Below, piece by piece: positions 1 through 47,379 of a stretch of 47,379 nucleotides of DNA. Both the position numbers and the translations under genes were made by a program. Location of the stretch: the IMG/VR virus record IMGVR_UViG_2721755497_000004; one strand, given 5' to 3'. Positions within the stretch are counted from its first letter, which is position 1, and each line of letters starts with the position of its first letter. The notes beneath the pieces are model-generated. The model was not told the origin of the DNA, ran no database searches, and saw nothing but the letters and a program-made list of their open reading frames with translations. This stretch comes from a virus (taxonomy: Duplodnaviria > Heunggongvirae > Uroviricota > Caudoviricetes).

Positions 1-675
1 TTATTCCTGTGCCCAGCCAACCTTATATGCCAGTATATCATCCGCACTGGTCAGCTTTTCCAGCTCTTTCTTCATCATGCGCTGGCGAACGTGGATTTCC
101 ATCCCTTTCTGAAACATCGCCTTTTCTGCCGCAGCACTGAGCGCGATCAAAGCCTCCGCTGTCATCGGCACGTCATTATTTTCTGCATCTGTCCAGAAAA
201 ATCCCTCCGGCAGTATTCCCGCTTTTGCTGCTGCCACCGACGGCTCAAGACGAACCTGAGTCACCTTGCCGTAGTCCCACTTCCGTCCATTGTACTCAAA
301 CACATACTCCGCATTTTCCATGGCACTTCGCCAGGCATTTATTTCTGCCCCCTTCTGTTCACGTGCTCTGTCAGCCGTCAGCAGGTCGGTGATTTTTTCC
401 CCGTCAAATCCCCAGCGTCCGCTCAGGTCAATTTTCAGGCTTTCCGGTGCGTCCGGCACTTCAGCCACACTCTGGTTCACCGGCCACAACAACTTAATGT
501 CCTTACCATATCCCGTAATCACACCACGGCTGTCATACACCACCTTCAGCGTGTCTTCCGCAAACCTGGAATGGCATTCATACCAGTCCTGACCATCCTC
601 AGATTTCAGGTATATCGCACCCGCCACATCCGGCTCTGCCGGTGTGTAATACGAAAAATTTCTGACATGCATCAT
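1..675 (-). CDS. tfa: tail fiber assembly protein (Tfa chaperone family)
   Basis: 224-aa ORF whose stop is at window position 1-3; N-terminal region resembles tail-fiber assembly chaperones (DWYE...DTLKVVYD); lies directly downstream of stf; its ATG overlaps the stop of the upstream 74-aa ORF (ATGA). Confidence 0.6.
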   Translation of the reverse strand: MMHVRNFSYYTPAEPDVAGAIYLKSEDGQDWYECHSRFAEDTLKVVYDSRGVITGYGKDIKLLWPVNQSVAEVPDAPESLKIDLSGRWGFDGEKITDLLTADRAREQKGAEINAWRSAMENAEYVFEYNGRKWDYGKVTQVRLEPSVAAAKAGILPEGFFWTDAENNDVPMTAEALIALSAAAEKAMFQKGMEIHVRQRMMKKELEKLTSADDILAYKVGWAQE

Positions 676-896
676 TTTCCCGTGCCCTCTTCCGATACCG
701 GCACCCAGACCGGCATTTTTTCCGTACCGACTCCCCGCTTCATGCCCGCCGGTGCAGCATCCGCTGCAAAAACTTTATACACGGCATAGTCCACCTCTAT
801 ACCATCCACAGGCCAGTTCCCGGTAGTCTCGTAAACGGCGCGCAGGGAGGCCGGATAAAACATATTCGTGGACGGTGAAAAAATATAACGCTCCAT
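672..896 (-). CDS. small protein resembling only the N-terminal domain of tail fiber assembly proteins
   Basis: 74-aa ORF MERYIFSPSTNMFYPASL...GNWPVDGIEV...MPVWVP, pattern typical of Tfa N-termini; translationally coupled to the following tfa. Confidence 0.4.
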   Translation of the reverse strand: MERYIFSPSTNMFYPASLRAVYETTGNWPVDGIEVDYAVYKVFAADAAPAGMKRGVGTEKMPVWVPVSEEGTGK

Positions 897-905
897 AATC
901 CCTCC

Positions 906-2312
906 TCAGTATCCGGTCGCTTCCCAGAAAAACTTACCGGAGGTTCCTCTGACAGTCCTCAGTGTCACCGACTGCAATGACGGTGAGGACAGAGTGTATC
1001 CGGGAATTTTCCCGGGCTCCCCCACCGGAGAAACCTGAACATTCAGCACTGCTGAAGGAAAAACCACCGGAAAACGGATGGAGTGCAGTGATAACGCCTG
1101 ACCATCGGATTCACTTATCACAAGCGTCCCCCATTGTCGCATCCGTCCGGTAGCCTCATCACGTTCCCAGCCATTGACAGCCAGACTCGCCGTCGTGGGT
1201 TTATTCCTGGTACCGTAATCCACCCGCCAGTGGTATTTCCGGGTATCGCCATAAACCGTACAGGTACAGACCGTGCCATTAATAAACCCCGTTGCACCGT
1301 ATTCACCAATGGTGACCCGTACAATGGCGGCGTCATATGTTCCCATCACTTCAATGGTACAGCCGCCCAGATTGAGTTTCCCCGGTCCGACATCAGTGAT
1401 GGCCTTATTCATCGCCGCTGGCAGTGATGCCTTCATTATCCAGCAGGTATGGTCAAATGCCCCCTGCTCTTTCAGCCAGGCAACAAACTCTTCTGTCGTC
1501 CACTCACCTGCTCCGGTTGAAATGTCACGCCCGTATGCTCTGGGCACACCAAGCTCACGGATGAAAGCTTCCCTGTCTGTAATATCTTCAAGGCTGCCTG
1601 ATTTTCCCTGAGGCCCGGCAGGCCCCTGTGGTCCCGGATCTCCCTTTGGCCCTGGAGGGCCACCCGGATCTCCTTTCTCTCCCTTTTCACCCCGTTCACC
1701 TCTGGGCCCTGTGTCCCCCCTGTCACCTTTTGGTCCCACAGGACCGGCTTTACCCTCAGGTCCTGTGGCTCCGGTATCCCCTTTGGGGCCCGGAACACCC
1801 TGTGCCCCTGTTGCACCACGCTCACCCTGTGGCCCGGTTGCACCTGTCTCACCTTTCGGTCCCTGTACCCCCTGCGGTCCCGGGTCACCTTTATCACCCT
1901 TCGGCCCCCTGGCATTCTCTGCCCGTTTTTTGGCCTCCTCTGCACTGGCTGCGGAGGCTTCAGCACGCTTCAGTATTTCCGCAGCCACCGCTTCCAGCTC
2001 AGCGAGGGCTTTCGGATAATATGGCGCATCCTCAAAGTCCATCAGGAATTTATTCAGTGTTCCCGGTGCAGAGTCCGCCTTCACCAGAATGTCACCGACG
2101 TATGACGGCATACGCCCTTCTGTGTTCAGGGTCACACGGTACAGCCCCGGTTCAACATCCATACTGTAGCTGCCTGTCTCCCCCGGCTGCCCGTATGCCA
2201 CCGTAGTGACAATCACCGTTTCTGTGGTGCGTCGCGCTTTCAGTTCTATTGTGCATCCCGGTACCGGCTTCCCCGCGCCGTCCTTCAGCACACCCGATAT
2301 TCTGACTGCCAT
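906..2312 (-). CDS. stf: side tail fiber protein with collagen-like Gly-X-Y repeat region
   Basis: 468-aa ORF; N-terminus [17 protein letters not shown] resembles lambda Stf N-terminus; about 100 residues of uninterrupted G-X-Y triplets; position after J. Confidence 0.8.
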
Positions 2313-2325
2313 AGATTTTCCCCAT

Positions 2326-2359
2326 AAAAAAACCGCAGTGCCGGTTTCCCGGTCTGCGG
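2326..2359 (-). terminator. intrinsic terminator-like hairpin plus U-run between J and stf
   Basis: Inverted repeat ACCGCAG...CTGCGGT with inner CCGG arms (2333-2359), followed on the minus strand by a 7-nt T run (plus A run 2326-2332); 14 nt upstream of the stf ATG. Confidence 0.5.
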
Positions 2360-2688
2360 TAAAAATCGTGGTTTACAGGATTAAAAAGGTGCTATCCGGA
2401 ACCGGAATTCACACAGTGAACTGTGGGTGATCCAGATAATGAGCACTACCGTGATACAAATCACGGTGGTTTTTAACGGTTTTTGCGACACAGAACTTGC
2501 TCCTTATTACGGAGAGGCGCTAACCTGCCACTTGCTTAAGGTAGACGGTTCAGGGCCTCGGGTTAACATTGAAGTTGACTCGGGGCCTTTTCACATCAGG
2601 CCTTCAGGTGTTCCCTCCGGCCATCAGCCAAAGGCACCCGCGCATACTGTACGGTTTTATATCCTTCCGGCAATTCCGGTCATCATGT

Positions 2689-5600
2689 TCACGAAATACT
2701 GATACCCGCCGTGGATTTTTTCATGACCACAACCAGTAAATCACTGATGTATGTTGTCGGCGTCCAGTGGTTCACCCCGTTCGACCACACATTAAACGTC
2801 AGGGTCACATGACCCCGTCCTGCCGGCATATCAATGACGGACGAAAACACCCGGGTGACATCCGTTGCCGGCTCATGAAAAATTACCCTTCCGTTCATCT
2901 GCACCTGTAACTGACACGTGGAATACCATGTTGAAGTGTGATCTTTGCTGGACTGGTGCTCATGTCTCGCCCCCCGGAACAGTACCGGTGGAATGATGAT
3001 CTGCCTGTCGAAGCCCTGGTCATCATAAACGGTGACCGTTATAGTGCCACTGGCATAACTGTTATTCCGTGGGAAAGCTTTCCCCACTGTTTTGACCAGG
3101 TCACCTTCAATCTGGTTTGCAGACAGTTTTCCCAGAATCCGGCAGTTCTGGTTAATGGTCACATTATTGAGCGTGCCAGAGTTCGCATTAATATTTCCGC
3201 TGATATCCGCATTACGGGCCGTCAGCCTGCCTTCCGGCGTCAGGGAGAACACAGGGGGATTGCCGGACGAGGTGATGCTCACCGCAAACAACCGCTTCAG
3301 GAATACGTCGTTCATGAACAACTGATTCCCCTGCGCCACAAACAGCGGCGTGGTGTTGCCGTTCTCCGGGTTAATCATCGCGATACGGTCAGCCTGCAGC
3401 AGAATATTGCTCAGGGTCTGGCCATCAACATCCTCAATCCCCGCACCAATACCAGCAACATACGGAATACCGTTTTTCGTTTTCTGCACCTTCAGCATGT
3501 ACAGTGCGCTCAGGCTGTCATCCGTCTCCTTCTGCACACGCTGTATCTGCTGTATGGTGACACTCTGGTCTTCCAGGATTTTATTGACCGTCTGTGTGAT
3601 TTCATTGCGGGTTTCTGTGATGGTGGTCTTCATCTCCGCCATCTCATCATCAAGCTGACTGTTATCAATCAGCTCCCACATCCCCTGTGCCAGATGTGTC
3701 TTCCCGATTTCTCCTTTGAAAAAGTCCAGATAACCTTCCGCATCATTGCTCGCCCGTCCGGTTGCTTCAACAAAAACGGATTTACCCACCAGGTTGACGC
3801 TGCGCACATAAAACCAGAAATCTGTCCCTGGCTTAATGTGCGAGCCGGAGACGCTCCACTGGCTGCCGGTCCCCAGATAACGGGCGGACGTTTCCACCTG
3901 TGCAGTGTTCGTGATGCGTTTTTCTGAGAACCAGAATTCAAACTGTACCGTCGGATCATACAACGCAAGACGCGGCACTGCTGTTATCTGGAAATAGCCG
4001 GGGGTCAGTTCAATGGTGGCAGGTGCTGCCGGTGCGTTAATCCGGAACGTGGTGATGGCGGCTTCACCCTGCTGCCCATAGCTGTTTATCGCCCTGACCA
4101 TCAGGGTGTACTCCCCCTGTGGCAAACCGCTGAAACGGTGCACCGTATCGGCAGTGATGGCGCTGGTCACCAGACGGCTGTTTTCACCGGTTCCGCTGGT
4201 CAGGCGCAGACTGAAGCGCACGCCCTTCACCACCCGCGGCGTGTCCCATTTCGCCACCGCCAGATACTGACCGTCAGACGCGCTTACCTCCACCGTGAGA
4301 TGCTGTACTGCCGGAGGTGTGACACTGTTCAGCGAACCGGACAACGGCTCAAAGGTGGCACCATTATCCACGATGGCCTCCTTCTCCGGCACATGCTGCA
4401 CCGCCGTGATGGCGAAGGTACCGTCCGCATTTTCGCGGATCGCCACACACCGGAACAGACGGCGGCGCAGTCCCGGCAATGCCAGCCCCCAGATACTGTG
4501 TTCCACCACCCCGTCAGGCAGTGTACTGATCTGTATCCTGTCAGGTGATGGCTGCCCGGTAACATCCACACTCACCGGCTTACCGCTGCCGTTTATCAGA
4601 TTCACCGTGGATGTGCCCTTTTCCGGGAGAGTGACTTCACGGTCAAGCGTCAGGGTCCGGCTGGCGTTGTCGACGGACAGGATCCGCCCGCCGATCACGG
4701 TACCGGCATACGCATTATCACTGATTTCAATGATATCGCCCGGCGTGTGACGCAGTCCCTCCGCCCCCACACTGAAATCCACTGTCTGTGTTTCCAGCAG
4801 TTCGGTCTTTATCACCCACAGGCCTGCCCGGTGAGCCTGACCACGGCTGGTACAGCCGAACGCATCCATCTTCAGAAGATTGCGTCCGTAGCGCAGTATG
4901 GCATCCGGATCCTCCACCAGTTCAGTCGATGTCTGCCAGCCATTCTGCGGATCGGTGTAATTCACCTCAACTGCCGTGTGTCTGTCCTTGAGGGCACTGA
5001 AGCTGTAATGAAAACTTACCCCATCCTCCCCCGTCACCACATTACCGGCGGTATAAGTCCAGACAACATCCGATGGTCTGTCCTGAACAAACGTCAGCGT
5101 CTGTCCGTTCCATACCGGCATACAGCGCATTGCAGAGCAGAAATCCCCCAGCACGTCCCACGCCTTACGCTGTTGTGACAGGTACGCATTAAAGGTCATA
5201 CGGGGTTCTGTACCACCAAAGCCATCCGGAACCGGCTGGTCACAGTACTGTCCGAGGGCATAGAGCGCCCACTTGTCCACATCCGCGGCCCCGAGGCGCT
5301 TTCCCATACCATAACGTGGATGCGTCAGCATATCCCACAGACACCAGGCCGGGTTGTTGCTGTATGCCGGTTTCAGAGTCCCGTCCCAGATACCGCTGTA
5401 TGTACGTTTTTCCGGGTCATAGTTTGACGGCACCTGGATGATGCGCCCGCGGATATGGTAGTTCACCGCCATCTGCTGCCCACCGAACTGCTCCGCATCC
5501 ACCTGCAGCCCCACTATGGCTGTGTTCGGGTAGCTCTGTTTCACATCGATGATTTCGGTGTATGACGACCAGAGCGTTCTGTTCTGCAGCTGGTCCGTGG

Positions 5601-6165
5601 TACTGTCCGCCGTCTCCCTGACTATCCGGATATTAAAGGGACGCTCAGGGAGGTTACCGATTATCACCGACGTCAGGTACTGCGAGGTGGTCTTACCGTT
5701 AATGGTGATATCCTTCTCTGTCACCCAGTGCCCGCTACGCTCAAGCTGAATCAGCAACCGGACAGAAGAGGGATTACGGTCACCCTTTGAGGTCGTCTCC
5801 ACCAGTGACTGAACCCCGAAGGTGACCCGCAGACGGTCAATGTTCGCTGACGTGATGGTGCGCGTCACTGGCTTCGCCTTCGTCACCTCCACGCCCAGTG
5901 CGGTTTCCGCACCAGAAGACTCAAAGCCTTCCGGCGGCGTCTGCTCCTGCTCCCCTGCACGCCAGACGGCTGTCACGCCATGTATCACGGGATTACCGTC
6001 CATATCCGTCAGCGGGGTTTTGTTCACCAGAATACTCTGCAGTCCCTTCACCGGACCTTCAACCGGCCCTTCACCAATGGCATCAATCACGCTCATCATC
6101 TGCGTGGACTTCAGGTTATCCTTCGCCTCACGCGGTGTGTGCCCCTTGCCGCCCCCCTTACCCAT
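2689..6165 (-). CDS. J: tail tip host-specificity protein J (central tail fiber)
   Basis: 1158-aa ORF; N-terminus [22 protein letters not shown] and C-terminus DLLVVVMKK closely resemble lambda gpJ as recalled; synteny after I. Confidence 0.95.
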
Positions 6166-6406
6166 TGCGTCACCCTTTAGTGTCTGATATCAGTATCTGT
6201 TTATGTACAAAAACAACAGGCACCCCAGAGGGTGCCTGTCTGCTGAGTGAATAAAATTCCTGAATTTCTTCACACTTCCGGCAATTACCTGTAGCCACCA
6301 TAATTACGCTGCGTTACTGTTTTCCTGCCTGAAAAATAACTCCATAACGTTAATCTTCATCGTTTATTTCCCGCAGCTCCGCTAACTCTGCGGGATTTTT
6401 TTATTT

Positions 6407-7045
6407 TCATCCCCGCCCGATAACCACCACCTTACCGTCTCCGCCTTCATCACGGGTGCTGATGTCCTGGGATATCCGTCGCGACCCCACAAGCATCTCA
6501 CCATAAGGCACCGGCATCGGGTTACCCTGGGCAATCATGTTGTCCAGTGAGGAGAAATACGTGTTCCGTTTACCATTATCTGTTGTCGTGGCAGACGGTG
6601 TTTTCGCCCTGGGGGTGAGCATCTGCGTGATACCCCCCACCATCATGGCCACCCCAAGATTACCGATGACAGCACCAATACCGGTCCAGCTAAACACATA
6701 TCCCACAACAGCCAGAACAGCACCGGCCACCACCTGAAGAACACCGCCGTTTTTTGCCCCCTCCGTCCGGGGCACCAGATGGATAACATCCCCGTCATTC
6801 AACGGCTCACATACTCTGGAATGAAGCTCCTGTTCAGATACATCCCTGCCCGCAATGCGTAACTGATACCATCCCTCATACAGTTTCTGCCGGAATCCCG
6901 GCACCTGCAGCGACAGGGCACGGATGGCCTCCGCTGCCGTGTTCACATACAGGCTGATGCGGCGACCAAATCGTTGTAAATCCCCGTGAAGGCAGATACG
7001 GACCAGTGGCGGTGACGCCAGACAGAATGCGTTCGTCGTTGCCAT
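6407..7045 (-). CDS. I: tail assembly protein I
   Basis: 212-aa ORF similar to lambda gpI (ICLHGDLQRFGRRI..., NTYFSSLDNM...); synteny. Confidence 0.9.
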   Translation of the reverse strand: MATTNAFCLASPPLVRICLHGDLQRFGRRISLYVNTAAEAIRALSLQVPGFRQKLYEGWYQLRIAGRDVSEQELHSRVCEPLNDGDVIHLVPRTEGAKNGGVLQVVAGAVLAVVGYVFSWTGIGAVIGNLGVAMMVGGITQMLTPRAKTPSATTTDNGKRNTYFSSLDNMIAQGNPMPVPYGEMLVGSRRISQDISTRDEGGDGKVVVIGRG

Positions 7046-7686
7046 TTTTCAGAATACCTCTCCCGTTTACTCAGTTGTTCAGGTATATGGTGAAGCAGCT
7101 CACCATTGCCACAGTAAATGGCAGCATGATTGGGTACCGATGAACCAAAACAGCACAGCAGAATGTCTCCCGCCTGTGCACCGGACAGGGATACCCGGTA
7201 AAAGCCGTTTTCCGCCAGATTGTCCAGGTACAGGTTCTGACCGTTGCGCCACCAGTCATCCTCACGCGCAAAATCCGGCAGCGTTATCCCCGCCAGATGG
7301 TATGCATCCCGGAACAGGGTGTAACAGTCCGTCACACCGTGTTCAAAACGCCGTCCGGTGAGGTGCGGAACGCAGCGGAAATGATGAATTTCGCCCTGGC
7401 AGACCAGCCACCAGGGAATTGCACTTTTTACCTGCAGCCGCCGGTCCGCCTCGCTCAGCCAGGGCAGACCGCCGGGATGACTGTGGACCAGCGCCACAAT
7501 CTCCCCCTGCATATCCGCCCGCAACCAGTCTTCCGGCGCAATACGAAAATACGCCTCCGGCTCTGCAGAAATATTCACGCACGGCTGATACTGCTCCCCC
7601 TCCGGCGTTCTCACCACGAAGCCGCACGACTCCGCTGGCGCACACCGCCGTGCATGCGCCAGAATGGCTGATTCAGTCTGTTCCAT
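6943..7686 (-). CDS. K: tail assembly protein K (JAB/MPN plus NlpC/P60-like)
   Basis: MEQTESAILAHARRCAPAESCGFVV...HSHPGG...; start taken at the MEQTES Met; 3' end overlaps the I start by about 100 nt. Confidence 0.85.
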   Translation of the reverse strand: MEQTESAILAHARRCAPAESCGFVVRTPEGEQYQPCVNISAEPEAYFRIAPEDWLRADMQGEIVALVHSHPGGLPWLSEADRRLQVKSAIPWWLVCQGEIHHFRCVPHLTGRRFEHGVTDCYTLFRDAYHLAGITLPDFAREDDWWRNGQNLYLDNLAENGFYRVSLSGAQAGDILLCCFGSSVPNHAAIYCGNGELLHHIPEQLSKRERYSEKWQRRTHSVWRHRHWSVSAFTGIYNDLVAASACM

Positions 7687-7691
7687 GATAA

Positions 7692-8390
7692 TCACTGTGA
7701 AAGTTTATTAATGGAAAGGAAAAAACCGCCGTTTGCCACATTCCCGCGCATTTCACAACCGCGCAGGCACTTGCTGCATTTGTCTTTCCTGATATCCGTG
7801 GTGGGTTTGTCGAACTCGTCAGCCACTGCCGGACCGTTATACCCACATTCCTCTCCACGGTAATCCCACGGACAGGTATTGGCCAGCATGATACGACCGG
7901 GAAACAGCGCCCCGTCCGTCTCTGCCGGTGTCGCCAGGATAAAGGTCGCCTTTTCGCAGGTCAGCGCTGACAACTGCTCCACCACCCAGCGATCTGTCAG
8001 CTCCTGCTCAGGGTCAGCCTCCGGGTTTCCCGCAACAAAATTCACGGCATCGAGAAAACGGGCGTACACCCGGCGGCGAACCACCGTGCCCCCGACCAGA
8101 CTCTGCAAATCCTCCGCCATGCCGGTGACCAGTCCGAACAGATTCGAGACAATCAGCGACGGTCGCGCACTGCTGCCCTTGCCGTTCATCTCAAAGCCGC
8201 TGCCCTCTATCGGGTATGCCTGATACTGACGCCCCTGCCAGGTGACAGGCTCGCCCTTTTCATTGATTTCACCGCAGAAAAAATAGCGTTCGCCTCCCTG
8301 CGCCTTCAGGTCGATTTCCCACAGCACCACGCGGGCGGACTGCGCTGATTTTACTGCCTCGTTCAGACTCTCCTCATGAATATCCTGCAT
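7692..8390 (-). CDS. L: minor tail protein L
   Basis: Translation from the MQDIHEES Met matches lambda gpL along its length; ORF-track start lies further upstream. Confidence 0.9.
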   Translation of the reverse strand: MQDIHEESLNEAVKSAQSARVVLWEIDLKAQGGERYFFCGEINEKGEPVTWQGRQYQAYPIEGSGFEMNGKGSSARPSLIVSNLFGLVTGMAEDLQSLVGGTVVRRRVYARFLDAVNFVAGNPEADPEQELTDRWVVEQLSALTCEKATFILATPAETDGALFPGRIMLANTCPWDYRGEECGYNGPAVADEFDKPTTDIRKDKCSKCLRGCEMRGNVANGGFFLSINKLSQ

Positions 8391-8542
8391 ATGTATCCGC
8401 CCATAAAAAAGGGGCGCAGACGCGCCCCGAACAATACGTTCAGTTTTAAATAAAACCAATAAAGGTAATAACAGAAAATTAAATCAGCATATGCATGGCA
8501 ATTGCTGATGCAGTGACCAATGAAAACTATGTTTTCATTGAT

Positions 8543-8572
8543 ACAGACCGCCTGTAAGGGCAGACGGTCTGT
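8543..8572. terminator. hairpin downstream of the porin gene (putative terminator)
   Basis: ACAGACCGCCTG / CAGACGGTCTGT 11-of-12 bp stem with TAAGGG loop in the 136-bp AT-rich gap between porin stop and L start. Confidence 0.4.
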
Positions 8573-8595
8573 ATTTATTAACTTATCAGCAATAA

Positions 8596-9759
8596 TCAGA
8601 ACTGATAAGTCATCCCAACAGCAACGATATTATCTGTCGCAATACCGGCTTTCTGGGTAAATTCGCTTTCATCAATCAGGTTAATTTTATAATCAACATA
8701 AGTGGACATATTTTTGTTAAAGTAATAAGTCGCACCGACATCAATATATTTAACCAGATCCTGGTCGCCATGGTTCACACCACCAACCATAACATCCTGT
8801 CCGCGGGACTGCAGATAAGCCAGAGATGGACGCAGGCCAAAATCGAACTGATACTGAGCAACCATTTCAAGGTTTTGTGCTTTATCCGCAACCCCGGTAT
8901 CACCAAAAGTGGTCATATTCTGGGTTTCGGAATAAATTGCAGCCAGATACAGATTGTTTGCATCATATTTAAGGCCAGTCCCCCACATCTCAGCATACTT
9001 ACCTTTTGCAACGCTGCCGGAATCAACGGACACTTCTTTTTCCGTCACATCCCCCGTTAAAGGATCTTTGACTTCAATAGTTTTGCTACCATTCAGGCCA
9101 TTAACCTGCTTACCTGTACGATCTGACTTAGTATACGCTGCCACAAAACCAAAACCATCAAACTCATAGCTGGCAGAGAAACCATATCCATCACCATTAG
9201 ACTTCTGGAGGTCATCTCGCTCATTTTTTCCCTGATACTGGGCTGCAAAGTTAAGACCATCCACCAGTCCGAAGAAATCTGTATTGCGGTAAGTCAGCAC
9301 TCCGGAAGTACGAGCAGTCATGAAGTTATCAGTCTGCGTCCAGCCATCGCCACCAAATTCTGGCAGAACGTCTGTATACGAACCGACATCATAAGCGATA
9401 CCATAATTACGCCCGTAATCAATGCTACCTAAATCAGCGAATTTCAAACCGGCAAATGCCAGACGGGTTTTATTGCCTGCCGTCCCTTCAGACTCGGCCT
9501 TATTACCTGAAAACTGATATTCCCAGTGACCAAAACCTGTCAGTTGATCATTGATCTGAGTCTCACCTTTAAAACCAAGACGTGCATAGGTCTTATCGCC
9601 ATCATCACCTTTATCGTCTGAGAAGTAATGGAGAGCAGTTACACGACCATAAAGATCCAGCTTATTACCATCTTTATTATAAACTTCTGCTGCCTGAGCC
9701 CCCGCAGCAAACATCACTGCCACTGCAACAGCAGAAAGTGCCACTGTCATTTTTTTCAT
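8596..9759 (-). CDS. OmpC/NmpC/Lc-family outer membrane porin (phage moron)
   Basis: 387-aa ORF with cleavable signal peptide (…[10 protein letters not shown]), enterobacterial general-porin motifs and C-terminal ...GMTYQF; flanked by AT-rich DNA; inserted between tail genes M and L. Confidence 0.9.
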
Positions 9760-9992
9760 TTATTTAGTCCTTTTTAATCTTTTAACCGAACTGTTCACAA
9801 CAGAAACTGTCATAAACATTATTTAAAATATTTAAAATAGCTGCCCATTCAATATTCAAAATGTAAGAGAATGTAAAAAAAAGATCCAGGCAACACTTTA
9901 TAATAAGAAATGAGACAAATAAATATATAAAATAGCAATTTATTATTTTAATTATTTTCACTACTTTTATTTATTTTATTATTTTATCCACT
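9760..9992 (-). promoter_or_regulatory. AT-rich upstream region of porin moron (probable autonomous promoter region)
   Basis: 233 bp of very AT-rich sequence between M stop and porin start, atypical for the surrounding tail operon. Confidence 0.35.
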
Positions 9993-10322
9993 TCAGCTTA
10001 CTACCTGTTTAAACTCAGCACTAAATTCCACACGCAGCATATTTATCCTGGAGGTCCATTTAGCACACGTCACCTTTATCTGCCTGTACGTATAAGGCGG
10101 CGTCCACAGAAACGCCTTCCAACCCCCGTGCTCTGCCAGAAAATCTTCCAGCCGTCTGGCATCATCACGGGACACAGACAGCGAAACGTTGTAGATTTTC
10201 AGATCCGCATTCAGCCCGGCAGGCGCACGCTGGGAATACCCGTCCCCAAAACGCACTTCCATAACCGACGGCTCAGAGGTCACTTCCATTCCCGGCTTCA
10301 CTTTCCAGCGAAATGTTTTCAA
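9993..10322 (-). CDS. M: minor tail protein M
   Basis: MKTFRWKVKPGM...FGDGYSQRAPAGLNA... near-identical pattern to lambda gpM. Confidence 0.9.
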   Translation of the reverse strand: MKTFRWKVKPGMEVTSEPSVMEVRFGDGYSQRAPAGLNADLKIYNVSLSVSRDDARRLEDFLAEHGGWKAFLWTPPYTYRQIKVTCAKWTSRINMLRVEFSAEFKQVVS

Positions 10323-12901
10323 CGCCCACCTCCGGAGAACATACCGCCATCACGCATCTGTGCCTGGATCTCATCACGGGCTCCCTTACGGGCCATGTCA
10401 TAAACCAGCACCAGTGCCTGCGGACCGATACTGCCATTCGTGGCATCATTCTGAATCACCACATTGTTGTTCTGATTAAAACTGATACCATCTGCCCGCC
10501 GCATCTGAGCCTGACTTCCGGAACCACCCACATAACCGCCATCCGCATACCCCCGCATCAGGCGGTACAGGTTGCCGACACCAATCCGGCTGGTTGCCTC
10601 CTTCGTGAACACAAACTCACCACGGTGAACAATCCCCGCAGGCTCATATTTTCCGCCAGTGCCGGTGAATCCACCGGTCGCAAAATGAAAGTTTGCTGCC
10701 GCAGCCTGAATGGCTGTCCCCGTGGAAGCTGACGCGCCAGCACCACCAATGGCTCCCCCGATGGCGCTGCCGATACTCCCGACAATCCCCACCATGGCCT
10801 GTTTAATCAGGATTTCCGTCATCATGGACAGCACCGAACGGGTGAAACTGCGCCAGTTCTGTTCACTGCCGGTCAGCATTGCCGCCATATTCTGTGCAAT
10901 ACCATCAAAGGTCTGCGTTGCAGCACTTTTAACCTGCGAAAAACTGTCCGTCGCACTTTCAACCCACTCACCCCAGCCAGACTTAAACCCGGCCAGCCAG
11001 TCACTGCGCAGCATATCTTCATCCGCCCATGTCTGCTTCAGTGCCCCGGTGACCTGTGCCAGCGCCTGCGGATTATCGCGGTACACGTCACGAAGACGCT
11101 GCTCTTCAGACTCACGCTGCGCCTGACGATCGGTGAGACCGCGGGCTTTTGCGCTGATGGCCGCCTGCTTCGCGCTCTGCTGCTCTTCAAACCGCGCTGC
11201 CTGCTGTGCCAGCTCATTCAGCCGTTTCTGGTATTCAACCTTGTCGCCCAGGTCAGCCAGCTGGCGTTTGTACTCCAGCGTCTCTTTCTCATGGGCCAGC
11301 AGGGATTTTTCCTGCTCAGATAACTGCCGTTTCGTGGCGGCCTCTTTCAGGACCGCATACTGATTTTCCGCTTTCCATAAATCCCGGCGCTGCTGGCTGA
11401 TTTTCTCATTCGTACCACTGTGTTTTTCCAGCGTCCGGAGCTCGGTATCAAGCGCCAGCAGGGCAGCATGCGCCTGGTCTTCCTGACGCTCACCGGCTGA
11501 CACTTTTACACCTGACGACTTCGGCTTTTTCAGCGTCGCTTCATAATCCTTTTTCGCAGCCGCCATCAGCGTGTTGTAATCTGCCTGCAGGATTTTCCCG
11601 TCTTTCAGTGCCTTCTTCAGTTCCTTCTGGCGGGCGGTATATTTATCCAGCGGCGTCTGCAGGCGTTCATATGCCTTCTGCACCTCTTCGGTGTACTTCA
11701 GCCGTGAGGCCTCTGATTCAGCCCGATCCCGTGCCGCCATTTCGCTGGCTTTTTCCAGGTCTGCCTGCAGTGTCGCCGCTGAAAGACCGAGGCGGGCGTT
11801 TTCGCGGTCGTCCCATGCGCCGCGCAGATTAGAAAGATACGCTGACGTTTTTCCGCGCCGGTTACTGCGACTCTGATACCATTGCCATTTTTTATCCGCC
11901 TCATCGAATGCCTGCTGTGCCTTATTCAGCATTTCTGCAGATGACTCAGGACGCCCGATATCCAGCACTGCATCCCACATGGATTTAAACGCACTGCCGA
12001 CTTTATCCGCCCAGGTCTCCAGCGTTCCCATATTCGCTTTCAGGCGGCGGGTCTGCTCATCAAACCCTTTTGTGGCGGCCTCGTTTGCGGCCTGCAATGC
12101 CCCGGCCTCATCACCGGAACGCTGCAGTTGCGCAACATACGCAATCTGCTCTGCCGTCACGTTACGGAACTGGCGCGCCATCGCCATCAGCCCCGACGTC
12201 GGGTCGGTGGTCAGTTTTCCGAAAGCCTCTGCAATCTTGTCCACTTCCACACCGGATGCAGAAGCAAAACGCGCCACACTCTGATTAATGGCATCAAACT
12301 GTTCACCACCACGCACACCGGCATTCACCAGTGCTGCCAGTGACTCACTCGCCTGATTAAACGTCAGCCCTGCTGCCTGTCCTGCTCTGGAGAGAGTCAG
12401 CATGCGATCTGCGGTCAGCCCGGACTGATTACCGGAAAGAACCAGGGTTTTATTAAACGCTGAAAGCGTGGAGTCCCCCTGGTACCAGGCATACGCCAGC
12501 GCCCCGGTTGCTGCAACGAGTGATGTGATCCCGACAGCAGGCAGCGTGACGGCACCAGCAAGGCTCCGGAACATGGGGATCAGCCCACCGAAGGAGTCCT
12601 TCACCTGTCCGCCCTGCTGCAGCAGGATCAACCACGGACTCTGACCACCGGCAAGCTGCGTGGCGATATCCGTGAACTGTGCGGGCAGGGTACGCATGGC
12701 TGCTTTATACTGCCCGACGGAAATCCCGGCTTTTTGTGCGGCCAGCGCCTGACGGTTCAGACTCTGCTCAACGGCACCGGCGGTTTTTCTGGCGTCGGTA
12801 TCCAGTCCTGAAAAATGACGCCTTACCCGGCTCATCTGCTCATCGAAACGGGCCGCATCCAGACTCAGGTCAATAACAAGATCACCAACCGGCTGGGACA
12901 T
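10319..12901 (-). CDS. H: tail tape measure protein H
   Basis: 860-aa ORF, MSQPVGDLVIDLSLDAARFDEQM... and C-terminal ...MRDGGMFSGGGR as in lambda gpH. Confidence 0.95.
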   Translation of the reverse strand: MSQPVGDLVIDLSLDAARFDEQMSRVRRHFSGLDTDARKTAGAVEQSLNRQALAAQKAGISVGQYKAAMRTLPAQFTDIATQLAGGQSPWLILLQQGGQVKDSFGGLIPMFRSLAGAVTLPAVGITSLVAATGALAYAWYQGDSTLSAFNKTLVLSGNQSGLTADRMLTLSRAGQAAGLTFNQASESLAALVNAGVRGGEQFDAINQSVARFASASGVEVDKIAEAFGKLTTDPTSGLMAMARQFRNVTAEQIAYVAQLQRSGDEAGALQAANEAATKGFDEQTRRLKANMGTLETWADKVGSAFKSMWDAVLDIGRPESSAEMLNKAQQAFDEADKKWQWYQSRSNRRGKTSAYLSNLRGAWDDRENARLGLSAATLQADLEKASEMAARDRAESEASRLKYTEEVQKAYERLQTPLDKYTARQKELKKALKDGKILQADYNTLMAAAKKDYEATLKKPKSSGVKVSAGERQEDQAHAALLALDTELRTLEKHSGTNEKISQQRRDLWKAENQYAVLKEAATKRQLSEQEKSLLAHEKETLEYKRQLADLGDKVEYQKRLNELAQQAARFEEQQSAKQAAISAKARGLTDRQAQRESEEQRLRDVYRDNPQALAQVTGALKQTWADEDMLRSDWLAGFKSGWGEWVESATDSFSQVKSAATQTFDGIAQNMAAMLTGSEQNWRSFTRSVLSMMTEILIKQAMVGIVGSIGSAIGGAIGGAGASASTGTAIQAAAANFHFATGGFTGTGGKYEPAGIVHRGEFVFTKEATSRIGVGNLYRLMRGYADGGYVGGSGSQAQMRRADGISFNQNNNVVIQNDATNGSIGPQALVLVYDMARKGARDEIQAQMRDGGMFSGGGR

Positions 12902-13346
12902 ATCTCACACCTCCTGAAATCCCCGCTGAAGCCATCATTAATGCAACATCATCCTCGCTGACATCCACCACATCTGCAGAAGGTGAAATATCGCCCCCTC
13001 CCTCCCCACCGAACCGGACGCCTCCGGCAAGTCCTGCCGCTTTCTGCATCAGCATGTCTTCCTCATCCGGCATCTCCGTCTGCTCTTCCTCTCGCCGGGG
13101 AGCCAGCAGACTGAAATCCGAGGGATGCATATCCGGATCGCAAAAAAACAGGCTGAGTACGGCGTACATCAGCCCGGAAAAATGCATATCCAGTTGGGTA
13201 TCCTGAAAATAATGCGTGCGGTAAAAATGTCGCCAGTCGGCATATTCGGTGGATGTCATCCCGGCAAGCATGGCGCGCCAGTCAGGCCTCCCCATCTCAC
13301 GCGCCAGTCTGAGGGCAAAATTCAGCTCGCCGTCGAAAACTTTCCC
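12882..13346 (-). CDS. T: T portion of the tail assembly chaperone G-T fusion, reached by -1 frameshift from G
   Basis: Frame -1 relative to G continues from the slippery site as GKVFDGELNFALRLAREMGRPDWRAML..., matching lambda gpGT as recalled; no independent start needed. Confidence 0.85.
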   Translation of the reverse strand, partial: GKVFDGELNFALRLAREMGRPDWRAMLAGMTSTEYADWRHFYRTHYFQDTQLDMHFSGLMYAVLSLFFCDPDMHPSDFSLLAPRREEEQTEMPDEEDMLMQKAAGLAGGVRFGGEGGGDISPSADVVDVSEDDVALMMASAGISGGVRYVPAGW

Positions 13347-13753
13347 GCAGAAAAATCATCATCAGTAAGCACGTTATTTTTCGCCACTTCGGTGATATCA
13401 GTATCCGTATGAACAGGCTCGCTCATCCCGGACAGATGCAACACCACATCTTCCGCCCGGGCAATGGCATCGGCAGGCCAGGTGGTGAGCACTTCCTGCT
13501 CGATCTGCATCACGGCCTCATTCATGGACGGCATCTGCGTTTTCTGTGGATGGTTATGCCACAGGGACATCGCCACCAGAAACGCGCCGGTTCTGACGAG
13601 ATCTTCCACGCTCACCTGCAGGTTACCGCTGGCTTCAGCCTGTTCTGCACGCCGTTTCAGCAGGGCAAGATGCTCAATACGCTGCAGCGCAGACAGCTCA
13701 GAAAGCGTGACGGACACACCGTTATATTCAAATTGTTCTGTTTTCAGAAACAT
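13322..13753 (-). CDS. G: tail assembly chaperone G
   Basis: MFLKTEQFEYNGVSVTLSELSALQRIEHLALLKRRAEQAE... matches lambda gpG. Confidence 0.9.
   Translation of the reverse strand: MFLKTEQFEYNGVSVTLSELSALQRIEHLALLKRRAEQAEASGNLQVSVEDLVRTGAFLVAMSLWHNHPQKTQMPSMNEAVMQIEQEVLTTWPADAIARAEDVVLHLSGMSEPVHTDTDITEVAKNNVLTDDDFSAGKFSTAS
13340..13346 (-). other. programmed -1 ribosomal frameshift slippery heptamer G_GGA_AAG
   Basis: GGGAAAG on the minus strand within the last codons of G (…SAGKFSTAS*), same site type as lambda G/T. Confidence 0.8.
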
Positions 13754-13772
13754 GCTTTATCACTCCCTCAGC

Positions 13773-14522
13773 TTAACCCGCTGCGCCATCCGTGACGGTA
13801 ATTTCCGCCACTGCCGCAAACTCACCATTGCCGGTGACAACAGGGATCTGCGCTTTACCCGCCGCAACACCTTTCACCGTGATTGTGTTCCCCTTCACGG
13901 TAATGGTGGCGAAATTCTGATTTGCCGACGTGGCACGGAAGGTTTTATCCGTCACCCCTTCCGGCTGAACGGCCACGGTCAGGGTGATACTCTGACCTTT
14001 TGCCACATTGCCCGTTGGTGGCGTCACAGTAATCCCCGTGACCGGTGTGATGTCACCCCGATCCTCCGCCAGCGAAGGACGACCGATATTGGTGATCTTC
14101 ACGGTACGGGTGATCACCTCTTTGGCGGTCACCGCTTTACCAATGGCACTCACCCAGCCACGGAACACATCCACCGTGCCATTCGGGAAGCGGATTTTGT
14201 AAGCCCGGGTCTCGCTGCTGTCAAACCAGGCTATCAAATCACGCTGTCCTTGCTCACCCGGTTTCCAGGCCAGCGTAAAACTGGTGTCACCCGCGGATTT
14301 CTGTCCCTGCCCGGTGGATACCCAGTCGGCATCCTCATCATCCAGATAGTTATCGTCGTAGGATTCCGCCGTCATCTCGCCGGGGGTCAGATCCTTTATT
14401 TTTGCCAGACGCGTCCACTCATCATCTGACAACGGGTTTGCATAAGCATCACCCTTGCCGGTGTAAACCCAGAGCGTGGTGCCGGAACCTTTTACCGGCG
14501 CCAGGGGATTTGGTGTTGCCAT
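13773..14522 (-). CDS. V: major tail tube protein V
   Basis: 249-aa ORF matching lambda gpV including the C-terminal Ig-like region. Confidence 0.95.
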
Positions 14523-14529
14523 ATCGTCC

Positions 14530-14925
14530 TCACATTTCGTAGGTAATGGAATAAGTCAGATCAGCAGAACTCCACAATGCCATATCGTCATCACGACGAT
14601 ACTCATAGCCCTGCGTAACCATCGTGGTAATCATGCCTGCCAGTGCAGGGATCGCCGCCATCGCCGGGTAAATCCGGCTTTCCATCCACTGATCAAGCTC
14701 TGAATCCGGTACCTGTGCCGGTAAAAACACCTCAATATGCAGTGTGGCCCGCCAGGTATCTGCATCCAGCTCTTCACCGGTATACTCTGCATCCGTCAGA
14801 TAAACCGCGACCGCCGGAAAATCCTCTTCGTCAAAAACAACGGGGCGACCATCAAACAGCGTCGCCCCGTGTTCATGCTGCTCGAGTGCATCCAGCACTG
14901 CGGCACGAATATCAGTATGTTTCAT
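14530..14925 (-). CDS. U: tail terminator protein U
   Basis: 131-aa ORF, size and synteny between Z and V. Confidence 0.9.
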
Positions 14926-15500
14926 CGTTTTATCGCAATCCTCAGTTGTTGTTTCAGCGCGTATGACAGTTCTTCTGGCAGGCGTTCACGCCGGATACGT
15001 TCAATATTCTGTTTAAATGCTGTGGTCAGCGGCACCGCCATCGGGATTTTTACCACATCAATGGGGTAACGGTTTTTCCCGGCCACACGCTGCATGACAT
15101 GCCACCGGCCATTTTTCAGTTGCTGAATAAACGCGCCGGGAATGCGACGGTTACCCACCACAAGCACACTGCCGCCACCTTTCAGGGATGAACGCTGCCC
15201 CTTTTTACGTCGCCTGCGTCGGGACAGGACAACCCGCGCATTACCCAGCCTGATTACGGGCAAATCCCCCCGGTTAACTTTGATTCTGACCTGAGGATTT
15301 TTAACCGTGGCCCTTTTCAGCCTGGCCCTTCCCTTTACCAGTTTCCGGCGTACCTTTGTCTCACGGGCAACCTGTGACGCCGACTGATTTATTGCCGTTG
15401 TGGCCACACTGTTAATGGCCATTGCTGAAGCAGCAGGAATGGCGTTTTTACGAAACCGGCTCAGATTGTCAATAGCCTGATCAAGCCCTTTTATCACCAT
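14922..15500 (-). CDS. Z: tail completion protein Z
   Basis: MVIKGLDQAIDNLSR...ARETKVRRKLVKGRARLKRATVKNPQVRIKVNRGDLPVI... matches lambda gpZ. Confidence 0.9.
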   Translation of the reverse strand: MVIKGLDQAIDNLSRFRKNAIPAASAMAINSVATTAINQSASQVARETKVRRKLVKGRARLKRATVKNPQVRIKVNRGDLPVIRLGNARVVLSRRRRRKKGQRSSLKGGGSVLVVGNRRIPGAFIQQLKNGRWHVMQRVAGKNRYPIDVVKIPMAVPLTTAFKQNIERIRRERLPEELSYALKQQLRIAIKR

Positions 15501-15514
15501 AATTCACCCTGCGT

Positions 15515-15868
15515 TTATCGTCGCCGGTTAACAGCCGGTGGTTCCCCACGGTTGAGCCAGAGATAACAACTGCCCCCGTCATCCGGAGATACACGATCCA
15601 CCCAGAACATCTCGCCGTTAATGGTCAGCGTGTCACCACGCCGCACAGCACGAACCGTATCCGTCCGCACAAATAATGACGGGCTGCTTCCTTCAATACG
15701 GACCCCGCCACCTGCAAACCCCAGCGACTCCGGATCGTCAAAAACCCCCTGAACTTCGCCGCCACGTTGTGCACCGGATGTGAACTGCGCACGGATCCCC
15801 ATCACTTCAACGATCGTACTGTCCACCCCGGCGAGGGCAGCATCAAAGGCATTCTGAAAATCACGCAT
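15515..15868 (-). CDS. FII: head-tail connector protein FII
   Basis: MRDFQNAFDAALAG...VDRVSPDDGGSCYLWLNRGEPPAVNRRR matches lambda gpFII. Confidence 0.9.
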   Translation of the reverse strand: MRDFQNAFDAALAGVDSTIVEVMGIRAQFTSGAQRGGEVQGVFDDPESLGFAGGGVRIEGSSPSLFVRTDTVRAVRRGDTLTINGEMFWVDRVSPDDGGSCYLWLNRGEPPAVNRRR

Positions 15869-16244
15869 ACTCAGCCGTTCCGTGCTGTATCATGGCCGTT
15901 GCCAGTGATGATGGCACCAGAACACGCATACCCCGTAACGCCAGCTCAACGGGACGACCTGTCTCCGGGCAATACCCCATCACTTGCAGGCACTTCCGTA
16001 CCCGGACGGCTTTAACATCATCCGGAGCATCAGTGTTGTTCAACTGCTCACCATCGTCTGTGTAATTTTGATCAGACCCGCTCTCATCAGAGTGCATAAT
16101 GCCTTCCGGTGAAACAGCAAGCTCCTCTTCCCACTCAGACACACGTTGAGCAATATCCGCTGCACTCCCCGACATATCCACCTCGCGCCCCAGCAGGCCA
16201 GCCAGTTCACGAAGACGTTTCTGATTTTCTTCTTTTGTTGCCAT
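15861..16244 (-). CDS. FI: DNA packaging / head completion protein FI
   Basis: Acidic ~128-aa protein between E and FII; start chosen at the MATKEENQKRL Met; synteny. Confidence 0.7.
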   Translation of the reverse strand: MATKEENQKRLRELAGLLGREVDMSGSAADIAQRVSEWEEELAVSPEGIMHSDESGSDQNYTDDGEQLNNTDAPDDVKAVRVRKCLQVMGYCPETGRPVELALRGMRVLVPSSLATAMIQHGTAEYA

Positions 16245-16295
16245 CTCAGCCCCCTGTGAAAAAAGACACGGGGGCATATCGCCCCCACTCACGGA

Positions 16296-17324
16296 TTATT
16301 TCACCTGTACCACCACAAACTCATCCGGATCCGGCAGCACCATCAGCGGAGCGGACTGCGTCATGGTGAATTCACGGGCCGGATCGCCAACGGTCAGCCA
16401 GTGTTTCGGATAACGGGAAGAGGCCACCACACCTTCGGACAACGCCTGCGCATCCTGAATGGCACCATAGCAACGGATGCCATCAGCAACCGTATTTCCC
16501 AGGACCAGCGTGCCCTCCGGCAGATAACGTTTTTCGGTACCGTCCTCTGCCACATAAGACGTTTTCGCCACCACAATGGCCAGATCACCGTAATACCCTT
16601 TGAAAGACACCACCGACCCCAAGTCTTTCACTGCCGTTTCGAGTTGTGAATTTGAGCCGCGACGGGTATCCAGTTTTTCGCGGAACAGCTTAAAGCCATT
16701 CAGCAGACGCCAGACCGTACCGTCCATAATGGCGATATTCACAAGGCCGCTGGCCTGATCGCAGTAGAGGTCAATATCATGCGTCGGATCAAACGTATCA
16801 CGGTCCTGCTCAGACCATTTTTTACCGTCAGCCTGCTCAATGTTATTTCCTTCAGAGCGCCCGAAATCCACCTCGACAGTATCAAACAGCTCCCCTTCCA
16901 TGGTGTATTTGCCATACAGCACGGCATTCACCGCCTGCATTTCTTCCACCTGGACAATGGCGTGCTCTTCCTGTTTGAGGTTATCGGTGATGATACGCAG
17001 ACGACGGTAGGTCGGGTCGTTCAGCTGCGCCGGATCTTCACCGGGAAGGCGCTCCACCGCCTGCTGGTAATTAAATTCGTGTTTCGGCTTGACGTAGCCC
17101 GGACGCAACACGCGGGTTTCACCACCACGATGACGCAGCACTTTTCCTTCAACAACCGGGGAGACATAGGCTGCCACCGGCGTTTTTCCGGTAATTTTGT
17201 CCAGCATCACCTCTTCGGTGTGGAAATTCACCGTACGGCGGAAAAACAGTTCCAGAAACAGCGCACGAAATTTCACTTTTTGTTCGGTATAACCGAGTAA
17301 CTGGCGGGTCGTAAACAATCCCAT
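16296..17324 (-). CDS. E: major capsid protein E
   Basis: 342-aa ORF matching lambda gpE (…PGYVKPKHE..., ...DPAREFTMTQSAPLMVLPDPDEFVVVQV). Confidence 0.95.
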   Translation of the reverse strand: MGLFTTRQLLGYTEQKVKFRALFLELFFRRTVNFHTEEVMLDKITGKTPVAAYVSPVVEGKVLRHRGGETRVLRPGYVKPKHEFNYQQAVERLPGEDPAQLNDPTYRRLRIITDNLKQEEHAIVQVEEMQAVNAVLYGKYTMEGELFDTVEVDFGRSEGNNIEQADGKKWSEQDRDTFDPTHDIDLYCDQASGLVNIAIMDGTVWRLLNGFKLFREKLDTRRGSNSQLETAVKDLGSVVSFKGYYGDLAIVVAKTSYVAEDGTEKRYLPEGTLVLGNTVADGIRCYGAIQDAQALSEGVVASSRYPKHWLTVGDPAREFTMTQSAPLMVLPDPDEFVVVQVK

Positions 17325-17381
17325 AAATCAGTTCCTTTCATTCAGAAATCAGTCAGGCCAACGCAGTGGCCTGATAACGTG

Positions 17382-17729
17382 TTACGGCAGCGCCGCGTGA
17401 CTCAGGGCACTGCCGGCAAAGGCGTTGGCCTTTTTGTGTTCATCCACACTTTCAGGCCAGCGGATTGCCTCCGTCGCAAAGGTCCCCGACTTGTAATAGG
17501 TCAGCACCGTCTCCGTGCCTTCAAGCGGCAGTACCAGTATGCCAACCGCACTACCGGCTTTCTTTCCGTCCCAGACCACCAGTTTCCCGGTGGCCTCATC
17601 CAGCATCAGGGGTGTCAGTGCTGGTGTTGCCGAGGAAATCCCGCTGCTGCCTGTGGCGGTATGAACCGGATCATTACCGGCAAAAATACGTACTTCCGCA
17701 CGCTGTTCAGTGATGGTTTTCGTCACCAT
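17382..17729 (-). CDS. D: head decoration protein D
   Basis: 115-aa ORF with HTATGSSGIS...TPLMLDEATGKLVVWDG...AFAG as in lambda gpD. Confidence 0.9.
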   Translation of the reverse strand: MVTKTITEQRAEVRIFAGNDPVHTATGSSGISSATPALTPLMLDEATGKLVVWDGKKAGSAVGILVLPLEGTETVLTYYKSGTFATEAIRWPESVDEHKKANAFAGSALSHAALP

Positions 17730-17765
17730 ATTGTTAAAACCTCATATTGATGGTCAGCACTGACT

Positions 17766-19271
17766 TCATGGCATGGCCATGAGCATTTTCACGTCCGCAT
17801 CACCGTCTGCTGACGTCTGTGACACTCCACCCTGCACCGCTGCCGGTGAATGAGTCGCCATGAAACGCTCAAACATGGTGGTTGTTGATGCAGAAACCGG
17901 CTCTGCCTTACCTGATCCCGCAGCCAGCACAGCCCGGGCGCTCTCCACAGTCATTCCCGGGCAGGCCGCCAGTTTTTCAGCCTGCACCTCAGCCCCTTTT
18001 GCCTCATCCAGAGCCATGATCTGATCACGGAGTGAGAGGCCGGCATCCGCCTGCGGTGAAGCAGCCAGGATCGGGCGGGCTTTTTCCACCGTCATCTCCG
18101 GCATCGCCGCCAGCGTTGCCGCCAGTTGTTCACGACCTTTCGCCTCTTCACACGCCATAATGCGATCGGCTTCACTCTGCTCGGATGCCACCGGCTGCTG
18201 TGGTGCTGCCGCGGCCAGAATCGCCCGGGCCTGTTCAACGCTCATGCCCTGTTGTCCTGCCAGCACCGTGGCAAGCTGTTCACGTCCTTTCGCTTCCTGA
18301 CTCGTCAGGATCCCCATCACTCGCTGGTTCTCCTGCGCGGCAGCTTCCGTTGCGGTTAATTGCGGCATAGTGCCTCCTGTATCATGTGTGTTCAGCGCCG
18401 CAGCCATCACACTGATGGCATCCGACGCATTGATTAATTCATCCGCCAGCCCGGCCTCAATACCGGACTGACCTTCAAAAACGGCAGCCTCTGTCCCCGT
18501 GACCGCATCCACAGACAGCCCGGTATACATCGCCACTTTTTCGGCAAACATACGGTGTGCCGCATCAATGCGCTGCTGCATGTCCTGACGCACCTCTGCC
18601 GGTAAGGCTTCAAACTGATTGCCATCCACCTTGTGCGCCCCGGCATAAATCAGCGTGATATCCACTCCGGCCTGCGCCAGATGACCGGCATAGCTGACAT
18701 GGCTCATCATCACGCCAATAGAGCCGATACGGGATGTCTGGGTAACCAGCCGTCGGGAACAGGCCGACGCCAGCAGCATGGCCGCAGAACAGGCCGTGTC
18801 ATTACACAGTGCCCAGACCGGCTTCTGCTGCCGGAGGCGGTAAATCATGTCAGCGCAGTCAAACGCGCCGGCGGCCTGCCCGCCCGGACTGTCAATGTCC
18901 AGCAGTACGCCCCGCACCTGGCTATCCGCCATTGCCTGCTGAAGACAGGCGACAATACCGTCATAGCCTGTCATTCCGGAAAATGGCCGCATACCACCCA
19001 GCCGGTGCACCAGCGTGCCGGTCACCGGCAGTACAGCAATACCGTTCACCACCCTGTAAACACGGGCCGGTCGTTTACCTCCGGCCATGTACTCGTCCGT
19101 TTCAGCCAGCATTCCGGGAGCATCAAACTGTACCTGCTGTTGTGGTACCGAAAGACTTGCTGCCCCCATCTCGCGCCCGAGCGCGCAAAAGAAAACCCGC
19201 GCATAGGCGGGCTCCAGAAGCAGCGGTTCATTGAATGCTGCGGCAATAATGTGTGAAAGATTACGTCTCAC
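17766..19271 (-). CDS. C: prohead protease / scaffold (C with in-frame Nu3-like region), S49 peptidase family
   Basis: 501-aa ORF; N-terminal ClpP/S49-like domain like lambda gpC; C-terminal part carries three tandem ~36-aa repeats (…EAKGREQLA…GMTVE.AR.ILAA…). Confidence 0.9.
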   Translation of the reverse strand: MRRNLSHIIAAAFNEPLLLEPAYARVFFCALGREMGAASLSVPQQQVQFDAPGMLAETDEYMAGGKRPARVYRVVNGIAVLPVTGTLVHRLGGMRPFSGMTGYDGIVACLQQAMADSQVRGVLLDIDSPGGQAAGAFDCADMIYRLRQQKPVWALCNDTACSAAMLLASACSRRLVTQTSRIGSIGVMMSHVSYAGHLAQAGVDITLIYAGAHKVDGNQFEALPAEVRQDMQQRIDAAHRMFAEKVAMYTGLSVDAVTGTEAAVFEGQSGIEAGLADELINASDAISVMAAALNTHDTGGTMPQLTATEAAAQENQRVMGILTSQEAKGREQLATVLAGQQGMSVEQARAILAAAAPQQPVASEQSEADRIMACEEAKGREQLAATLAAMPEMTVEKARPILAASPQADAGLSLRDQIMALDEAKGAEVQAEKLAACPGMTVESARAVLAAGSGKAEPVSASTTTMFERFMATHSPAAVQGGVSQTSADGDADVKMLMAMP

Positions 19272-20853
19272 GTGGTGTTGTCTCCTCTTCCGGCCTGCGA
19301 CTCTCCGCTATCTGCTGCTGATACGCCTGCGCTATCCACACCGGACGTGAGAGTCCGGCTTTTTGCCGCTCTGCAGATTCCCTGACCTGCTGGCGGAAAA
19401 TGTCCTGATAATCCTCGCCCATTAGCGCCAGCTCTTTCTCATACGTGCTCAGTCCGGCCTCAATGCGCATCACTGATTCCTGGACTTCCTTGAGCCCGTC
19501 AATGGCCATTCTTCCTGCACCAATCCACTCTGCCCGTGACCAGGCTGATCGCGCCTGATAAAAATCAAAACGTGCCCGTGGCGGATGAATAATCCCCCGA
19601 AGAAGTGCCTCTTCCAGCCAGCAGGAAAACATCTGCGTGGCCAGCCGGGCCGCAATAAATTTTCGCCGCCCCATAAAATAGCGCCACGACTCATTGGCGG
19701 AGGCGCGGGCACTTGAGTAACTGACCTTCGAGTAATCACGGGACAACTGTTCGTAGGAAACCCCAAGACCGGCGGCGATATACCGCAGCAGCGCCTGTTC
19801 AAGCGCAGAAAATCCATTGTCTGAATCCTGCGCTGTCTGTAGTTTCAGATCATCCCCGGGGAAAAGGTGCGGAATTTTGACACCGCCCAGCGTCACGCTA
19901 TTCGTGTCATACCAGGTGGAGAACTTCTCCAGAATATTCATAAGCGGATTATCCTTCTGCCCCTGCGGCGCACCAGCGATATATTCAAAGGCCTTTTCGG
20001 TATCAAGGTCACTTTCAATCGTCGCTGCATACATGGCTTTGACAATGGCCGACTGAAGCTGTGTTGCCTGCAGGGAATCGAGCATCTTCAGCCGTTCCAT
20101 GACGCTGTAAAACTGATTGGCCCCACGGGTCTGCCCGTCCTCCACCGGCTCGAAAATATGCAGCATGGCCGGACGCCCGGTGGGAAGTTCACGCGGGATC
20201 CGTTCCCATCGTCCACTACCAGAGAACGGAAAATCATCCTCACAGATATGGTACGCGACGGCACGGCCATATCGATCGACCTCCACACCGGCCCGCAGAA
20301 AACGGTTCCCCATACCGTGTCCAGGCGTGTCCACCCGTTTCGGACTCACGGCTTTAAAACGCGTACGGAATAACTGCGTGGTTTCCGTATCCCAGACCGG
20401 CTGCACAAAGATTTCGCCGTTAAACGCATGAACGCCCACACCTTCACGGATAAATTCCGTGAACGTGCGTTTTCCTTCCACGTCGATCTCGCCAAACATC
20501 CCTTCGGCGTATTCCGACCAGGCCGCCTCCACCTCATCGACAAAGCTTTTTGCTGCGGTCTCCCGCATCCCCAGCCAGCGCCAGTTCGGACGGTAGCTGA
20601 TCAGAAACATATGCCCGACAATGTGATCCTTATGCAGAGCCACCGCATTAGCCGCTATTCCGTTATTGCGCACCAGATCATCTGCCCGGGCATTCCCCAG
20701 ACGCAACGCGGGCAGCAGGGCCGCATCGGCACTCTGCGCCGGTGGCAACCACTCAGCCATTTGCCCGCCAAATCCTGCACCGCCCCCGTTGTAGCTGAGA
20801 CTCTCACGAAGCGGAACGCCGTTCACATCAATCAGGACAGGCGTTCGTTTCAT
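19261..20853 (-). CDS. B: portal protein B
   Basis: Start at the MKRTPVLIDVNG Met; strong match to lambda gpB throughout (…EPVEDGQTRGANQFYSVME…). Confidence 0.95.
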   Translation of the reverse strand: MKRTPVLIDVNGVPLRESLSYNGGGAGFGGQMAEWLPPAQSADAALLPALRLGNARADDLVRNNGIAANAVALHKDHIVGHMFLISYRPNWRWLGMRETAAKSFVDEVEAAWSEYAEGMFGEIDVEGKRTFTEFIREGVGVHAFNGEIFVQPVWDTETTQLFRTRFKAVSPKRVDTPGHGMGNRFLRAGVEVDRYGRAVAYHICEDDFPFSGSGRWERIPRELPTGRPAMLHIFEPVEDGQTRGANQFYSVMERLKMLDSLQATQLQSAIVKAMYAATIESDLDTEKAFEYIAGAPQGQKDNPLMNILEKFSTWYDTNSVTLGGVKIPHLFPGDDLKLQTAQDSDNGFSALEQALLRYIAAGLGVSYEQLSRDYSKVSYSSARASANESWRYFMGRRKFIAARLATQMFSCWLEEALLRGIIHPPRARFDFYQARSAWSRAEWIGAGRMAIDGLKEVQESVMRIEAGLSTYEKELALMGEDYQDIFRQQVRESAERQKAGLSRPVWIAQAYQQQIAESRRPEEETTPRET

Positions 20854-21056
20854 AACCTCACTCCCAGCGGACGACGGCGACACCGGGTTGTCCCCAGTAC
20901 CGACTCCGCATCATTAATCGCCCGGTTAAGCTCATCCAGAGAAGCCGCCGTATATTCAATTCTGCGACCATCTTTCTGGACAGACACCACCCGTTTACCG
21001 GTTAATAAATCAAGGCGCGCCTGACGCAGCGCCTGCAGTTCAGCGACTGTAACCAT
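20850..21056 (-). CDS. W: head-tail joining protein W
   Basis: 68-aa ORF, ...LTGKRVVSVQKDGRRIEYTAAS... as lambda gpW; stop overlaps B start. Confidence 0.85.
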   Translation of the reverse strand: MVTVAELQALRQARLDLLTGKRVVSVQKDGRRIEYTAASLDELNRAINDAESVLGTTRCRRRPLGVRL

Positions 21057-22968
21057 TCACTCCTCCGGACAGCTTCGCTGCCAGTTCTTTAAGGGTTGGC
21101 CGGGTCGTCTCTTCTTCCCGGGATTTTGCCAGTACAGCCAGATCAAGCTGCCAGCGTTGCACGGACACACGTAATGCCGCGTAGGCATACACCAGGCAGT
21201 CCAGCGCTTCGTTACGCCGCTTTTTGTTATCCCACAGCAGACGCATCTTTCCTTTTTCCCACTTCTCCACAAGCTCCTCCGCGACCAGTTGCTGCGCCTC
21301 TGTCTGCGAAAAAATCTCCGGATCATCAGGAAAACGGATGGCATATGACGTGGCTTCATCCGCAGGCATGGGATCGGCTTTCATACGGGCATAGAGAATT
21401 TCTTTTGCGGTGTCCGTCCCCACTTCACACAGATACACGCCCCGCTGATTGCGGGTTTTTGGCATGGTGATCACCGGCTTGCCATAGACAGATGCGCCTT
21501 TTACCGGCAGCACCCGGAAAACACCGTGTTTTTTTGACCTCTGATAAACGATTTCGCCATCGATCCCCCCGGTGTCCCAGCAGACACGGGAAATGGTTAT
21601 TTCGGTACCGTCTGCATGGCGGTATTTTTTGTTGATCGCCGCATCCACACGTAACAGCGTCTCTTCCTCATCAGGACGCCCCATAATGATGATTTTATCC
21701 ACCAGAAAGGCTTCCTCTCCCGGAGCCCATCCCCAGACATACATCTCAAAACGGTTTCGCTGCGAGTCAATACCCGCCGTCAGATAAACCACCCGGGCAG
21801 GCACCGCCGCCGTGTAATGAACAACCTTATCCATCAGTACCTGGTGATCGAGTTTTTCGCCCACGGCCTCTTCCCAGGTCTCGCCCAGCGTGGTGTTCAC
21901 AAAGGTTTTCAGGCCGTTGGGATCTTTCAGTGCATCCAGCCAGTCATAGACAATCTGTACCCAGGTGGTGAACGGACTGTACGCCGTCCAGATATGGAAC
22001 GTGATGGAGCGCGGCGGCGGAATTTCATTACCCGCAGCGCTGAAAAACGTCAGACCGTCACGGGTCCACATGCCCGTGTTTTCACAGATCCACCGCCCGT
22101 TGCTCTGGTCAAGTTCAGACTGACGGATCACGCAACCATTATGTTCACAGAGGTAGAAAACACTTTCGGGTCTGTCCTTCTCCCATTTAAGGCCAAAAGG
22201 CGTGGACTCATCGCCAAATTTCAGATACTGCTCCTCCCCACAGTGCGGGCAGGGCACATAAAAACGCATGAAATGTGCCGACTCGTTAGCGGCTTTTTCG
22301 ATCTGGCAGGTGCCTTTGATTTTAGGCGTCGAGCCGCGAATGGATTTTGGCCATACAGAGCCCTCAATACGTTTATCCCCCAGCAGGGTTGGCGAACCCT
22401 CTTTTTCGACATCCGGCTCGAACGAGGAAAGCTCGTCATAACAGACCACATCCACGGATTTTTCACGGTAGTTTTTGGCGGCAGCACCACCCAGGCACCA
22501 GAAGCCCACACCCGATGAAAAGCGTTTCAGCGTGAGAGTATTATCACGATGTTTACGACCCAGCCATGGGGAAAGGTCTTTCAGGCATGGCACGTCCCGA
22601 ATCGTCGCCTCCACATGAGACTTCATAAAATCTTCAGCGGCAGAATCCGTAGGCTGAAAAAGCAGACTGTTTCGGGATTTATGCTCAATAAAATACCCGA
22701 TCACCCCCAGCAACATCTTTGTATAGCCAACACGGGCAGATTTAATCAGATTAACAGTGCGGCTCTGATCATTCCCCATACTGTTCATGATGGCGATCTG
22801 GAATGGCAGCGTTTTCCATTCGCCGTCACCGTATGAGGATTCTTTAGGCAGATAATAATTTTGATCAGCCCATTCAACTGCCGTCATCGGTACAACCCTG
22901 ACCAGAGGCTGCAGCGCAACCGAAACGGCAGCCATCATATTATTCAGTTGTTGCTCTGATATATTCAT
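21040..22968 (-). CDS. A: terminase large subunit A
   Basis: Start at the MNISEQQLNNMM Met; matches lambda gpA along its length (…AVEWADQNYYLPKESSYGDGEWKTLPFQ…). Confidence 0.95.
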   Translation of the reverse strand: MNISEQQLNNMMAAVSVALQPLVRVVPMTAVEWADQNYYLPKESSYGDGEWKTLPFQIAIMNSMGNDQSRTVNLIKSARVGYTKMLLGVIGYFIEHKSRNSLLFQPTDSAAEDFMKSHVEATIRDVPCLKDLSPWLGRKHRDNTLTLKRFSSGVGFWCLGGAAAKNYREKSVDVVCYDELSSFEPDVEKEGSPTLLGDKRIEGSVWPKSIRGSTPKIKGTCQIEKAANESAHFMRFYVPCPHCGEEQYLKFGDESTPFGLKWEKDRPESVFYLCEHNGCVIRQSELDQSNGRWICENTGMWTRDGLTFFSAAGNEIPPPRSITFHIWTAYSPFTTWVQIVYDWLDALKDPNGLKTFVNTTLGETWEEAVGEKLDHQVLMDKVVHYTAAVPARVVYLTAGIDSQRNRFEMYVWGWAPGEEAFLVDKIIIMGRPDEEETLLRVDAAINKKYRHADGTEITISRVCWDTGGIDGEIVYQRSKKHGVFRVLPVKGASVYGKPVITMPKTRNQRGVYLCEVGTDTAKEILYARMKADPMPADEATSYAIRFPDDPEIFSQTEAQQLVAEELVEKWEKGKMRLLWDNKKRRNEALDCLVYAYAALRVSVQRWQLDLAVLAKSREEETTRPTLKELAAKLSGGVNGYSR

Positions 22969-23449
22969 CAAGTAAATCCGGTAATTTATCCCCTGCCCGC
23001 GCACACTGATTTGCGCCCTTTGCAATAAGGGTTTTCAGATGTTCAATATGACGTGGCGTTAAATCCGGGAACTGTCGCTGCATGGATAAAGGGATGGAAT
23101 CAAGCGTACTGGATAACGCCATTGCCAGCTTACTGAGGGCAAAAATACAGAATCCGGTGTCGATCAGTTTTCCTTTTGACACCTCATTTTTTAGCTGTTG
23201 TGTAACGGCCTGTTCTGCTGTCAGTTCCCATCTGGCAATAAGCAATTTCTCTTCATAATCTTCTTCCGGCTCACCATCAGACACATCGTTTTTACTTCTC
23301 CTCAGATACGATATGTAAAAATCACGCCAGGCATCCAGATCCAGTTGCCCTCGCTTATTCGAGACCGGAGCACCCGGTAATTTCTGCAATCTGCGAAGCT
23401 GGCGATCGGTCAGACTTAAATGCCTGGCAACTTCAGTCTGCGTAGCCAC
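22940..23449 (-). CDS. nu1: terminase small subunit (Nu1-like)
   Basis: 169-aa ORF immediately downstream of cos, N-terminal HTH, central/C-terminal similarity to lambda Nu1 (…FCIFALSKLA…LPLSMQRQFPDL…LLDEYI). Confidence 0.8.
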   Translation of the reverse strand: MATQTEVARHLSLTDRQLRRLQKLPGAPVSNKRGQLDLDAWRDFYISYLRRSKNDVSDGEPEEDYEEKLLIARWELTAEQAVTQQLKNEVSKGKLIDTGFCIFALSKLAMALSSTLDSIPLSMQRQFPDLTPRHIEHLKTLIAKGANQCARAGDKLPDLLDEYIRATTE

Positions 23450-23496
23450 TCCTCACCTCGCAAAAACTCTCACCTCACAATCACGACAAAACCGGT

Positions 23497-23595
23497 CATG
23501 TCCGGTTCACATGCTCATTTTTTGCGCATGTCCGGTTCACAGAAGACCTGTTTTTATATTTTTCATATAGTTAACTTGCAGAGAAACCGGACATG
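23497..23595. promoter_or_regulatory. cosB: three Nu1-binding R-site repeats (CATGTCCGGTT) with AT-rich spacer
   Basis: Two direct copies at 23497-23513 and 23527-23540 and one inverted copy at 23584-23595, between nu1 start and cosN. Confidence 0.6.
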
Positions 23596-23631
23596 GATCC
23601 CGGAAAATTTTCATAAATAGTGAAAACGCGC

Positions 23632-23643
23632 GAGGTCGCCGCC
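23632..23643 (-). other. cosN cohesive-end site (GGGCGGCGACCT on minus strand)
   Basis: Exact 12-nt lambda cohesive end sequence, followed on the minus strand by sequence closely resembling the lambda left end. Confidence 0.8.
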
Positions 23644-23678
23644 CCGTAGCCTGCCGGATCGCCGGAAAGGACCCACAA

Positions 23679-23695
23679 AATGATAATAATTATCA
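23679..23695. promoter_or_regulatory. 17-bp perfect palindrome ATGATAATAATTATCAT (Fur-box-like)
   Basis: Inverted GATAAT hexamers (GATAAT-n-ATTATC), about 150 bp upstream of the ylcI-like and cytochrome b561 cargo genes. Confidence 0.3.
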
Positions 23696-23843
23696 TATAC
23701 ATGTCACAACGTGCGTGTACGCCATCAAACCACGTCAAATAATCAATTTTGGCGCAGGTGTCGTATTAATTGATCCGCATCAACTTAACGTAAAAACAAC
23801 TTCAGACAATACAAATCAACGACACTGAATACGGGGCAACCTC

Positions 23844-24038
23844 ATGTCAACTAAGAATAGAACCCGCAGAACAACAACCCGCAACATCCGCTTTCCTAAC
23901 CAAATGATTGAACAAATCAACATCGCTCTTGATCAAAAAGGGTCCGGGAATTTCTCAGCCTGGGTCATTGAAGCCTGCCGTCGGAGACTAACGTCAGAAA
24001 AGAGAGCATATACATCAATCCAAAGTGATGATGAATGA
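23844..24038 (+). CDS. YlcI-like small basic protein (ribbon-helix-helix-like)
   Basis: 64-aa ORF, Arg/Thr-rich N-terminus then RNIRFPNQMIEQINIAL; located between cos and the lysis genes on the opposite strand. Confidence 0.5.
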   Translation: MSTKNRTRRTTTRNIRFPNQMIEQINIALDQKGSGNFSAWVIEACRRRLTSEKRAYTSIQSDDE

Positions 24039-24403
24039 ACATCCCGGTTTCTTCCACCATCGCACCGGAAAAGCGACTATGAGGGTAACCCTGCGTCTGT
24101 CAGCACAGTAAAACCCGGTATGCATCGCTTTTGATTATCTCCGCACACTCGTGCAGAGGAGTATCCCGTAATGGCTGCGGTCTCTGTTAATGCGGGAACA
24201 CGGCGACAATACAGCGCCAGTTATGGGTATGAAAATCCTCACCAGCGCAAAGCTATATCAACCTGTAGTGATGCAAAATTACCCGTAGCAAAAGGTATCT
24301 CCGCACATATGCAAGAACACAGCCTTAAAAACTCAGATGAAATAATGATTTGTTAAGATTTATATTATATGTTCGACATGGTACAACACTTAAGGGATGA
24401 AAT

Positions 24404-24946
24404 ATGAACAGATACTCTAAACTTCAAATTCAATTACATTGGCTGACTCTCGTATTAATAGCTATAGCCTGTGCTGCAATGGAACTTCGAGGTTTGTTTC
24501 CTAAAGGGTCTTCCTCCTATTTGCTTATGAGAGAAACACATTACAATGCTGGTATATTTATTCTTCTACTGATGATAATAAGAGTAATTATCAATAATAA
24601 ATATATAACACCAGCTATTACGCCGCCCCCACCTGCATGGCAAATGATATCAGCCAAATTCATGCAAACCCTGTTATACATATCTTTTTTGGTGTTACCA
24701 GTATCAGGACTTGCAATCATGGTTTTTGGAGGTAAAGCATGGAGCCTTCTGGGGATTGATATTCCCACTTTCGCTAACACCGACGGAGAAGTAAAATCCG
24801 TAGCCAAAACTATTCATGAATCACTTGCAAATATTGGTTATTTATTAATCACACTCCATGCTGGCGCTGCATTAATTCATCATTATATTCAGAAGGACAA
24901 TACACTTGTCAGAATGCTCCCTGAGCACCAGCATGATAAAAAGTGA
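24404..24946 (+). CDS. cytochrome b561 family protein (CybB-like, moron)
   Basis: 180-aa ORF with conserved b561 motifs (…YSKLQIQLHWL…, …HESLANIGYLLITLHAGAALIHHYIQKDNTLVRMLP), four predicted TM helices, AT-rich, RBS AAGGGA. Confidence 0.8.
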   Translation: MNRYSKLQIQLHWLTLVLIAIACAAMELRGLFPKGSSSYLLMRETHYNAGIFILLLMIIRVIINNKYITPAITPPPPAWQMISAKFMQTLLYISFLVLPVSGLAIMVFGGKAWSLLGIDIPTFANTDGEVKSVAKTIHESLANIGYLLITLHAGAALIHHYIQKDNTLVRMLPEHQHDKK

Positions 24947-24968
24947 GGAAGAGAAGAATCATCACTCT

Positions 24969-24992
24969 GACAGGTATTTTATAATACCTGTC
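24969..24992. terminator. perfect 10-bp hairpin between convergent cytochrome b561 and Rz genes
   Basis: GACAGGTATT-TTAT-AATACCTGTC; no clear U-run on either strand. Confidence 0.4.
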
Positions 24993-25020
24993 ACACTCTG
25001 TACCTCAGTTTCAGTGACTA

Positions 25021-25527
25021 TTAATACGTCTCTGTCAGATAACTTGAATCTCTGACTGAATTATAAATGCGTTCACATGTCAATCCAGCGCGGTAATTTT
25101 CGTCAGCGCGTTTAGCATAATATCCAGCTTCTTCTGCAAGGCTTCCGAGCATGTCGGCGAGCATTGCGACGTTGCTTTCGATTGTTTTGCTTCTGACGGT
25201 AGCGGCAATATTTGCGGTATGCTCTGCCGCTTCCAGTCTGACGGTAAGCTTTGTTGCTTTTTCCCGCAACTGACTAACAGTGGCAGATAAACCAGCAGCA
25301 GTAGCATTGGCTTTGACAGCTTTCTCTTGTGCATCTTTGACAGCCTCATCACGGGCAACAATACGCCCCTGTTCAATCATCCTGACAGCAATCTGCGTAT
25401 TAACAATCTGCGACGACTCTTCACTGTCCCGCTCAGCCCATTTCGTTTGCCATTCTCTTTCACACCAGACATTTCCAGCAATAAATGAGCCAATTGACAG
25501 CAATACAATGGCCACAAGCTTAATCAA
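25021..25527 (-). CDS. Rz: Rz-like i-spanin
   Basis: 168-aa ORF after the endolysin: N-terminal TM segment then long coiled-coil; apparent TTG start overlapping the endolysin stop. Confidence 0.55.
   Translation of the reverse strand: MIKLVAIVLLSIGSFIAGNVWCEREWQTKWAERDSEESSQIVNTQIAVRMIEQGRIVARDEAVKDAQEKAVKANATAAGLSATVSQLREKATKLTVRLEAAEHTANIAATVRSKTIESNVAMLADMLGSLAEEAGYYAKRADENYRAGLTCERIYNSVRDSSYLTETY
25080..25334 (-). CDS. Rz1: Rz1-like o-spanin lipoprotein embedded in Rz (+1 frame)
   Basis: Embedded ORF with lipoprotein signal MHKRKLSKPMLLLLVYLPLLVS-C and Pro-containing mature part; start codon uncertain. Confidence 0.45.
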   Translation of the reverse strand: MHKRKLSKPMLLLLVYLPLLVSCGKKQQSLPSDWKRQSIPQILPLPSEAKQSKATSQCSPTCSEALQKKLDIMLNALTKITALD

Positions 25528-26057
25528 TTATCTATCCCCCAGCACGTCAGCATGCTTTCCTGGTCACGCCGTGATACCTGACCAGAGCAGTTGTTTGAGC
25601 GAATACGGCAGTCTTTGCCACCATCCTTAATCCACCAGCGAATCGCCTCGCAGGCACCTTTACGATCACCGGCATTAAGCCGCTTATAAAACGTCGACGG
25701 GAAACACTTACCTGGGCCAATGTTGTACGGACAGAACGACGCGATACCTGCTTTCTGCGGTTCAGTCAGCGGTACCTGGATATTTTCCTCCACCCACGCC
25801 AGCGCCTTATTGCGCTCGATGGCGTTCACCTGCTCGCATTTTGTCTTCGTCAGTTTCATGCCAGGAACGACAGGCTTACCGTCCACCATTGTGGCACCAC
25901 GGCAGATGGTCCAGATACCCGTACCATCACGGTATGCTGTTATGTGGTTGCCTTCCTTTTCATCCAGAAACTGGTCGAGAATTTCAGGCGCAGAAGCCCC
26001 TGCGGCAATCAGCGCCAGAACGGCAGCCGACAGGCCGTATCTGATTTTTGTGTTCAT
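25524..26057 (-). CDS. R: SAR endolysin (T4-lysozyme-like muramidase, phage 21 R type)
   Basis: 177-aa ORF; N-terminal Gly/Ala-rich signal-anchor-release segment (LSAAVLALIAAGASA); catalytic E-x8-D-x5-T spacing in EGNHITAYRDGTGIWT. Confidence 0.9.
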   Translation of the reverse strand: MNTKIRYGLSAAVLALIAAGASAPEILDQFLDEKEGNHITAYRDGTGIWTICRGATMVDGKPVVPGMKLTKTKCEQVNAIERNKALAWVEENIQVPLTEPQKAGIASFCPYNIGPGKCFPSTFYKRLNAGDRKGACEAIRWWIKDGGKDCRIRSNNCSGQVSRRDQESMLTCWGIDN

Positions 26058-26174
26058 GGGGATTTATCGTTTTTTAATCTCTTGATATGTTAAGTATATA
26101 ATCCAACACTCATGGCAGGTCTCATAAACATATCCCTTGAGACACAACAGATAACAACAAATGAGGCCTTATAA

Positions 26175-26489
26175 ATGAACAGTAAAGAAAGTTTGCGCAG
26201 AAGATTTTTACAACTAATGACAGAAAACGTTAAATCAGAGTTACTTCTTCAGATGGCGGACAATAACGAAGTAACGAGCAGCATTCTTGCAGACCCTTAC
26301 GGTAAACTCTCACATAAAACGCTTGATATTATTACCACAACATTAACACCACTGATGCTTCAACGGCTGAAACATAATATCAACGCATGGGTTAATGAAG
26401 AATTAAGTCCTCCCTGCTTATGGGATTCTCGTTACGCATGTCAGCAAAAAATGCGAATTTTCAACTTACTATCACCAAAGCTCAGGTAG
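26175..26489 (+). CDS. hypothetical protein (opposite-strand moron between holin and endolysin)
   Basis: 104-aa AT-rich ORF with RBS TGAGG; occupies a 687-bp insertion separating S and R. Confidence 0.45.
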   Translation: MNSKESLRRRFLQLMTENVKSELLLQMADNNEVTSSILADPYGKLSHKTLDIITTTLTPLMLQRLKHNINAWVNEELSPPCLWDSRYACQQKMRIFNLLSPKLR

Positions 26490-26744
26490 CCATAAAATCC
26501 TGCCCTTCATGGCATACAGGATATCAATGGAATCACAATGACCGCCTCTTGCACAGCTGTGTCCCTGACACCCCGACAACTCAAATTTTCAGTATCTTCT
26601 GCTATCTAAAGAGAAAGCATACAAAGTCAAGGACCTTTCATCACATCCTGTTATTGATTGCCTGTTACCTTTGCATACCTCAGGGAACGTTTTTTCAGTT
26701 AGAAATATTCATTTTACAACCAGTTCGTATTTTTTATTCATCGA

Positions 26745-26960
26745 CTACTCTCCCCGCGCCGCCTTACGACGGTCCTCTTTAATCTTGAAGTACAGGTTCG
26801 TCAGGTACGTTAACAGACCAAACAGCAGACTCCCCAGCACGCCTATTGCCGCCCACTGAGACGGGGATACCCTGTCCAGCAACTGCAGAAACCAGTATCC
26901 CGTCCCCACCGCAGACGTGGTGTATGACACACCTGTTGTGATTTTTTCCATCTGGTACAT
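26745..26960 (-). CDS. S: class II pinholin (phage 21 S type) with dual-start motif
   Basis: MYQMEK...[50 protein letters not shown]; Met1/Met4 dual start; RBS GGGAGG. Confidence 0.8.
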
Positions 26961-27037
26961 ATCCCCGCCTCCCGTTAACCGGAAGCGCACGATAATAAAA
27001 GACCACCGCGATATGCTGGTGGCCTGTGCGTCATGTA

Positions 27038-27343
27038 TCACAGCATGGTTGCTGGCTCCGGCTGCAGAACATCATTTGGTTGTTCCTCACCACCGGTTTG
27101 TGCCTCAGGTCGTTCGCTGCTGTTTTCCACCGGAGAATCTGCTGTATTCTCACCATCCCCTGCCTGTGGCGCAGATGCCCCCTCAGCAGGTCCGATAAGC
27201 TCATCCAGAATCGCTTCCACATCCGCATCAATCTGAGCCTCAAACGTTTTACGGATAGACGCTTTCAGCGTCCCGCGGACTTCTTCAGTGCGCAGCGCTG
27301 ACTTCACTGCATCAGCAGTGACCAGTTTTTTCATTTCTGTCAT
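27038..27343 (-). CDS. hypothetical acidic protein
   Basis: ~101-aa ORF from the [13 protein letters not shown]et, highly acidic C-terminus; between nanS-p-like gene and holin. Confidence 0.4.
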
Positions 27344-27657
27344 GGTTTTTTCTCGCTGTAAGATGTGATTACGGGAGGGACGTGGACTTTGGCTCTGCTG
27401 ACTGACCGGCACTGATTTTTTCAGCCGCCATGGCATCAATCTTTTTACAGATGTAGTTTCGGATGATTTTATAACCGCCACTAACCAGATACAGTGCACA
27501 CACAGCCGTACAGAAATACAGCTGTATTTGCTGAATAAATGACATATACCCTTACCTTTAATATTGACTGGAGAAACAGTTTTAAGGTAAAAAATTACTG
27601 AGTTAATGGTTATCTCTTATTGCAAGCATTGTATCCCTTTATGGGTTGTGAATATCA

Positions 27658-27700
27658 CCCGCCAGTCAACAAATGGCTCTTTGACCGGCGGGATTTTTTT
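27658..27700 (+). terminator. plus-strand intrinsic terminator (hairpin plus T7 run)
   Basis: CCCGCCAGTCAA...TTGACCGGCGGG stem followed by GATTTTTTTAT; no annotated plus-strand gene upstream. Confidence 0.5.
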
Positions 27701-27707
27701 ATCCTGC

Positions 27708-29642
27708 TTACGCGTTATTCACTTCCACCACAATGCTGTCAATCAGCACCGGGTATGTTGCACCATTAGTGATATCGGTCACACGCAACTTGTCTGCCGT
27801 AAAAATTCCGACAGTGGACTGCGACAGCATGAACGGCGTCCCGTCCTGACCATCAATGACCGGCGTCACCTCAATACTGTTGTTACCGGCGAAACGGAAG
27901 CCCAACGTATGCCACTCGTTGTCAAATGCACCGAATGACCCCAGTTTCATGTTTTGCGCCGTATCGCCCTTGTGGTACATCACGTTAAGGTCTGTCGCAT
28001 CGCTCTGAACGTAAAAAGATGCCAGCAGGTTATGACCAGCATTACCTTCCAGGGTAACCCCTTGTGGCAGGGCAGAAACCGGCCAGTACAGCGCCAGTGC
28101 GTACTGATTAGCCGTAAGCGCGCCATCAAGTTTAAAACGACAATTGACAAGGCCGCCTTTGCCCAGCAGGTCGGCACCATTACCGGCATCATGTTCCAGG
28201 TACCAGGAGGATTTTCCCGTCGCTTTGGTAAGCTTCATCGCCTTACCTCCACTGGCTCCGGCATCATCCACAACAGCGGCACTACCTCCGCCAGCCCCCC
28301 AGCCCTGTGGAGTCAGTTGTCCTTCCGAATCGCTGGCCCTGTATGCAAACAGTGTTGTCATCCCGGTAGTTTCACCCGGTGATGTTGATGGAGTGTCAGG
28401 TGATGGCTTCTCATCCGGTGGTGTCACGGCCTGCCCGCCCAGCAGTTCAGCCGTGCGCCCTGCATGGAGCAGAATAGAGGAGGCCAGACGGTCAGAAATG
28501 ATGCCCCTGCGTGCCCATGAACTGAAATGGCTGTCACGCTGTGTCGAGACAAAACTGCCCTGGGTACGGGATGCCGCACCGTAATACCCGACAGCCACAA
28601 TATCCGGATCTTCCGTCGGAGCATTCGTTGGCGTGTTCTGTCCATTCTCATCCGTCAGGAACGGTACAAAGAAAATATTCTGAGTTTCCTTGCCTTTGTA
28701 GCCACCGTATACCGCCTCATATTTATCGGTGCCAGCGTTTTTCCAGTAATACGTGGTATCACCACAAATCCACGGTACCGTGCCAGCATTTCCACTCACG
28801 CACTGCGCAGCAAGCGGAGACAGGTCGGCTCTGAACTGCTGAACCATGGCAGTGAATAAACCATTATGCTGCTGACTTCCCGATGCAAGGTCTGCCTCTC
28901 CCTGCATCCAGACCACAGCCAGAAGTTTGTTTTTCGGGTTCTTCGCCAGCGCGACTTTGGTGCGGCTTACCAGGTCCTGATACAGAGGTTTACCGACTCC
29001 CCAGCGTGAAGAATCAGCGGAAGCACCGCTGGCCTCACTGAATGAACCGTCCGGCCCGGTGGTGAATGCTGACCCGCCACGGCAACAGGGCACCAGAAGT
29101 ATCCCGGCATTCTGCGGGATATAAGGCAGCAGTTTTTTGGCAATATGCAGCCCCTGACTCACACAACCATACTGCCCCTTGTTCAGGTCAGCTTTTGGGT
29201 GGTTTATCCCGCTCATGTCCTGCACATCATGCAGGCAGTGGTCTGCCGGAATGATGTCATTGTATTTACACGGCGTACCACCTGGCGTGACCGTGCTGCG
29301 GCGTGCCAGTTGCTTAATCCGTGGGTCCGGGCGGTCAAATGAATCCGGTAACGGAAGCCCTTCACCATAGGCCATGCCATTTGACTGCCCCGCCAGAACA
29401 ACAACAAAGTAATATTCTGGCTCACTGACTGTGCTCATTACCGTACCGCTGTCACCCGACGGCTTCACCACAACAGGCGTGGTGACATCACCCTCCGCTG
29501 CAATCGCCTGCATCAGGGTATAAGGCGTAATAGCAACCGGACTGCCAAACGGCTGCCAGCCTTCCTTCAGTTTTTGTGACAGTCGCTCCGCAAGCTCTGA
29601 CGGTGAAGCCGCCCTGACCACACCATAATGCTTAAATGTCAT
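27708..29642 (-). CDS. NanS-p-like sialate O-acetylesterase (SGNH/DUF303 hydrolase with C-terminal domain)
   Basis: ~645 aa from the MTFKHYGVV Met (RBS GGGAGGAG); GQSN motif; the position upstream of the lysis genes matches where I recall prophage nanS-p genes sitting. Confidence 0.65.
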   Translation of the reverse strand: MTFKHYGVVRAASPSELAERLSQKLKEGWQPFGSPVAITPYTLMQAIAAEGDVTTPVVVKPSGDSGTVMSTVSEPEYYFVVVLAGQSNGMAYGEGLPLPDSFDRPDPRIKQLARRSTVTPGGTPCKYNDIIPADHCLHDVQDMSGINHPKADLNKGQYGCVSQGLHIAKKLLPYIPQNAGILLVPCCRGGSAFTTGPDGSFSEASGASADSSRWGVGKPLYQDLVSRTKVALAKNPKNKLLAVVWMQGEADLASGSQQHNGLFTAMVQQFRADLSPLAAQCVSGNAGTVPWICGDTTYYWKNAGTDKYEAVYGGYKGKETQNIFFVPFLTDENGQNTPTNAPTEDPDIVAVGYYGAASRTQGSFVSTQRDSHFSSWARRGIISDRLASSILLHAGRTAELLGGQAVTPPDEKPSPDTPSTSPGETTGMTTLFAYRASDSEGQLTPQGWGAGGGSAAVVDDAGASGGKAMKLTKATGKSSWYLEHDAGNGADLLGKGGLVNCRFKLDGALTANQYALALYWPVSALPQGVTLEGNAGHNLLASFYVQSDATDLNVMYHKGDTAQNMKLGSFGAFDNEWHTLGFRFAGNNSIEVTPVIDGQDGTPFMLSQSTVGIFTADKLRVTDITNGATYPVLIDSIVVEVNNA

Positions 29643-29812
29643 TGCTCCTCCCGGACGGGATAATATGTTAACTAAGATGAGAGAGCAGGTGACAGCCCCG
29701 GCCGCATGAAAGTTCTGAGAGGGAAGTGCTGCCTGCTGCTCCATTGCACAGATTAATTACTGTCTGGTAGTATTCAGTGGCTGATTAGAATACTTCACAT
29801 TTTGTTATTTTG

Positions 29813-29847
29813 TGCAGCCCGTTACCATTCGTAGCGGGCTTTTTTTG
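29813..29847 (+). terminator. plus-strand hairpin plus T7 run
   Basis: AGCCCG...CGGGCT stem followed by TTTTTTT. Confidence 0.45.
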
Positions 29848-29850
29848 TCC

Positions 29851-29876
29851 ATAAAAAAGCCCCTCCGGAGAGGGGC
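29851..29876 (-). terminator. minus-strand intrinsic terminator (GCCCCTC-CGGA-GAGGGGC plus U6)
   Basis: Perfect 7-bp GC stem preceded on the plus strand by AAAAAA; lies downstream (minus sense) of repeat element A. Confidence 0.55.
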
Positions 29877-29907
29877 ATACTAGCTATATATCCATTTATC
29901 ATTGGCT

Positions 29908-30037
29908 GCGTGGTGCCGGGTGCCTCCCGGTGAGCTCAGCCTGGTGTCACTGAGCCCGCACATTCTCGATCCAAGTTATCGTCGGAGATAATACCTGATA
30001 CACCAGACGCCCCTCCGCACAGGGGGATTCACCACGC
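29908..30037 (-). repeat. structured repeat element A (closing helix GCGTGGTG/CACCACGC)
   Basis: 5' arm plus CCGGG-TGCCT-CCCGG hairpin ... variable core ... CCCCT-CCGCAC-AGGGG hairpin plus GATT plus 3' arm; strand assigned from the flanking terminators. Confidence 0.7.
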
Positions 30038-30265
30038 GCAGAGAAGGATACTGAACACTATTTTCTCCAGGCAATATGCAATAACATGAAGTGTGAGATG
30101 ACTTACAATTATAAAAAACAGCCTACAGAATACTCCTAAATAAAGCCATATCAAAATGAGTAACACAAAAAGGAACCAGGCAAAAATTTACGAGCAGGTA
30201 TTATCCAGCAACAGTTCAGACGCCATAACTTATTGCCGATAGCTACCATCAATAATTTCTTTCAT

Positions 30266-30289
30266 AAAAAAGCCCCTCTGAAGAGGGGC
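30266..30289 (-). terminator. minus-strand intrinsic terminator (GCCCCTC-TGAA-GAGGGGC plus U6)
   Basis: Near-identical copy of the element A terminator, downstream (minus sense) of element B. Confidence 0.55.
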
Positions 30290-30316
30290 TGACATACGCA
30301 TTTGCTTTCATCATCA

Positions 30317-30439
30317 ATATGGCGCCGGGTGCCTCCCGGTGCTCCATAACTGATTAATATGGAACGCGGTTTCATTCAGTTGCATTCATGAATAACACTC
30401 TAATCAGTCCGCCCCGCCGCTTAGGGGGATTCGCCATAT
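30317..30439 (-). repeat. structured repeat element B (closing helix ATATGGCG/CGCCATAT, compensatory change)
   Basis: Same architecture as A; terminal helix sequence differs from A but remains perfectly complementary. Confidence 0.7.
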
Positions 30440-30574
30440 AAATTGAAAGTACTGAACACATCTGTCACAAACAATATGCAATTGTATGAATTGTGAGATT
30501 ATTATCAATAACACAAAATTACAGCTCTAGTACATAAACAGCAGATTAAACAAGAACAACAAAAGTATTGAATT

Positions 30575-30700
30575 GCACGGTGCCGGGTGCCTCCCGGTGA
30601 ATTCTGCAATGACCAGACAGAATCCGCAACTTGCTACTAACGCTAATGCGACCAAGCCTAACAGTCATTATGCCCCTCCGCACAGGGGGATTCACCATGC
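30575..30700 (-). repeat. structured repeat element C (closing helix GCACGGTG/CACCATGC, one mismatch)
   Basis: Same conserved hairpins GGTGCCGGGTGCCTCCCGGTGA and CCCCTCCGCACAGGGGGATTCACCA; different variable core. Confidence 0.7.
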
Positions 30701-30829
30701 GCTAAAAAAATACAAAACGTCACGTCACTCTGACAATACGAAGCACCATAAAATGTGAGTTATTTATCAATTCTTAATTCTGGTTACAGGAATATTCCGA
30801 ATCAAATCTTTAAAAAAAGAAATTCAAAT

Positions 30830-30932
30830 GCATGGTGCCGGGTGCCTCCCGGTGAACAGACCGTCCGTGATACCAGTCGGCAACACAGGAAATTAATGGT
30901 ATCACCCCACCGCACAGGGGGATTCACCATGC
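30830..30932 (-). repeat. structured repeat element D (closing helix GCATGGTG/CACCATGC)
   Basis: Same conserved hairpins; shorter variable core containing its own 9-bp hairpin GTGATACCA/TGGTATCAC. Confidence 0.7.
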
Positions 30933-31121
30933 AGGCGTTTTCTTAGCAAACTAACTGCGCGCCCGGCAACTCCCAACCACATAAAACGTGGAGTTTGTAG
31001 CATTTATGCACATAACTCACAGGGGTTATCTTAAAAAAAGCTGACCATGCTTCCCCGGCAACGCAATAACTTTATTCCCTGAAGTGGCATCCCCCGTATT
31101 GTCGGCAGGCTCAAAAAGGAG

Positions 31122-31143
31122 CCAGTCATCTGAGGATGACTGG
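31122..31143 (-). terminator. hairpin CCAGTCATC-TGAG-GATGACTGG with nearby U-run on minus strand
   Basis: 9-bp perfect stem; the minus strand continues CTCCTTTTTGA. Confidence 0.35.
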
Positions 31144-31323
31144 AAAAAGGAAAGATAAAAAATTATTCATCATACAACCTTCGTTGCAGGGGAGAATCCT
31201 GCGGTGCAGCAACATACAAAAACATAAGCCAACTAACAATATGCAGGCATAGCATTTTCGGATTTTGTTATATGGCACGGTAACTGAATGCTTACCTGAT
31301 ATACAGTCCGGTATAAAGTTGCA

Positions 31324-31344
31324 AAAAACCGCCAGTTAAGGCGG
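31324..31344 (-). terminator. minus-strand intrinsic terminator (CCGCC-AGTTAA-GGCGG plus U6)
   Basis: 5-bp GC stem followed on the minus strand by TTTTTTG. Confidence 0.5.
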
Positions 31345-31587
31345 CATTCAAACAGACAACAGGATTTTTTCGTAATTTTAACAACTTCGGGGTGGCGCAT
31401 CGTCAGCCCCTGTCAGGAAGTACCAGAGCTCCCACCAACAATATCCCCCCATTCAGCGTTATCAAACACAGCACAGAAACTATCAATGTTTGCTGTTACA
31501 GTTAGGGAAAAAACGATAAATACGCCACAGGCTCTTTTTGCTGTGAAGTAAAAACTGATCTGAAAGACTGCTCATCATTTATTTTGC

Positions 31588-31665
31588 TGGACCGTCACCG
31601 GGGACTCGAACCCCGCATTTTCAACATAAAAAGGTTGATGCTCTTTCCTGATGAGCTAGTGACGG
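31588..31665 (-). tRNA. tRNA-like gene with 8-nt anticodon loop (possible unusual tRNA or pseudogene)
   Basis: 7-bp acceptor stem CCGTCAC/GTGACGG, encoded CCA, D arm GCTC/GAGC, T arm CGGGG-TTCGAGT-CCCCG, but anticodon arm TCAAC-CTTTTTAT-GTTGA has an 8-nt loop. Confidence 0.45.
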
Positions 31666-31667
31666 CA

Positions 31668-31742
31668 TGGTTGCCTTGCTGGATTTGAACCAGCGACCTG
31701 GCGATTATGAGTCTCTCGCTCTCACCACTGAGCTAAAGGGCC
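31668..31742 (-). tRNA. tRNA with CAU anticodon (Ile2/Met-like), acceptor and anticodon stems imperfect
   Basis: GGCCCTTTAGCTCAGTGG...CTCATAA...GCTGGTTCAAATCCAGC...CCA; D and T arms canonical; 3 terminal acceptor pairs and 2 anticodon-stem pairs mismatched; one nt short. Confidence 0.55.
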
Positions 31743-31782
31743 GGGAACAGAATAATAATGGTGCGTAATTAATTCTGCAATC

Positions 31783-32841
31783 TCATCCCTTCTGGCTGAC
31801 TAAATCCTGAACTTCCCTGACCGTCTGCTCAAAACGCTCAGTATCCAGCTCAACGCCAATCGCACGACGCCCCAGTGCCAGCGCCGCTTTGACTGTCGAA
31901 CCCGACCCCATGAAGAAATCCGCAACCAGGTCACCCGGACGACTACTCGCTCTGATTATCTGCTGCAGCATTTCTGCCGGTTTTTCGCACGGATGTTTCC
32001 CGGGATAGAACTGCACCGGTTTATGCGTCCACACATCGGTATATGGCACCTGCGCCGTCACGCCAAAATACCGCCGCAGATGCTTATATTCACACTGCAG
32101 TTCCGCATACTGTCGGTTCAGTAAGGTATACGCGGCAACCAGCTGGTGGTGGGGTTTTTCCAGTTCACCGCGTTGATGCTTTTCTTCTGCCACCCGGGCA
32201 AACAACGCCTGTAATTTCAGATAATCGCGTTCATTCGGTAACTGCCACTGACTGGTACTGAACCAGTGCGACACCATGTTTTTCTTTCCTGTGGCATCAG
32301 CAATCTGTTTTGCCGTTATCCCCAGAGCGGCACGCGCATCACGAAAGTAAGATATCAGCGGGGCCATCACATGCTGTTTCAGTGCCCTGCCCTTCGCCTC
32401 ATAGCCATCATCTTTCGGGCGATACGGTCCCTGATAATGTTCCGCAAACAGAATGCGCTCTGTGGCCGGGAAATACGCACGCAGGCTTTCCTTGTTGCAC
32501 CCGTTCCAGCGTCCGGATGGCTTCGCCCAGATGATATGGTTCAGCACATTAAAGCGTTCACGCATCATGATTTCGATGTCGGATGCCAGGCGATGCCCAC
32601 AGAACAGGTAAATGCTTCCCTCGGGCTTTAATACCCGCCAGAAGTGCGCCAGACACTGGTCCAGCCACTTCAGGTAATCATCATCGCCATTCCACTGGTT
32701 ATCCCAGCCATTGGGTTTTACTTTAAAGTACGGCGGGTCCGTGACTATCAGATCGACAGAGTTTTCAGGTAAGGTCTGGATAAATTCCAGGCAGTCAGCG
32801 TTGATTAACTCACAACTGGATATTTTTACAGTATTAAGCAT
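31783..32841 (-). CDS. DNA N6-adenine (or N4-cytosine) methyltransferase, beta class
   Basis: 352-aa ORF with DPPY catalytic motif (LIVTDPPYF) and C-terminal SAM-binding FxGxG (DFFMGSGST). Confidence 0.85.
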   Translation of the reverse strand: MLNTVKISSCELINADCLEFIQTLPENSVDLIVTDPPYFKVKPNGWDNQWNGDDDYLKWLDQCLAHFWRVLKPEGSIYLFCGHRLASDIEIMMRERFNVLNHIIWAKPSGRWNGCNKESLRAYFPATERILFAEHYQGPYRPKDDGYEAKGRALKQHVMAPLISYFRDARAALGITAKQIADATGKKNMVSHWFSTSQWQLPNERDYLKLQALFARVAEEKHQRGELEKPHHQLVAAYTLLNRQYAELQCEYKHLRRYFGVTAQVPYTDVWTHKPVQFYPGKHPCEKPAEMLQQIIRASSRPGDLVADFFMGSGSTVKAALALGRRAIGVELDTERFEQTVREVQDLVSQKG

Positions 32842-32980
32842 GGATCATTAAGCCTGTCTCTGATAGGCTCATTCTGCTTTTGCGCAAAGCAGTGGGCCTG
32901 AGGTTTGCTTGTGATCCCGATGCATGAGCAGATGGCTGGTGAGTGCCTCTAACACCACCAGCCGCCCATTTACCACAAAT

Positions 32981-33004
32981 AAAAAAGCCTTCAGGACTGA
33001 AGGC
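32981..33004 (-). terminator. intrinsic terminator (GCCTTCAG-GA-CTGAAGGC plus U6) overlapping the stop of the 65-aa ORF
   Basis: Perfect 8-bp stem followed on the minus strand by TTTTTTAT. Confidence 0.45.
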
Positions 33005-33188
33005 GTCTGTAACAACCGAACTGATAGTCTGCCAGACCCGCCATAACAAGCTGGGTCAGTATTAACTGGCAGCGCTCGCGTGAAAGGTAAGTATTCTGCG
33101 CAATCTCCCCGACTGTCGCCGGTTCGGTGACACTTAATTCATTAAACACCACTCTGGCGGTTTCGGTCATATCCTGCTGTTTTAGCAT
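32991..33188 (-). CDS. hypothetical small protein
   Basis: 65 aa from the MLKQQDMTE Met with RBS AAGGGA; first gene after tR'. Confidence 0.4.
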   Translation of the reverse strand: MLKQQDMTETARVVFNELSVTEPATVGEIAQNTYLSRERCQLILTQLVMAGLADYQFGCYRRLQS

Positions 33189-33310
33189 GTCTTTTTCCCT
33201 TTTCCGGTTAACGTGACACACCAATAACTCTTGTCGAAAAAGCCAGCAAGCTGAAAGACCGGTATTCACCACCACCAGCGCGTTTAACGTACTGGACCGA
33301 TTTCAGTCAT

Positions 33311-33332
33311 AAAAAACCCGCCAGGCGGCGGG
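33311..33332 (-). terminator. tR'-like late terminator (CCCGCC-GCCT-GGCGGG plus U6)
   Basis: Strong intrinsic terminator about 80 nt downstream of the Q-like gene stop. Confidence 0.6.
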
Positions 33333-33375
33333 GTGTAAAAACTCTTCTAACGTCAGGCATAAAACGCCCATTGTT

Positions 33376-33403
33376 AGAGCAAAATTACCACAGATTCCGG
33401 AAA
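33376..33403 (-). promoter_or_regulatory. pR'-like late promoter (TTGATT -16 nt- TGgTAATTT extended -10)
   Basis: Sigma70-like elements between the Q-like stop and tR'; would give a ~60-nt transcript ending at tR' unless antiterminated. Confidence 0.4.
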
Positions 33404-33414
33404 AATCAACAACC

Positions 33415-34236
33415 CTATCGCGTTACCCTCTTCAACTGCCACTCTGCCCATGCCTCTGCAATATCAAACCGGACCACCAGCGTGTCATAGAATTGCTTAA
33501 CTGTTTTTTCCCATGAAGCGCGTGTTATCTGATTTGTCACCTCACATATGGCATCAAATGCCTCCGTTGAAGGTAATCTTTCATAGCCACGCCCACCACA
33601 ACGCTGACAGTTTCTGAAAACCGGCATACCTCGTTTTTCAGACTCTTCACGATGAATGGCAACACCGCGCCCACGGCAATCTTTACAGGCAGTGGAGACC
33701 TCCCCCTTTCCACCACACTCCGGACAGGCAACTTTTACCACCTCCCTGACTTTTTTCCATTCCTCCCAGTAAGACGGATACACGCCTTTTGTACACTTTG
33801 CCCATACTGGTGGCTTACCATCCGGATACTGAATCTTGTTTGTAAAAATCTCGCTTTCAATAAATTTTTTTCCGTGACAGCATGGGCACTGTTTTTTGCT
33901 CGCCGCGCTCCGGGCATAATCCTCAAACGCATACGAAGCCATAATGCGCATCACTACCGGTTTTATTTCTGCCGGAAGTTTTCTTAACGCTGCCATCCGA
34001 TCACACCGACTGAGAGCGTATTCTGCCAGCAGTTCTGTTGCCCGCTCCCTGTCATTCATACTGATGCCCATTTTCCCAAGGAACGCAGAAAACCCCATCT
34101 CAGCCCGATTCTGTGTCATGCCCTGCGCGGCCATCACATCAGTGATACTCAGCGCATCTTTTGACGTTGAGGCCGATGCATCGGTCAGGCAAGGGGATTT
34201 TGGGGAGTAGTATTTCGGTAAATCTTCCAGTTTCAT
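33415..34236 (-). CDS. late antiterminator Q-like protein (QuuQ-type, multiple CxxC zinc-ribbon motifs)
   Basis: 273-aa ORF directly upstream of pR'/tR' and downstream of rusA (ATGA-coupled); four CxxC motifs. Confidence 0.6.
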   Translation of the reverse strand: MKLEDLPKYYSPKSPCLTDASASTSKDALSITDVMAAQGMTQNRAEMGFSAFLGKMGISMNDRERATELLAEYALSRCDRMAALRKLPAEIKPVVMRIMASYAFEDYARSAASKKQCPCCHGKKFIESEIFTNKIQYPDGKPPVWAKCTKGVYPSYWEEWKKVREVVKVACPECGGKGEVSTACKDCRGRGVAIHREESEKRGMPVFRNCQRCGGRGYERLPSTEAFDAICEVTNQITRASWEKTVKQFYDTLVVRFDIAEAWAEWQLKRVTR

Positions 34237-34607
34237 TTTTTGACCTGCTCTTCATGCATTATGGGGTAAATCTTCACCCCCATACGTCCACCAGATACTG
34301 GCTGACCACGAACGATATTGGTTTCATCAAACTGCTCATCGTCCATTAACACTCCCGCATGCGTCAGCGCATCCAGCGGTGCTTTCAGGATATTGTCCAG
34401 GTCGCGACGACGCTTATCCGGTGGCTCTGCAATCACCTTTATCGCCAGCCTTCCGGACAGGCTTAATTTCAGCCGCTGCTGGCGAACAATAAGCGCCACA
34501 GCCCGGCGATAACGCTTTCCCTCCTCCGAGATAAAATATGTGCTGCCACGGCGTCGCCAGTAAGTGTTCACCGTCGGCGGGTAAGGTAAAACCAAATCTA
34601 TGAGCAT
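34233..34607 (-). CDS. rusA: Holliday junction resolvase RusA
   Basis: 124-aa ORF; RusA signature incl. ...PDKRRRDLDNILKAPLDALTHAGVLMDDEQ... Confidence 0.85.
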   Translation of the reverse strand: MLIDLVLPYPPTVNTYWRRRGSTYFISEEGKRYRRAVALIVRQQRLKLSLSGRLAIKVIAEPPDKRRRDLDNILKAPLDALTHAGVLMDDEQFDETNIVRGQPVSGGRMGVKIYPIMHEEQVKK

Positions 34608-34619
34608 CAGTCACCTCTT

Positions 34620-35669
34620 TTACCCAAGCACGCCAGTTGCAAAGGCGTGATCAAGAAAACGAAAAATTAAATCAACCTGAGAACCATGCTTTTCTTCGAA
34701 CGCCAGCGGATCCGCATGAAGCTCGTTGTGATGCTCCCGACACAGCGGTAGCGTGAAAATATCGTGAGATTTTGTCCCCATTCCGCCCTGACCATGACCA
34801 ATCAGGTGATGGGGATCGTCGGCTGGCTTACCACAACACGCACACGGCTGTGTCTTCACCCAGCGTGTGTATTTCTCGTTAACCCAGCGGCGACGTTTAG
34901 GTCGTTTCATGAAAGATTCCGGAGACTCAGGATCAACGGCAATGCTGACCACCGTCTTTTCCTGTGGTGGGTTCTGTTGCTGGTGGGCGTGAGGCAGCGG
35001 CGCAAGATTTTTTGTGCGCTGTTTCAGTATGCTGGTGGCGGTCTGCTCTCCCGGTACGATGTCGCTTTCACGGTACATTGAGCGGATTTTTTCCGCACGC
35101 AACCCCAGCGAACGACGTAATACCGCTTCCGGTAGCGCGTCCGCCACCTGATTGCGGACCGCCCACCAGGATAATTCAGCCAAAGATAATTCACGCTCCT
35201 GCGTACCGCTTATTGCGTGACCGATGACGTCAATCATCCATGCTGACAGGTTTTGATGAGCAAGTTGCTCGAGTGATTCGGATGTCTGGTCACGCAGCTG
35301 GTTGTCGCAGTGCCAGCACAACACCATTGCGCCGGTACCATAACGGTGAATGACGGTTTCGCTGTGATGATAATCGCCGTGTGGCCACTGGCAGGATTTA
35401 ATATGGCGCAACAGCCAGTCAGACAATGCACCAGCACCACCAGCAGCACGAATCACCCGTGCGTTACTGAAAAACGGCAGCAATGTTTTGTCTTCCACTA
35501 GCGGCTGGCGAACGGCAGGAACGACCCCGGACGGCAGATTACGCATGCTTTTCGGTTCCGGCTCCACCAGTACCCGGGTATTGTGGAATACCGGCATGGA
35601 TTCACGGCCCGGCTTAACGATCACCAGCCCGAGTTCCGGTACCAGAACAGGTCGAAGTAATACCCGCAC
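34620..35669 (-). CDS. DUF968/YdfU-like protein with C-terminal HNH-like motif
   Basis: 349-aa ORF (true start may be the internal MPVFHN Met); C-terminal CACCGKPADDPHHL...REHHNELH; Nin-region synteny. Confidence 0.5.
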   Translation of the reverse strand: MRVLLRPVLVPELGLVIVKPGRESMPVFHNTRVLVEPEPKSMRNLPSGVVPAVRQPLVEDKTLLPFFSNARVIRAAGGAGALSDWLLRHIKSCQWPHGDYHHSETVIHRYGTGAMVLCWHCDNQLRDQTSESLEQLAHQNLSAWMIDVIGHAISGTQERELSLAELSWWAVRNQVADALPEAVLRRSLGLRAEKIRSMYRESDIVPGEQTATSILKQRTKNLAPLPHAHQQQNPPQEKTVVSIAVDPESPESFMKRPKRRRWVNEKYTRWVKTQPCACCGKPADDPHHLIGHGQGGMGTKSHDIFTLPLCREHHNELHADPLAFEEKHGSQVDLIFRFLDHAFATGVLG

Positions 35670-35670
35670 G

Positions 35671-35949
35671 TTACCTCCAGATGCGTTGCTGGAATGTGCG
35701 GGACGGACGCGGTGGGCGTTCGGAGTAAGGAAGCCTGACGGAGATTATCCAGTGACGATAATCGAGGCTGAGGGCTTTCTTAATCTCGTATCCGTGTCTG
35801 CGGTAGCACTGAATTAGCCACTCGGCCTGTTCTTCAGTGCATGGGGGATGCTGGAACCAGTCAGATTTGAAAGTGCGGGAACGCCGCCCGTGCCTGCTGG
35901 CAAAGACGGCAGAATCATCAGAATTGTGTAATTTGGTATCGTGCGCCAT
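35671..35949 (-). CDS. hypothetical protein
   Basis: ~93 aa from the MAHDTKLHN Met; longer ORF-track start would overlap the hok terminator. Confidence 0.35.
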   Translation of the reverse strand: MAHDTKLHNSDDSAVFASRHGRRSRTFKSDWFQHPPCTEEQAEWLIQCYRRHGYEIKKALSLDYRHWIISVRLPYSERPPRPSRTFQQRIWR

Positions 35950-36021
35950 CGGTTGTCTCTGCTGGCGCAGCAGGTGCCAGTTGTTCAGGCTGGCGTGCGA
36001 ATTGTAAACCAGAATGCTAGG

Positions 36022-36048
36022 AAAAAACAAAACCCGCCGAAGCGGGTT
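36022..36048 (-). terminator. intrinsic terminator downstream of hok (AACCCGC-TTCG-GCGGGTT plus U-run)
   Basis: Perfect stem with tetraloop followed on the minus strand by TTTTGTTTTTT; nearby second hairpin GGCGAGGGA-TTTC-TCCCTCGCC (36088-36109). Confidence 0.55.
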
Positions 36049-36116
36049 AAGTGCGGGTGCGTTGAGGATGCCTGCCACATCAGAGGTGGCGAGGGATTTC
36101 TCCCTCGCCGGGTCTC

Positions 36117-36272
36117 TTACTCCTCAGGTTCGTAAGCTGTGAAGACAGCGACCTCCGTCTGGCCGGTTCGGATTCGTACCTCGCAGAGGTCTTTCCTCGT
36201 TACCAGTGCCGTCACTATGACGGTTAAACAGATGACGATCAGGGCGATTAACATCGCCTTTTGCTGCTTCAT
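36117..36272 (-). CDS. hokD: Hok-family type I toxin
   Basis: 51-aa MKQQKAMLIALIVICLTVIVTALVTRKDLCEVRIRTGQTEVAVFTAYEPEE, canonical Hok; nested in the longer mok-like frame starting at 36329. Confidence 0.85.
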   Translation of the reverse strand: MKQQKAMLIALIVICLTVIVTALVTRKDLCEVRIRTGQTEVAVFTAYEPEE

Positions 36273-36329
36273 AGCCTGCTTCTCCTTGCCTTTCGGCACG
36301 TAAGAGGCTAACCTAGATTTGCCGTTCAT
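36117..36329 (-). CDS. mok: Mok-like overlapping reading frame
   Basis: 70-aa frame (MNGKSRLASYVPKGKEKQA…) extending upstream of and in frame with hok. Confidence 0.45.
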   Translation of the reverse strand: MNGKSRLASYVPKGKEKQAMKQQKAMLIALIVICLTVIVTALVTRKDLCEVRIRTGQTEVAVFTAYEPEE

Positions 36330-36483
36330 AGATTGAGCCTCAGATTAATGTTAAGCGTCTTGCAGGACGCGTAATGTTAACTGGGGCTTTTCTCTATCTG
36401 CCTTTGGTGTTCATGCCTGAGACAGATAGCCTCAAGCACCCGCAGCCATTCTACTTAACTCCCGTTACCTCGCCAATATAAAA

Positions 36484-36573
36484 TCAATCAGAAAGGCGAT
36501 CCATAAGAACAACAGCAAGACAATAAATTGCCATTACAGCTGCAATAGCCAGCGCACATTTGAGAACCAGCAC
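36484..36573 (-). CDS. 29-codon hydrophobic small ORF with strong RBS (possible small membrane toxin-like peptide)
   Basis: AGGAGG then 5 nt then GTG CTG GTT CTC AAA TGT GCG...; peptide (M)LVLKCALAIAAVMAIYCLAVVLMDRLSD; not in ORF track (<60 aa). Confidence 0.35.
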   Translation of the reverse strand: MLVLKCALAIAAVMAIYCLAVVLMDRLSD

Positions 36574-37351
36574 GACAACCTCCTGTATTGGACGTACACC
36601 AGTCCTGATAAATATGAGGCTGTCTCATCATTGATGAGATACAACTATTGGGTATAGTTTCTGTGATTTTGTTCTGTAGAAATGGAACACAACAACCAGT
36701 CACCACCAGCACTTCTTTAAATACGCCAAGTCCGACGCAAGCTAACCTTCTAGTCCGCTTTGAGCGAAAAGCGGACATTCCTGTACAAAGCATGGCGTTG
36801 GAATACAGTAAGATCATTGATTAATAAGTGAGTCGAATCAGAACAGTAGCCAATGAAACAAAAAATTCGCAAACGTAACCAAGACTGGATATCAAGGCAA
36901 TTGAAACGTGCGCAAAAGAGGAAATGCCGTTAAGTTTCTTTATTAACTTTCCCTCAATATGAGCAACTGCTTGTAATGGTGTGCGCCTTAAACGGCATGG
37001 TCGTCTCAAGCCGGACTGGAGCCGCGCATTGTTTCATTAGGGTTGGGGAGAAGTGCCTATTGTTGGGCAAAAAGTAGTGTTTACTGGTTTGAGGGATTTG
37101 ATAAGGAGCAATTGCCTGTTGAATGGGGTGCGCTGTGGGAAGATGCCTGAATATATTGGTTTTGATTTGATCTCACAGTGCAACACACAATCAACTCTTA
37201 CAGTCTGCTGTGAGCAAAAATTGCACATTTCTAACAGCCTTCCGTGTGAATCAACGAGGAGCAGGTCACTGGCACAGAGGGGACGTTTAACCCCGTCCGG
37301 CCTCCGCTGAATTGGCTGCCAATTCCGTCCGGTCGTACCTGCCTGAGCCGT

Positions 37352-37576
37352 CTACTTCAGTAAAAACTGAATCAGCATAGCAAACATATATACTGTCGCT
37401 GCAATTTGTATTGTTCGCACTCCCCATCTGAGATATCGCCATTTATGACGTTCTCTGGCATCGGCTTCTTCAATGGTGGATTCAGTATGCTTTCTTCTCT
37501 TTGTCCTGAATGGATCAATTACCCATAGGGCAAGAATAAAGAGAACGATTGTTTTCTGAAGTATGGGATGATCCAC
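37352..37576 (-). CDS. hypothetical small membrane protein
   Basis: 74-aa ORF with two hydrophobic segments, GTG start. Confidence 0.3.
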   Translation of the reverse strand: MDHPILQKTIVLFILALWVIDPFRTKRRKHTESTIEEADARERHKWRYLRWGVRTIQIAATVYMFAMLIQFLLK

Positions 37577-37820
37577 GAAGAGTGACTCCGGCCTGCTCGC
37601 TGATACAATCAGAATAGATGAACAATCCCGAAATAATCAATACTAAATGTATGGCAATTATTTATTTTCGTCCTGGCTGGACTTTGTGACCTGCTCCCAA
37701 CAAATTAACATAGCACAATGTAAGCAAGTTCTGCTTTTGGCACAAAGCGGACAACCACGCTAGCTCTACCCTGTGCCACAAAATGTCAATTTGCATCTGA
37801 ACTAATGCACTTTAATCTCG

Positions 37821-38243
37821 TCACTTCAATAAATACCGAACATCCCCCTGATAAAACGACAATATGCGCTGCATAACTTCGCTCTTCCGGCACTCGCGAC
37901 AGATTATGTTTAGGCGACTGTCGTAGCGACGTATTTCTCCGTCAGGTAATGACCAGATAAGGTCCGGATCAACCACAACCGGTTTCTTCAGCTTTGCCCT
38001 CGATAATTTTTTGCGGGCATTTTGCCAGTCTTTACGAGCCTGTTCAGACGGGAATAACCCGTAGCCAGAATTGTATACATCGCCACTGGCAACCAGCTCT
38101 CTGGCCAGAACGCTCATCAGATATCTTGTTGCCCCAGTTTTAGCTTCCAGTTGTCGTAACGTCTCGCGCCCACTCTGGCGTACGAGTTCAAGAACCTGCC
38201 CTTTAATTTTTTCCCGCTCTTCTTGTGTAAAAACTTTTGCCAC
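37821..38243 (-). CDS. hypothetical protein
   Basis: 140-aa ORF, GTG start with RBS AGGAGG, downstream of the replication gene. Confidence 0.45.
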   Translation of the reverse strand: MAKVFTQEEREKIKGQVLELVRQSGRETLRQLEAKTGATRYLMSVLARELVASGDVYNSGYGLFPSEQARKDWQNARKKLSRAKLKKPVVVDPDLIWSLPDGEIRRYDSRLNIICRECRKSEVMQRILSFYQGDVRYLLK

Positions 38244-38283
38244 AAGCCCTCCTGAAAATTACCTCATGACCAGAAATTAACAC

Positions 38284-39369
38284 TTACCCCCTGAAGCCCG
38301 GCGGAATTTCGTTATCCGGTTCAGAAATATGATTCACACAACGCTGGTTGTTCGTGCCGCTTACCGGGAGCAACCAGTGGTTCTCAAAATTCCGGTCCGG
38401 TCCAAAAAACGTCGTCGCTCGCTGAACAAATTCCGTTCCCGTTTTCCCGGTAGCCGCCAAGTATCTTGCGTAACGCCTCACGCCATCCAGCATGGCCTCT
38501 GGTGGCACCCCCTCGCGTAATCTGGCCTTCCAGGCACTGAAAGCGGATTTCTTCGGGTTTGCCCCGGCACGCAACGGGTATTCCCGCCAGACCTGTTCGA
38601 ACACATCCGGATAATCCACTCGTCCCACAGGCTGCCCGGTGTTTTCCGGGACTACCTGATCGGCTTCCCGCTGAATGGCGGAATCGGCTTCAGGCTGCTG
38701 CAGTTGGTGTGATTGTTCCGGCCTTGCGGTCATCGCCTGCTGCACAGCGCCCGAATCGGCTTCCGGTGTCGTGCCTGCTGGCTGACCTGGATTGACGTTC
38801 TGAACATCCACTGCCTGGTTCGTGGCGATTTTTTCGCCATGAAGCATAGTATTTTTATCCTGATCCTGTTCTTTCTCCTGTTCCTGTTCTTGGCTTAGAA
38901 GCCCCTTTAAAGCCTCTTCGAAGCCCCTTGCTGAATTCCGGCGATTATTCCGCCTCACATCCAGATGGAAATCCGTTTTATATCTGTCGTAAAAGGCTGA
39001 CAGAAAGGCGTTTTCAGGTAATGATGCATACTCATTCCTGACACCTGCACAACGGTTATCTCCAGGCTTCAACGTTTCCCCAACCTGCCAGGCTGCCATT
39101 TCATGGACCCAGACCATCTCGGCATCATGGTCATAGCTACAAAAACCAGCTTCAACAGCCCTTTTAAGCCCCTTCGAAGCCCCTTCCGGACCAAGCCCGG
39201 TTTCATGAGCAAGGTACAAAACTGGCAGGTAATACAAACCCAACATATTTGCGTGAGGGGATGTCATCAGGTAAAAAGCAACAACTTGCGCTTCTGCACC
39301 CGCCTTTCTAAGTTCTCTCCCCGTTTCTCCCAGCCAGAATCGCGGGGAAACTTTTGCATAATCACGCAT
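38284..39369 (-). CDS. putative phage replication protein (YdaU-like)
   Basis: ~361 aa from the MRDYAKVSPRFWLGE Met (RBS GAGGTGA); lies downstream of the cro-like gene where O/P-type replication genes sit; Gln/Glu-rich linker. Confidence 0.45.
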   Translation of the reverse strand: MRDYAKVSPRFWLGETGRELRKAGAEAQVVAFYLMTSPHANMLGLYYLPVLYLAHETGLGPEGASKGLKRAVEAGFCSYDHDAEMVWVHEMAAWQVGETLKPGDNRCAGVRNEYASLPENAFLSAFYDRYKTDFHLDVRRNNRRNSARGFEEALKGLLSQEQEQEKEQDQDKNTMLHGEKIATNQAVDVQNVNPGQPAGTTPEADSGAVQQAMTARPEQSHQLQQPEADSAIQREADQVVPENTGQPVGRVDYPDVFEQVWREYPLRAGANPKKSAFSAWKARLREGVPPEAMLDGVRRYARYLAATGKTGTEFVQRATTFFGPDRNFENHWLLPVSGTNNQRCVNHISEPDNEIPPGFRG

Positions 39370-39448
39370 GTTCACCTCGTCTGGAGCCAAACCTTCCTCT
39401 GGTTATAATCTGTGATTCACCAATCAACAGAACCAGAGGAGGTTCGAC

Positions 39449-39844
39449 ATGGATTTTGCAACTATCACAAGTAGCGTTGTGTTGAGTGCGTGTGTTGCAG
39501 GCGTGGTTTCGCTGGTTAATGGTGCCTGGCAACGCAAATCGGAACGAACCATTGAAGCGCAACGCCGGGCTGCTGAAGCCAGAGCAAAAATAAGAGAAAT
39601 GGCTCTCACCCTCGCATTGAAAGAATGGGAGCTCCACCAAACCATATCGAAGGCAAAGGGGTATGGTGTCAGCGGCCCAGAAGTTTACGTCTTTCGATAC
39701 TTTCGTATGCTCAACCTGATGGAGGAAGACAAATTCACGATTGAAAATCTCAGACTGATCCAGTACGACTCCATGTGTGCTGTTGCAGCAATTCAGGCAG
39801 AGATCGAGCGATATCGGGAGAAAAACGGCCTCCCGATGCCATAA
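39449..39844 (+). CDS. hypothetical membrane-anchored coiled-coil protein (counter-oriented moron)
   Basis: 131-aa ORF with RBS GAGGAGG; N-terminal TM then charged helical region; opposite orientation inside the early-right operon. Confidence 0.5.
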   Translation: MDFATITSSVVLSACVAGVVSLVNGAWQRKSERTIEAQRRAAEARAKIREMALTLALKEWELHQTISKAKGYGVSGPEVYVFRYFRMLNLMEEDKFTIENLRLIQYDSMCAVAAIQAEIERYREKNGLPMP

Positions 39845-39848
39845 ACAA

Positions 39849-40070
39849 TCAGCGTTTTTCATATTTCCAAATCCTCATATCAGGCTTGCGCCCAATGAAC
39901 CGACGAAGACAATTTAAAGTCCATCGGGTGAAGTAATCCCTGAAACCAAAGAGATACCAGGTGAACAGATTCACGATAAAATGTCCGGCCAGAGCCCCAC
40001 CAATACCACAGGCAAGAACAGTAAAAAAATCAGGTAGATTCACAGCCCCCTCCGTCATTGTTAACGCCAT
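39849..40070 (-). CDS. hypothetical small membrane protein
   Basis: 73-aa ORF with ATG start and a hydrophobic core. Confidence 0.35.
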   Translation of the reverse strand: MALTMTEGAVNLPDFFTVLACGIGGALAGHFIVNLFTWYLFGFRDYFTRWTLNCLRRFIGRKPDMRIWKYEKR

Positions 40071-40078
40071 CCGTGCTT

Positions 40079-40504
40079 CTAGTGCATCACCACGGCATTT
40101 CCTGCCGGGCCACCACGGTTCATCTGATTGAAACCGGCAATCGCCACTGCGACAAAATCATCAGCGTCTCTCACCAGTCGTTCCCGCGTCTCCACCAGCT
40201 CCCGAAAATAGGCTGAACTGTGGCTGCGCATTCGGGCCACCAGCAAAGGTGGCATTGCCTTTTCGATCGCTGGTAACAACGCCTGAATTTTTTCAACAGC
40301 ATCAGGGGTGTCTTTCTCTACCCAGCGGAAAATTTTCTGGGTATTACGAGCTAGGGCTTCCGGATGGCTGTCGCCGTACAGTTCCGGAAATGTCATTCCC
40401 AGTTCAAAATACGCTTTGGTAATCTTCGCAGTTGGTACTTTCTCGCCATCCGGATGCGCCCAGGCATTCATCGCCATGCGGATGTGCTCATGGCTGATTT
40501 TCAT
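40079..40504 (-). CDS. ydaT: YdaT-like protein
   Basis: 141-aa ORF MKISHEHIRMAM..., directly downstream of and overlapping ydaS as in the Rac prophage. Confidence 0.55.
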   Translation of the reverse strand: MKISHEHIRMAMNAWAHPDGEKVPTAKITKAYFELGMTFPELYGDSHPEALARNTQKIFRWVEKDTPDAVEKIQALLPAIEKAMPPLLVARMRSHSSAYFRELVETRERLVRDADDFVAVAIAGFNQMNRGGPAGNAVVMH

Positions 40505-40811
40505 GAATCATTTGCCTCTTGATATTTCGGGTATGCTCGTTTTCGTCATTTGGTTGCTTCATCAACATATTCAGCGAATAGCATGACGAGCGTCGTAAGT
40601 ATGACCAGTCAACATCAGGACGAAGTTCTTCGCACAGAACACCACCTCTTGTTGCACGTTCAATTGCTGGACATCGCTCAGCAGGCAACTGACGTACACC
40701 TTTGATCCATTGATTTACGCTTGGAGGTGATACACCTAAAAGCCTAGCCATTGCAGATTGCCCACCGACAACAGCACACGCTCGTTTGAATGAATAGTTC
40801 TCTTTTTTCAT
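40488..40811 (-). CDS. ydaS: Cro-like HTH regulator YdaS
   Basis: MKKENYSFKRACAVVGGQSAMARLLGVSPPSVNQWIKGVRQLPAERCPAIERATRG..., HTH Cro/CI type; divergent from the repressor. Confidence 0.7.
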   Translation of the reverse strand: MKKENYSFKRACAVVGGQSAMARLLGVSPPSVNQWIKGVRQLPAERCPAIERATRGGVLCEELRPDVDWSYLRRSSCYSLNMLMKQPNDENEHTRNIKRQMIHENQP

Positions 40812-40842
40812 CGAATGAACTCCAAAAAAACACGAAACAATA

Positions 40843-40908
40843 TTAGGCGACGCCTAATGCAAATGTCAATAGGCGTCGCCTAACACAAATGAAGTAGGGA
40901 TTGCCTAA
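40843..40908. promoter_or_regulatory. operator region: palindromic TTAGGCGACGCCTAA sites between ydaS and racR
   Basis: Two near-perfect 15-bp palindromes (40843-40857, 40869-40883) and a third degenerate half-site (40895-40908). Confidence 0.5.
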
Positions 40909-40936
40909 TGCAATGAGCATAGGAGAGTATTAAGCA

Positions 40937-41413
40937 ATGCTTAGTGGTAAAGACTTAGGCCGAGCGATAGAGCAGGCCATTAACAAAAAAATTGCATCAG
41001 GATCCGTCAAATCAAAGGCGGAGGTAGCGCGTCACTTCAAAGTCCAACCACCATCAATCTATGATTGGATTAAGAAAGGTTCGATAAGTAAAGATAAACT
41101 TCCAGAGCTATGGCGTTTCTTTTCTGATGTGGTTGGCCCAGAGCATTGGGGGCTTAACGAATACCCCATACCAACCTCCCTCATTTCAGATACAAAAAGT
41201 GAACTTTTAGACATAAACAGCCTTTATCAAGCCGCCTCTGATGAAAAAAGAGCCATTGTGGCTTTTCTCTTATCAGAAAATGCCACGGAACCTAGTTGGG
41301 TTGATCATGACGTTCGCGCCTACATTGCCACAATGGAGATGAAGGTAGGTAAGTATTTGAAAGATCGAGAATCAGAACGGAAAAGCCAGAACATCACCAA
41401 AACGGGAACTTAA
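40937..41413 (+). CDS. racR: prophage repressor (RacR-like)
   Basis: 158-aa ORF, RBS AGGAGAG, N-terminal HTH (…SKAEVARHFKVQPPSIYDWIKKG…), divergently transcribed from ydaS. Confidence 0.65.
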   Translation: MLSGKDLGRAIEQAINKKIASGSVKSKAEVARHFKVQPPSIYDWIKKGSISKDKLPELWRFFSDVVGPEHWGLNEYPIPTSLISDTKSELLDINSLYQAASDEKRAIVAFLLSENATEPSWVDHDVRAYIATMEMKVGKYLKDRESERKSQNITKTGT

Positions 41414-41480
41414 ACTTATATGGTCTGATGGGAACTTCCTAGAGCCCGTTATCTAGCCCCCCATCACCTCTTCCACATAT

Positions 41481-41540
41481 CATCGCCTATTAGGTTTGCG
41501 TCAAAAACATTAGGCTAAGCCTATTGACAATTAATTAGGC
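41481..41540. promoter_or_regulatory. additional TTAGGC-type palindromic sites downstream of racR
   Basis: TTAGGCTAAGCCTAT palindrome at 41509-41523 and related half-sites. Confidence 0.35.
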
Positions 41541-41732
41541 ATTACCTATAGTTCTCCCATACCACCCCACCCCGCCCACAGAACACCGGGCAATACTTCG
41601 AGTTACCCGGCAGTGGTCAGGGGTTAAGTAGCCAGCCTGAGGCGTAAGAACATGACGGCAGGGTTCAACTTTAATAACTATGCAGCAGGTTTTTGTTCCG
41701 CTCCCCCGGCGTTAAGGGGAAATGAGGTCAAC

Positions 41733-41885
41733 ATGGATACGCTCAATCTTGGTAACAACGAATCTCTTGTATGCGGTGTGTTCCCTAACCAGGACGGCAC
41801 CTTCACCGCGATGACGTATACCAAAAGTAAAACGTTTAAAAACGCAGCTGGCGCGTATCGCTGGTTAGCAAGAAACTCTAACTAA
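41733..41885 (+). CDS. hypothetical small protein
   Basis: ~50 aa from the MDTLNLGNNES Met. Confidence 0.3.
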   Translation: MDTLNLGNNESLVCGVFPNQDGTFTAMTYTKSKTFKNAAGAYRWLARNSN

Positions 41886-41998
41886 TGAAGTCTGGTAGTT
41901 AAGGAATCCTCCACGGGGAGAACTGGTGCACACGCGCCGGACACAAGCAAGCATCCGGCATGCTCTTTAACAATCTGGATATCCATAACAGTAACAAT

Positions 41999-42556
41999 CT
42001 ACAGATTGCCGTTCAGTTTTCTGGCCAACTCCTCAATAGATGGAGGCGATACATAATCCGGATTTTTATTCATAAGAAACTGATTTTCACAGTAGAGGCA
42101 CCTGCTTTTATGAAAAAACTCATATTCTCTAACCGGGAATGGTTGAAGTATCGATACTATCTTTTGTCCAAAACATTTTGGACAAAGATGCATGATTATG
42201 CTGCCGCCGTTCACGGTTACCTCCTTCGAGTACACAAAAGTTCCCGACTCAAGTTGGTTAAGGATATAACCTTCCGTCTGAGCCTCAAAGTTTTCAAATT
42301 CTGCAATTTTAGCTTTGAGAGAAGCATTTATTTCTTGATAAGTGCCCACCAGCTCAACGAGAGACACGCATTCGCGCTGAATAGATGCAAGCTTTGAGTT
42401 CAGTTCACCAATAGCCGCATTTACTTCAGCTTGAGTTTTTGCCTCGTTCATTAGTTTTGCAATCTGAGCGGTTTCACGAATAGCCGTCATTGCTGCCGTT
42501 AATTCAGCGATCACATTCAATACTCTTATTGTTGTTGGGGATATCCAGATTAACAA
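41999..42556 (-). CDS. hypothetical coiled-coil protein with C-terminal zinc-ribbon (CPKC...CLYC)
   Basis: 185-aa AT-rich ORF counter-oriented within the leftward early region next to the repressor; exact start uncertain. Confidence 0.5.
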   Translation of the reverse strand: MLIWISPTTIRVLNVIAELTAAMTAIRETAQIAKLMNEAKTQAEVNAAIGELNSKLASIQRECVSLVELVGTYQEINASLKAKIAEFENFEAQTEGYILNQLESGTFVYSKEVTVNGGSIIMHLCPKCFGQKIVSILQPFPVREYEFFHKSRCLYCENQFLMNKNPDYVSPPSIEELARKLNGNL

Positions 42557-42864
42557 GATCCTTGTTGTTGGGGAATAACAGGTCCACCTCGCCTGACGTG
42601 GTTAAAAGCAGGCACACAACACGAAAGCGCTCGGCGAAGTTCGTCTCTCTGTACTTTGTCGTTAAATTTAATTCGACCGTGCGCTTCCGGTTGTGGCAAT
42701 CCGCGAAATAGCGCGGCGGTAAGTATGGCGGGGTTATTCCTTCCCCCATTGAGGACACCGGGTTGTCAGGTTGACCATACGCTTAAGTGACACCCCAGCC
42801 ACAACAACCTCTGTTATCACTTTTCTGGTGATTCGGCGGAAATGGATATCCGCCCTTTTTAAAG

Positions 42865-43020
42865 TGAATTTTGTGATGCGGTGAATGCGGCTATGCGCAC
42901 GCGGAACAGTTAAAACAAGCGGTCTTTTACTTCCGTAACAGACATCAACTAACAATCCGGCGTTAATTGTTAACTGGTTAACGTCATCTGGAGGCACCAG
43001 GCACCGCATCACAAAATTCA
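42865..43020. repeat. pair of perfect 19-bp inverted repeats (TGAATTTTGTGATGCGGTG / CACCGCATCACAAAATTCA) flanking 118 bp
   Basis: Exact reverse complements at 42865-42883 and 43002-43020; interior contains GTTAAC-type palindromes. Confidence 0.6.
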
Positions 43021-43037
43021 TTGTTGAGGACGCGATA

Positions 43038-43226
43038 ATGGAAACGTTATTACCAAACGTTAATACGTCTGAAGGTTGTTTTGAAATTGGTGTCAGTATC
43101 AGTAACCCTGCATTTACTGAAGATGCCATTAATAAGAGAAAACACGAACGGGAGTTATTAAATCAAATATGCATTGTTTCAATGCTGGCCCGTTTACGTC
43201 TGATGCAAAAAGGATACTGGCAATGA
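43038..43226 (+). CDS. hypothetical small protein
   Basis: 62-aa ORF starting right after the inverted-repeat structure; ATGA-coupled to the next ORF. Confidence 0.4.
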   Translation: METLLPNVNTSEGCFEIGVSISNPAFTEDAINKRKHERELLNQICIVSMLARLRLMQKGYWQ

Positions 43227-43414
43227 ATACAGCATTCGCACTCGTTCTGACAGTTTTTCTTAATACCGGCGAACCACTTGATCTTATTGTTGATATACGT
43301 GACTCAATGGAAGAATGCATGGCTGCCGCAGATGAACAGAAAATTCCCGGTAACTGTTATCCGGTAGATAAAGTTATTCGCATGGATAATAACAAAGTCC
43401 CGGCAGGGCTTTAA
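43223..43414 (+). CDS. hypothetical small protein with signal-peptide-like N-terminus
   Basis: ~63 aa MNTAFALVLTVFLNTGEPLD..., RBS AAAGGA. Confidence 0.45.
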   Translation: MNTAFALVLTVFLNTGEPLDLIVDIRDSMEECMAAADEQKIPGNCYPVDKVIRMDNNKVPAGL

Positions 43415-43504
43415 ACCAGCACCGTAATAAATATCCGGTTTCATTTTTATATGCCAGCAATGGCAGGGACTTGTTCACCCTAAAAATGGTTATGAGGTTT
43501 ATCA

Positions 43505-45961
43505 ATGAGCGCTGATAAAGAAGAAATTGCACTATATTACGAAGCCAAAAATGACAAAGTCAGAAAACGTCTTGGGATTAAAGGCGGTTTTTACTGGCGC
43601 ACAGCAAAAAAATTATCGGTTGCAATATCACGCGGTGTTGTCGCAATGGACGATGCTGGATTTGACGAAGAGGATTTTAAAAAACCTGTTCGCGTCCATT
43701 TACCCGTTGTGAATGACCTTCCTCCGGAAGGCGTGTTTGATACCGAATTCTGCAACCGATACGAAAAAGGCGGGGAAGATGGTATCACAATGGTACTTAT
43801 CGCGCCCTCACCTATCGCGCCCTCACCCTCTGTTCAGGACAAACCAGCCAGCACTGACAATACCAACGTCAACGGCGAAGACATGACTGAGATTGAGGAG
43901 AATATGCTCCTGCCGGTTTCAGGTCAGATTCTGCCTGTTCAATGGCTGGCACAGCACGGCAGCGAAAAACCGATCACACACGTTTCGCGGGGCGAACTGC
44001 GCGCATTACATAACGCACAGGATGAAAAACTTCCCGCCGTTACCGCGCTGGCCATCTCAAATAAAGCTGCGCAACTCGAACCGCTGGAAATTCGCGATCT
44101 CCACAAACTGGTTCGTGACACTGACAAGGTTTTCCCTAATCCTGGTAATTCAGACCTGGGGCTGATGACTGCTTTTTTCGAAGCATACCTGGGCGCTGAC
44201 TACACCGATCGCGGTCTGCTGACAAAAGAGTGGATGAAAGGAAATCGTGTTTCACGCATCACCCGCACGACTTCCGGTGCTAATGCCGGTGGAGGGAACA
44301 AAACCGATCGCAATCCGAATTTAGTACACACCCTCGACACACTGGATGTGGAGATTGCAGCAGCCACACTTCCGATGGATTTTAATATTTATGAAATTCC
44401 GGGCAGCATTTATCGTCGCGCAAAAGAAGTCGTCCTGAAAAAAGAAAGTCCGTTCAAAGAATGGTCCGCAGCACTTCGTGCAACCCCGGGTATTCTGGAC
44501 TATTCCCGCGCCGCTATTTTTGCACTTATCCGAAGCGCACACCCTGAATTTTATCACTACCCGGGACGCCTTCAGGGGTATATCAACGCCTATTTGACGG
44601 AAACTGATCACGAGACCCCCAGCAAGGAAACTCTCACAGCTGCCCGGCATACGCCGGAAAAAGATATCCTGGAAGAAATTAACCGCGAGGTGGTTACTGA
44701 GCGTGAAACAGAAAAAGAAAAACCACAACCATCTGACGCAATGGCAGGTGAACAGGCAACAACTGAAACAATGGAACAGGATACAACTGAACATTGCCAG
44801 GACGCGCAGTCGCTGGATGCTCAGTCGCAGGTGAGTTCCGCTAACCAATTAAAAGTCACCGCTGACGAAGTAAACAAAATTATGCAGGCAGCCAGTATCA
44901 GCCAGCCTGATGCCGATAAGTTGCTTGCTGTATCGCGTGGTGAATTTGTTGAAGGGATTAGCGATCCGAATGATCCTAAATGGGTGAAGGGGATTGAAAC
45001 CCGCGATTCTGTGAACCAGAACCAGCAAGAAACGGAACAGAACGACCAGAAAGCGGAACAAAACAGCCCAAATACGCAACAAAACGAGCCAGAAACGAAA
45101 CAACCTGAACCAGTAGTGCAACAAGAACCGGAAAAGATCTGCGCCGCCTGCGGTCAGAGCGGTGGCGGCAACTGCCCTGATTGTGGTGCGGTGATGGGCG
45201 ACGCAACATACCAGGAAACATTCGATGACAAGAACCAGGTTGAAGTTCAGGAAGACGATTCGGAGAAAATGGAAGGCGCTGAACATCCACACAAGGAGAA
45301 TGCTGGCAGCGCTCAGGACCACGCCAGCGATAGTGAAACTGACGAGACGGCAGATCCCTTAATTACGGTGAACAGTCATCACGTTATCACATCCACCAGC
45401 AGGACGTGTGACCATCTAATGATCGACCTTGAAACCATGGGAAAAAATCCTGATGCCCCGATTATCTCAATAGGTGCAATATTTTTCGATCCGCAAACCG
45501 GAGATATGGGACCGGAATTTAGTAAGACTGTCGATCTGGAAACTGCTGGCGGAGTCATTGATCGGGACACCATTAAATGGTGGCTTAAGCAATCACGCGA
45601 AGCGCAATCTGCCATTATGACCGATGAAATCCCGTTAGATGATGCACTGTTACAATTGCGGGAATTTATCGACGAAAACTCCGGTGAATTTTTTGTTCAG
45701 GTCTGGGGTAACGGTGCAACTTTCGACAACGTGATTTTACGCCGTTCATATGAACGGCAGGGGATCCCCTGCCCGTGGCGTTACACCAATGATCGCGATG
45801 TAAGAACGATGGTTGCTCTGGGACTGGTGATGGATTTCGACGCAAGAACGACTATTCCATTCGAAGGTGAACGCCATAACGCCCTGCACGATGCGCGTTA
45901 CCAGGCAAAATACGTTTCAGCCATCTGGCAAAAACTGATCCCGAGTCAGGCTGATTTTTAA
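43505..45961 (+). CDS. RecE-like prophage exonuclease with C-terminal DEDDh (DnaQ-like) 3'-5' exonuclease domain
   Basis: 818-aa ORF; N-terminal and central segments resemble the RecE non-catalytic region as recalled; C-terminal ~190 aa has Exo I (MIDLETMG), Exo II (WGNGATFD) and Exo III (HNALHDARY) motifs; acidic linker with CxxC...CxxC. Confidence 0.7.
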   Translation: MSADKEEIALYYEAKNDKVRKRLGIKGGFYWRTAKKLSVAISRGVVAMDDAGFDEEDFKKPVRVHLPVVNDLPPEGVFDTEFCNRYEKGGEDGITMVLIAPSPIAPSPSVQDKPASTDNTNVNGEDMTEIEENMLLPVSGQILPVQWLAQHGSEKPITHVSRGELRALHNAQDEKLPAVTALAISNKAAQLEPLEIRDLHKLVRDTDKVFPNPGNSDLGLMTAFFEAYLGADYTDRGLLTKEWMKGNRVSRITRTTSGANAGGGNKTDRNPNLVHTLDTLDVEIAAATLPMDFNIYEIPGSIYRRAKEVVLKKESPFKEWSAALRATPGILDYSRAAIFALIRSAHPEFYHYPGRLQGYINAYLTETDHETPSKETLTAARHTPEKDILEEINREVVTERETEKEKPQPSDAMAGEQATTETMEQDTTEHCQDAQSLDAQSQVSSANQLKVTADEVNKIMQAASISQPDADKLLAVSRGEFVEGISDPNDPKWVKGIETRDSVNQNQQETEQNDQKAEQNSPNTQQNEPETKQPEPVVQQEPEKICAACGQSGGGNCPDCGAVMGDATYQETFDDKNQVEVQEDDSEKMEGAEHPHKENAGSAQDHASDSETDETADPLITVNSHHVITSTSRTCDHLMIDLETMGKNPDAPIISIGAIFFDPQTGDMGPEFSKTVDLETAGGVIDRDTIKWWLKQSREAQSAIMTDEIPLDDALLQLREFIDENSGEFFVQVWGNGATFDNVILRRSYERQGIPCPWRYTNDRDVRTMVALGLVMDFDARTTIPFEGERHNALHDARYQAKYVSAIWQKLIPSQADF

Positions 45962-46016
45962 TGTTCAACCGTCGCCAGTTGTAGTTGCTATTCTGCAACT
46001 GGCACATTCCGGAGTG

Positions 46017-46292
46017 ATGGCCATGAGCGAACAGTACCTGATAACGCTCGACGAGTGGAAACCTAAACGGTTCAGTCTCCCAATAACAAACACTACCCTG
46101 GTGAAATACGGAAAACTGGGATACATCGTTCCAAGGCCACAAAAAATCCGTGGGCGTTGGCTGATAGATCGCCGAGCAGTATTTGTGGGTCCTGCTGAAA
46201 CAGGAATTGCGCCGGAAATTCATACTGACGATGATGACGCACTGAAGGAGATTTTAACTCATGTCACCGAGGCCACGAAAAAACAGCACTGA
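46017..46292 (+). CDS. xis: excisionase (Xis-like)
   Basis: ~91-aa ORF immediately upstream of and overlapping int. Confidence 0.55.
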   Translation: MAMSEQYLITLDEWKPKRFSLPITNTTLVKYGKLGYIVPRPQKIRGRWLIDRRAVFVGPAETGIAPEIHTDDDDALKEILTHVTEATKKQH

Positions 46293-47379
46293 CATAGCAT
46301 GTCTTTACGAAAAGTTTGATCGCAGAACTGGCAAGGTTTACTACCAGTATAAAAATCCAGTGACTGGAAAATTTCACGGACTCGGTACAGACAAAGGCAA
46401 GGCAGAAAAAATCGCTTCCACGGCTAATCAACGAATAGCTGCAGCAGAAGCAGAATATTTCATGCGCAAAATTGATGAAAGTCCATCAGCAACAAAACGT
46501 CGGGGTATCAGATTAAAAGCATGGGTTGATCGATATCTGAAAATACAGGACTCACGACTGAAAAATGGAGATATTGCAGCTACAACCCACAAAGAAAAGG
46601 CGCGAATGGCTGCATACCTGGTTTCCCGCCTGGGAAATCACCCATTGAAAGACCTGGAAGTAAGAGACTTTGCATTAATACTGGATGAATGGCTGGATAA
46701 AGACATGGTCAGCACAGCGAGAGTAAATCGCGGATTATGGGTTGATATTTATAAAGAAGCACAACATGCAGGGGAAGTTCCTCCTGGATGGAATCCTCCG
46801 GAGGCTACCCGTAAACCGATCCCTAAAGTAACCAGAGCCAGGCTCGCCCTGGAAGACTGGCAAAAAATTTACAACGCAACGCCGGAAAAACACTTTATCC
46901 GTAACGCAATGCTTCTTGCGATTGTCACTGGTCAGCGCCGTGATGACATTTGCCACATGCGTTTTTCAGATGTGTGGAACGAACACTTGCATATCACCCA
47001 GGGAAAAACCGGAATGCGTCTGGCGTTACCGCTTACACTACGCTGTGATGCCATTGGGATAACGTTAAAAGACGTTATTGATGGATGCCGAGACAGAATA
47101 TTAAGTCCATATCTAATCCATAGTCGGCACCAGAAACAACCAAAGCCGATGAGTAAAGACAACCTGAGCGACTACTTTGCCAAAGCGCGGGATCTGGCTG
47201 GAATAATTCCACCAGCAGGAAAAACACCGCCCACATTTCATGAACAACGCTCTCTATCTGAACGGCTGTACCGTGCACAGGGTATCGATACAAAAACCTT
47301 ACTAGGACATAAAGTCCAGGCAACCACCGATCGCTATAACGATACCCGAGGTCAGGAATGGGTTAAGTTGGTTATTTGA
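46261..47379 (+). CDS. int: tyrosine integrase (lambda Int family)
   Basis: 372-aa ORF; C-terminal catalytic region ...HEQRSLSERLY...LLGHK...RYNDTRGQEWVKL resembles lambda Int; stop codon is the last 3 nt of the window. Confidence 0.9.
   Translation: MSPRPRKNSTDIACLYEKFDRRTGKVYYQYKNPVTGKFHGLGTDKGKAEKIASTANQRIAAAEAEYFMRKIDESPSATKRRGIRLKAWVDRYLKIQDSRLKNGDIAATTHKEKARMAAYLVSRLGNHPLKDLEVRDFALILDEWLDKDMVSTARVNRGLWVDIYKEAQHAGEVPPGWNPPEATRKPIPKVTRARLALEDWQKIYNATPEKHFIRNAMLLAIVTGQRRDDICHMRFSDVWNEHLHITQGKTGMRLALPLTLRCDAIGITLKDVIDGCRDRILSPYLIHSRHQKQPKPMSKDNLSDYFAKARDLAGIIPPAGKTPPTFHEQRSLSERLYRAQGIDTKTLLGHKVQATTDRYNDTRGQEWVKLVI

What the first reader, a model, noticed from the sequence alone, without database searches (positions are those of the whole stretch)
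29851..30932. Tandem array of four structured repeat elements with covarying closing helices at the stx-equivalent cargo position
Four elements (29908-30037, 30317-30439, 30575-30700, 30830-30932) share one architecture: an 8-bp terminal helix, a conserved hairpin (GGTGCCGGGTGCCTCCCGGTGA), a variable 50-80 nt core that forms its own element-specific hairpins, and a second conserved hairpin (CCCCTCCGCACAGGGGGATTCACCA). The terminal helix differs between copies yet stays complementary (GCGTGGTG/CACCACGC, ATATGGCG/CGCCATAT, GCATGGTG/CACCATGC), the classic signature of selection on secondary structure. Elements A and B are each followed on the minus strand by a near-identical intrinsic terminator. 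No ORF of 60 aa or more covers the locus apart from two short plus-strand ORFs I treat as spurious. It sits between the tRNAs and the nanS-p-like gene, where I recall Stx phages carrying stxAB. A conserved scaffold with variable structured cores suggests a family of phage-encoded small RNAs (regulatory, decoy or guide-like) rather than simple repeats; the conserved hairpin shares a GTGAATCCCC decamer with the ERIC primer sequence as I recall it, so an ERIC-like mobile repeat is the main alternative.
Basis: partly seen in the sequence, partly recalled or inferred. Interest (0 to 1): 0.85.

Follow-up and report, generated by a model that had tools for sequence, protein, structure and literature searches.

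The report
Four tandem STnc100-family prophage sRNA genes
The four structured repeats are real, but they are copies of an already catalogued family of prophage small regulatory RNAs (Rfam STnc100, related to EcOnc27/sRNA103 and PasD) in the slot where such RNAs are known to sit, so only the four-copy array and some structural details are new.

Summary
Four elements lie at exactly the stated coordinates. Each is a full-length minus-strand match to Rfam RF02076 (STnc100) at 77-133 bits against a threshold of 47.

The window is an E. coli lambdoid prophage. Minus-strand order: Q, DNA methylase, two tRNAs, the four elements, a NanS-p-like esterase, holin, lysozyme. Tree et al. 2014 described prophage Hfq-binding sRNAs at this "moron" slot. 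Experimentally studied relatives are EcOnc27/sRNA103 (downstream of stx2B) and PasD1/PasD2.

In 129 diverse homologues the closing helix and two further helices covary strongly. Wobble pairs show the RNA is read from the minus strand. ERIC is rejected.

Copies A and B are complete genes: structured domain, 25-31 nt linker, terminator. C has a promoter-like site but no terminator. D has neither.

The array is rare (17 of 5,426 complete E. coli genomes) and modular. Arrays of 2-5 copies occur in other Enterobacterales.

Not seen in the papers I read:
- a covarying loop-to-strand pairing (candidate pseudoknot) inside the domain;
- a hypervariable insert that is largely unstructured;
- arrays with 12-nt spacers in Pantoea.

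Verdict: new members of a known kind, low interest.

The parts
29847..30067 (-). Copy A: complete STnc100-family sRNA gene. Structured domain 29908-30037, linker 29877-29907, terminator hairpin 29859-29876 followed by a U-tract.
   Evidence: RF02076 at 133 bits, model positions 1-206. Terminator. This core type occurs in only 18 of 5,426 genomes.
30260..30465 (-). Copy B: complete STnc100-family sRNA gene. Structured domain 30317-30439, linker 30291-30316, terminator hairpin 30271-30290 followed by a U-tract.
   Evidence: RF02076 at 99.6 bits. Terminator. This core type occurs in 27 of 5,426 genomes. The tail is 75% identical to the tail of A.
30530..30729 (-). Copy C: STnc100-family domain (30575-30700) with no intrinsic terminator of its own. 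Its transcript would run on into copy B.
   Evidence: RF02076 at 100.5 bits. The terminator part of the model is deleted in the alignment. The tail is unstructured, z +0.5. The domain is 86% identical to the single copy in O157:H7 prophages.
30784..30962 (-). Copy D: STnc100-family domain (30830-30932), the most divergent. It lacks the canonical P4 hairpin and has no detectable promoter or terminator.
   Evidence: RF02076 at 76.6 bits. No promoter-like site and no GC-rich hairpin followed by a U-run next to the domain. Relatives at 80-90% identity occur in 569 genomes.
30000..30006 (-). Segment X of copy A (CUGGUGU). It pairs with X' at 29941-29947 (ACACCAG) in the P4 loop. Equivalent pairs: B 30402-30408 with 30349-30355; C 30664-30669 with 30608-30613; D 30897-30903 with 30869-30875.
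   Evidence: Read directly from the sequence.
30481..30508 (-). Promoter-like site upstream of copy B: TTGATA, 16 nt, TACAAT. A weaker homologous site lies upstream of A: TTGTAA at 30103-30108 and TGTTAT at 30081-30086.
   Evidence: The consensus scan gives 10 of 12 matches. It lies within repeat family D2. It is a prediction only.
30707..30736 (-). Promoter-like site upstream of copy C: TTGTCA, 18 nt, TATTTT. Its -10 element ends 6 nt before the closing helix, which is the position typical of the family.
   Evidence: In 37 of the 48 family members that have a promoter-like site, the -10 element ends 5-10 nt before P1. The mapped 5' end of PasD is at the base of P1.
29789..29847 (+). Short convergent element ending in a strong terminator (hairpin 29816-29840 plus U7). 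It abuts the terminator of copy A and is a candidate partner of the anti-sRNA type.
   Evidence: Terminator scan. Fold z of -5.3. It occupies the same position and orientation as an AgvB-family hit beside STnc100 in O157:H7, but scores only 10.5 bits against AgvB.
31588..31743 (-). Two phage tRNA genes directly upstream of the array, in the late-operon direction.
   Evidence: ARAGORN and Rfam.
27708..29642 (-). NanS-p-like esterase gene (DUF1737 + SASA + DUF6645) directly downstream of the array.
   Evidence: Pfam.
33415..34236 (-). Q antiterminator gene (PF03589). It marks the start of the late region that contains the array.
   Evidence: Pfam.

Best explanation
The locus is a head-to-tail array of four diverged paralogous genes of the STnc100 / EcOnc27 (sRNA103) / PasD family of prophage-encoded, Hfq-associated small RNAs. 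It sits in the 'moron' slot of a lambdoid prophage late operon, between the Q-methylase-tRNA block and the esterase and lysis genes.

A canonical family member has four parts:
- a promoter whose -10 element ends just before the RNA;
- a 100-130 nt structured domain;
- a single-stranded linker of about 25 nt, which is where the published PasD seed lies;
- a GC-rich intrinsic terminator with a U-tail, the usual Hfq-binding module.

The structured domain is a five-helix junction. P1 is the closing helix. P2 and P5 are nearly invariant hairpins. The base of P3 encloses a variable insert. P4 is a covarying hairpin.

Copies A and B have all four parts, so they should give discrete RNAs of about 170-210 nt. 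Copy C has a promoter-like site but no terminator, so it probably reads through into B. Copy D has neither and is either co-transcribed from upstream or decaying.

Inferred mechanism, by homology: in the lysogen the RNAs are made from their own promoters, are bound by Hfq, and act in trans by base-pairing with host or prophage mRNAs through the linker. After induction, Q-modified RNA polymerase reads through their terminators to reach the lysis genes.

What is shown: family membership, fold, strand, synteny and gene anatomy. What is inferred: expression, Hfq binding and targets.
For: Membership:
- There are four full-length RF02076 hits at 77-133 bits against a threshold of 47.

Strand:
- In the inner six pairs of P1 there are 51 G.U pairs against 8 A.C pairs across 243 unique elements.
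- Each window element folds better on the minus strand than on the plus strand.

Fold, measured on 129 core-diverse homologues:
- 89.4% of cells are paired, against 78.2% when shuffled and 42-46% when slid.
- P1, the P3 base and P4 are 95-99% paired, and every pair in them shows changes on both sides.

Gene anatomy:
- 184 of 283 family members have a terminator, at a median of 25 nt after P1.
- Promoter-like -10 elements cluster 5-10 nt before P1.
- A and B have a linker plus a strong terminator.

Context:
- The gene order is Q, methylase, tRNAs, array, esterase, holin, lysozyme.
- O157:H7 and EPEC prophages carry one copy in the same slot.
- In the 154 of 240 fetched loci with recognisable late-region genes, 746 of 746 marker hits are co-oriented with the element and in the expected order.

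Literature:
- Hfq-bound convergent sRNA pairs lie 3' of PR' in at least eight Sakai prophages (PMC4104026 and PMC7873438).
- EcOnc27/sRNA103 overlaps the STnc100 annotation downstream of stx2B (PMC12711010).
- PasD1 and PasD2 are northern-validated and Hfq-dependent. The seed UGUGAG lies in the linker just before the terminator (PMC8550237; sequence).
- PasD and STnc100 are proposed to share an ancestor (bioRxiv 10.64898/2026.05.13.724894).
Against: - There are no expression, Hfq-binding or target data for this strain.
- C and D lack terminators, and D lacks a recognisable promoter, so half the array does not fit the canonical gene.
- The linkers of A and B do not contain the PasD seed. They show no above-chance complementarity to anything in the window, and their targets are unknown.
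- The seed-in-linker model does not explain why the large 5' domain is so conserved: P2 and P5 are nearly invariant across genera.
- The same model does not explain the Pantoea arrays, where domains lie 12-35 nt apart with no room for separate promoters or terminators.
- The perfect co-orientation with the late operon is also what a cis-acting role in the late transcript would predict.
Confidence: 0.75

Rival explanations
1. The structured domains act mainly in cis, as parts of the long Q-dependent late transcript. They could serve as processing or stability determinants for flanking messages such as stx, the esterase and the lysis genes. Their terminators could also insulate the lysis genes from polymerase that has not been modified by Q. 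On this view the discrete small RNAs are by-products.
For: - Wherever late-region genes could be recognised, the elements lie between antiterminator-type genes and the lysis cassette and are always co-oriented with them: 746 of 746 marker hits.
- This includes Pantoea loci downstream of DUF1133 and NinG.
- C and D have no terminator of their own.
- Pantoea arrays have 12-35 nt spacers and internal copies without terminators.
- A copy lies 75 nt downstream of the stx2 operon (PMC12370729).
Against: - Relatives accumulate as discrete, Hfq-dependent RNAs in uninduced cultures and form RIL-seq chimeras with many mRNAs (PMC8550237).
- Family members have promoter-like sites at a fixed distance from P1.
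- Most members have their own terminator (184 of 283).
Confidence: 0.12
2. The conserved 5' domain is an autonomous functional RNA. It would be a compact pseudoknotted scaffold that binds a conserved host or phage factor as a decoy or sponge, or that displays the hypervariable insert as a target-recognition loop. The 3' linker seed would then be secondary or absent in many copies.
For: - P2 and P5 are nearly invariant from Escherichia to Pantoea, Kosakonia and Erwinia.
- The junction has almost no unpaired linker nucleotides.
- A covarying X:X' pairing ties P3 to the P4 loop.
- The insert is hypervariable: 134 core types among 243 unique elements.
- The insert is not significantly structured, with a median z of 0.
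- Arrays of domains without individual tails exist.
Against: - No partner protein is known, and no protein gene other than general late-region genes was seen to be conserved next to the elements.
- The cores of this window have no above-chance complementarity to the rest of the window.
- The published target motif for PasD maps to the linker, not to the domain.
- A hypervariable insert is equally what neutral drift in an unconstrained loop would produce.
Confidence: 0.1
3. The elements are DNA-level repeats: an ERIC/IRU-like intergenic repeat, a MITE, or recombination 'boundary' sequences. They would have no RNA function of their own.
For:
- Conserved modules flank variable DNA, and the composition of the array differs between related prophages, as cassette exchange by recombination would produce.
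Against: - Neither ERIC primer sequence matches the window within 3 mismatches.
- Compensatory changes keep several helices paired.
- Wobble pairs are strand-asymmetric, 51 against 8. A DNA-level element would not show that.
- Orientation is fixed relative to transcription.
- Relatives are detected as RNAs.
Confidence: 0.02

Closest known systems
Rfam RF02076 STnc100 (Gammaproteobacterial sRNA STnc100, prophage-associated)
   Same: All four copies match the whole model above the gathering score. They share the nested fold, the strand and the prophage context.
   Different: - Here four diverged copies stand in tandem.
- Two of them lack the terminator part of the model.
- D lacks the canonical P4 hairpin.
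- The A and B core types are rare, occurring in 18 and 27 of 5,426 genomes.
EcOnc27 = sRNA103 (downstream of stx2B in Sp5/933W) and EcOnc06, the Hfq-bound sRNAs of the convergent 'dyads' in EHEC (Tree et al. 2014; Gruber and Sperandio 2015)
   Same: - They occupy the same slot, between the late promoter or tRNAs and the esterase and lysis genes.
- They belong to the same Rfam family.
- They have a convergent short sRNA partner directly downstream.
   Different: - EHEC prophages carry one copy per slot, whereas this window carries four.
- The prophage in the window has no stx.
- The convergent partner here does not qualify as AgvB or AsxR (10.5 bits).
PasD1/PasD2 (= EcOnc13 homologues) of EPEC E2348/69
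   Same: - The architecture is the same: P1-closed domain, single-stranded linker, terminator.
- The slot is the same, directly upstream of the SASA esterase.
- Copy C shares 80% identity with PasD2 over 49 nt of P4-P5.
   Different: - PasD2 scores 41.4 bits, below the RF02076 threshold of 47.
- Its P2 and P5 differ from those here.
- The published seed UGUGAG is absent from all four copies.
- PasD copies are reported as dispersed, not tandem (bioRxiv 10.64898/2026.05.13.724894).
Anti-sRNAs AgvB/AsxR (RF02702/RF02703)
   Same: The plus-strand element at 29789-29847 has the same position, orientation, size class (about 55 nt) and terminator layout as the AgvB-family gene next to STnc100 in O157:H7.
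   Different: Only the terminator aligns. The CM score is 10.5 bits against a threshold of 56, so it is not a demonstrable member.
ERIC / IRU intergenic repeats
   Same: They share a single decamer (GTGAATCCCC), and both are intergenic and structured.
   Different: There is no match to either ERIC primer region within 3 mismatches. The length, fold, fixed orientation and prophage-only context all differ.

Membership tests
Rfam RF02076 STnc100 | Covariance-model score at or above the curated gathering score (47 bits) over the full model | tested here: met
   The scores are 133, 100.5, 99.6 and 76.6 bits, each over model positions 1-206.
Rfam RF02076 STnc100 | Consensus fold: a closing helix enclosing the conserved hairpins P2 and P5 and the P4 hairpin | tested here: met
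   A, B and C form all of these helices. D forms P1, P2 and P5 but not the canonical P4. Family-wide covariation supports P1, the P3 base and P4.
Rfam RF02076 STnc100 | 3' Rho-independent terminator as part of the RNA | tested here: inconclusive
   The feature is met for A and B. It is not met for C and D: that part of the model is deleted in the alignment and their tails are unstructured.
Rfam RF02076 STnc100 | Expressed as a discrete, Hfq-associated small RNA | not testable with these tools
   The only evidence comes from relatives in the literature.
Prophage 'moron-site' sRNA dyads (Tree et al. 2014) | Location 3' of the Q-dependent late promoter and 5' of the lysis genes in a lambdoid prophage | tested here: met
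   Pfam gives the order Q, methylase, tRNAs, array, esterase, holin, lysozyme. Synteny holds in 154 loci.
Prophage 'moron-site' sRNA dyads (Tree et al. 2014) | A convergent short anti-sRNA (AgvB/AsxR family) facing the STnc100-type gene | tested here: inconclusive
   A convergent element of about 55 nt with a terminator is present at 29789-29847. It scores 10.5 bits against AgvB, whose threshold is 56. AsxR did not appear even at E <= 10.
PasD (EPEC) | Seed UGUGAG in the linker before the terminator; BLAST-level similarity to PasD1/PasD2 | tested here: not met
   None of the four copies contains UGUGAG. Only copies C and D share short segments with PasD2.
ERIC / IRU repeat | Match to the ERIC consensus, represented here by the ERIC1R and ERIC2 primer regions recalled from memory | tested here: not met
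   There are no matches within 3 mismatches on either strand of the window.
Guide-RNA or CRISPR-like array | Variable segments complementary to targets, and an associated effector gene | tested here: not met
   The longest complement of any core or linker to the rest of the window is 10-11 nt, equal to the shuffled expectation. The neighbouring genes are ordinary late-region genes. Targets outside the window were not tested.

The most novel reading that the evidence does not exclude
The 5' domain of STnc100/PasD-family RNAs may be more than a passive leader for a 3' seed. It may be an autonomous, compact five-helix scaffold, locked by a covarying pairing between the strand 3' of the P3 base and the P4 loop. 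That scaffold would display a hypervariable, largely unstructured loop of 18-45 nt.

Tandem arrays of such domains reach five copies, with spacers as short as 12 nt in Pantoea. They would then be batteries of differently 'programmed' recognition loops, or multivalent decoys for a conserved host factor. Temperate phages would carry and shuffle them at the moron site.
Probability: 0.15. Interest if true: 0.6.

Novelty: new member of a known kind. Interest (0 to 1): 0.2.

Why it matters
It matters little as a discovery. The family is curated in Rfam, and its slot in lambdoid prophages and its Hfq association have been published since 2014.

The analysis is still useful in three ways:

- **Annotation gap.** The RefSeq records I inspected list no feature over these RNAs.
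- **Copy number in commensals.** Prophages of mouse- and human-derived isolates carrying no stx at this slot can hold four diverged paralogues where EHEC holds one. Copies are gained and lost as cassettes.
- **Testable structure.** The work gives hypotheses for why the large 5' domain is conserved, which the current seed-in-linker picture does not explain. These are the pseudoknot-like X:X' pairing, the unstructured hypervariable insert, and the arrays of domains without individual tails.

Tried and rejected
- **ERIC/IRU identity.** Both primer regions were searched with up to 3 mismatches and gave no hit. Rejected.
- **Protein-coding reading.** Seven small ORFs over and beside the array gave no Pfam match passing threshold and one weak PHROG hit (E 0.007, 13 residues). 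Rejected.
- **Guide-like or cis-target reading.** Cores and linkers have no above-chance complementarity to the other 46 kb of the window. Unsupported, though targets elsewhere in the host were not tested.
- **AgvB/AsxR membership of the convergent plus-strand element.** It scores 10.5 bits against a threshold of 56, and only the terminator aligns. Not established.
- **Extra degenerate copies between copy D and the tRNAs.** A permissive Rfam scan found none.
- **Phage genome records.** Megablast of the 1.5 kb region found only one 32-nt match. The array was found only in bacterial chromosomes and in one IMG/VR contig (L005).
- **Element-specific hairpins in the variable insert.** Across 107 inserts the mean z is -0.32 and the median is 0. 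In this window the values are -0.1, -0.4 and +0.6. The claim is not supported as a general feature.
- **Resemblances considered but not tested.** I noticed a tRNA-like cloverleaf topology, a boxB-like look to P5 and a CRISPR-repeat-like look to P2. These are visual resemblances only and are not claimed.
Full report
**1. The observation**

The repeat finder independently reports the two conserved modules in four copies each, and the near-identical terminators after the first two elements (families D1, D4 and D5).

The stated closing helices are correct, with one detail. Copy C reads GCACGGTG/CACCATGC on the plus strand, a C.A mismatch there. On the minus strand it is a U.G wobble.

The only ORFs of 60 aa or more over the locus are two plus-strand ones of 61 and 63 aa. 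Neither they nor five other small ORFs nearby have a Pfam match passing threshold. The only PHROG match is one weak hit (E 0.007, 13 residues).

**2. What the elements are**

A scan of the window against Rfam gives four full-length minus-strand matches to RF02076, 'Gammaproteobacterial sRNA STnc100'. The gathering score is 47 bits and E-values run from 1e-14 to 4e-29.

| Copy | Interval (minus strand) | Score (bits) |
|---|---|---|
| A | 30067->29847 | 133 |
| B | 30465->30260 | 99.6 |
| C | 30729->30530 | 100.5 |
| D | 30962->30784 | 76.6 |

The model covers four parts:
- a short leader;
- an 8-bp closing helix around several hairpins;
- a linker;
- a terminator.

In copies C and D the terminator part of the model is deleted.

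**3. Genomic context**

Pfam gives this gene order on the minus strand:
- DUF968, RusA;
- Q antiterminator;
- N6/N4 DNA methylase;
- two tRNAs;
- the array;
- a DUF1737+SASA+DUF6645 (NanS-p-like) esterase;
- DUF826, a P21-type holin and a lysozyme.

The window is 100% identical to the chromosomes of the mouse E. coli isolates M1 and M3.

In O157:H7 the same slot holds a single STnc100 copy: methylase, tRNA-Ile, tRNA-Arg, element, DUF6645 esterase, holin. In EPEC E2348/69 the slot just upstream of the SASA esterase holds PasD2. The RefSeq records I inspected list no feature over any of these RNAs.

I searched the 240 loci fetched by pattern from viral and genome collections with late-region proteins. 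Of these, 154 have recognisable markers. All 746 marker hits are co-oriented with the element. All are also in the expected order, with Q, RusA, NinG and methylase on the 5' side and esterase, holin and lysozyme on the 3' side.

**4. What is already known**

Tree et al. [quoted passage not shown] These lie in the moron insertion site downstream of the Q-antiterminated PR'. They are arranged as convergent pairs, for example EcOnc27 facing the anti-sRNA AsxR 3' of stx2B, and occur in at least eight Sakai prophages (review PMC7873438).

Other published points:
- EcOnc27 (sRNA103 in EDL933) overlaps the Infernal STnc100 annotation downstream of stx2B (PMC12711010).
- A copy lies 75 nt downstream of the stx2 operon and was detected in outer membrane vesicles (PMC12370729).
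- PasD1 and PasD2 of EPEC are northern-validated and Hfq-dependent, and have RIL-seq partners (PMC8550237).
- A 2026 preprint concludes that PasD and STnc100 share an ancestor. It notes their association with Q, esterase and holin/lysozyme genes, and reports Pas copies as dispersed rather than tandem (10.64898/2026.05.13.724894).

I fetched PasD2 (L241 3158-3329). It begins exactly at the base of the closing helix and has the same domain. The published seed UGUGAG lies in a single-stranded linker of about 45 nt just before the terminator. PasD2 scores 41.4 bits on RF02076, just under the threshold.

**5. Is the covariation real?**

A pattern made of the two conserved hairpins retrieved at least 120 viral contigs and at least 120 genome contigs. 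The genome contigs span Escherichia, Salmonella, Klebsiella, Raoultella, Enterobacter, Kosakonia, Pantoea, Erwinia, Rahnella and other genera.

Among 223 unique elements from the exact-pattern extraction:
- 121 have 8 of 8 closing pairs and 62 have 7 of 8.
- There are 118 distinct arm pairs, including wholesale replacements such as TTGCTATG/CATAGCAA and CTACAACG/CGCTGTAG.

On an alignment of 129 core-diverse representatives, RNAalifold predicts 24 pairs, and 16 of them show compensatory changes. Counting the named structure gives the following:
- 89.4% of cells are paired. The shuffled value is 78.2 +/- 0.4, and no shuffle of 500 reached the observed value. With partners slid by 1-3 columns the value is 42-46%.
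- P1 is 95% paired, with double changes at all 7 pairs.
- The P3 base is 96% paired, with double changes at all 3 pairs.
- P4 is 99% paired, with double changes at all 4 pairs.
- P2 and P5 are almost invariant. P2 nevertheless has C-G to A-U and U-A exchanges at one pair.

Two results identify the transcribed strand:
- In the relaxed set of 243 unique elements, the inner six pairs of P1 contain 51 G.U pairs but only 8 A.C pairs. The RNA is therefore the strand co-oriented with the late genes.
- Each window element also folds to a lower energy on the minus strand.

**6.

The 'variable core' is not all variable. The domain is a five-helix junction with almost no unpaired junction nucleotides:
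- P1;
- P2, whose sequence is CCCC-C-U / G-G-N-GGGG;
- a three-pair P3 base (GCN/N'GC) that closes the insert;
- P4;
- P5, a CCGGG stem with an AGGCA loop.

In addition, the 6-9 nt just 3' of the P3 base (segment X) are complementary to the 3' half of the P4 loop (segment X'), and the two change together.

| Copy | X / X' | X coordinates | X' coordinates |
|---|---|---|---|
| A | CUGGUGU / ACACCAG | 30000-30006 | 29941-29947 |
| B | ACUGAUU / AAUCAGU | 30402-30408 | 30349-30355 |
| C | AAUGAC / GUCAUU | 30664-30669 | 30608-30613 |
| D | GAUACCA / UGGUAUC | 30897-30903 | 30869-30875 |

The evidence across the family is as follows.

Register-free tests:
- The best contiguous helix averages 6.68 bp. 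With the partner taken from another element it is 5.52 +/- 0.10.
- With the reversed partner from the same element it is 5.25 (Wilcoxon p = 8e-16).
- Duplex energy is -10.1 against -7.9 +/- 0.2 kcal/mol.
- X' always lies 8-10 nt before P5.

Fixed alignment columns:
- 55.6% of cells are paired, against 40.7 +/- 1.5 when shuffled.
- The value peaks at zero slide.

This is either a pseudoknot or an alternative conformer. The Rfam structure line cannot show a pseudoknot, and I did not find this pairing in the papers I read.

The remaining truly variable insert has a median length of 26 nt and a range of 18-45 nt. It is not significantly structured. Across 107 inserts the mean z is -0.32 and the median is 0. 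In this window the values are -0.1, -0.4 and +0.6.

**7. Gene organisation**

Across 283 elements with distinct flanks:
- 184 have a GC-rich terminator, at a median of 25 nt after P1.
- Where a promoter-like site is found, its -10 element ends 5-10 nt before P1 in 37 of 48 cases. This matches the mapped 5' end of PasD.

In the window:
- **A and B** have linkers of 31 and 26 nt and strong terminators.
- **B** has a 10-of-12 promoter-like site 41 nt upstream of P1 (30508->30481). A has a weaker homologue.
- **C** has a promoter-like site at the position typical of the family (30736->30707) but an unstructured tail. Its transcript should run into B.
- **D** has neither.

The four paralogues share only the two conserved modules (21-31 nt). 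The exception is that the tails of A and B are 75% identical. They are therefore old paralogues, not recent duplicates.

**8. How unusual the array is**

| Feature | Complete E. coli genomes (of 5,426) |
|---|---|
| Whole 1.5 kb array | 17 |
| A-type core | 18 |
| B-type core | 27 |
| C-type core (86% identical in O157:H7) | 529 |
| D-type core | 569 |

Related prophages carry different subsets:
- strain A39: D-B-A;
- strain M19: D, a tolA-like CDS, then C-B;
- O157:H7: a C-like copy only;
- strain S42: a D-like copy only.

Copies therefore behave as separate cassettes.

Arrays as such are not unique. The fetched loci contain 256 singletons or arrays: 225 single copies, 18 doubles, 6 triples, 6 quadruples and 1 quintuple. 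In Pantoea the spacers can be as short as 12-35 nt, and internal copies lack terminators. Those arrays also lie downstream of DUF1133 or NinG genes.

**9. The convergent partner**

Directly after the terminator of copy A, on the plus strand, lies an element of about 55 nt that ends in a strong hairpin plus U7 (29789-29847). In O157:H7 the same position holds an AgvB-family anti-sRNA, which scores 56.6 bits.

The window's element aligns with it only over the terminator. It scores 10.5 bits against AgvB. The layout therefore matches the published 'dyad', but membership of the anti-sRNA family is not shown.

**10. Alternatives**

- **ERIC.** Neither primer region, recalled from memory, matches within three mismatches. 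The fixed orientation, the strand-asymmetric wobble pairs and the compensatory changes also argue against a DNA-level repeat.
- **Guide-like reading.** The cores and linkers have no above-chance complementarity to the rest of the window. No effector-like gene is conserved beside the elements.
- **Cis role in the late transcript.** This remains possible, given the perfect co-orientation and the copies without terminators. It does not explain the discrete, Hfq-dependent RNAs seen for relatives.
- **Autonomous function of the 5' domain.** This is the most novel reading that the evidence does not exclude.

**11. Verdict**

That family is already known, as is its slot in the prophage. The new points are these:
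- two rare paralogue types, A and B;
- a four-copy modular array in an E. coli prophage with no stx at this slot;
- a candidate pseudoknot;
- an unstructured hypervariable insert;
- arrays of domains without individual tails in other genera.

I rate it as new members of a known kind, with low interest.

Noticed in passing
window 29789-29847 (+): A short convergent element ends in a strong terminator (hairpin 29816-29840 plus U7, fold z -5.3) and abuts the terminator of copy A. It has the position and layout of the AgvB/AsxR anti-sRNAs of EHEC dyads. It scores only 10.5 bits against AgvB and occurs in 27 of 5,426 genomes. It may be an undescribed anti-sRNA-type partner.
   Followed up: partly
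window 30072-30118, 30472-30518, 30734-30780 (and an inverted partial copy at 29789-29803): A repeated promoter-like motif lies upstream of copies A, B and C. On the minus strand it contains CTCACA, the complement of the published PasD seed UGUGAG. A similar CCTCACAATTCA lies upstream of the O157:H7 copy (L242, about 3442-3453). Whether this is a coincidence, a promoter element or a pairing site is unknown.
   Followed up: partly
window 31588-31665 (-): ARAGORN reports a tRNA with an unassignable four-base anticodon (tttt) in an 8-nt anticodon loop (CTTTTTAT). Rfam scores it as a tRNA at 47 bits. It is not the tRNA-Arg found at this slot in O157:H7. It could be a pseudo-tRNA or a tRNA with an expanded anticodon loop.
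   Followed up: partly
window 30963-31587 (-): An unannotated 625-nt stretch lies between the tRNAs and copy D and occurs in only 28 of 5,426 genomes. It has two terminator-like hairpins (31345->31328 and 31143->31122) and a promoter-like site (31465->31438). These could delimit a further small RNA of about 105 nt. There is no Rfam hit at E <= 1, and the two small ORFs there have no Pfam or PHROG match.
   Followed up: partly
window 36267-36441 (-): A sok antitoxin RNA (RF01794, 110 bits) indicates a hok/sok-type toxin-antitoxin locus in the prophage early-late region. A sok hit also accompanies the D-like copy in strain S42 (L243 537-711).
   Followed up: no
L145 1121-1988 (-), also L138 and L156 (Pantoea sp. 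App145 plasmid pAPP145_2); L167, L173, L178: Pantoea replicons carry many copies of the domain. One megaplasmid has at least nine, including a five-copy array with spacers of 12-32 nt and internal copies without terminators, downstream of a DUF1133 gene. Neighbouring domains have quite different closing-helix sequences.
   Followed up: partly
L245 3736-4164 (E. coli M19): In a related prophage a CDS annotated as 'cell envelope integrity protein TolA' sits inside the array, between the C-like and D-like copies. Similar tolA-like fragments follow the D-like copy in strain S42 (L243). This is another cargo gene using the same slot.
   Followed up: no
L241 3198-3439 (E2348/69): RefSeq annotates a frameshifted 'hypothetical protein' pseudogene antisense to PasD2. 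This is probably a spurious protein call over the sRNA gene.
   Followed up: no

Follow-up and report, generated by a model that had tools for sequence, protein, structure and literature searches.

In the Stx phage 933W, the slot 3' of the late antiterminator gene Q holds three tRNA genes (Ile(CAU), Arg(UCG) and Arg(UCU)) in the order pT-ileZ-argN-argO-stx2AB, the leading element being annotated 'pT, putative tRNA promoter'. The tRNA-Ile2(CAU) species, to which ileZ belongs, decodes AUA and is dependent on lysidine for this. Among related lambdoid cassettes, the commonest arrangement is Ile(CAU)-Lys(UUU)-Thr(UGU)-Gly(UCC), found at 91 of 120 IMG/VR loci. Canonical tRNA-Lys(UUU) alleles of such cassettes, for example those of 95-3322 and of Ecol_881/PhiR47_1, have 7-nt anticodon loops and are called tRNA-Lys by PGAP and ARAGORN. 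Altered anticodon loops are known from the frameshift suppressors sufD (tRNA-Gly), sufG (tRNA-Gln) and SufJ (tRNA-Thr), in which a tRNA that is normal in other respects has gained a single base in its loop (PMC9094753; PMC4238358); these were selected in the laboratory and their activity is demonstrated. Finally, phage T5 encodes a tRNA-Lys(UUU) with a normal 7-nt loop and an anticodon stem unlike that of the host at the AriB site, and this tRNA has the demonstrated function of neutralising PARIS AriB (PMC12409363).

The locus analysed here belongs to a stretch of 47,379 bp (hereafter the window), a lambdoid prophage that runs from integrase through tail fibres and is complete in appearance. 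Over 31.8 kb, identity to the prophage adjoining potC in M1, an E. coli strain from mouse, is 99.96%; identity to the prophage of E. coli M18 is 99.5%, except in a mosaic early region. The stx genes are absent from the window. Its late genes, all on the minus strand, begin with a Q-type late-gene antitermination protein (33415..34236; ORF list, PGAP, and synteny with the Q/pR'/tRNA region of 933W), which sets the late-operon context, followed by a small ORF, a DNA methyltransferase gene (31783..32841; ORF list and PGAP annotation of M1 and M18), two tRNA genes immediately downstream of it, four copies of an STnc100-type sRNA, a DUF6645 gene, holin and lysozyme. The tRNA pair lies 3' of Q and pR' and 5' of the lysis genes, and synteny with 933W confirms the proposal of a previous sequence-only reading that it occupies the ileZ-argN-argO slot of Stx phages.

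In the 47 kb window, ARAGORN detects exactly two tRNAs, both minus-strand, and Rfam and the PGAP annotation of relatives agree with it on two tRNA-like genes at 31742-31668 and 31665-31588. In the near-identical M1 and M18 prophages, PGAP gives precisely these coordinates, as tRNA-Ile and tRNA-Lys, without a pseudogene flag. The window therefore has two tRNAs where 933W has three, and the second has a Lys-type anticodon; short-word BLAST and a permissive Rfam scan revealed no third tRNA downstream, be it argO or a Thr or Gly remnant. The identity with ileZ, argN and argO that had been suggested holds for the first gene, an ileZ allele (73/76), and fails for the second, which is not argN (58/78, with a Lys-type U-run) and has no argO after it.

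Two elements flank the pair. A promoter-like sequence, TTGCAG-N17-TATTAT (31752..31780, minus strand), recognised by its homology to pT of 933W, ends 10 nt 5' of the tRNA-Ile start. It scores under threshold in a promoter consensus scan, and in an alignment of four upstream regions, the window included, both hexamers are invariant while the remainder has diverged. On the other side, about 240 nt 3' of the pair, a terminator scan found an intrinsic-terminator-like hairpin, GCCGCC-TTAACT-GGCGGT followed by TTTTTT (31328..31345, minus strand).

The first gene (31668..31742, minus strand) is identified as an ileZ-type tRNA-Ile2(CAU) by ARAGORN (at 31743..31669, minus strand, anticodon CAT), by Rfam, by alignments and by the PGAP tRNA-Ile call in M1 and M18. 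It reads GGCCCUU-UA-GCUC-AGUGGUGA-GAGC-G-AGAGA-CUCAUAA-UCGCC-AGGUC-GCUGG-UUCAAAU-CCAGC-AAGGCAA-CCA, that is, 75 nt against 76 nt in its relatives. Homology to 933W ileZ extends to 73 of 76 aligned positions (98.6% identity over the first 69 nt), and the two genes share their position 3' of Q, the pT-like element upstream, the CAU anticodon within a CUCAUAA loop, the D and T arms, which are perfect, and the pairs C4-G69 and C5-G68. The three differences are C29>A, a 1-nt (G) deletion in the 3' acceptor and an adjoining C>A, and all three disrupt base pairs. C29>A breaks 29-41; the deletion and C>A, which change AAGGGCCACCA to AAGG-CAACCA, break 1-72, 2-71 and 3-70, such that the 5' acceptor GGCCCUU stands opposite AAGGCAA with mismatches at these three positions. 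The anticodon stem AGAGA/UCGCC contains the mismatches A27.C43 and A29.G41, but as the A.C mismatch at 27-43 is already present in canonical ileZ, A29.G41 alone is new. The sequence-only reading had listed the same anatomy (CAU loop, canonical D and T arms, three acceptor and two anticodon-stem mismatches, one nucleotide missing), and we find it accurate.

These changes affect the predicted structure. Both genes of the pair exceed the gathering threshold of Rfam RF00005 (29 bits), yet the score of the first, 47.6 bits, comes from a local match covering model positions 4-67 only, and is about 24 bits lower than that of canonical tRNA-Ile alleles (71.8-72.5 bits). Its minimum-energy fold is not a cloverleaf and reaches -20.6 kcal/mol, as compared to about -34 kcal/mol for the canonical alleles. 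A full cloverleaf is excluded by the absence of a 7-bp acceptor stem. Re-drawing the boundaries does not restore this stem: the ileZ register offers 4 contiguous pairs (5 if C3 is bulged) and the ARAGORN register 4 of 7, and no complementary strand was found in the upstream leader.

TilS and IleRS rely on C4-G69, C5-G68, C29-G41, U12-A23 and A73 over a full acceptor helix, C29-G41 being an IleRS identity pair. The window gene keeps C4-G69, C5-G68 and U12-A23, whereas A29.G41 replaces C29-G41 and the acceptor helix lacks its top three pairs. Loss of these three pairs is expected to harm RNase P processing, aminoacylation and EF-Tu binding. A tRNA-Ile lacking both the terminal acceptor pairs and C29-G41 would be inefficiently processed, charged and delivered to the ribosome, and judging from its sequence the gene is therefore probably, in effect, a pseudogene.

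AUA represents 16.6% of the Ile codons of the prophage, or 7.9 per 1,000 codons, presumably about twice the E. coli average. A use at this level agrees with the codon compensation commonly invoked for ileZ, and it shows that the loss of ileZ is tolerated by the phage.

The second gene (31588..31665, minus strand; 78 nt) is a derivative of a phage tRNA-Lys(UUU) whose scaffold is that of argN, as indicated by ARAGORN, Rfam, alignment with its sister allele, and folding. Its sequence is CCGUCAC-UA-GCUC-AUCAGGAAA-GAGC-A-UCAAC-CUUUUUAU-GUUGA-AAAUG-CGGGG-UUCGAGU-CCCCG-GUGACGG-U-CCA. The acceptor (CCGUCAC/GUGACGG), D (GCUC/GAGC), anticodon (UCAAC/GUUGA) and T (CGGGG/CCCCG) stems are all perfect, with 21 of 21 stem pairs Watson-Crick, U73-CCA is encoded, and the oddity resides in the anticodon loop, CUUUUUAU, which has 8 nt. 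Here too the earlier description (perfect acceptor, D and T stems, encoded CCA, 8-nt loop) was correct. ARAGORN reports the gene at 31665..31588 (minus strand) as 'tRNA-???' or 'tRNA-?(Lys|Lys)(tttt)', with a four-base anticodon (tttt). Rfam RF00005 aligns it over its full length at 47.3 bits and models the extra base as an insertion in the anticodon loop; for comparison, the sister tRNA-Lys with a 7-nt loop scores 53.2 bits, argN 54.8 bits and the common C33 allele 44.4 bits. The minimum-energy fold (-27.5 kcal/mol) is a perfect cloverleaf. No alternative pairing produces a 7-nt loop, C31-G39 being the sole closing pair that keeps a 5-bp stem, and the gene accordingly does not have the 7-nt loop with UUU at 34-36 of a standard tRNA-Lys(UUU). 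Positions 36-38 are U-A-U, as in the 7-nt sister allele, and not UAA. That canonical cloverleaves might appear for this gene and its neighbour once the boundaries were re-drawn, a possibility raised beforehand, is borne out neither by the ARAGORN registers nor by folding.

The nearest relatives of this gene, direct homologues at the same cassette position, are the alleles of the 95-3322/A8/2012C-4221 group, with the loop CUUUUAU (74-75 matches out of 78). The allele of 95-3322 matches at 75 of 78 positions and is called tRNA-Lys(ttt) by ARAGORN and PGAP. The Ecol_881/PhiR47_1 type, with the loop CCUUUAA, is more distant (68/78). With respect to the nearest relatives, the changes are a T4>T5 insertion, which gives the loop one extra U, and two G>A in the variable loop; the loop flanks C32, A37 and U38 are those of the 7-nt sister. 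The match to the tRNA-Arg(UCG) gene argN, also the second gene of its cassette, amounts to 58 of 78 positions, the shared scaffold being an unusual one, with C1 paired to G72, U73, and 9 nt in the D loop (AUCrGGAmA), whereas the U-run anticodon in place of UCG, the 8-nt loop and the lack of a following argO set the window gene apart. Across 18 distinct alleles, argN among them, 5 pairs have changed on both sides and the paired cells amount to 96.6%; none of 500 shuffles attains these values, and slid registers come nowhere near. The cloverleaf being supported by covariation, we regard the family as genuine, constrained tRNAs, within which the loop of the window gene is an outlier.

The locus matches pairs of tRNA-Ile and tRNA-Arg or tRNA-Lys in 284 phage records and in 3,061 of 5,426 complete E. 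coli genomes, and because both genes are clear homologues of canonical phage tRNAs, they are not chance matches. In 933W, Ecol_881, PhiR47_1, 95-3322, A8 and 2012C-4221, the tRNA-Ile has 76 nt and the acceptor strand AAGGGCCACCA, and the second tRNA has 77 nt and a 7-nt loop. In the allele alignment, AAGG-CAACCA, A29 and the T5 run are confined to the clade of the window. Since this state (tRNA-Ile of 76 nt, 7-nt loop) is common to all outgroups, both lesions are derived.

They are also rare, and linked. Short diagnostic queries among the 5,426 complete E. coli genomes recovered the T5 run, and hence the 8-nt loop, in 6 genomes (M1, M3, M18, CI5, PG20180057 and A39), and the tRNA-Ile acceptor lesion in the identical 6 genomes, as compared to 14 genomes for the CUUUUAU sister allele with its 7-nt loop and 747 for the common CCUUUAA allele. 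Scans with a pattern that allowed any 8-nt loop on the scaffold added one IMG/VR contig, whose sequence is the same as that of the single JGI metagenome match, and the tRNA-Ile lesion is present there as well. When one genome per bacterial species was scanned, only three unrelated matches to the pattern were obtained, none of them inside a tRNA gene.

Further mutations have accumulated in some carriers. A39 has private changes in tRNA-Lys, a C>U in the T stem and a CCA end broken by an extra C, and its tRNA-Lys has dropped out of the PGAP calls; CI5 and PG20180057 each have one further change in tRNA-Ile. In the sister group, A8 has a U>G change in the T loop. The lesion-bearing cassette follows methyltransferase alleles that are 88-99% identical, and different Q genes, in strains from mouse, human and an Australian rodent. 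Such diverged methyltransferase and Q backgrounds indicate that it has survived mosaic recombination among seemingly intact phages. The tRNA pair itself shows 0-3 substitutions per 155 nt, versus about 0.3-2% in the flanks, with few substitutions overall and many mosaic flanks. This persistence through recombination fits neutrality as well as function, and the substitutions are too few to separate the two.

We consider it likely that the pair represents rare, derived, decaying alleles of the common lambdoid tRNA-Ile2/tRNA-Lys cassette, carried as dispensable passengers, and probably transcribed, in an intact prophage. Of the two interpretations offered by the sequence-only reading, decaying tRNA genes or functional oddities, the former is favoured, because the lesions are derived, co-occur and are rare, and some carriers have added private mutations. 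According to this scenario, the first gene would descend from an ileZ-type tRNA-Ile2(CAU) and the second from a phage tRNA-Lys(UUU) of the same scaffold as argN, and the damaging mutations of both would have arisen in one rare phage lineage. In the tRNA-Lys, the U-run would have lengthened by one U, probably through slippage during replication, and the resulting 8-nt loop most likely cripples the normal decoding of AAA and AAG. Transcription of the cassette is probable, either from the conserved pT-like promoter or by Q-dependent read-through. Since the tRNAs are apparently dispensable, we infer that the damaged alleles, having lost their function, may stay, as neutral passengers, in a prophage that is otherwise intact. 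Some observations run counter to decay: the second gene is intact outside its loop, with zero stem-breaking mutations versus three in its neighbour; the cassette with lesions is not the accident of one clone, as it occurs in varied phage backgrounds and hosts; and PGAP flags neither gene as a pseudogene.

Alternatively, the tRNA-Lys could be a working tRNA that promotes +1 frameshifting or decodes quadruplets, reading AAA-A or AAA-G as lysine in the manner of the suf suppressors, and serving to recode a phage gene or to disturb the translation of the host in the lytic phase. The anatomy is indeed that of a classical suppressor, one base being added to the anticodon run of a tRNA whose stems are otherwise perfect, a situation of which sufD and sufG are cited as natural examples (PMC9094753), and the allele is persistent across mosaic phage backgrounds. 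On the other hand, the 8-nt allele is very rare, with 6 genomes versus 761 for the 7-nt alleles, and never occurs apart from a neighbour tRNA that is clearly broken. When a one-base anticodon insertion was introduced in one E. coli tRNA per amino acid, 7 XYZZ and 2 XYYZ constructs decoded a quadruplet, and none of them was a lysine tRNA; moreover, efficient quadruplet decoding usually requires extra mutations flanking the loop (PMC9094753), while the flanks of the present loop have remained unaltered since the insertion. The U36-A37-U38 sequence is a further obstacle, since 36-UAA-38 is reported as strictly required for t6A37 (PMC13276492).

A gene that needs +1 decoding was likewise searched for. 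On the late-gene strand, no pair of ORFs in 0-to-+1 arrangement has an in-frame AAA-A/G in its overlap, and no gene is annotated as frameshifted in the M1 or M18 prophage. The frameshift-suppressor-like character envisaged in the sequence-only reading agrees with the anatomy, but is backed neither by a recoding target in the prophage nor by the published insertion test, where lysine is absent from the quadruplet decoders (PMC9094753). We regard a working frameshift tRNA of this kind as unlikely, and hold it quite unlikely that the gene is a natural phage-borne +1 frameshift-promoting tRNA reading AAA-N and kept through lambdoid recombination. Were the 8-nt-loop tRNA active, an eventuality we judge unlikely, it would be a rare natural case of expanded-anticodon decoding, and a frameshift-prone tRNA on a mobile element.

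A distinctly improbable scenario is that the altered loop is an adaptation, by which the phage tRNA-Lys escapes or decoys host nucleases that target tRNA-Lys, while retaining some lysine decoding. Phage tRNAs have been proposed or shown to resist host tRNases via changes in the anticodon stem-loop (PMC10264068; PMC12409363). PrrC and PARIS AriB both target tRNA-Lys(UUU), the phage scaffold has G39-U40-U41 where AriB needs U39-C40-A41, and the common allele of the family has an unusual C33. The window gene resembles the T5 tRNA-Lys, also phage-encoded and also unlike the host at the AriB site, but the two sequences are unrelated and the T5 loop is of normal length. However, the stem sequence is common to every allele and would already give escape from AriB, so that the extra U adds nothing obvious. 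In addition, the 8-nt allele is the rarest of its family, its loop is expected to impair decoding, and the window shows no sign of a matching nuclease. We also considered the Ile-Lys-Thr-Gly cassette of the relatives as an anti-PARIS device; this idea is weakened by the fact that tRNA-Thr(UGU) retains the AriB site U36-A-A-U-C-A41.

It is very improbable that the tRNA-like elements now have a non-translational function, for instance as signals for processing by RNase P or RNase E, so as to punctuate the late transcript or free the sRNA repeats. The pair does have the methyltransferase gene on one side and, on the other, four tandem STnc100-type sRNA copies encoded by the same strand, and the fold of the tRNA-Lys is intact. 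Nevertheless, canonical alleles would do equally well in processing, such that the lesions are left unexplained, and the broken acceptor of the tRNA-Ile would weaken its recognition by RNase P. As for sequencing or assembly errors, such as a miscalled homopolymer in the T-run, there is next to no chance that they account for the oddities: although the tRNA-Lys change is one of homopolymer length, a typical long-read fault, at least four projects contributed the six complete genomes that have the same T5 run, and an independent metagenome contig has it as well. Moreover, the run never occurs apart from the tRNA-Ile lesions, which do not concern homopolymers, so that we reject this hypothesis.

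Most likely, then, the pair, a recently mutated version of a common phage tRNA-Ile/tRNA-Lys pair, consists of decaying genes and is not a new decoding device. The practical value of this result is a correction of annotation: RefSeq relatives list both genes as ordinary tRNA-Ile and tRNA-Lys, despite the broken acceptor stem and the 8-nt loop, and the pair should not be treated as functional in prophage tRNA counts or in codon-compensation arguments concerning such strains. More generally, the accessory tRNA cassettes of lambdoid prophages change quickly, both by anticodon swaps on one scaffold and by damaging mutations in several lineages. The scaffold of the second gene illustrates such swaps: in 933W argN its anticodon is Arg UCG, most relatives have Lys UUU on it, and a single locus has Arg UCU.

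The prophage tRNA-Lys family, to which the gene at window 31588-31665 (minus strand) belongs, has a common allele with the anticodon loop CCUUUAA, represented by L003:3116-3192 in one relative and found in 114 of the 120 IMG/VR loci (L012-L131), as well as in 747 of 5,426 complete E. coli genomes. Some of its copies carry no PGAP annotation. Its position 33 is C, replacing U33, which is almost universal in tRNAs, and its T stem contains an A51.C63 mismatch. Two explanations can be considered for C33: it may be an adaptive change, for example one that evades a nuclease, or the allele may be a widespread crippled tRNA. The most degraded tRNA-Lys allele is that of E. coli A39.

A shared tRNA scaffold, comprising a C1-G72 pair, U73 and a 9-nt D loop, recurs among the homologous loci (L012-L131, L002, L003 and L004), and its anticodons differ by phage. 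Three kinds were found: argN of the Stx2 phage 933W has Arg UCG, the majority of relatives have Lys UUU, and one locus has Arg UCU in the loop UUUCUAA. The presence of three anticodons on one scaffold suggests that phage tRNA cassettes undergo anticodon switching. Of the 120 IMG/VR loci, 91 have the cassette Ile(CAU)-Lys(UUU)-Thr(UGU)-Gly(UCC), which makes it the commonest arrangement.

The PARIS nuclease AriB has two main tRNA targets, Lys(UUU) and Thr(UGU) (PMC12409363). Because the phage tRNA-Lys has G39-U40-U41, both in the window (31588-31665) and in the L003 cassette (3116-3270), it lacks the AriB cleavage site U39-C40-A41, cut between C40 and A41; the tRNA-Thr of the cassette in relatives (L003:3116-3270) retains U36-A-A-U-C-A41. 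The phage tRNA-Lys may have an anti-defence role.

The interval separating the tRNAs from the DUF6645 gene contains, in tandem, four members of the STnc100 family of prophage sRNAs (RF02076; window 29847-30962, minus strand; 133, 99.6, 100.5 and 76.6 bits). In 933W, STnc100 is a single copy just downstream of stx2B, adjoining AsxR. STnc100 is linked to the PasD sRNAs in a 2026 preprint, which reports no tandem duplication among the copies of its pasA and pasD sRNA genes. In A39 the DUF6645 gene, downstream of the tRNAs, is annotated as frameshifted (L007, 4357-5201).

The prophage adjoins potC, and strain M1 matches the window at 99.96%. Compared with the M18 prophage, the late region is 99.5% identical, whereas the early region (replication and immunity, 34413-41558) is mosaic, being 84-90% identical or unalignable. 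A hok/sok-type toxin-antitoxin locus (36267-36441 and 36117-36272, both minus strand) lies in the early-to-late region; the score of its sok RNA is 110 bits, and the annotations of the M1 and M18 relatives include hokD. Cargo genes are annotated as the porin OmpC, among the tail genes (~8600-9760), and as cytochrome b, near the lysis module (~24400-24950), both positions being approximate, as mapped onto the window from the M18 and M1 annotations.

What the first reader, a model, noticed from the sequence alone, without database searches (positions are those of the whole stretch)
36022..36573. hok/mok type I toxin module with an adjacent unannotated 29-codon hydrophobic ORF
A canonical 51-aa Hok toxin sits within a Mok-like frame, with a strong terminator and a fold-back-type hairpin downstream. 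Just upstream (36484-36573) a 29-codon ORF with a near-consensus RBS (AGGAGG, 5-nt spacing, GTG start) encodes a wholly hydrophobic peptide, a profile typical of small membrane toxins. An antisense Sok-like RNA is expected around the mok start but was not delimited.
Basis: partly seen in the sequence, partly recalled or inferred. Interest (0 to 1): 0.5.

Follow-up and report, generated by a model that had tools for sequence, protein, structure and literature searches.

The report
Prophage hok/sok plus tiny membrane gene
This stretch of an E. coli prophage holds an ordinary, well-known hok/sok toxin-antitoxin module, and next to it a real but uncharacterised 29-residue membrane-peptide gene that is common in E. 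coli prophages and usually left unannotated.

Summary
On the minus strand, 36476-36022 is a complete hokD/hokW-type hok/mok/sok type I toxin-antitoxin locus. It has a promoter, the 5' tac element, mok (70 codons), hok (51 codons, identical to K-12 HokD), the 3' fbi fold-back element and a terminator. I delimited the missing Sok: promoter TTGCCT-17-TAACCT (36286-36314, +) and RNA at about 36321-36393 (+). This promoter is the one mutated experimentally in sokW of phage Sp5. This part is already known biology.

The 29-codon ORF (36573-36484, minus strand) is probably a real gene. It has an AGGAGG Shine-Dalgarno sequence and a GTG start. It is intact in every full-length copy outside the motif-selected sample. 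A diverged 34-aa subfamily, found without selecting on the ORF, keeps the peptide despite about 36% nucleotide divergence (pN/pS about 0.45; the other frames contain stops).

It is separable from hok: each occurs without the other, and the same Hok allele occurs with or without it. I found no promoter of its own, no terminator, no antisense partner, no unusual RNA structure and no match to any curated family. A type I toxin reading is therefore unsupported. It is most likely a single-pass membrane peptide translated from the phage early transcript. Its function is unknown.

The parts
36448..36476 (-). hok promoter, TTGGCG-17-TAGAAT
   Evidence: Consensus scan. It lies 6 nt upstream of the 5' end of the Rfam-aligned leader.
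36022..36441 (-). full-length hok mRNA (about 420 nt)
   Evidence: The Rfam RF01794 alignment starts at 36441. The fold is -170.7 kcal/mol, z=-8.2.
36430..36441 (-). tac element (5' end GGGUGCUUGAGG), which pairs with fbi
   Evidence: MFE and centroid structures pair it with 36067-36055.
36117..36329 (-). mok reading frame (70 codons), in frame with hok
   Evidence: ORF list. PHROG 251 'MokW-like host killing', E=7.7e-33.
36117..36272 (-). hok toxin gene (51 aa), identical to K-12 HokD
   Evidence: Pfam PF01848, E=3e-23. RefSeq names it hokD, WP_000813254.1. The K-12 HokD translation is identical.
36286..36314 (+). sok promoter: -35 TTGCCT (36286-91), 17-nt spacer, -10 TAACCT (36309-14)
   Evidence: Coordinates. 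[quoted passage not shown]
36321..36393 (+). Sok antisense RNA (about 70 nt; ends accurate to about 3 nt): 5' tail over the mok start and Shine-Dalgarno sequence, hairpin 36338-36386, U-rich tail
   Evidence: Fold -31.5 kcal/mol, z=-5.3. The sokW northern probe YO-592 corresponds to about 36350-36321 (20-nt core 36350-36331 mapped exactly). The paper reports 71 nt of complementarity to the hokW 5' UTR.
36088..36109 (-). stem-loop just after the hok stop codon (GGCGAGGGAGAAAUCCCUCGCC)
36055..36067 (-). fbi (fold-back inhibition) element, CCUCAACGCACCC
   Evidence: It pairs with the 5' end in the MFE and centroid structures.
36022..36048 (-). intrinsic terminator of hok mRNA
   Evidence: 7-bp stem AACCCGC/GCGGGTT followed by TTGTTTTTTC.
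36484..36573 (-). 29-codon ORF (fam1a) MLVLKCALAIAAVMAIYCLAVVLMDRLSD, predicted to be a single transmembrane helix
   Evidence: GRAVY 1.81. Its last 7 codons overlap the A/T-rich region just upstream of the hok -35.
36579..36584 (-). Shine-Dalgarno AGGAGG, 5 nt before the GTG start
   Evidence: Relatives keep it as AGGAGG, GGGAGG, AGGAGA or AAGGAGG.

Best explanation
Two adjacent but separable units lie on the minus strand of a lambdoid prophage. This strand carries the phage's early rightward operon.

(1) 36476-36022 is a complete hokD/hokW-type hok/mok/sok type I toxin-antitoxin locus.
- A stable, highly folded hok mRNA is kept translationally silent by pairing of its 5' end (tac) with its 3' end (fbi).
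- The roughly 70-nt Sok RNA comes from a constitutive antisense promoter and covers the mok Shine-Dalgarno sequence and start codon. This blocks mok translation and therefore the coupled hok translation.
- By analogy with hokW-sokW of Sp5, prophage induction removes Sok. Hok then inserts into the inner membrane and speeds up lysis and phage release.

(2) The 29-codon ORF directly upstream (36573-36484) is a genuine protein-coding gene. It belongs to an uncharacterised 29-34-aa family of Escherichia prophages and encodes one transmembrane helix with a short acidic/basic C-terminal tail.
- It has a strong Shine-Dalgarno sequence but no recognisable promoter, terminator or antisense RNA of its own.
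- It is therefore most likely translated from the read-through early (pR-type) transcript during lytic growth. Any transcript covering it continues into hok.
- It is not a component of the hok/sok control circuit.
- Its molecular role at the membrane is unknown. Possibilities are modulating a membrane protein, or contributing to membrane perturbation before lysis.

Shown here: the anatomy, the conservation, and the separability of the two units. Inferred: translation of the ORF, its timing of expression, its membrane location and its function.
For: hok/sok:
- Pfam, E=3e-23.
- Rfam, 110 bits.
- Promoter and terminator.
- tac-fbi pairing, z=-8.2.
- Sok hairpin, z=-5.3.
- The sok promoter equals the experimentally defined sokW promoter, and the probe region matches.
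- The Hok protein is identical to K-12 HokD.

The ORF is coding:
- AGGAGG plus a start codon predicts long ORFs in 7 of the 7 other cases in this window.
- 19 peptide variants in 125 viral contigs all keep GTG..stop, apart from one stop-codon loss.
- All 32 full-length copies in loci not selected on the ORF are intact.
- A 34-aa subfamily was found by anchoring the search on the hok leader only. It is intact in 108 of 112 loci.
- The two subfamilies differ at 30 of 84 nt. pN/pS is 0.42-0.46 in the ORF frame, and the other frames contain stops. Random placement of the differences gives p of about 0.006-0.03.
- The ORF columns are about 95% conserved, against 80-85% for the 200 nt upstream.

The ORF is separable from hok:
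- 13 loci keep hok but only the last 23 nt of the ORF.
- 9 loci keep the ORF without hok.
- The identical Hok allele follows fam1a, fam1b, fam2 or none of these.
- The Sp5 hokW-sokW system works without it.

The ORF has no expression signals of its own: no promoter upstream of it reaches the scan threshold (9 of 12 consensus matches), and its translation-initiation region folds with z=-0.64.

Setting in an operon: the early operon reads on this strand. In relatives, the neighbouring fam2 small ORF is translationally coupled to the preceding gene.
Against: - There are no expression data, so translation of the ORF is inferred only.
- The coding signal rests on a very short alignment (28 codons) and essentially three lineages (a, b, L102). 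pN/pS of 0.45 is only moderately below 1.
- Most copies are closely related (at least 90% identical), so intactness alone is weak evidence.
- Many relatives carry a weak promoter-like site (TTGAAT-17-CATATT, 8 of 12 matches) about 45 nt upstream. This could give independent expression. The window itself has lost the -35 of this site.
- The tight linkage to hok (about 92-98% of copies) could reflect a functional tie rather than mere adjacency.
Confidence: 0.7

Rival explanations
1. The 29-aa ORF is a second type I toxin: a membrane-depolarising peptide held in check by its own antisense or divergent small RNA, as in tisB/istR, shoB/ohsC or zorO/orzO.
For: - Size, extreme hydrophobicity (GRAVY 1.81) and location on a mobile element next to another type I toxin.
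- A promoter-like site on the + strand (TTAACT-18-TAAAAT, 36455-36484) would give an RNA antisense to the ORF. Another (TTGATG-16-TATAGT, 36631-36658) would give a divergent RNA.
- In the window, the MFE structure pairs the Shine-Dalgarno sequence with GACAGCCUC upstream.
Against: - Those promoter-like hits are at chance level: 4 found against 3.0 +/- 1.7 expected.
- The -10 of the first site degrades to TGAAAT in relatives, and its -35 is simply the complement of the hok promoter spacer.
- The helix that occludes the Shine-Dalgarno sequence is not kept in diverged variants, and the region's fold is ordinary (z=-0.64).
- No complementary partner lies within 1.9 kb beyond a 14-of-18 A/T-rich match.
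- The ORF has no promoter or terminator of its own.
- It matches no type I toxin family.
Confidence: 0.12
2. The ORF is not translated. It is a chance open frame, conserved because the DNA is young and because its 3' end doubles as the upstream (UP-like) part of the hok promoter.
For: - Chance ORFs of this size are frequent here.
- Most copies are at least 90% identical.
- The last 23 nt of the ORF travel with hok even where the rest is lost.
- An overlapping frame is also open in the window (a 109-aa ORF).
- RefSeq's pipeline usually does not call the ORF.
Against: - Subfamilies a and b differ at 36% of nucleotides, yet keep the frame, the start, the Shine-Dalgarno sequence, the stop and a hydrophobic peptide. 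pN/pS is about 0.45, and the other two frames acquire stops.
- The two subfamilies have different 5' and 3' flanks, so a shared DNA-level element cannot explain the conservation.
- AGGAGG at 5 nt from a start codon marks long (71-860 aa) ORFs elsewhere in the window.
Confidence: 0.13
3. The peptide is a functional partner of Hok, for example a co-toxin, an anti-Hok 'antiholin-like' helix, or a cistron whose translation tunes a 5'-extended hok mRNA. The pair would then form a three-part module.
For: - About 92% of fam1a copies and 98% of fam1b copies are followed by the hok leader within 200-260 nt.
- No terminator separates them, so any transcript of the ORF reads into hok.
- A second tiny transmembrane ORF family (fam2) occupies the same position in Sp5-type phages.
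Against: - The identical Hok allele occurs with fam1a, fam1b, fam2 or none, so there is no co-variation.
- hok occurs without the ORF and the ORF occurs without hok.
- hok/sok systems of R1 and Sp5 function without it (and established knowledge of R1 hok/sok).
- Neighbouring genes 0-50 nt apart in mosaic phages are expected to be tightly linked anyway.
Confidence: 0.1

Closest known systems
hokW-sokW of Sakai prophage 5 (Takada et al. 2021, PMC8621323)
   Same: - Same setting, in the nin region of a lambdoid prophage.
- Same leader, 51-aa Hok and in-frame mok.
- The sok promoter (TTGCCT-17-TAACCT) and the Sok hairpin region are identical or nearly identical to the primer and probe sequences in the paper.
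- By inference, the same mechanism and the same role in induction-linked lysis.
   Different: - The Hok C-terminus is ...FTAYEPEE here and ...FVDYESEK in HokW.
- The allele of the Sok 5' tail / mok start segment differs.
- Sp5 has the fam2 27-aa ORF, not the fam1 29-aa ORF, directly upstream. Primer YO-432 starts at it.
hokD (relF) of the E. coli K-12 Qin prophage
   Same: The Hok protein is 100% identical. Downstream synteny is the same: a DUF968/ydfU-type gene and then the Q antiterminator.
   Different: The K-12 copy has lost the promoter, tac, mok and sok region and sits directly behind relBE. The window carries the complete regulatory locus. K-12 Qin has no fam1 ORF at this position.
hok/sok of plasmid R1 (the archetype; established knowledge from the Gerdes laboratory)
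   Same: Same architecture: tac/fbi fold-back, mok-coupled translation, and a roughly 65-70-nt Sok made from a promoter inside the leader.
   Different: It is plasmid-borne and acts in post-segregational killing. HokW and R1 Hok are only 44% identical. No small upstream ORF is described.
Type I membrane toxins of 19-35 aa (TisB, IbsC, ShoB, ZorO, DinQ, Ldr); comparison for the 29-aa ORF
   Same: Length, and a single very hydrophobic helix with a short charged end.
   Different: The ORF matches none of these families in sequence. It has no antisense RNA, no promoter or terminator of its own, and no long structured 5' UTR.
Small single-pass membrane peptides that modulate larger membrane proteins (KdpF 29 aa, MgtS 31 aa, AcrZ 49 aa, Caulobacter SidA 29 aa); recalled from memory, a lead only
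   Same: Size and topology class. These are expressed as ordinary cistrons with a normal Shine-Dalgarno sequence, as inferred here.
   Different: No homology was tested or expected. Those are chromosomal, whereas this family is prophage-borne. No target is known.

Membership tests
Hok/Gef toxin family (Pfam PF01848) | Profile match above the curated threshold | tested here: met
   81.6 bits against a cut-off of 22, E=3e-23. PHROG 251, E=7.7e-33.
hok/sok type I toxin-antitoxin locus | An overlapping mok frame that starts upstream of hok | tested here: met
   A 70-codon ORF, 36329..36117, in frame with hok.
hok/sok type I toxin-antitoxin locus | A structured mRNA whose 5' tac element pairs with a 3' fbi element | tested here: met
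   The MFE and centroid structures pair 36441-36430 with 36067-36055, z=-8.2. The leader matches RF01794 at 110 bits.
hok/sok type I toxin-antitoxin locus | An antisense Sok RNA gene with a promoter inside the leader, a hairpin and a U tail, covering the mok translation-initiation region | tested here: met
   TTGCCT-17-TAACCT at 36286-36314 (+). Hairpin at 36338-36386, z=-5.3. Same promoter as the validated sokW.
hok/sok type I toxin-antitoxin locus | Hok is toxic and Sok neutralises it | not testable with these tools
   Shown experimentally for the close homologue hokW-sokW. The protein here is identical to K-12 HokD.
Type I toxin (applied to the 29-aa ORF) | A small hydrophobic membrane peptide | tested here: met
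   29 aa, GRAVY 1.81, best 19-residue window 2.70.
Type I toxin (applied to the 29-aa ORF) | A cognate antisense or partly complementary small RNA encoded at the locus | tested here: not met
   No conserved antisense promoter. No significant inverted repeat partner. No Rfam hit at 36442-36900 apart from one far-below-threshold + strand match (12.7 bits, E=4.5), even at E<=10. RNA-seq would be needed to exclude one entirely.
Type I toxin (applied to the 29-aa ORF) | A stand-alone transcription unit, usually with a structured 5' UTR that limits translation | tested here: not met
   No promoter upstream of the ORF reaches 9 of 12 matches in the window, L009 or L189. No terminator before the hok promoter. 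Fold z=-0.64.
Type I toxin (applied to the 29-aa ORF) | Sequence membership of a described toxin family (Ldr, Ibs, TisB, ShoB, Fst, Hok and others) | tested here: not met
   No Pfam, NCBIfam, PHROG or PADLOC family at E<=1; with the cut-off relaxed to E<=10 the best PHROG match is E=0.74, not significant.
Type I toxin (applied to the 29-aa ORF) | Toxicity on expression | not testable with these tools
   No data. No paper contains the peptide sequence.
Bona fide protein-coding small gene (29-aa ORF) | A Shine-Dalgarno sequence and start codon conserved across relatives | tested here: met
   AGGAGG, GGGAGG or AGGAGA plus GTG in subfamily a. AAGGAGG plus ATG (one variant, 7 loci, with GTG) in subfamily b.
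Bona fide protein-coding small gene (29-aa ORF) | Reading frame kept, and substitutions biased towards synonymous or conservative changes | tested here: met
   32 of 32 full-length copies in loci not selected on the ORF are intact. 108 of 112 subfamily b copies are intact. pN/pS is 0.42-0.46, against 0.6-1.5 with stops in the other frames. Power is limited by the 28-codon alignment.
Bona fide protein-coding small gene (29-aa ORF) | Evidence of translation | not testable with these tools
   No Ribo-seq or proteomic data are available here.

The most novel reading that the evidence does not exclude
The fam1 peptide, and the analogous fam2 peptide in Sp5-type phages, could be an unrecognised third player of prophage hok/sok loci. 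It would be a tiny transmembrane helix, made only when the early phage transcript reads through on induction. It would either act as a second membrane-active toxin, or bind Hok in the membrane to time Hok-assisted lysis in a holin/antiholin-like manner.
Probability: 0.12. Interest if true: 0.55.

Novelty: new member of a known kind. Interest (0 to 1): 0.3.

Why it matters
The hok/sok part adds nothing new beyond a cleanly delimited, complete hokD-type locus. K-12's hokD is a truncated relic of the same gene.

The small ORF has modest value. The 211-nt query (36470-36680) that contains the ORF matches in 2510 of 5426 complete E. coli genomes, and 1720 of them hold at least 80% of it. The ORF is absent from Pfam, PHROGs and NCBIfam. 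The RefSeq pipeline usually skips it, and no paper mentions the peptide. It is therefore a concrete candidate for small-protein catalogues.

It also matters for anyone dissecting prophage hok function. Constructs and deletions made around hok promoters can include or truncate these tiny ORFs without anyone noticing. One example is primer YO-432 in PMC8621323, which starts at the neighbouring fam2 ORF.

Tried and rejected
I worked around this with degenerate DNA patterns and with a 46-aa in-frame extension. The extension returned only Escherichia and E. albertii 'hypothetical' or 'membrane' proteins.
- tblastn of the 34-aa form against GenBank phages found only the four records that already carry fam1a.
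- The peptide is not one of the K-12 prophage small proteins YlcH, YlcG, YlcJ, YnfS, YdfW or YdfB.
- I considered that the ORF is the 3' remnant of a DUF977 gene, because the B-strain DUF977 CDS overlaps it. I rejected this. That CDS is a deletion fusion reading in another frame, and the 29-aa ORF with its Shine-Dalgarno sequence is intact there.
- I considered the overlapping 109-aa frame (36817..36488) and the + strand 58-aa ORF (36648..36824) as the real genes. I rejected both: the peptides are not conserved, stops appear in subfamily b, and neither has a Shine-Dalgarno sequence.
- I proposed a promoter TTGAAT-17-CATATT for the ORF from the alignment. It scores only 8 of 12, is not picked up by the scan, is absent from subfamily b, and has lost its -35 in the window.
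- The Rfam 'sok' hit lies on the hok-sense strand. The model covers the hok leader up to the hok AUG, so it does not locate Sok itself.
- The isrK-like hit on the hok 3' end is 28 bits, below the gathering score of 50. I dismissed it.
Full report
**Context.** The window is 100% identical over the 951-nt query (35950-36900) to the chromosome of E. coli strains M3 and M1. It lies in a lambdoid prophage whose early rightward operon reads on the minus strand. In order, the operon carries an HTH gene, a YdaT-family gene, a DNA-binding replication gene and a DUF977 gene. A 1.5-kb stretch without annotated genes follows, and then hokD, a hypothetical gene, DUF968, RusA and the Q antiterminator.

**Observation check: hok.** The minus strand carries a 70-codon frame (36329..36117). 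Its last 51 codons (36272..36117) are a Hok toxin.
- Pfam HOK_GEF matches at 81.6 bits, E=3e-23. PHROG 251 'MokW-like host killing' matches at E=7.7e-33.
- RefSeq names the gene hokD. The protein is identical to K-12 HokD.
- Rfam RF01794 ('sok') matches 36441..36267 on the minus strand at 110 bits, against a gathering score of 59. The model consensus runs through the hok Shine-Dalgarno sequence and AUG. The hit therefore marks the hok mRNA leader on the sense strand, not Sok itself.
- A sigma-70-like promoter, TTGGCG-17-TAGAAT (36476..36448), sits 6 nt upstream of the leader's 5' end. An intrinsic terminator (36048-36031 plus a T run) closes the unit.
- The 420-nt transcript folds at -170.7 kcal/mol, z=-8.2. 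In both the MFE and the centroid structure, the 5' end GGGUGCUUGAGG (tac, 36441-36430) pairs with CCUCAACGCACCC (fbi, 36067-36055).
- The hairpin directly after the hok stop codon (36109-36088) is a separate stem-loop.

**Sok delimited.** On the plus strand, TTGCCT (36286-91), a 17-nt spacer and TAACCT (36309-14) form a promoter. It is followed by a 5' tail that covers the mok start codon and Shine-Dalgarno sequence, a long hairpin (36338-36386) and a U-rich tail. This gives an RNA of about 70 nt (about 36321-36393) that folds at -31.5 kcal/mol, z=-5.3.

Takada et al. (PMC8621323) showed that hokW-sokW of Sakai prophage 5 is a functional type I toxin-antitoxin system. sokW is complementary to 71 nt of the hokW 5' UTR. 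It disappears on mitomycin C induction in a RecA-dependent way, after which HokW reaches the inner membrane and phage release doubles.

Their promoter-less mutant changes TAGGTTAG on the hok strand, which is the complement of the TAACCT -10 box found here. Their sokW probe corresponds to about 36350-36321 (the 20-nt core 36350-36331 was mapped exactly). This half of the finding is established biology.

Compared with K-12, the window has the complete locus. K-12 hokD has lost its promoter, tac, mok and sok and sits behind relBE.

**Observation check: the small ORF.** The GTG at 36573, the AGGAGG 5 nt upstream and the stop codon at 36484-36486 are as described. The peptide MLVLKCALAIAAVMAIYCLAVVLMDRLSD is strongly hydrophobic (GRAVY 1.81).

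Length alone means nothing, since there are 33 ORFs of at least 20 aa in 1.6 kb. The Shine-Dalgarno sequence does carry information. The window has 15 AGGAGG sites, and 8 of them precede a start codon by 4-9 nt. The other seven open ORFs of 71-860 aa.

**Is it a gene?** The RefSeq record of this strain has nothing annotated there. In 39 of 40 sampled E. coli genomes nothing is annotated under the match. In the 40th (a B strain) the only feature is a DUF977 CDS, not the ORF. The 211-nt query that contains the ORF (36470-36680) matches in 2510 of 5426 complete genomes, and 1720 of them hold at least 80% of it. Some GenBank and RefSeq records do call the ORF 'hypothetical' or 'membrane protein'.

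The evidence from relatives is as follows.
- A core-motif scan of IMG/VR viral contigs returned 125 loci with 19 peptide variants. All run GTG..stop, except one that has lost its stop codon.
- Those loci were selected on eight ORF codons, so I repeated the sampling anchored only on the hok leader or promoter. In loci not selected on the ORF, all 32 full-length homologous copies are intact.
- The hok-anchored sample revealed a diverged subfamily b: MSDDISLAMEGALAVIAVVGVYCLVVFLMDRLGN. It is 34 aa long, has an ATG start and an AAGGAGG Shine-Dalgarno sequence, and has different 5' and 3' flanks. An ORF-anchored scan for subfamily b found 112 readable loci. Of these, 108 are intact and four lose only the last two codons.
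- Locus L102 holds an intermediate form.
- Subfamilies a and b differ at 30 of 84 aligned nucleotides but share 15 of 28 residues, and the replacements are hydrophobic. pN/pS is 0.42-0.46 in the ORF frame. The other two frames contain stops and give ratios of 0.6-1.5. Random placement of the same number of changes reaches the observed amino-acid identity without a stop in 31-128 of 5000 trials.
- The ORF columns are about 95% identical to the window, against 80-85% for the 200 nt upstream.
- In the B strain, a deletion fused the DUF977 gene to a point just upstream of the ORF. The Shine-Dalgarno sequence and the ORF were left intact.

I conclude that the ORF is very probably a protein-coding gene under purifying selection. 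The test is short (28 codons, essentially three lineages), and there are no expression data.

**Relation to hok.** The ORF's stop codon lies 7 nt from the hok -35. About 92% of subfamily a copies and 98% of subfamily b copies are followed by the hok leader. Even so, the two units are separable.
- Thirteen loci keep hok with only the last 23 nt of the ORF, joined to the end of a QueH-like gene. This suggests that those 23 nt belong functionally to the hok promoter's upstream region.
- Nine loci keep the ORF and have an unrelated sequence where hok would be.
- The identical HokD allele is found behind fam1a, fam1b, a second tiny ORF family (fam2) or none of these.
- Sp5 hokW-sokW works without fam1.

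**Is it a type I toxin?** Beyond size and hydrophobicity, nothing supports this reading.
- No minus-strand promoter reaches the scan threshold upstream of the ORF in the window, in a majority subfamily a locus or in a subfamily b locus.
- A TTGAAT-17-CATATT site seen in the alignment scores only 8 of 12, and its -35 is lost in the window.
- No terminator separates the ORF from hok.
- The two plus-strand promoter-like sites nearby are at chance frequency and are not conserved.
- No complementary partner was found within 1.9 kb.
- The translation-initiation region folds no better than shuffled sequence (z=-0.64). The helix that pairs with the Shine-Dalgarno sequence in the window is not kept in diverged variants.
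- The peptide matches no family in Pfam, NCBIfam, PHROGs or PADLOC.
- No paper contains the peptide sequence.

**Most likely mechanism.**
- *hok/sok* (largely shown by homology to a tested system): Sok, made constitutively, blocks mok translation and the coupled hok translation. The tac-fbi fold keeps full-length mRNA inert. Induction removes Sok and Hok permeabilises the inner membrane. I infer, without having tested it, that N-antiterminated read-through from the early promoter runs head-on into the sok promoter. This would contribute to the RecA-dependent loss of Sok that Takada et al. left unexplained.
- *Small ORF* (inferred): it is an ordinary cistron of the early operon, translated from read-through transcripts during lytic growth. 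It yields a single-pass inner-membrane peptide. In relatives, the neighbouring fam2 ORF overlaps the stop codon of the preceding gene (TAATG), which is typical of nin-region operon genes. The peptide's target is unknown.

**Novelty and verdict.** The hok/mok/sok locus is already known. The 29-aa ORF belongs to a widespread but undescribed small-protein family and has no evidence of function. It is a new member of the known kind 'small phage membrane peptides'. Interest is low to moderate.

Noticed in passing
window 37352-37576 (-): An unannotated 74-aa ORF with two hydrophobic segments (MDHPILQKTIVLFILALWVIDPF...). It matches phrog_25496 (unknown function) at E=2.4e-24. It lies in a 1.5-kb stretch (36330-37820) where RefSeq annotates no gene.
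   Followed up: partly
window 36754-36777, 37204-37227, 37730-37753: Three copies of a palindromic hairpin element (TCCGCTTTGAGCGAAAAGCGGACA and variants). The outer two (43-nt arms, 74% complementary) bracket a 940-nt segment that holds the 74-aa gene. Homology to most related viral contigs stops at the 36780 copy. This could be a mosaic boundary or the end of a cassette.
   Followed up: partly
L102 (- strand orientation, positions 660-745); L192, L129, L064, L046; Sp5 primer YO-432: A second family of tiny transmembrane ORFs (fam2, 27 aa, MTWPEAFTTVGIAMAVALVVYSICRWG). Its start overlaps the stop codon of the preceding gene. It lies directly upstream of the hok promoter in Sp5-type phages, or upstream of fam1 in others. 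Some copies carry a stop at codon 3 (L205, L247).
   Followed up: partly
L189 and about 110 other subfamily b loci, between the fam1b stop codon and the hok promoter: A 22-bp perfect palindrome, CGATATGGGAATTCCCATATCG. The fam1b-plus-palindrome segment is bracketed by near-direct repeats GGGTAAAAACG(T/G)T. It therefore looks like a cassette that was inserted, or that was deleted in Sp5-type phages.
   Followed up: no
window 36318-36338 (Sok 5' tail, mok start codon and first codons): This roughly 21-nt segment occurs in 22 distinct sequence variants (roughly 7 sequence types) among 237 loci, while the flanking leader is about 95% conserved. Genomes carry up to 12 hok-like places. This is consistent with diversification of Sok target specificity, which would avoid cross-talk between co-resident prophages.
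   Followed up: partly
L102 (- strand orientation, from about position 1075): The hok leader is intact up to the Sok hairpin, but the mok/hok coding region is replaced by a C5 cytosine methyltransferase-like gene that starts right after it.
   Followed up: no
window 29847-30962 (-) and 31591-31739 (-): Four tandem copies of the sRNA family STnc100 (RF02076, 77-133 bits) and two tRNA genes.
   Followed up: no
window about 35938-36135 (+): RefSeq annotates a 65-aa 'hypothetical protein' (WP_308286804.1) antisense to the hok 3' end, fbi and terminator. It matches no family and overlaps structured RNA, so it is probably a spurious call.
   Followed up: no
window 36624-36638: The window carries a 15-bp perfect palindrome, CTCATCATTGATGAG, where most relatives have TTGAATCACTGACGAG. 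The change removes the weak -35-like TTGAAT on the ORF strand. It also creates the TTGATG -35 of a plus-strand promoter-like site (36631-36658).
   Followed up: partly
L005 (E. coli C41(DE3)/B strain), positions 2515-2924: A deletion fuses codon 98 or so of the DUF977 gene to the sequence just upstream of the small ORF. The annotated 119-aa DUF977 protein therefore ends in an out-of-frame read across the small ORF.
   Followed up: yes

What the first reader, a model, noticed from the sequence alone, without database searches (positions are those of the whole stretch)
39449..40070. Counter-oriented membrane protein gene inside the early-right operon
A 131-aa ORF with a strong RBS (GAGGAGG), an N-terminal TM anchor and a charged coiled region is encoded on the plus strand between the ydaT-like and replication genes. 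It converges on a 73-aa minus-strand membrane ORF. Its position and orientation suggest moron cargo such as superinfection exclusion or membrane-associated defence.
Basis: inference. Interest (0 to 1): 0.45.

Follow-up and report, generated by a model that had tools for sequence, protein, structure and literature searches.

The report
Known anti-lambda defence gene PD-λ-6

Summary
The 131-aa ORF at 39449-39844 (+) is a real gene. Its dN/dS is 0.03-0.05 against diverged copies. It matches the PADLOC model PD-Lambda-6 over its full length (E=9e-90). PD-λ-6 is a single-gene system that Vassallo et al. 2022 selected on λvir. They validated it from its native promoter and found no effect on adsorption.

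I add the following:
- The protein is an N-out/C-in membrane-anchored three-helix protein, not a lipoprotein as later papers say.
- It travels as a ~665-bp cassette (39382-40046) with its own conserved promoter and leader.
- It is counter-oriented to the phage operon in all 10 contexts seen.
- The convergent small ORF is real but is better read as 64 aa from GTG 40043. It lay inside the published clone. It also occurs next to a different cargo gene, so it is not a PD-λ-6-specific partner.
- An unconserved antisense ORF (39862-39362) links the small ORF to the replication gene by overlapping stop and start codons. It may keep the PR transcript translated across the moron. This is suggestive only.

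The mechanism is unknown. I favour Abi-type action at the inner membrane (about 0.45).

The parts
39449..39844 (+). PD-λ-6 defence gene. The product is 131 aa: an N-terminal TM anchor at about residues 3-26, then a cytoplasmic three-helix domain.
   Evidence: PADLOC PD-Lambda-6 E=9.2e-90, full length. phrog_36733 E=1.4e-91. dN/dS 0.03-0.05. AF2 pLDDT 83.7. Charge flanks fit N-out/C-in.
39382..39448 (+). Portable promoter and 5' leader of the cassette. It contains the box TGGAGCCAAACCTTCC (39382-39397, -35-like), -10 TATAAT (39404-39409), hairpin 1 (39410-39430) and hairpin 2 GAACC-AGAGGA-GGTTC (39430-45), which holds the SD GAGGAGG (39436-42).
   Evidence: The leader is conserved in all contexts. 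It also precedes the unrelated ECs1072 cargo and a 35%-identical homologue. Hairpin stems change compensatorily: CTGTGATT/AATCAACAG versus CTTGGTT/AACCAAG, and GAACC/GGTTC versus GAATC/GATTC. The promoter assignment is inferred. The generic scan did not call it because the -35 is weak.
39849..40043 (-). It has a glycine-zipper TM (LACGIGGALAGHF) and a basic C-terminal tail. It is co-oriented with the phage operon.
   Evidence: RefSeq WP_149026041.1. It is conserved 4 nt from PD-λ-6 in every locus with a copy at least 87% identical, except in frameshifted E. albertii copies. dN/dS is 0.08-0.22. AF2 gives one long helix 3-50. It also occurs without PD-λ-6, next to a different cargo gene.
39362..39862 (-). 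Antisense 'bridging' ORF on the operon strand (166 aa, product not conserved). Its ATG overlaps the end of orf64. Its TGA overlaps the replication gene's ATG (ATGCGTGA).
   Evidence: The frame is open in all early-operon contexts, and its stop lies within -8 to +13 nt of the next start in most of them. It is broken in the late-operon and remnant copies. Its product identity (0.52-0.68 between lineages) is below the nucleotide identity (0.79-0.86). Without it, 479 nt of C-rich RNA would be untranslated. Function is hypothetical.
40079..40504 (-). YdaT-family gene, the upstream neighbour in the PR operon.
   Evidence: Pfam PF06254 E=7e-10; RefSeq annotation.
40488..40811 (-). YdaS/Cro-type gene, the first gene of the PR operon.
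   Evidence: Pfam YdaS_toxin E=4e-30 and P22_Cro E=1e-8.
40840..40869 (-). PR-like sigma-70 promoter (TTGACA-18-TAATAT). Its transcripts must cross PD-λ-6 antisense to reach the replication gene.
   Evidence: Promoter scan, 10 of 12 matches. That transcripts read through is inferred from gene order.
38284..39369 (-). Replication-type 'DNA-binding protein' gene, the downstream neighbour in the PR operon.
   Evidence: RefSeq start at 39369. There is a weak C-terminal DnaT-like match.

Best explanation
The ORF is PD-λ-6, a prophage-borne single-gene anti-λ defence.

Shown:
- It is a real, strongly constrained gene with a full-length PD-Lambda-6 HMM match.
- The published system protects E. coli K-12 from λvir without changing adsorption.

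Inferred from sequence:
- The protein is anchored in the inner membrane by one N-terminal helix, N-out and C-in.
- That helix is rich in small residues (a glycine-zipper-like S/A/G pattern).
- An enzyme-motif-free three-helix domain of about 100 aa, with the conserved EW..H and RY positions, faces the cytoplasm.
- The gene is expressed in the lysogen from its own weak promoter, behind an SD-sequestering hairpin.
- It sits backwards in the phage's lytic operon, so PR transcription runs antisense across it when the prophage is induced and should damp it.

Mechanism I commit to (about 0.45): abortive-infection-type action. The cytoplasmic domain recognises a cue made by an infecting λ-type phage after DNA entry. 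The TM helices then self-associate and compromise the membrane or otherwise arrest the cell, which aborts the burst. The counter-orientation spares the resident prophage's own lytic cycle.

Confidence by part: identity about 0.97, topology about 0.8, Abi mode about 0.45.
For: Identity:
- PADLOC match 1-131 of 131, E=9.2e-90.
- Same gene length and 'hypothetical' single gene in Vassallo Table S1/S2.
- Their HHpred places TM hits at residues 6-40.
- Validation and the adsorption statement come from their text.

Real gene: dN/dS 0.03-0.05.

Topology:
- 22 of 23 family members have an N-terminal TM.
- The N-flank is 3-15 residues. 20 of those 22 lack K/R there, and none has a positive net charge.
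- The C-flank carries 2-5 K/R.

Own promoter and leader, conserved beyond the coding sequence.

Counter-orientation in 10 of 10 contexts, seven carrying close copies and three carrying 35-38% homologues.

Abi prior from the paper's text:
- 9 of the 21 systems give direct immunity.
- 7 of those 9 are among the 11 DNase-like systems.
- So 8 of the 10 non-DNase systems, the group PD-λ-6 belongs to, behave as Abi.

Precedent: silencing of a prophage defence by life-cycle-coupled antisense transcription is documented for Tha/Ith (PMC11087260).
Against: - I could not read Fig. 3a or Extended Data Fig. 3 of the paper, so PD-λ-6's own MOI behaviour is unknown to me.
- No trigger, no toxicity data and no pore evidence exist.
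- Small prophage membrane proteins are just as often entry blockers.
- The counter-orientation could simply insulate expression.
- The E. albertii copies, which sit in a decayed prophage, show relaxed constraint (dN/dS 0.11-0.15). Some are C-terminally frameshifted (P0006). Long-term host benefit without the phage is therefore not evident.
Confidence: 0.45

Rival explanations
1. Superinfection exclusion at the inner membrane. PD-λ-6 blocks passage or establishment of incoming λ DNA after adsorption, for example by interfering with the ManYZ-dependent entry step, in the manner of HK97 gp15, P22 SieA or T4 Imm. Infected cells survive.
For: The protein is membrane-anchored, made by the prophage, and selected on λvir with normal adsorption. 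The resident prophage has λ-type tail genes, gpJ among them, so excluding related heteroimmune phages would pay. There is no enzymatic motif.
Against: The conserved domain is predicted to be cytoplasmic, away from the periplasmic injection machinery. Only 2 of the 10 non-DNase systems in the source paper gave direct immunity. An entry blocker would not need to be shut off during the prophage's own lytic cycle, yet all 10 contexts are counter-oriented.
Confidence: 0.25
2. PD-λ-6 is really a two-gene system. The convergent 64-aa membrane protein would be either an obligate partner or a lytic-phase antagonist, expressed from PR, that neutralises PD-λ-6 by TM-TM binding when the prophage is induced (Tha/Ith logic).
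For: - orf64 lies 4 nt from PD-λ-6 in every locus with a close copy, across seven different flanking contexts.
- It is under purifying selection.
- It is always co-oriented with the phage operon and has no conserved promoter of its own, because cassette homology ends at its start codon.
- The published clone spanned about 257 nt on each side, so by inference it contained orf64.
- There is a precedent in Tha/Ith.
Against: - An orf64 homologue 78-82% identical occurs without PD-λ-6, after NinE and next to an unrelated counter-oriented ~600-aa gene.
- Homologues of PD-λ-6 at 35-38% identity lack orf64.
- In E. albertii orf64 is frameshifted while PD-λ-6 is still open.
- No interaction test was possible.
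Confidence: 0.15
3. PD-λ-6 is a lipoprotein, as later papers state, cleaved at LSA|C15 and acting in the periplasm.
For: Residues 12-15 (LSAC) fit a lipobox pattern. The source paper lists 'a lipoprotein' among its novel features, and two later papers attach that label to PD-Lambda-6.
Against: - There is no positively charged n-region; the protein starts MDFA with net charge -1.
- Hydrophobicity continues past Cys15 to residue 26 and is followed by QRKSER.
- The Cys is absent in the 45%-identical homologue, and 19 of 23 family members have no Cys in the N-terminal region or TM.
- The paper's only supporting hit is PF06305 LapA_dom, printed truncated as 'Lipopo'. That name expands to lipopolysaccharide assembly protein A, not lipoprotein.
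Confidence: 0.04
4. The plus-strand ORF is not the gene. The 166-aa ORF on the operon strand (39862-39362) would be the real protein-coding gene.
For: That frame is open in most diverged copies, has an ATG with an SD-like GAGGA 9 nt upstream, and is co-oriented with the operon.
Against: Between lineages its product is 52-68% identical where the DNA is 79-86% identical and PD-λ-6 is 89-97% identical. Most variable columns fall on its first codon position. The plus-strand protein has HMM-detectable homologues down to about 20% identity.
Confidence: 0.01

Closest known systems
PD-λ-6 (PD-Lambda-6; PADLOC PDLC04020; Vassallo et al. 2022, Nat Microbiol, PMC9519451)
   Same: The HMM match is full length. 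The gene length, N-terminal TM region, single 'hypothetical' gene status and E. coli lambdoid-prophage origin all agree. The window's exact protein is the commonest allele (WP_000344866.1, seen on at least 1000 contigs).
   Different: Nothing detectable. I could not retrieve RRK48647.1 itself to show residue-for-residue identity.
Tha/Ith noncontiguous operon of S. aureus prophages (Rostøl et al. 2024, PMC11087260)
   Same: The logic is the same. A prophage defence gene and a small opposite-strand gene are arranged so that lysogenic and lytic transcription are mutually antisense, which switches immunity off on induction.
   Different: There is no homology. Tha is a soluble HEPN RNase in the cI operon, and the small antisense gene Ith carries the promoter of its own. 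Here the defence gene is the counter-oriented one. An inhibitory role for orf64 is untested, and its occurrence with other cargo weakens it.
P22/λ SieB with Esc and sas antisense RNA (from memory: Ranade & Poteete 1993)
   Same: A small prophage-expressed inner-membrane protein aborts superinfecting lambdoid phages, and self-sparing is tied to antisense RNA.
   Different: There is no Pfam SieB hit. SieB is larger, lies in the PL operon and is co-oriented with it.
HK97 gp15, P22 SieA and T4 Imm, the entry-blocking superinfection exclusion proteins (from memory)
   Same: They are small inner-membrane proteins made by (pro)phages that act after adsorption.
   Different: There is no sequence or fold similarity. 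The conserved domain here is predicted to be cytoplasmic, and an entry block has not been shown.
ECs1072 family phage-associated protein (NCBIfam NF033230)
   Same: It occupies the same slot between ydaT and the replication gene, in the same orientation. It sits behind the same 67-nt leader and the same ATG in related Rac-like prophages.
   Different: The 151-aa protein is unrelated, has no TM and has no orf64 next to it. Its function is unknown.

Membership tests
PD-λ-6 (PADLOC/DefenseFinder single-gene system) | Full-length match to the PD-Lambda-6 profile HMM | tested here: met
   PDLC04020, E=9.2e-90, 295.6 bits, residues 1-131 on profile 1-131 of 131.
PD-λ-6 (PADLOC/DefenseFinder single-gene system) | Same gene as the validated clone: a single ~131-aa hypothetical protein with an N-terminal TM, from an E. 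coli lambdoid prophage | tested here: met
   Table S2 gives gene 426209-426605. Table S3 puts HHpred TM hits at residues 6-40, with other hits reaching residue 127. The window ORF is 396 nt with a TM at residues 3-26. Exact identity to RRK48647.1 could not be checked.
PD-λ-6 (PADLOC/DefenseFinder single-gene system) | Reduces plating of λvir without reducing adsorption | not testable with these tools
   Reported for the published clone. This needs a plaque assay with this allele.
Bacterial lipoproteins | Signal peptide with a basic n-region, an h-region and a conserved lipobox Cys | tested here: not met
   LSAC is present, but the n-region has no K/R. Hydrophobicity continues after the Cys, and the Cys is not conserved in 19 of 23 relatives.
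Holins (Pfam Phage_holin_2_x and others) | Significant profile match and position in a lysis cassette | tested here: not met
   The window protein has no Pfam hit at E<=0.01. One of 23 relatives hits Phage_holin_2_4, only at E=0.0012. The gene is in the early region, whereas the prophage's holin is at 26745-26960.
Known superinfection-exclusion families (SieB, Imm, Cor and others in Pfam, PHROGs, PADLOC) | Profile match to an annotated Sie family | tested here: not met
   The only matches are phrog_36733 (function unknown) and PD-Lambda-6.
Moron (Juhala/Hendrix sense: an autonomous cargo gene with its own promoter inside a phage operon) | Presence or absence polymorphism between related phages at the same junction, and its own expression signals | tested here: met
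   The cassette is in 17 of 5426 complete E. coli genomes, while the flanks are in more than 2200. The slot holds ECs1072 in others. The leader and promoter-like box are conserved. Promoter activity itself is inferred.
Toxin-antitoxin pair (PD-λ-6 with orf64) | Obligate co-occurrence of the two genes | tested here: not met
   orf64 occurs with a different cargo. PD-λ-6 homologues occur without orf64. In E. albertii orf64 is frameshifted while PD-λ-6 stays open.

The most novel reading that the evidence does not exclude
The cassette is a self-regulating 'backwards moron', and the operon strand has been shaped to tolerate it.

- PR transcription silences the defence gene by antisense collision on induction.
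- An ORF with no conserved product (39862-39362) is translationally chained from orf64 to the replication gene. This would keep 479 nt of C-rich antisense RNA covered by ribosomes, so that Rho does not terminate the early operon inside the moron.
- orf64 and the 67-nt leader would be the reusable end-pieces between which cargo is swapped (PD-λ-6, ECs1072, a 600-aa protein).
Probability: 0.25. Interest if true: 0.55.

Novelty: already known. Interest (0 to 1): 0.27.

Why it matters
For the scan, this is a validation case. A reader working from sequence alone flagged a gene that an unbiased functional screen had already shown to be an anti-phage defence, so the flag was sound and the gene can be labelled PD-λ-6.

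For the field, PD-λ-6 still has no mechanism, and this analysis gives experiments something concrete to test:
- The likely topology is N-out/C-in, and the 'lipoprotein' label is probably wrong.
- The published clone also carried a conserved second membrane ORF.
- The gene is always backwards in phage operons and sits behind a portable leader.
- The opposite strand may be kept translatable so the phage's early operon can read through its own defence gene. If that last point holds, it would be a general rule for how operons accommodate counter-oriented cargo.

Tried and rejected
Searches that found nothing useful:
- Pfam, NCBIfam and PHROGs on both ORFs gave nothing informative. PHROGs returned only phrog_36733 for PD-λ-6, function unknown, and nothing for the small ORF.
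- tblastn against 50,697 GenBank phage records found no match.
- The plasmid collection had no cassette.
- A profile against PDB sequences found nothing with E<0.1.
- Rfam on 39200-40200 had no hit.
- RNAalifold on the leader recovered only the invariant SD hairpin. The covariation was seen only by eye and by folding each sequence separately.
- The full-text search for follow-up work found only three papers that name PD-Lambda-6, none of them mechanistic.

Family size:
- Exhaustive HMMER found 27 representatives at 50% clustering among 1.84 billion proteins.
- The indexed search found 8 clusters at 90% among 5.8 billion.
- A scan of GTDB species representatives found only E. albertii.

Ideas considered and rejected:
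- Lipoprotein: rejected.
- The antisense ORF as the real gene: rejected.
- orf64 as a specific partner or a TA pair: weakened by its occurrence with other cargo.
- A sigma-54 reading of the upstream box (TGGTGCC-N-TTCC): considered by eye and dropped because the -12 GC is absent.

Not possible with these tools:
- Co-folding PD-λ-6 with orf64 could not be attempted; structure prediction folds one protein at a time and accepts only window or search-derived sequences.

Full report
**What is there.**
- The window is a complete lambdoid prophage of E. coli, identical to strain M3, NZ_CP010183.1 33257-80635. It runs from the tail fibres to the integrase.
- Its immunity region is Rac-like. A RacR-type repressor gene lies at 40937-41413 (+). 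A PR-like promoter lies at 40869-40840 (-). Downstream of PR, on the minus strand, come ydaS/cro, ydaT, a small ORF, the replication-type gene (38284-39369) and DUF977.
- The flagged ORF, 39449-39844 (+), sits backwards in this operon. Its RBS is GAGGAGG, 6 nt before the ATG. It has a hydrophobic N-terminus and a charged helical continuation.
- RefSeq calls it WP_000344866.1, 'hypothetical protein'.

**It is a real gene.**
- Diverged copies exist in Salmonella, Citrobacter, Trabulsiella, E. albertii and metagenomes. Against them, dN/dS is 0.03-0.05 at dS of about 0.8-2, and variable columns fall 35/19/97 on codon positions 1/2/3.
- The convergent small ORF is also real, with dN/dS 0.08-0.22. 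Its conserved reading starts at GTG 40043 and gives 64 aa, as in RefSeq, not at the ATG at 40070.

**It is already known.**
- The protein matches the PADLOC model PD-Lambda-6 over all 131 positions, E=9.2e-90.
- Vassallo et al. 2022 (PMC9519451) selected PD-λ-6 on λvir from E. coli UMB6655. It is a single 'hypothetical' gene at 426209-426605 on RRUL01000001.
- They cloned 425952-426863 with the native promoter on a low-copy vector. They state that every validated system lowered EOP for its selecting phage and did not affect adsorption.
- Their HHpred gave only TM-type hits at residues 6-40.
- Only three other papers in the library mention it, and none is mechanistic.

**The protein.**
- The family is very small: 8 clusters at 90% identity among 5.8 billion proteins, and 27 representatives at 50% among 1.84 billion. 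All scanned members hit phrog_36733, function unknown.
- Members are 100-150 aa. They share one N-terminal TM helix, a basic juxtamembrane QR.xE motif, and a helical domain with conserved A..AL.EW..H, P..VY and RY positions.
- The N-flank is short and lacks K/R in nearly all members. The C-flank has 2-5 K/R. By the positive-inside rule this means N-out/C-in, with the conserved domain in the cytoplasm.
- The AF2 model (pLDDT 83.7) has helices 3-70, 77-92 and 98-125. Fold searches return nothing specific.
- The 'lipoprotein' label used by later papers is not supported. LSAC15 resembles a lipobox, but there is no basic n-region, hydrophobicity runs on past the Cys, and the Cys is missing in most relatives.
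- The label may stem from the truncated HHpred title 'LapA_dom; Lipopo…', which expands to lipopolysaccharide assembly protein A. This is my inference.

**The cassette.**
- Homology between otherwise unrelated prophage backgrounds spans window 39382-40046. That covers a 67-nt leader, PD-λ-6, a 4-nt spacer and orf64 up to its start codon.
- I saw this pair in seven flanking contexts:
  - after ydaT with two different replication modules (window, L003);
  - after cro in Citrobacter and in metagenomes (L008, L027);
  - after cro in Salmonella (L023);
  - after a pRha gene (L052);
  - between the capsid and FI genes in Trabulsiella (L011);
  - in a decayed prophage next to icd in E. albertii, where orf64 is frameshifted (L004).
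- In all of them, and in three 35-38% homologues (L038-L040), PD-λ-6 points against the surrounding operon. Wherever orf64 is present it points with the operon.
- The cassette is rare, in 17 of 5426 complete E. coli genomes. The flanks occur in more than 2200 genomes, and many of those carry the unrelated ECs1072 gene in the same slot.

**The leader.**
- The leader is more conserved than the protein. It contains the box TGG(T/A)GCC(G/A)AACCTTCC, then 17 nt later TATAAT or GATATT, then two hairpins. The second hairpin holds the SD.
- Both stems show compensatory changes between lineages.
- The same leader, and the same ATG, precede ECs1072 in SE11-type prophages and the 35% homologue in L038.
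- I read it as a portable promoter and 5'UTR. That reading is inferred.

**orf64 is not a dedicated partner.**
- A homologue 78-82% identical lies after NinE in other E. coli prophages. It is again co-oriented with the operon and is followed by a different counter-oriented cargo, an AT-rich ~600-aa protein with no family match.
- orf64 therefore looks like a boundary gene of counter-oriented cargo slots.
- By inference from the invariant local arrangement, the published PD-λ-6 clone contained it. Its contribution to the phenotype is therefore untested.

**Mechanism.**
- Nothing is published.
- From the paper's text, 9 of 21 systems give direct immunity and 7 of those are among the 11 DNase-like systems. 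So 8 of the 10 remaining systems, a group that includes PD-λ-6, behave as Abi.
- Three further points fit that reading: the cytoplasmic domain, the small-residue TM and the invariable counter-orientation. The last would let lytic transcription silence a gene that is harmful to the phage's own growth, as in Tha/Ith.
- I favour an Abi-type membrane effector at about 0.45 and an entry block at about 0.25.

**An unexpected feature on the other strand.**
- An ORF at 39862-39362 (-) runs antisense through the whole moron. Its ATG overlaps the end of orf64, with GAGGA 9 nt upstream. Its TGA overlaps the replication gene's ATG (ATGCGTGA).
- The same geometry recurs with different downstream genes: TGA-7 nt-ATG, ATGAATGA, ATGA and TGA-13 nt-ATG. 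It recurs in the 35% homologue as well.
- Its product is not conserved.
- The frame is broken in the Trabulsiella late-operon copy, in the E. albertii remnant and in L039/L040.
- Without it, 479 nt of RNA would lie untranslated between orf64 and the replication gene, with C/G up to 2.25 in 78-nt windows. With it, the gaps along the operon are -17, 35, -14 and -8 nt.
- Rho is known to terminate untranslated antisense RNA (abstracts of PMC11551753 and PMC5909445). A translated bridge would therefore make sense.
- The statistics are only suggestive:
  - P(open frame) is 0.02-0.06 per lineage under synonymous recoding.
  - Empirically it is 0.19 in other genes of the window.
  - The 4/4 versus 0/4 split gives Fisher p=0.014.
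- I found no paper describing this.

**Verdict.** The gene is the known PD-λ-6, so interest is low (0.27). The architectural observations are leads, not findings.

Noticed in passing
window 39362-39862 (-); also L003, L008, L023, L027, L038, L052: An ORF with no conserved product runs antisense through the whole PD-λ-6 gene. It is chained by overlapping stop and start codons from orf64 to the replication gene. It stays open in the early-operon contexts and is broken in the late-operon and remnant copies. It may be a translated bridge that prevents Rho polarity across a backwards moron.
   Followed up: partly
window 39382-39448; L002 3083-3151; L038 3896-3964: The 67-nt promoter/leader has two hairpins with compensatory changes. 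It is shared by PD-λ-6, the unrelated ECs1072 cargo and a 35%-identical homologue. It is more conserved than the coding sequences. There is no Rfam match.
   Followed up: partly
L051 497-2299 (-); L049, L050, L048 (STEC411): An orf64 homologue lies after NinE and is followed by a counter-oriented, AT-rich ~600-aa protein. That protein has no Pfam, NCBIfam or PADLOC match and is pseudogenised in two of the loci. It is another cargo of unknown function in an orf64-bounded slot.
   Followed up: partly
literature (PMC9519451 Table S3; PMC11381338; bioRxiv 10.1101/2024.10.26.620412): PD-λ-6 is called a lipoprotein in later papers. The only support in the source tables is an HHpred hit printed as 'LapA_dom ; Lipopo', which stands for lipopolysaccharide assembly protein A. 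Sequence evidence argues against lipidation.
   Followed up: yes
window 40236-40253 (+): The only terminator-like hairpin on the plus strand downstream of PD-λ-6 lies inside ydaT. The PD-λ-6 transcript may therefore run antisense over orf64 and the 3' part of ydaT in lysogens.
   Followed up: no
window 8596-9759 (-): An OmpC-type porin gene is embedded among the tail genes, between minor tail protein L and a tail protein. It is prophage cargo that could alter the receptor landscape.
   Followed up: no
window 23844-24946 (+) and 26217-26489 (+): Further counter-oriented cargo lies between the terminase and lysis genes: YlcI/YnfO, a hypothetical gene, a cytochrome b and another hypothetical gene. 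None of those scanned has a PADLOC hit.
   Followed up: partly
window 36273-37820: About 1.5 kb between hokD and DUF977 has no annotated gene, only short ORFs. I did not examine it.
   Followed up: no
window 41999-42514 (-): A 171-aa hypothetical protein with CxxC…CxxC motifs is counter-oriented in the early-left region, next to DUF1391 and dicB. It has no PADLOC hit.
   Followed up: partly
window 2381-2491 (-), 36117-36272 (-), 31588-31742 (-), 31783-32841 (-): The same prophage carries two Hok/Gef-type toxin genes, tRNA-Lys and tRNA-Ile genes, and an orphan type II DNA methyltransferase (PADLOC MTase_II, E=1.5e-161).
   Followed up: partly
L004-L007, L031 (E. albertii): PD-λ-6 survives in a decayed prophage next to icd under relaxed constraint (dN/dS 0.11-0.15). 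orf64 is frameshifted there, and the type strain has a C-terminal frameshift in PD-λ-6.
   Followed up: partly

Follow-up and report, generated by a model that had tools for sequence, protein, structure and literature searches.

The DNA studied here belongs to a prophage of E. coli that is located between potB and potC. The window denotes the whole stretch of 47,379 nucleotides (47.4 kb) that was analysed. Head, tail, lysis, Q, replication and int/xis genes are all present, and judged by this gene content the element is apparently a complete-looking lambdoid prophage. Matches to the region in the phage database are only partial (up to 64% coverage), and therefore no sequenced free phage carries exactly this region. 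The gene order comprises racR (40937-41413, plus strand), which is divergent from ydaS (40488-40811, minus strand), followed by ydaT (40079-40504, minus strand). The initial annotation had assigned a RacR-like repressor divergent from a ydaS/ydaT pair to the interval 40488-41540. This layout is confirmed, but ydaT lies outside the interval, and its end at 41540 cuts the site at 41535-41549. Rfam at gathering thresholds yields no match within 40000-43000, with matches elsewhere only (four STnc100, sok and tRNAs). PADLOC matches neither RacR nor a 185-aa gene at 41999-42556.

RacR is a Rac-type prophage repressor of 158 aa with an N-terminal HTH and a non-S24 oligomerisation domain at the C-terminus. 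It shares 94% identity with K-12 RacR (148/158 residues), whereby residues 1-80 are identical. With 245.9 bits it exceeds the cut-off of 200 set for the NCBIfam equivalog NF049929 and is thus a member of this family. The name racR is also used in the RefSeq annotation. The layout of the RacR family, a divergent ydaS-type gene and intergenic TTAGGC-N3-GCCTAA operators, is found here and likewise in other genera. A Pfam search of RacR gave no match to Peptidase_S24, hence the self-cleavage domain of a lambda-type region is missing; S24 is carried by relatives which share the N-terminal domain of RacR (P0103, P0105, L014 and L016). An SOS-controlled antirepressor finds no support, as the window has no exact match to the LexA box CTGT-N8-ACAG. 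In size-exclusion chromatography K-12 RacR forms an octamer, which was read as four dimers on four intergenic sites, and the K-12 racR mRNA is reported to be leaderless.

The ydaS-like gene encodes a Cro analogue of 107 aa with 86% identity to K-12 YdaS. It matches Pfam PF15943 (YdaS_toxin; 4.3e-30, 103.8 bits, cut-off 30) as well as P22_Cro (1.3e-08, 34.9 bits, cut-off 30.2) and falls into PHROG 35, transcriptional repressor. Based on the Pfam gathering score and the similarity to K-12 YdaS it belongs to the YdaS/Cro-like HTH family. In contrast to lambda Cro, K-12 YdaS reportedly leaves racR unrepressed, and the analogy to lambda is thus imperfect.

The ydaT-like gene encodes a CII-analogue transcription factor of 141 aa. 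It matches Pfam PF06254 (YdaT_toxin; 7.4e-10, 39.6 bits, cut-off 21) and PHROG 163 'CII-like transcriptional activator' (1.3e-44), and aligns over its full length to the PDB entries 3C4R (2.3e-87) and 8BT1, the YdaT of CP-933P (1.3e-80). The Pfam gathering score and the full-length alignment to 8BT1, with its POU-like HTH and C-terminal tetramerisation helix, place it in the YdaT family. Since identity to K-12 YdaT is only 31% while 8BT1 and 3C4R are matched in full length, we assign it to the CP-933P subtype. The protein names of the initial annotation hold against K-12 at 94%, 86% and 31% identity for RacR, YdaS and YdaT, which pass NF049929, PF15943 and PF06254, respectively.

Two further elements related to YdaT are located within these genes. 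The inverted repeat ATGATTCATGAAAATCAG (40494-40511, minus strand) covers the ydaT start codon. It is identical in 17/18 bases to the K-12 YdaT-box ATGATTCATGAAAATCAA (PMC11879457), aligns at the same position (alignment A1) and fits the CP-933P YdaT consensus TTGATT-N6-AATCAA with 2 mismatches. Counted as a pattern with 2 mismatches allowed, the box is not above chance in the whole window (3 observed, 2.6 expected), and we keep it only as positional homologue of the K-12 box. Inside ydaS, CTGACG at 40689-40694 (plus strand) aligns with K-12 TTGACG and is by homology the putative -35 of a reverse, YdaT-activated promoter (PracR4, PRE analogue). PracR4 and its activation by YdaT were described in K-12 (PMC11879457).

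Operators between racR and ydaS

The operator consensus is the 15-bp palindrome TTAGGC-N3-GCCTAA, and mismatches were counted to TTAGGCNNNGCCTAA. The site TTAGGCGACGCCTAA (40843-40857, 0 mismatches) lies between the two hexamers (-35 and -10) of the ydaS promoter and is identical in K-12, where footprints show protection of its counterpart at the lowest concentration of RacR (PMC9638921). ATAGGCGTCGCCTAA (40869-40883, 1 mismatch) abuts the -35 of the same promoter; compared to K-12 its half-sites are kept while the central N3 differs. GTAGGGATTGCCTAA (40894-40908, 2 mismatches) is located over the racR promoter region and identical in K-12, and its counterpart, the -42 site, is conserved across genera. 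The claim of two near-perfect 15-bp palindromes plus a degenerate third in the initial annotation corresponds to these three sites, with 40843-40908 being their exact span.

A fourth site, TTAAGCAATGCTTAG (40930-40944, 3 mismatches), spans the racR ATG and is a candidate for autoregulation. An operator overlapping the racR ATG was described in K-12 (PMC9638921), and this -7 site is the most widely conserved one, being found in 23/28 related loci at up to 2 mismatches. It was missed or only touched on in the initial annotation, as was a lone TTAGGC half-site at 40955-40960. Along the K-12 alignment the half-sites are invariant, whereas N3 centres and the spacers between sites differ.

The predicted PR-like promoter of ydaS-ydaT (40840-40869, minus strand) consists of -35 TTGACA, an 18-nt spacer and -10 TAATAT and scores 10/12 in the promoter scan. 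K-12 PydaS has the same hexamers and was mapped by primer extension and mutagenesis (PMC9638921). Hence the repressor is divergent from cro-cII analogues, and multiple operators overlap the PR and PRM analogues, as in a lambda-type region. In K-12 the operators, PydaS and RacR binding were shown experimentally (PMC5700373, PMC9638921), the binding data comprising three EMSA complexes, ChIP-qPCR and DNase I footprints. The palindromes had been proposed as RacR operators, and this agrees with the K-12 footprints (PMC9638921). Because the DNA-binding domain and the half-sites are identical to K-12, RacR most probably binds these operators in the present prophage and represses the ydaS promoter.

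Sites and predicted promoter downstream of racR

The related sites suggested to follow the repressor do exist. About 100 bp past the racR stop there is a pair of putative operators with a spacing of 25 bp, TTAGGCTAAGCCTAT (41510-41524, 1 mismatch; conserved in K-12) and TTAGGCATTACCTAT (41535-41549, 2 mismatches; identical in K-12). The former overlaps the -35 of a predicted PL-like promoter directed away from racR, the latter lies between its -35 and -10. This promoter (41524-41552, plus strand; TTGACA, 17-nt spacer, TATAGT) scores 11/12 in the promoter scan and mirrors the ydaS promoter by the inverted repeat I2 (23 nt, 87% complementary), each of both promoters being interleaved with two operator sites. 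An operator-like sequence with 5 mismatches, TTAGGTTTGCGTCAA (41490-41504), is a possible weak third OL site. Its counterpart has 3 mismatches in K-12 and 2 in E. ruysiae (L007) and is absent in other genera.

According to the RefSeq annotation DUF1391-dicB-exo-xis-int are located downstream of the PL-like promoter. The DUF1391 gene (ydaF/ydfA-like; 41733-41885, plus strand; Pfam DUF1391 1.7e-27, PHROG 751, RefSeq CDS) is the first annotated gene of this leftward-type early operon. With z = +1.03 the 177-nt leader that separates this promoter from DUF1391 shows no unusual degree of structure, and a nut-like or riboregulatory element therein was dropped on this ground.

The downstream pair is also present behind RacR-type repressors of other species. 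With a spacing of 24-26 bp it occurs in 16/28 loci from Gamma- and Betaproteobacteria, corresponding to ~12 independent lineages as L004-L007 are near-identical Escherichia loci. Pair-bearing loci stem from Escherichia, Mixta, Morganella, Proteus, Erwinia, Achromobacter, Pigmentiphaga, Burkholderia, Herbaspirillum and others. Its distance to the repressor start ranges from 0.55 to 3.2 kb. The pair does not appear in any of 200 shuffles, and the layout site-TTGACA-site-(-10) is kept in all of the 15 pair loci displayed.

Based on this sequence-level arrangement, with the sites at 41510 and 41535 interleaved with TTGACA/17/TATAGT, the distal pair and its promoter can be read as an OL/PL analogue that RacR would occupy. 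In K-12 RacR depletion derepresses ydaG, kilR, recET, xisR and intR besides ydaST, the leftward genes by 40- to 100-fold. This could be an indirect effect; a conserved second operator pair would explain why the recET/kilR/xis/int genes of Rac are derepressed as well. In the literature searched, to which older rac/sbcA papers in subscription journals did not belong, we found no mention of operators for RacR behind its gene. The second, conserved set of repressor sites after racR is our modest addition to the published work on Rac.

Mode of regulation and alternative explanations

Taken together, we are confident that 40079-41552 represents an immunity (lysis-lysogeny) region of the lambda-like CI/Cro/CII type with an OL/PL analogue beyond racR. 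RacR would serve as the CI-type maintenance repressor, binding with its N-terminal HTH as dimers to the 15-bp TTAGGC-N3-GCCTAA operators. The sites at 40843 and 40869, placed on both sides of the -35 of the strong PR-like promoter and reaching into its -10, would switch ydaS-ydaT off, while those at 40894 and 40930 cover the racR promoters and ATG and would mediate autoregulation. The sites at 41510 and 41535 would act likewise on the near-consensus outward promoter into DUF1391-dicB-exo-xis-int that they sandwich. As OL/PL analogue the distal pair would thus allow one repressor to silence both early operons. Upon loss of RacR, YdaS (Cro analogue) and YdaT (CII analogue, CP-933P subtype) would be made, YdaT would drive the reverse promoter inside ydaS from the box over its own start codon, and the early operons would then be expressed. 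Toxicity of YdaS/YdaT would in this case be a consequence of derepression with no dedicated addiction function. The present prophage and its relatives provide the identities, the positions of the sites, the matches to promoters and the conservation across genera; the K-12 papers are the source for binding by RacR, for the mapping of the ydaS promoter and for the function of YdaT.

The locus has also been regarded primarily as a toxin-repressor module, addiction-like or an atypical toxin-antitoxin system, in which RacR keeps the toxins YdaS/YdaT silent and the host cannot lose racR. The Pfam family names 'YdaS_toxin' and 'YdaT_toxin' speak in favour of this, K-12 racR is essential, ydaS/ydaT expression arrests growth (PMC5700373, PMC5700377), and the toxin-repressor wording is still used in a 2026 preprint. 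The initial annotation named the toxicity of derepressed YdaS/YdaT correctly, as it is published (PMC5700377, PMC5700373), but its addiction-like module does not fit the mode of action: RacR is divergently transcribed and, as in K-12, would work at operators on the transcription of the divergent genes and not neutralise a toxin by protein-protein contact. A type II toxin-antitoxin pair would be co-transcribed, whereas racR is divergent from ydaS-ydaT. Moreover YdaS also matches P22_Cro, YdaT, whose structure has been determined, binds DNA as an equivalent of CII, and both are treated as Cro and CII analogues in the literature (PMC5917428; later PMC11879457, PMC9986795, PMC8630535). Jobling (PMC5917428) points to a 2010 study that found no evidence of a toxin-antitoxin system, and remarks that a lysogen cannot do without its prophage repressor in any case. 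Since the module resides in an apparently complete prophage, RacR loss would mean induction, as with any prophage repressor. In Achromobacter the same cassette of RacR N-terminal domain and YdaS is combined with an S24-type repressor and a CII of the lambda type, which is a standard phage switch. We thus consider a primary toxin-repressor function unlikely.

Slightly less probable still, and quite doubtful in our view, is that the sites after racR were left behind when the intergenic region was duplicated or recombined, or serve YdaS or another factor only, and that RacR exerts control solely between racR and ydaS. All published binding experiments we found used the intergenic region only, the set of genes under RacR control is said to be uncharacterised, and mosaic recombination is frequent in the region, as seen from the swapped YdaT subtype. 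Leftovers would however hardly retain the fixed 24-26 bp spacing and the embedded TTGACA/-10 in ~12 independent lineages over distances of 0.55 to 3.2 kb, nor conserved half-sites with varying N3 centres. The 40- to 100-fold induction of K-12 leftward genes on RacR depletion and an experimentally supported PL/OL at the same position in CP-933P argue against them as well. Finally, the palindromes might be functionless chance or low-complexity matches. At <=3 mismatches the window indeed contains 14 sites with 14.3 expected from shuffles. The five sites with <=2 mismatches, though, all cluster in one stretch of 710 bp; shuffled windows have 1.34 of them on average, and five were reached in 2/100 shuffles. 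Across the 28 related loci 107 operator sites (<=2 mismatches) face 5.4 expected, and the sites are shared with K-12 and footprinted there. Clustering, cross-locus counts and published footprints therefore refute a chance origin, which we deem next to impossible.

Returning to the lambda-like switch, an octamer of RacR, as reported for K-12, may bridge OL and OR. We tentatively propose, at a little under even chances for the combined claim, that the distal pair is a genuine OL to which octameric RacR bridges from the intergenic operators (~0.65 kb loop) instead of four intergenic dimers, and that the RacR N-terminal domain, YdaS-type Cro and TTAGGC-N3-GCCTAA form an old immunity cassette of prophages in Gamma- and Betaproteobacteria, in which the C-terminal half of the repressor was exchanged between an SOS-cleavable S24 and a non-cleavable RacR domain. 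The distal operator pair thereby offers another reading of the reported RacR octamer. The S24-fused relatives suggest that DNA-binding and induction-sensing modules were swapped in the evolution of the repressor family; if true, the C-terminal exchange would imply a RecA-independent induction route for Rac-type prophages. For annotation, the prophage at potB/potC can be described as having Rac immunity specificity with a CP-933P-type YdaT.

Comparison with known systems

The switch itself is already known, being nearly identical to the RacR/YdaS/YdaT system of Rac in K-12. This cryptic racR-ydaS-ydaT region (PMC5700373, PMC9638921, PMC11014345, PMC11879457) is the closest known system. Both share RacR (94%) with identical DNA-binding domain, YdaS (86%), the operator consensus, four intergenic sites at -94, -68, -43 and -7, the PydaS hexamers TTGACA/TAATAT, the YdaT-box position, and two sites plus a promoter downstream of racR. 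In contrast to the full-length lambdoid prophage at potB/potC, the cryptic Rac has 23 kb and resides at ttcA. Moreover YdaT is of another subtype here (31% identical), ydaS has a different C-terminal tail and overlaps ydaT, the PRE-like -35 is CTGACG instead of TTGACG, and PL is followed by DUF1391-dicB where K-12 has ydaG-ydaF-sieB-kilR.

A related system is the paaR2/ydaS/ydaT switch of the cryptic prophage CP-933P in E. coli O157:H7 (PMC8630535, PMC9986795). It has a nearly identical YdaT (PDB 8BT1, E = 1.3e-80), the same CI/Cro/CII-like logic, an octameric repressor and a PL with OL sites beyond the repressor operon. Its repressor however is PaaR2, its operators are 18-bp palindromes with the consensus GTTTAGTAA, and a paaA2-parE2 toxin-antitoxin pair, absent here, is inserted between repressor and PL.

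With cI-cro-cII of lambda the region has in common a divergent repressor, multiple operators ~25 bp apart over both promoters, a leaderless repressor mRNA (as reported for K-12 racR), an octameric repressor, a second group of operators past the repressor gene at a promoter directed outward, and a CII-type activator which drives a reverse promoter. Sequence homology does not extend past the HTH fold, though, and RacR has no S24 self-cleavage domain. Four OR-type and two clear OL-type sites are found here, compared to three and three in lambda, and YdaS reportedly does not repress racR. Other than lambda CII, which uses a direct repeat, YdaT is a POU-like tetramer on an inverted repeat.

The immunity genes and their operators

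The immunity region comprises racR (40937-41413, + strand, 158 aa) and, divergent from it, a ydaS-like gene (40488-40811, - strand, 107 aa) and a ydaT-like gene (40079-40504, - strand, 141 aa), the latter sharing 17 nt with the end of ydaS. In Pfam the YdaS-like protein matches YdaS_toxin (4.3e-30) and P22_Cro, and the YdaT-like protein matches YdaT_toxin (7.4e-10) and is labelled a CII-like activator in PHROGs. RacR yields only a weak HTH match and no Peptidase_S24 match in Pfam; in NCBIfam it exceeds the cut-off of the equivalog NF049929 (245.9 vs 200 bits). Layout and family matches agree, and the initial annotation was correct in identifying a RacR-like repressor divergent from ydaS/ydaT. 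Its interval (40488-41540) contains racR and ydaS but leaves out ydaT and ends within the last of the downstream sites.

The whole 47.4-kb window was searched with the operator sequence TTAGGCNNNGCCTAA. All three palindromes proposed for the intergenic region were recovered at their exact positions, i.e. 40843-40857 (no mismatch), 40869-40883 (one mismatch) and 40894-40908 (two mismatches). The related sites postulated after the repressor were found as well, with ≤ 2 mismatches, at 41510-41524 and 41535-41549. These racR-region sites are the only five matches with ≤ 2 mismatches in the window (expected: 1.34). A chance origin of the palindromes is excluded by the site counts in the window and in 28 loci of RacR relatives, both compared to expectation. 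A fourth intergenic site, TTAAGCAATGCTTAG at 40930-40944, covers the racR ATG and is followed by a lone TTAGGC half-site at 40955.

Krishnamurthi et al. 2017 (PMC5700373) showed that the intergenic DNA of racR and ydaS contains three palindromic repeats; EMSA gave three complexes, ChIP-qPCR showed enrichment, and repression depended on RacR. RacR footprints gave the consensus (T/A)TAGGC-n3-GCCTA(T/A), a single ydaS promoter (-35 TTGACA, -10 TAATAT) was mapped and mutated, and racR was found to be transcribed mainly without a leader, one operator lying across its ATG (Wisniewska et al. 2022, PMC9638921). Four inverted repeats and a RacR octamer were reported subsequently (PMC11014345). YdaT is a CII analogue; it binds ATGATTCATGAAAATCAA at the ydaT start and switches on a promoter that runs in reverse within ydaS (PMC11879457). 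Since counterparts of these published K-12 features are all found in the window, including the ydaS promoter at 40869-40840 (- strand), the Rac-type switch noted initially is already known.

The number of intergenic operators is four in Escherichia loci (-94, -68, -43, -7) and three in other genera (L008-L031: -67, -42, -7). The TTGACA of the ydaS promoter adjoins the extra Escherichia site, which suggests a duplication of a 26-bp operator unit.

A probable distal operator pair with a predicted outward promoter

The two sites after racR embed a near-consensus promoter on the + strand (TTGACA at 41524, 17-nt spacer, TATAGT ending at 41552). The site at 41510-41524 (one mismatch) ends in the T of TTGACA, and that at 41535-41549 (two mismatches) occupies the spacer and extends into the -10 region. 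At 41490-41504 there is no more than a degenerate operator-like sequence. This promoter mirrors that of ydaS (inverted repeat I2, 23 nt, 87% complementary) and points from racR towards DUF1391, dicB, exonuclease, xis and int.

Conservation was evaluated in 28 genomic loci (169 kb) fetched for the collected RacR relatives. They contain 107 operator sites with ≤ 2 mismatches (shuffles: 5.4); 67 of these are immediately upstream of the repressor gene, around -94, -67, -42 and -7. A downstream pair with 24-26 bp spacing is present in 16 of the 28 loci, about 12 independent lineages as four loci are near-identical Escherichia, and in none of 200 shuffles. Its distance from the start of the repressor is 0.55-0.62 kb in Escherichia, Mixta, Morganella, Proteus, Erwinia and one unclassified Pseudomonadota MAG (L010). 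It is 1.2-3.2 kb in Achromobacter, Pigmentiphaga, Burkholderia, Herbaspirillum and a second such MAG (L027); the loci of this latter group have a longer repressor and additional genes in between. Every locus displayed shows the layout site-TTGACA-10 nt-site-TA(A/T)A(T/G)T. Judged by sequence, the distal pair with its promoter fits an OL/PL analogue travelling with the repressor.

Depletion of RacR in K-12 derepresses ydaG, ydaF, kilR, recET, xisR and intR 40- to 100-fold, and one paper calls the RacR regulon uncharacterised. No description of distal RacR sites was found in the searchable literature, which leaves aside older subscription-only papers. The pair with its embedded promoter is the one modest extension of the known system.

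A lambda-like switch is the best-supported model. RacR at the two ydaS-proximal sites would block the PR analogue, at the two racR-proximal sites it would autoregulate racR, and at the distal pair it would block the PL analogue; an octamer may bridge the intergenic and distal clusters. Loss of RacR would release the Cro-like YdaS, the CII-like YdaT and both early operons. The locus had also been read as an addiction-like or toxin-antitoxin module. This is not supported as its primary function: the gene organisation does not fit, and a side effect of derepression is the better explanation. Jobling 2018 (PMC5917428) likewise argued against toxins, regarding YdaS and YdaT as equivalents of Cro and CII.

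Early leader and prophage setting

The roughly 180 nt separating the PL-like promoter from DUF1391 (41553-41732, + strand) form a leader that is highly conserved with K-12. RNA structure prediction for it was no better than for shuffles (z = +1.03). A small upstream ORF starts at 41652 and runs into DUF1391 in another frame; the K-12 counterpart ATG appears, as judged from the DNA and not from a translation, to open a short ORF of about 17 codons. Convergent with the PL-type operon is a 185-aa gene (41999-42556, - strand; phrog_1244, function unknown) whose product has a coiled-coil stretch as well as C-terminal cysteine pairs, but no PADLOC match and no Pfam match above the curated cut-off (TMF_TATA_bd weak, 17.9 vs 29.1 bits). 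K-12 Rac carries sieB at this position. The 185-aa gene may be expressed in the lysogen and exclude superinfecting phage.

The window is an entire prophage between potB and potC. The immunity region has 100% identity to the mouse-derived E. coli strains M3 and M1, where the RefSeq annotation lists racR along with one protein each of the YdaT family, HTH and DUF1391 types. Besides lambda-like genes for tail, head, portal and terminase, the prophage has a lysis cassette, a Q-type antiterminator and replication genes, as well as the immunity region, dicB, an exonuclease gene, xis and int. The prophage looks complete, whereas K-12 Rac is cryptic.

Between ydaT and the replication genes, on the strand opposite to ydaT, lies a 131-aa gene (39449-39844, + strand). 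Its product matches PD-Lambda-6 over the full length in PADLOC (E = 9.2e-90) as well as phrog_36733, making it a candidate single-gene anti-phage defence. The intervals 29847-30962, 31591-31739 and 36267-36441 (all - strand) hold four tandem copies of the STnc100 sRNA family (76-133 bits), two tRNA genes, annotated as Lys and Ile in RefSeq, and, adjoining hokD, a sok antitoxin RNA. Cargo genes, with coordinates from RefSeq NZ_CP010183.1 (window position = record minus 33256), encode an OmpC-type porin inside the tail gene cluster (about 8596-9759), a cytochrome b near the lysis/terminase region (about 24404-24946) and, close to the tail fibre genes (about 2381-2491), another Hok/Gef toxin.

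Relation to other repressors, K-12 Rac and CP-933P

The N-terminal 73 residues are strongly conserved in all RacR relatives. In some of them (P0103, P0105, P0112, P0118) this domain, about 75% identical, is fused to Peptidase_S24, e.g. in Pectobacterium (P0105, 235 aa) and at the Achromobacter loci L014 (3001-4098) and L016 (3001-4101), whose proteins have 365-366 aa. E. coli RacR is without a self-cleavage domain, and no exact LexA box occurs within the window. The S24-fused loci keep the divergent YdaS-type gene and the same operators while the CII type varies, with a lambda-type CII (PF05269) in place of YdaT in L016. The DNA-binding module, Cro partner and operators are therefore a cassette with seemingly interchangeable C-terminal and CII parts.

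Comparison with the K-12 Rac proteins, as proposed initially, gave 94% identity for RacR, with residues 1-80 (containing the DNA-binding domain) identical, 86% for YdaS and only 31% for YdaT. In DNA alignments with K-12 all operator half-sites are invariant, while the N3 centres and inter-site spacers differ. The positional counterpart of the K-12 YdaT box is ATGATTCATGAAAATCAG at 40494-40511 (right half-site AATCAG here vs AATCAA), and the presumed -35 of the reverse promoter inside ydaS is CTGACG (40689-40694, + strand; TTGACG in K-12). The full length of the YdaT encoded here can be aligned to PDB 3C4R (2.3e-87) and to CP-933P YdaT (8BT1, 1.3e-80). As RacR and YdaS match K-12 Rac while YdaT matches CP-933P, the region is by sequence a mosaic of Rac immunity and a CP-933P-type CII analogue. 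CP-933P moreover has an experimentally supported PL/OL at the same position as the distal pair.
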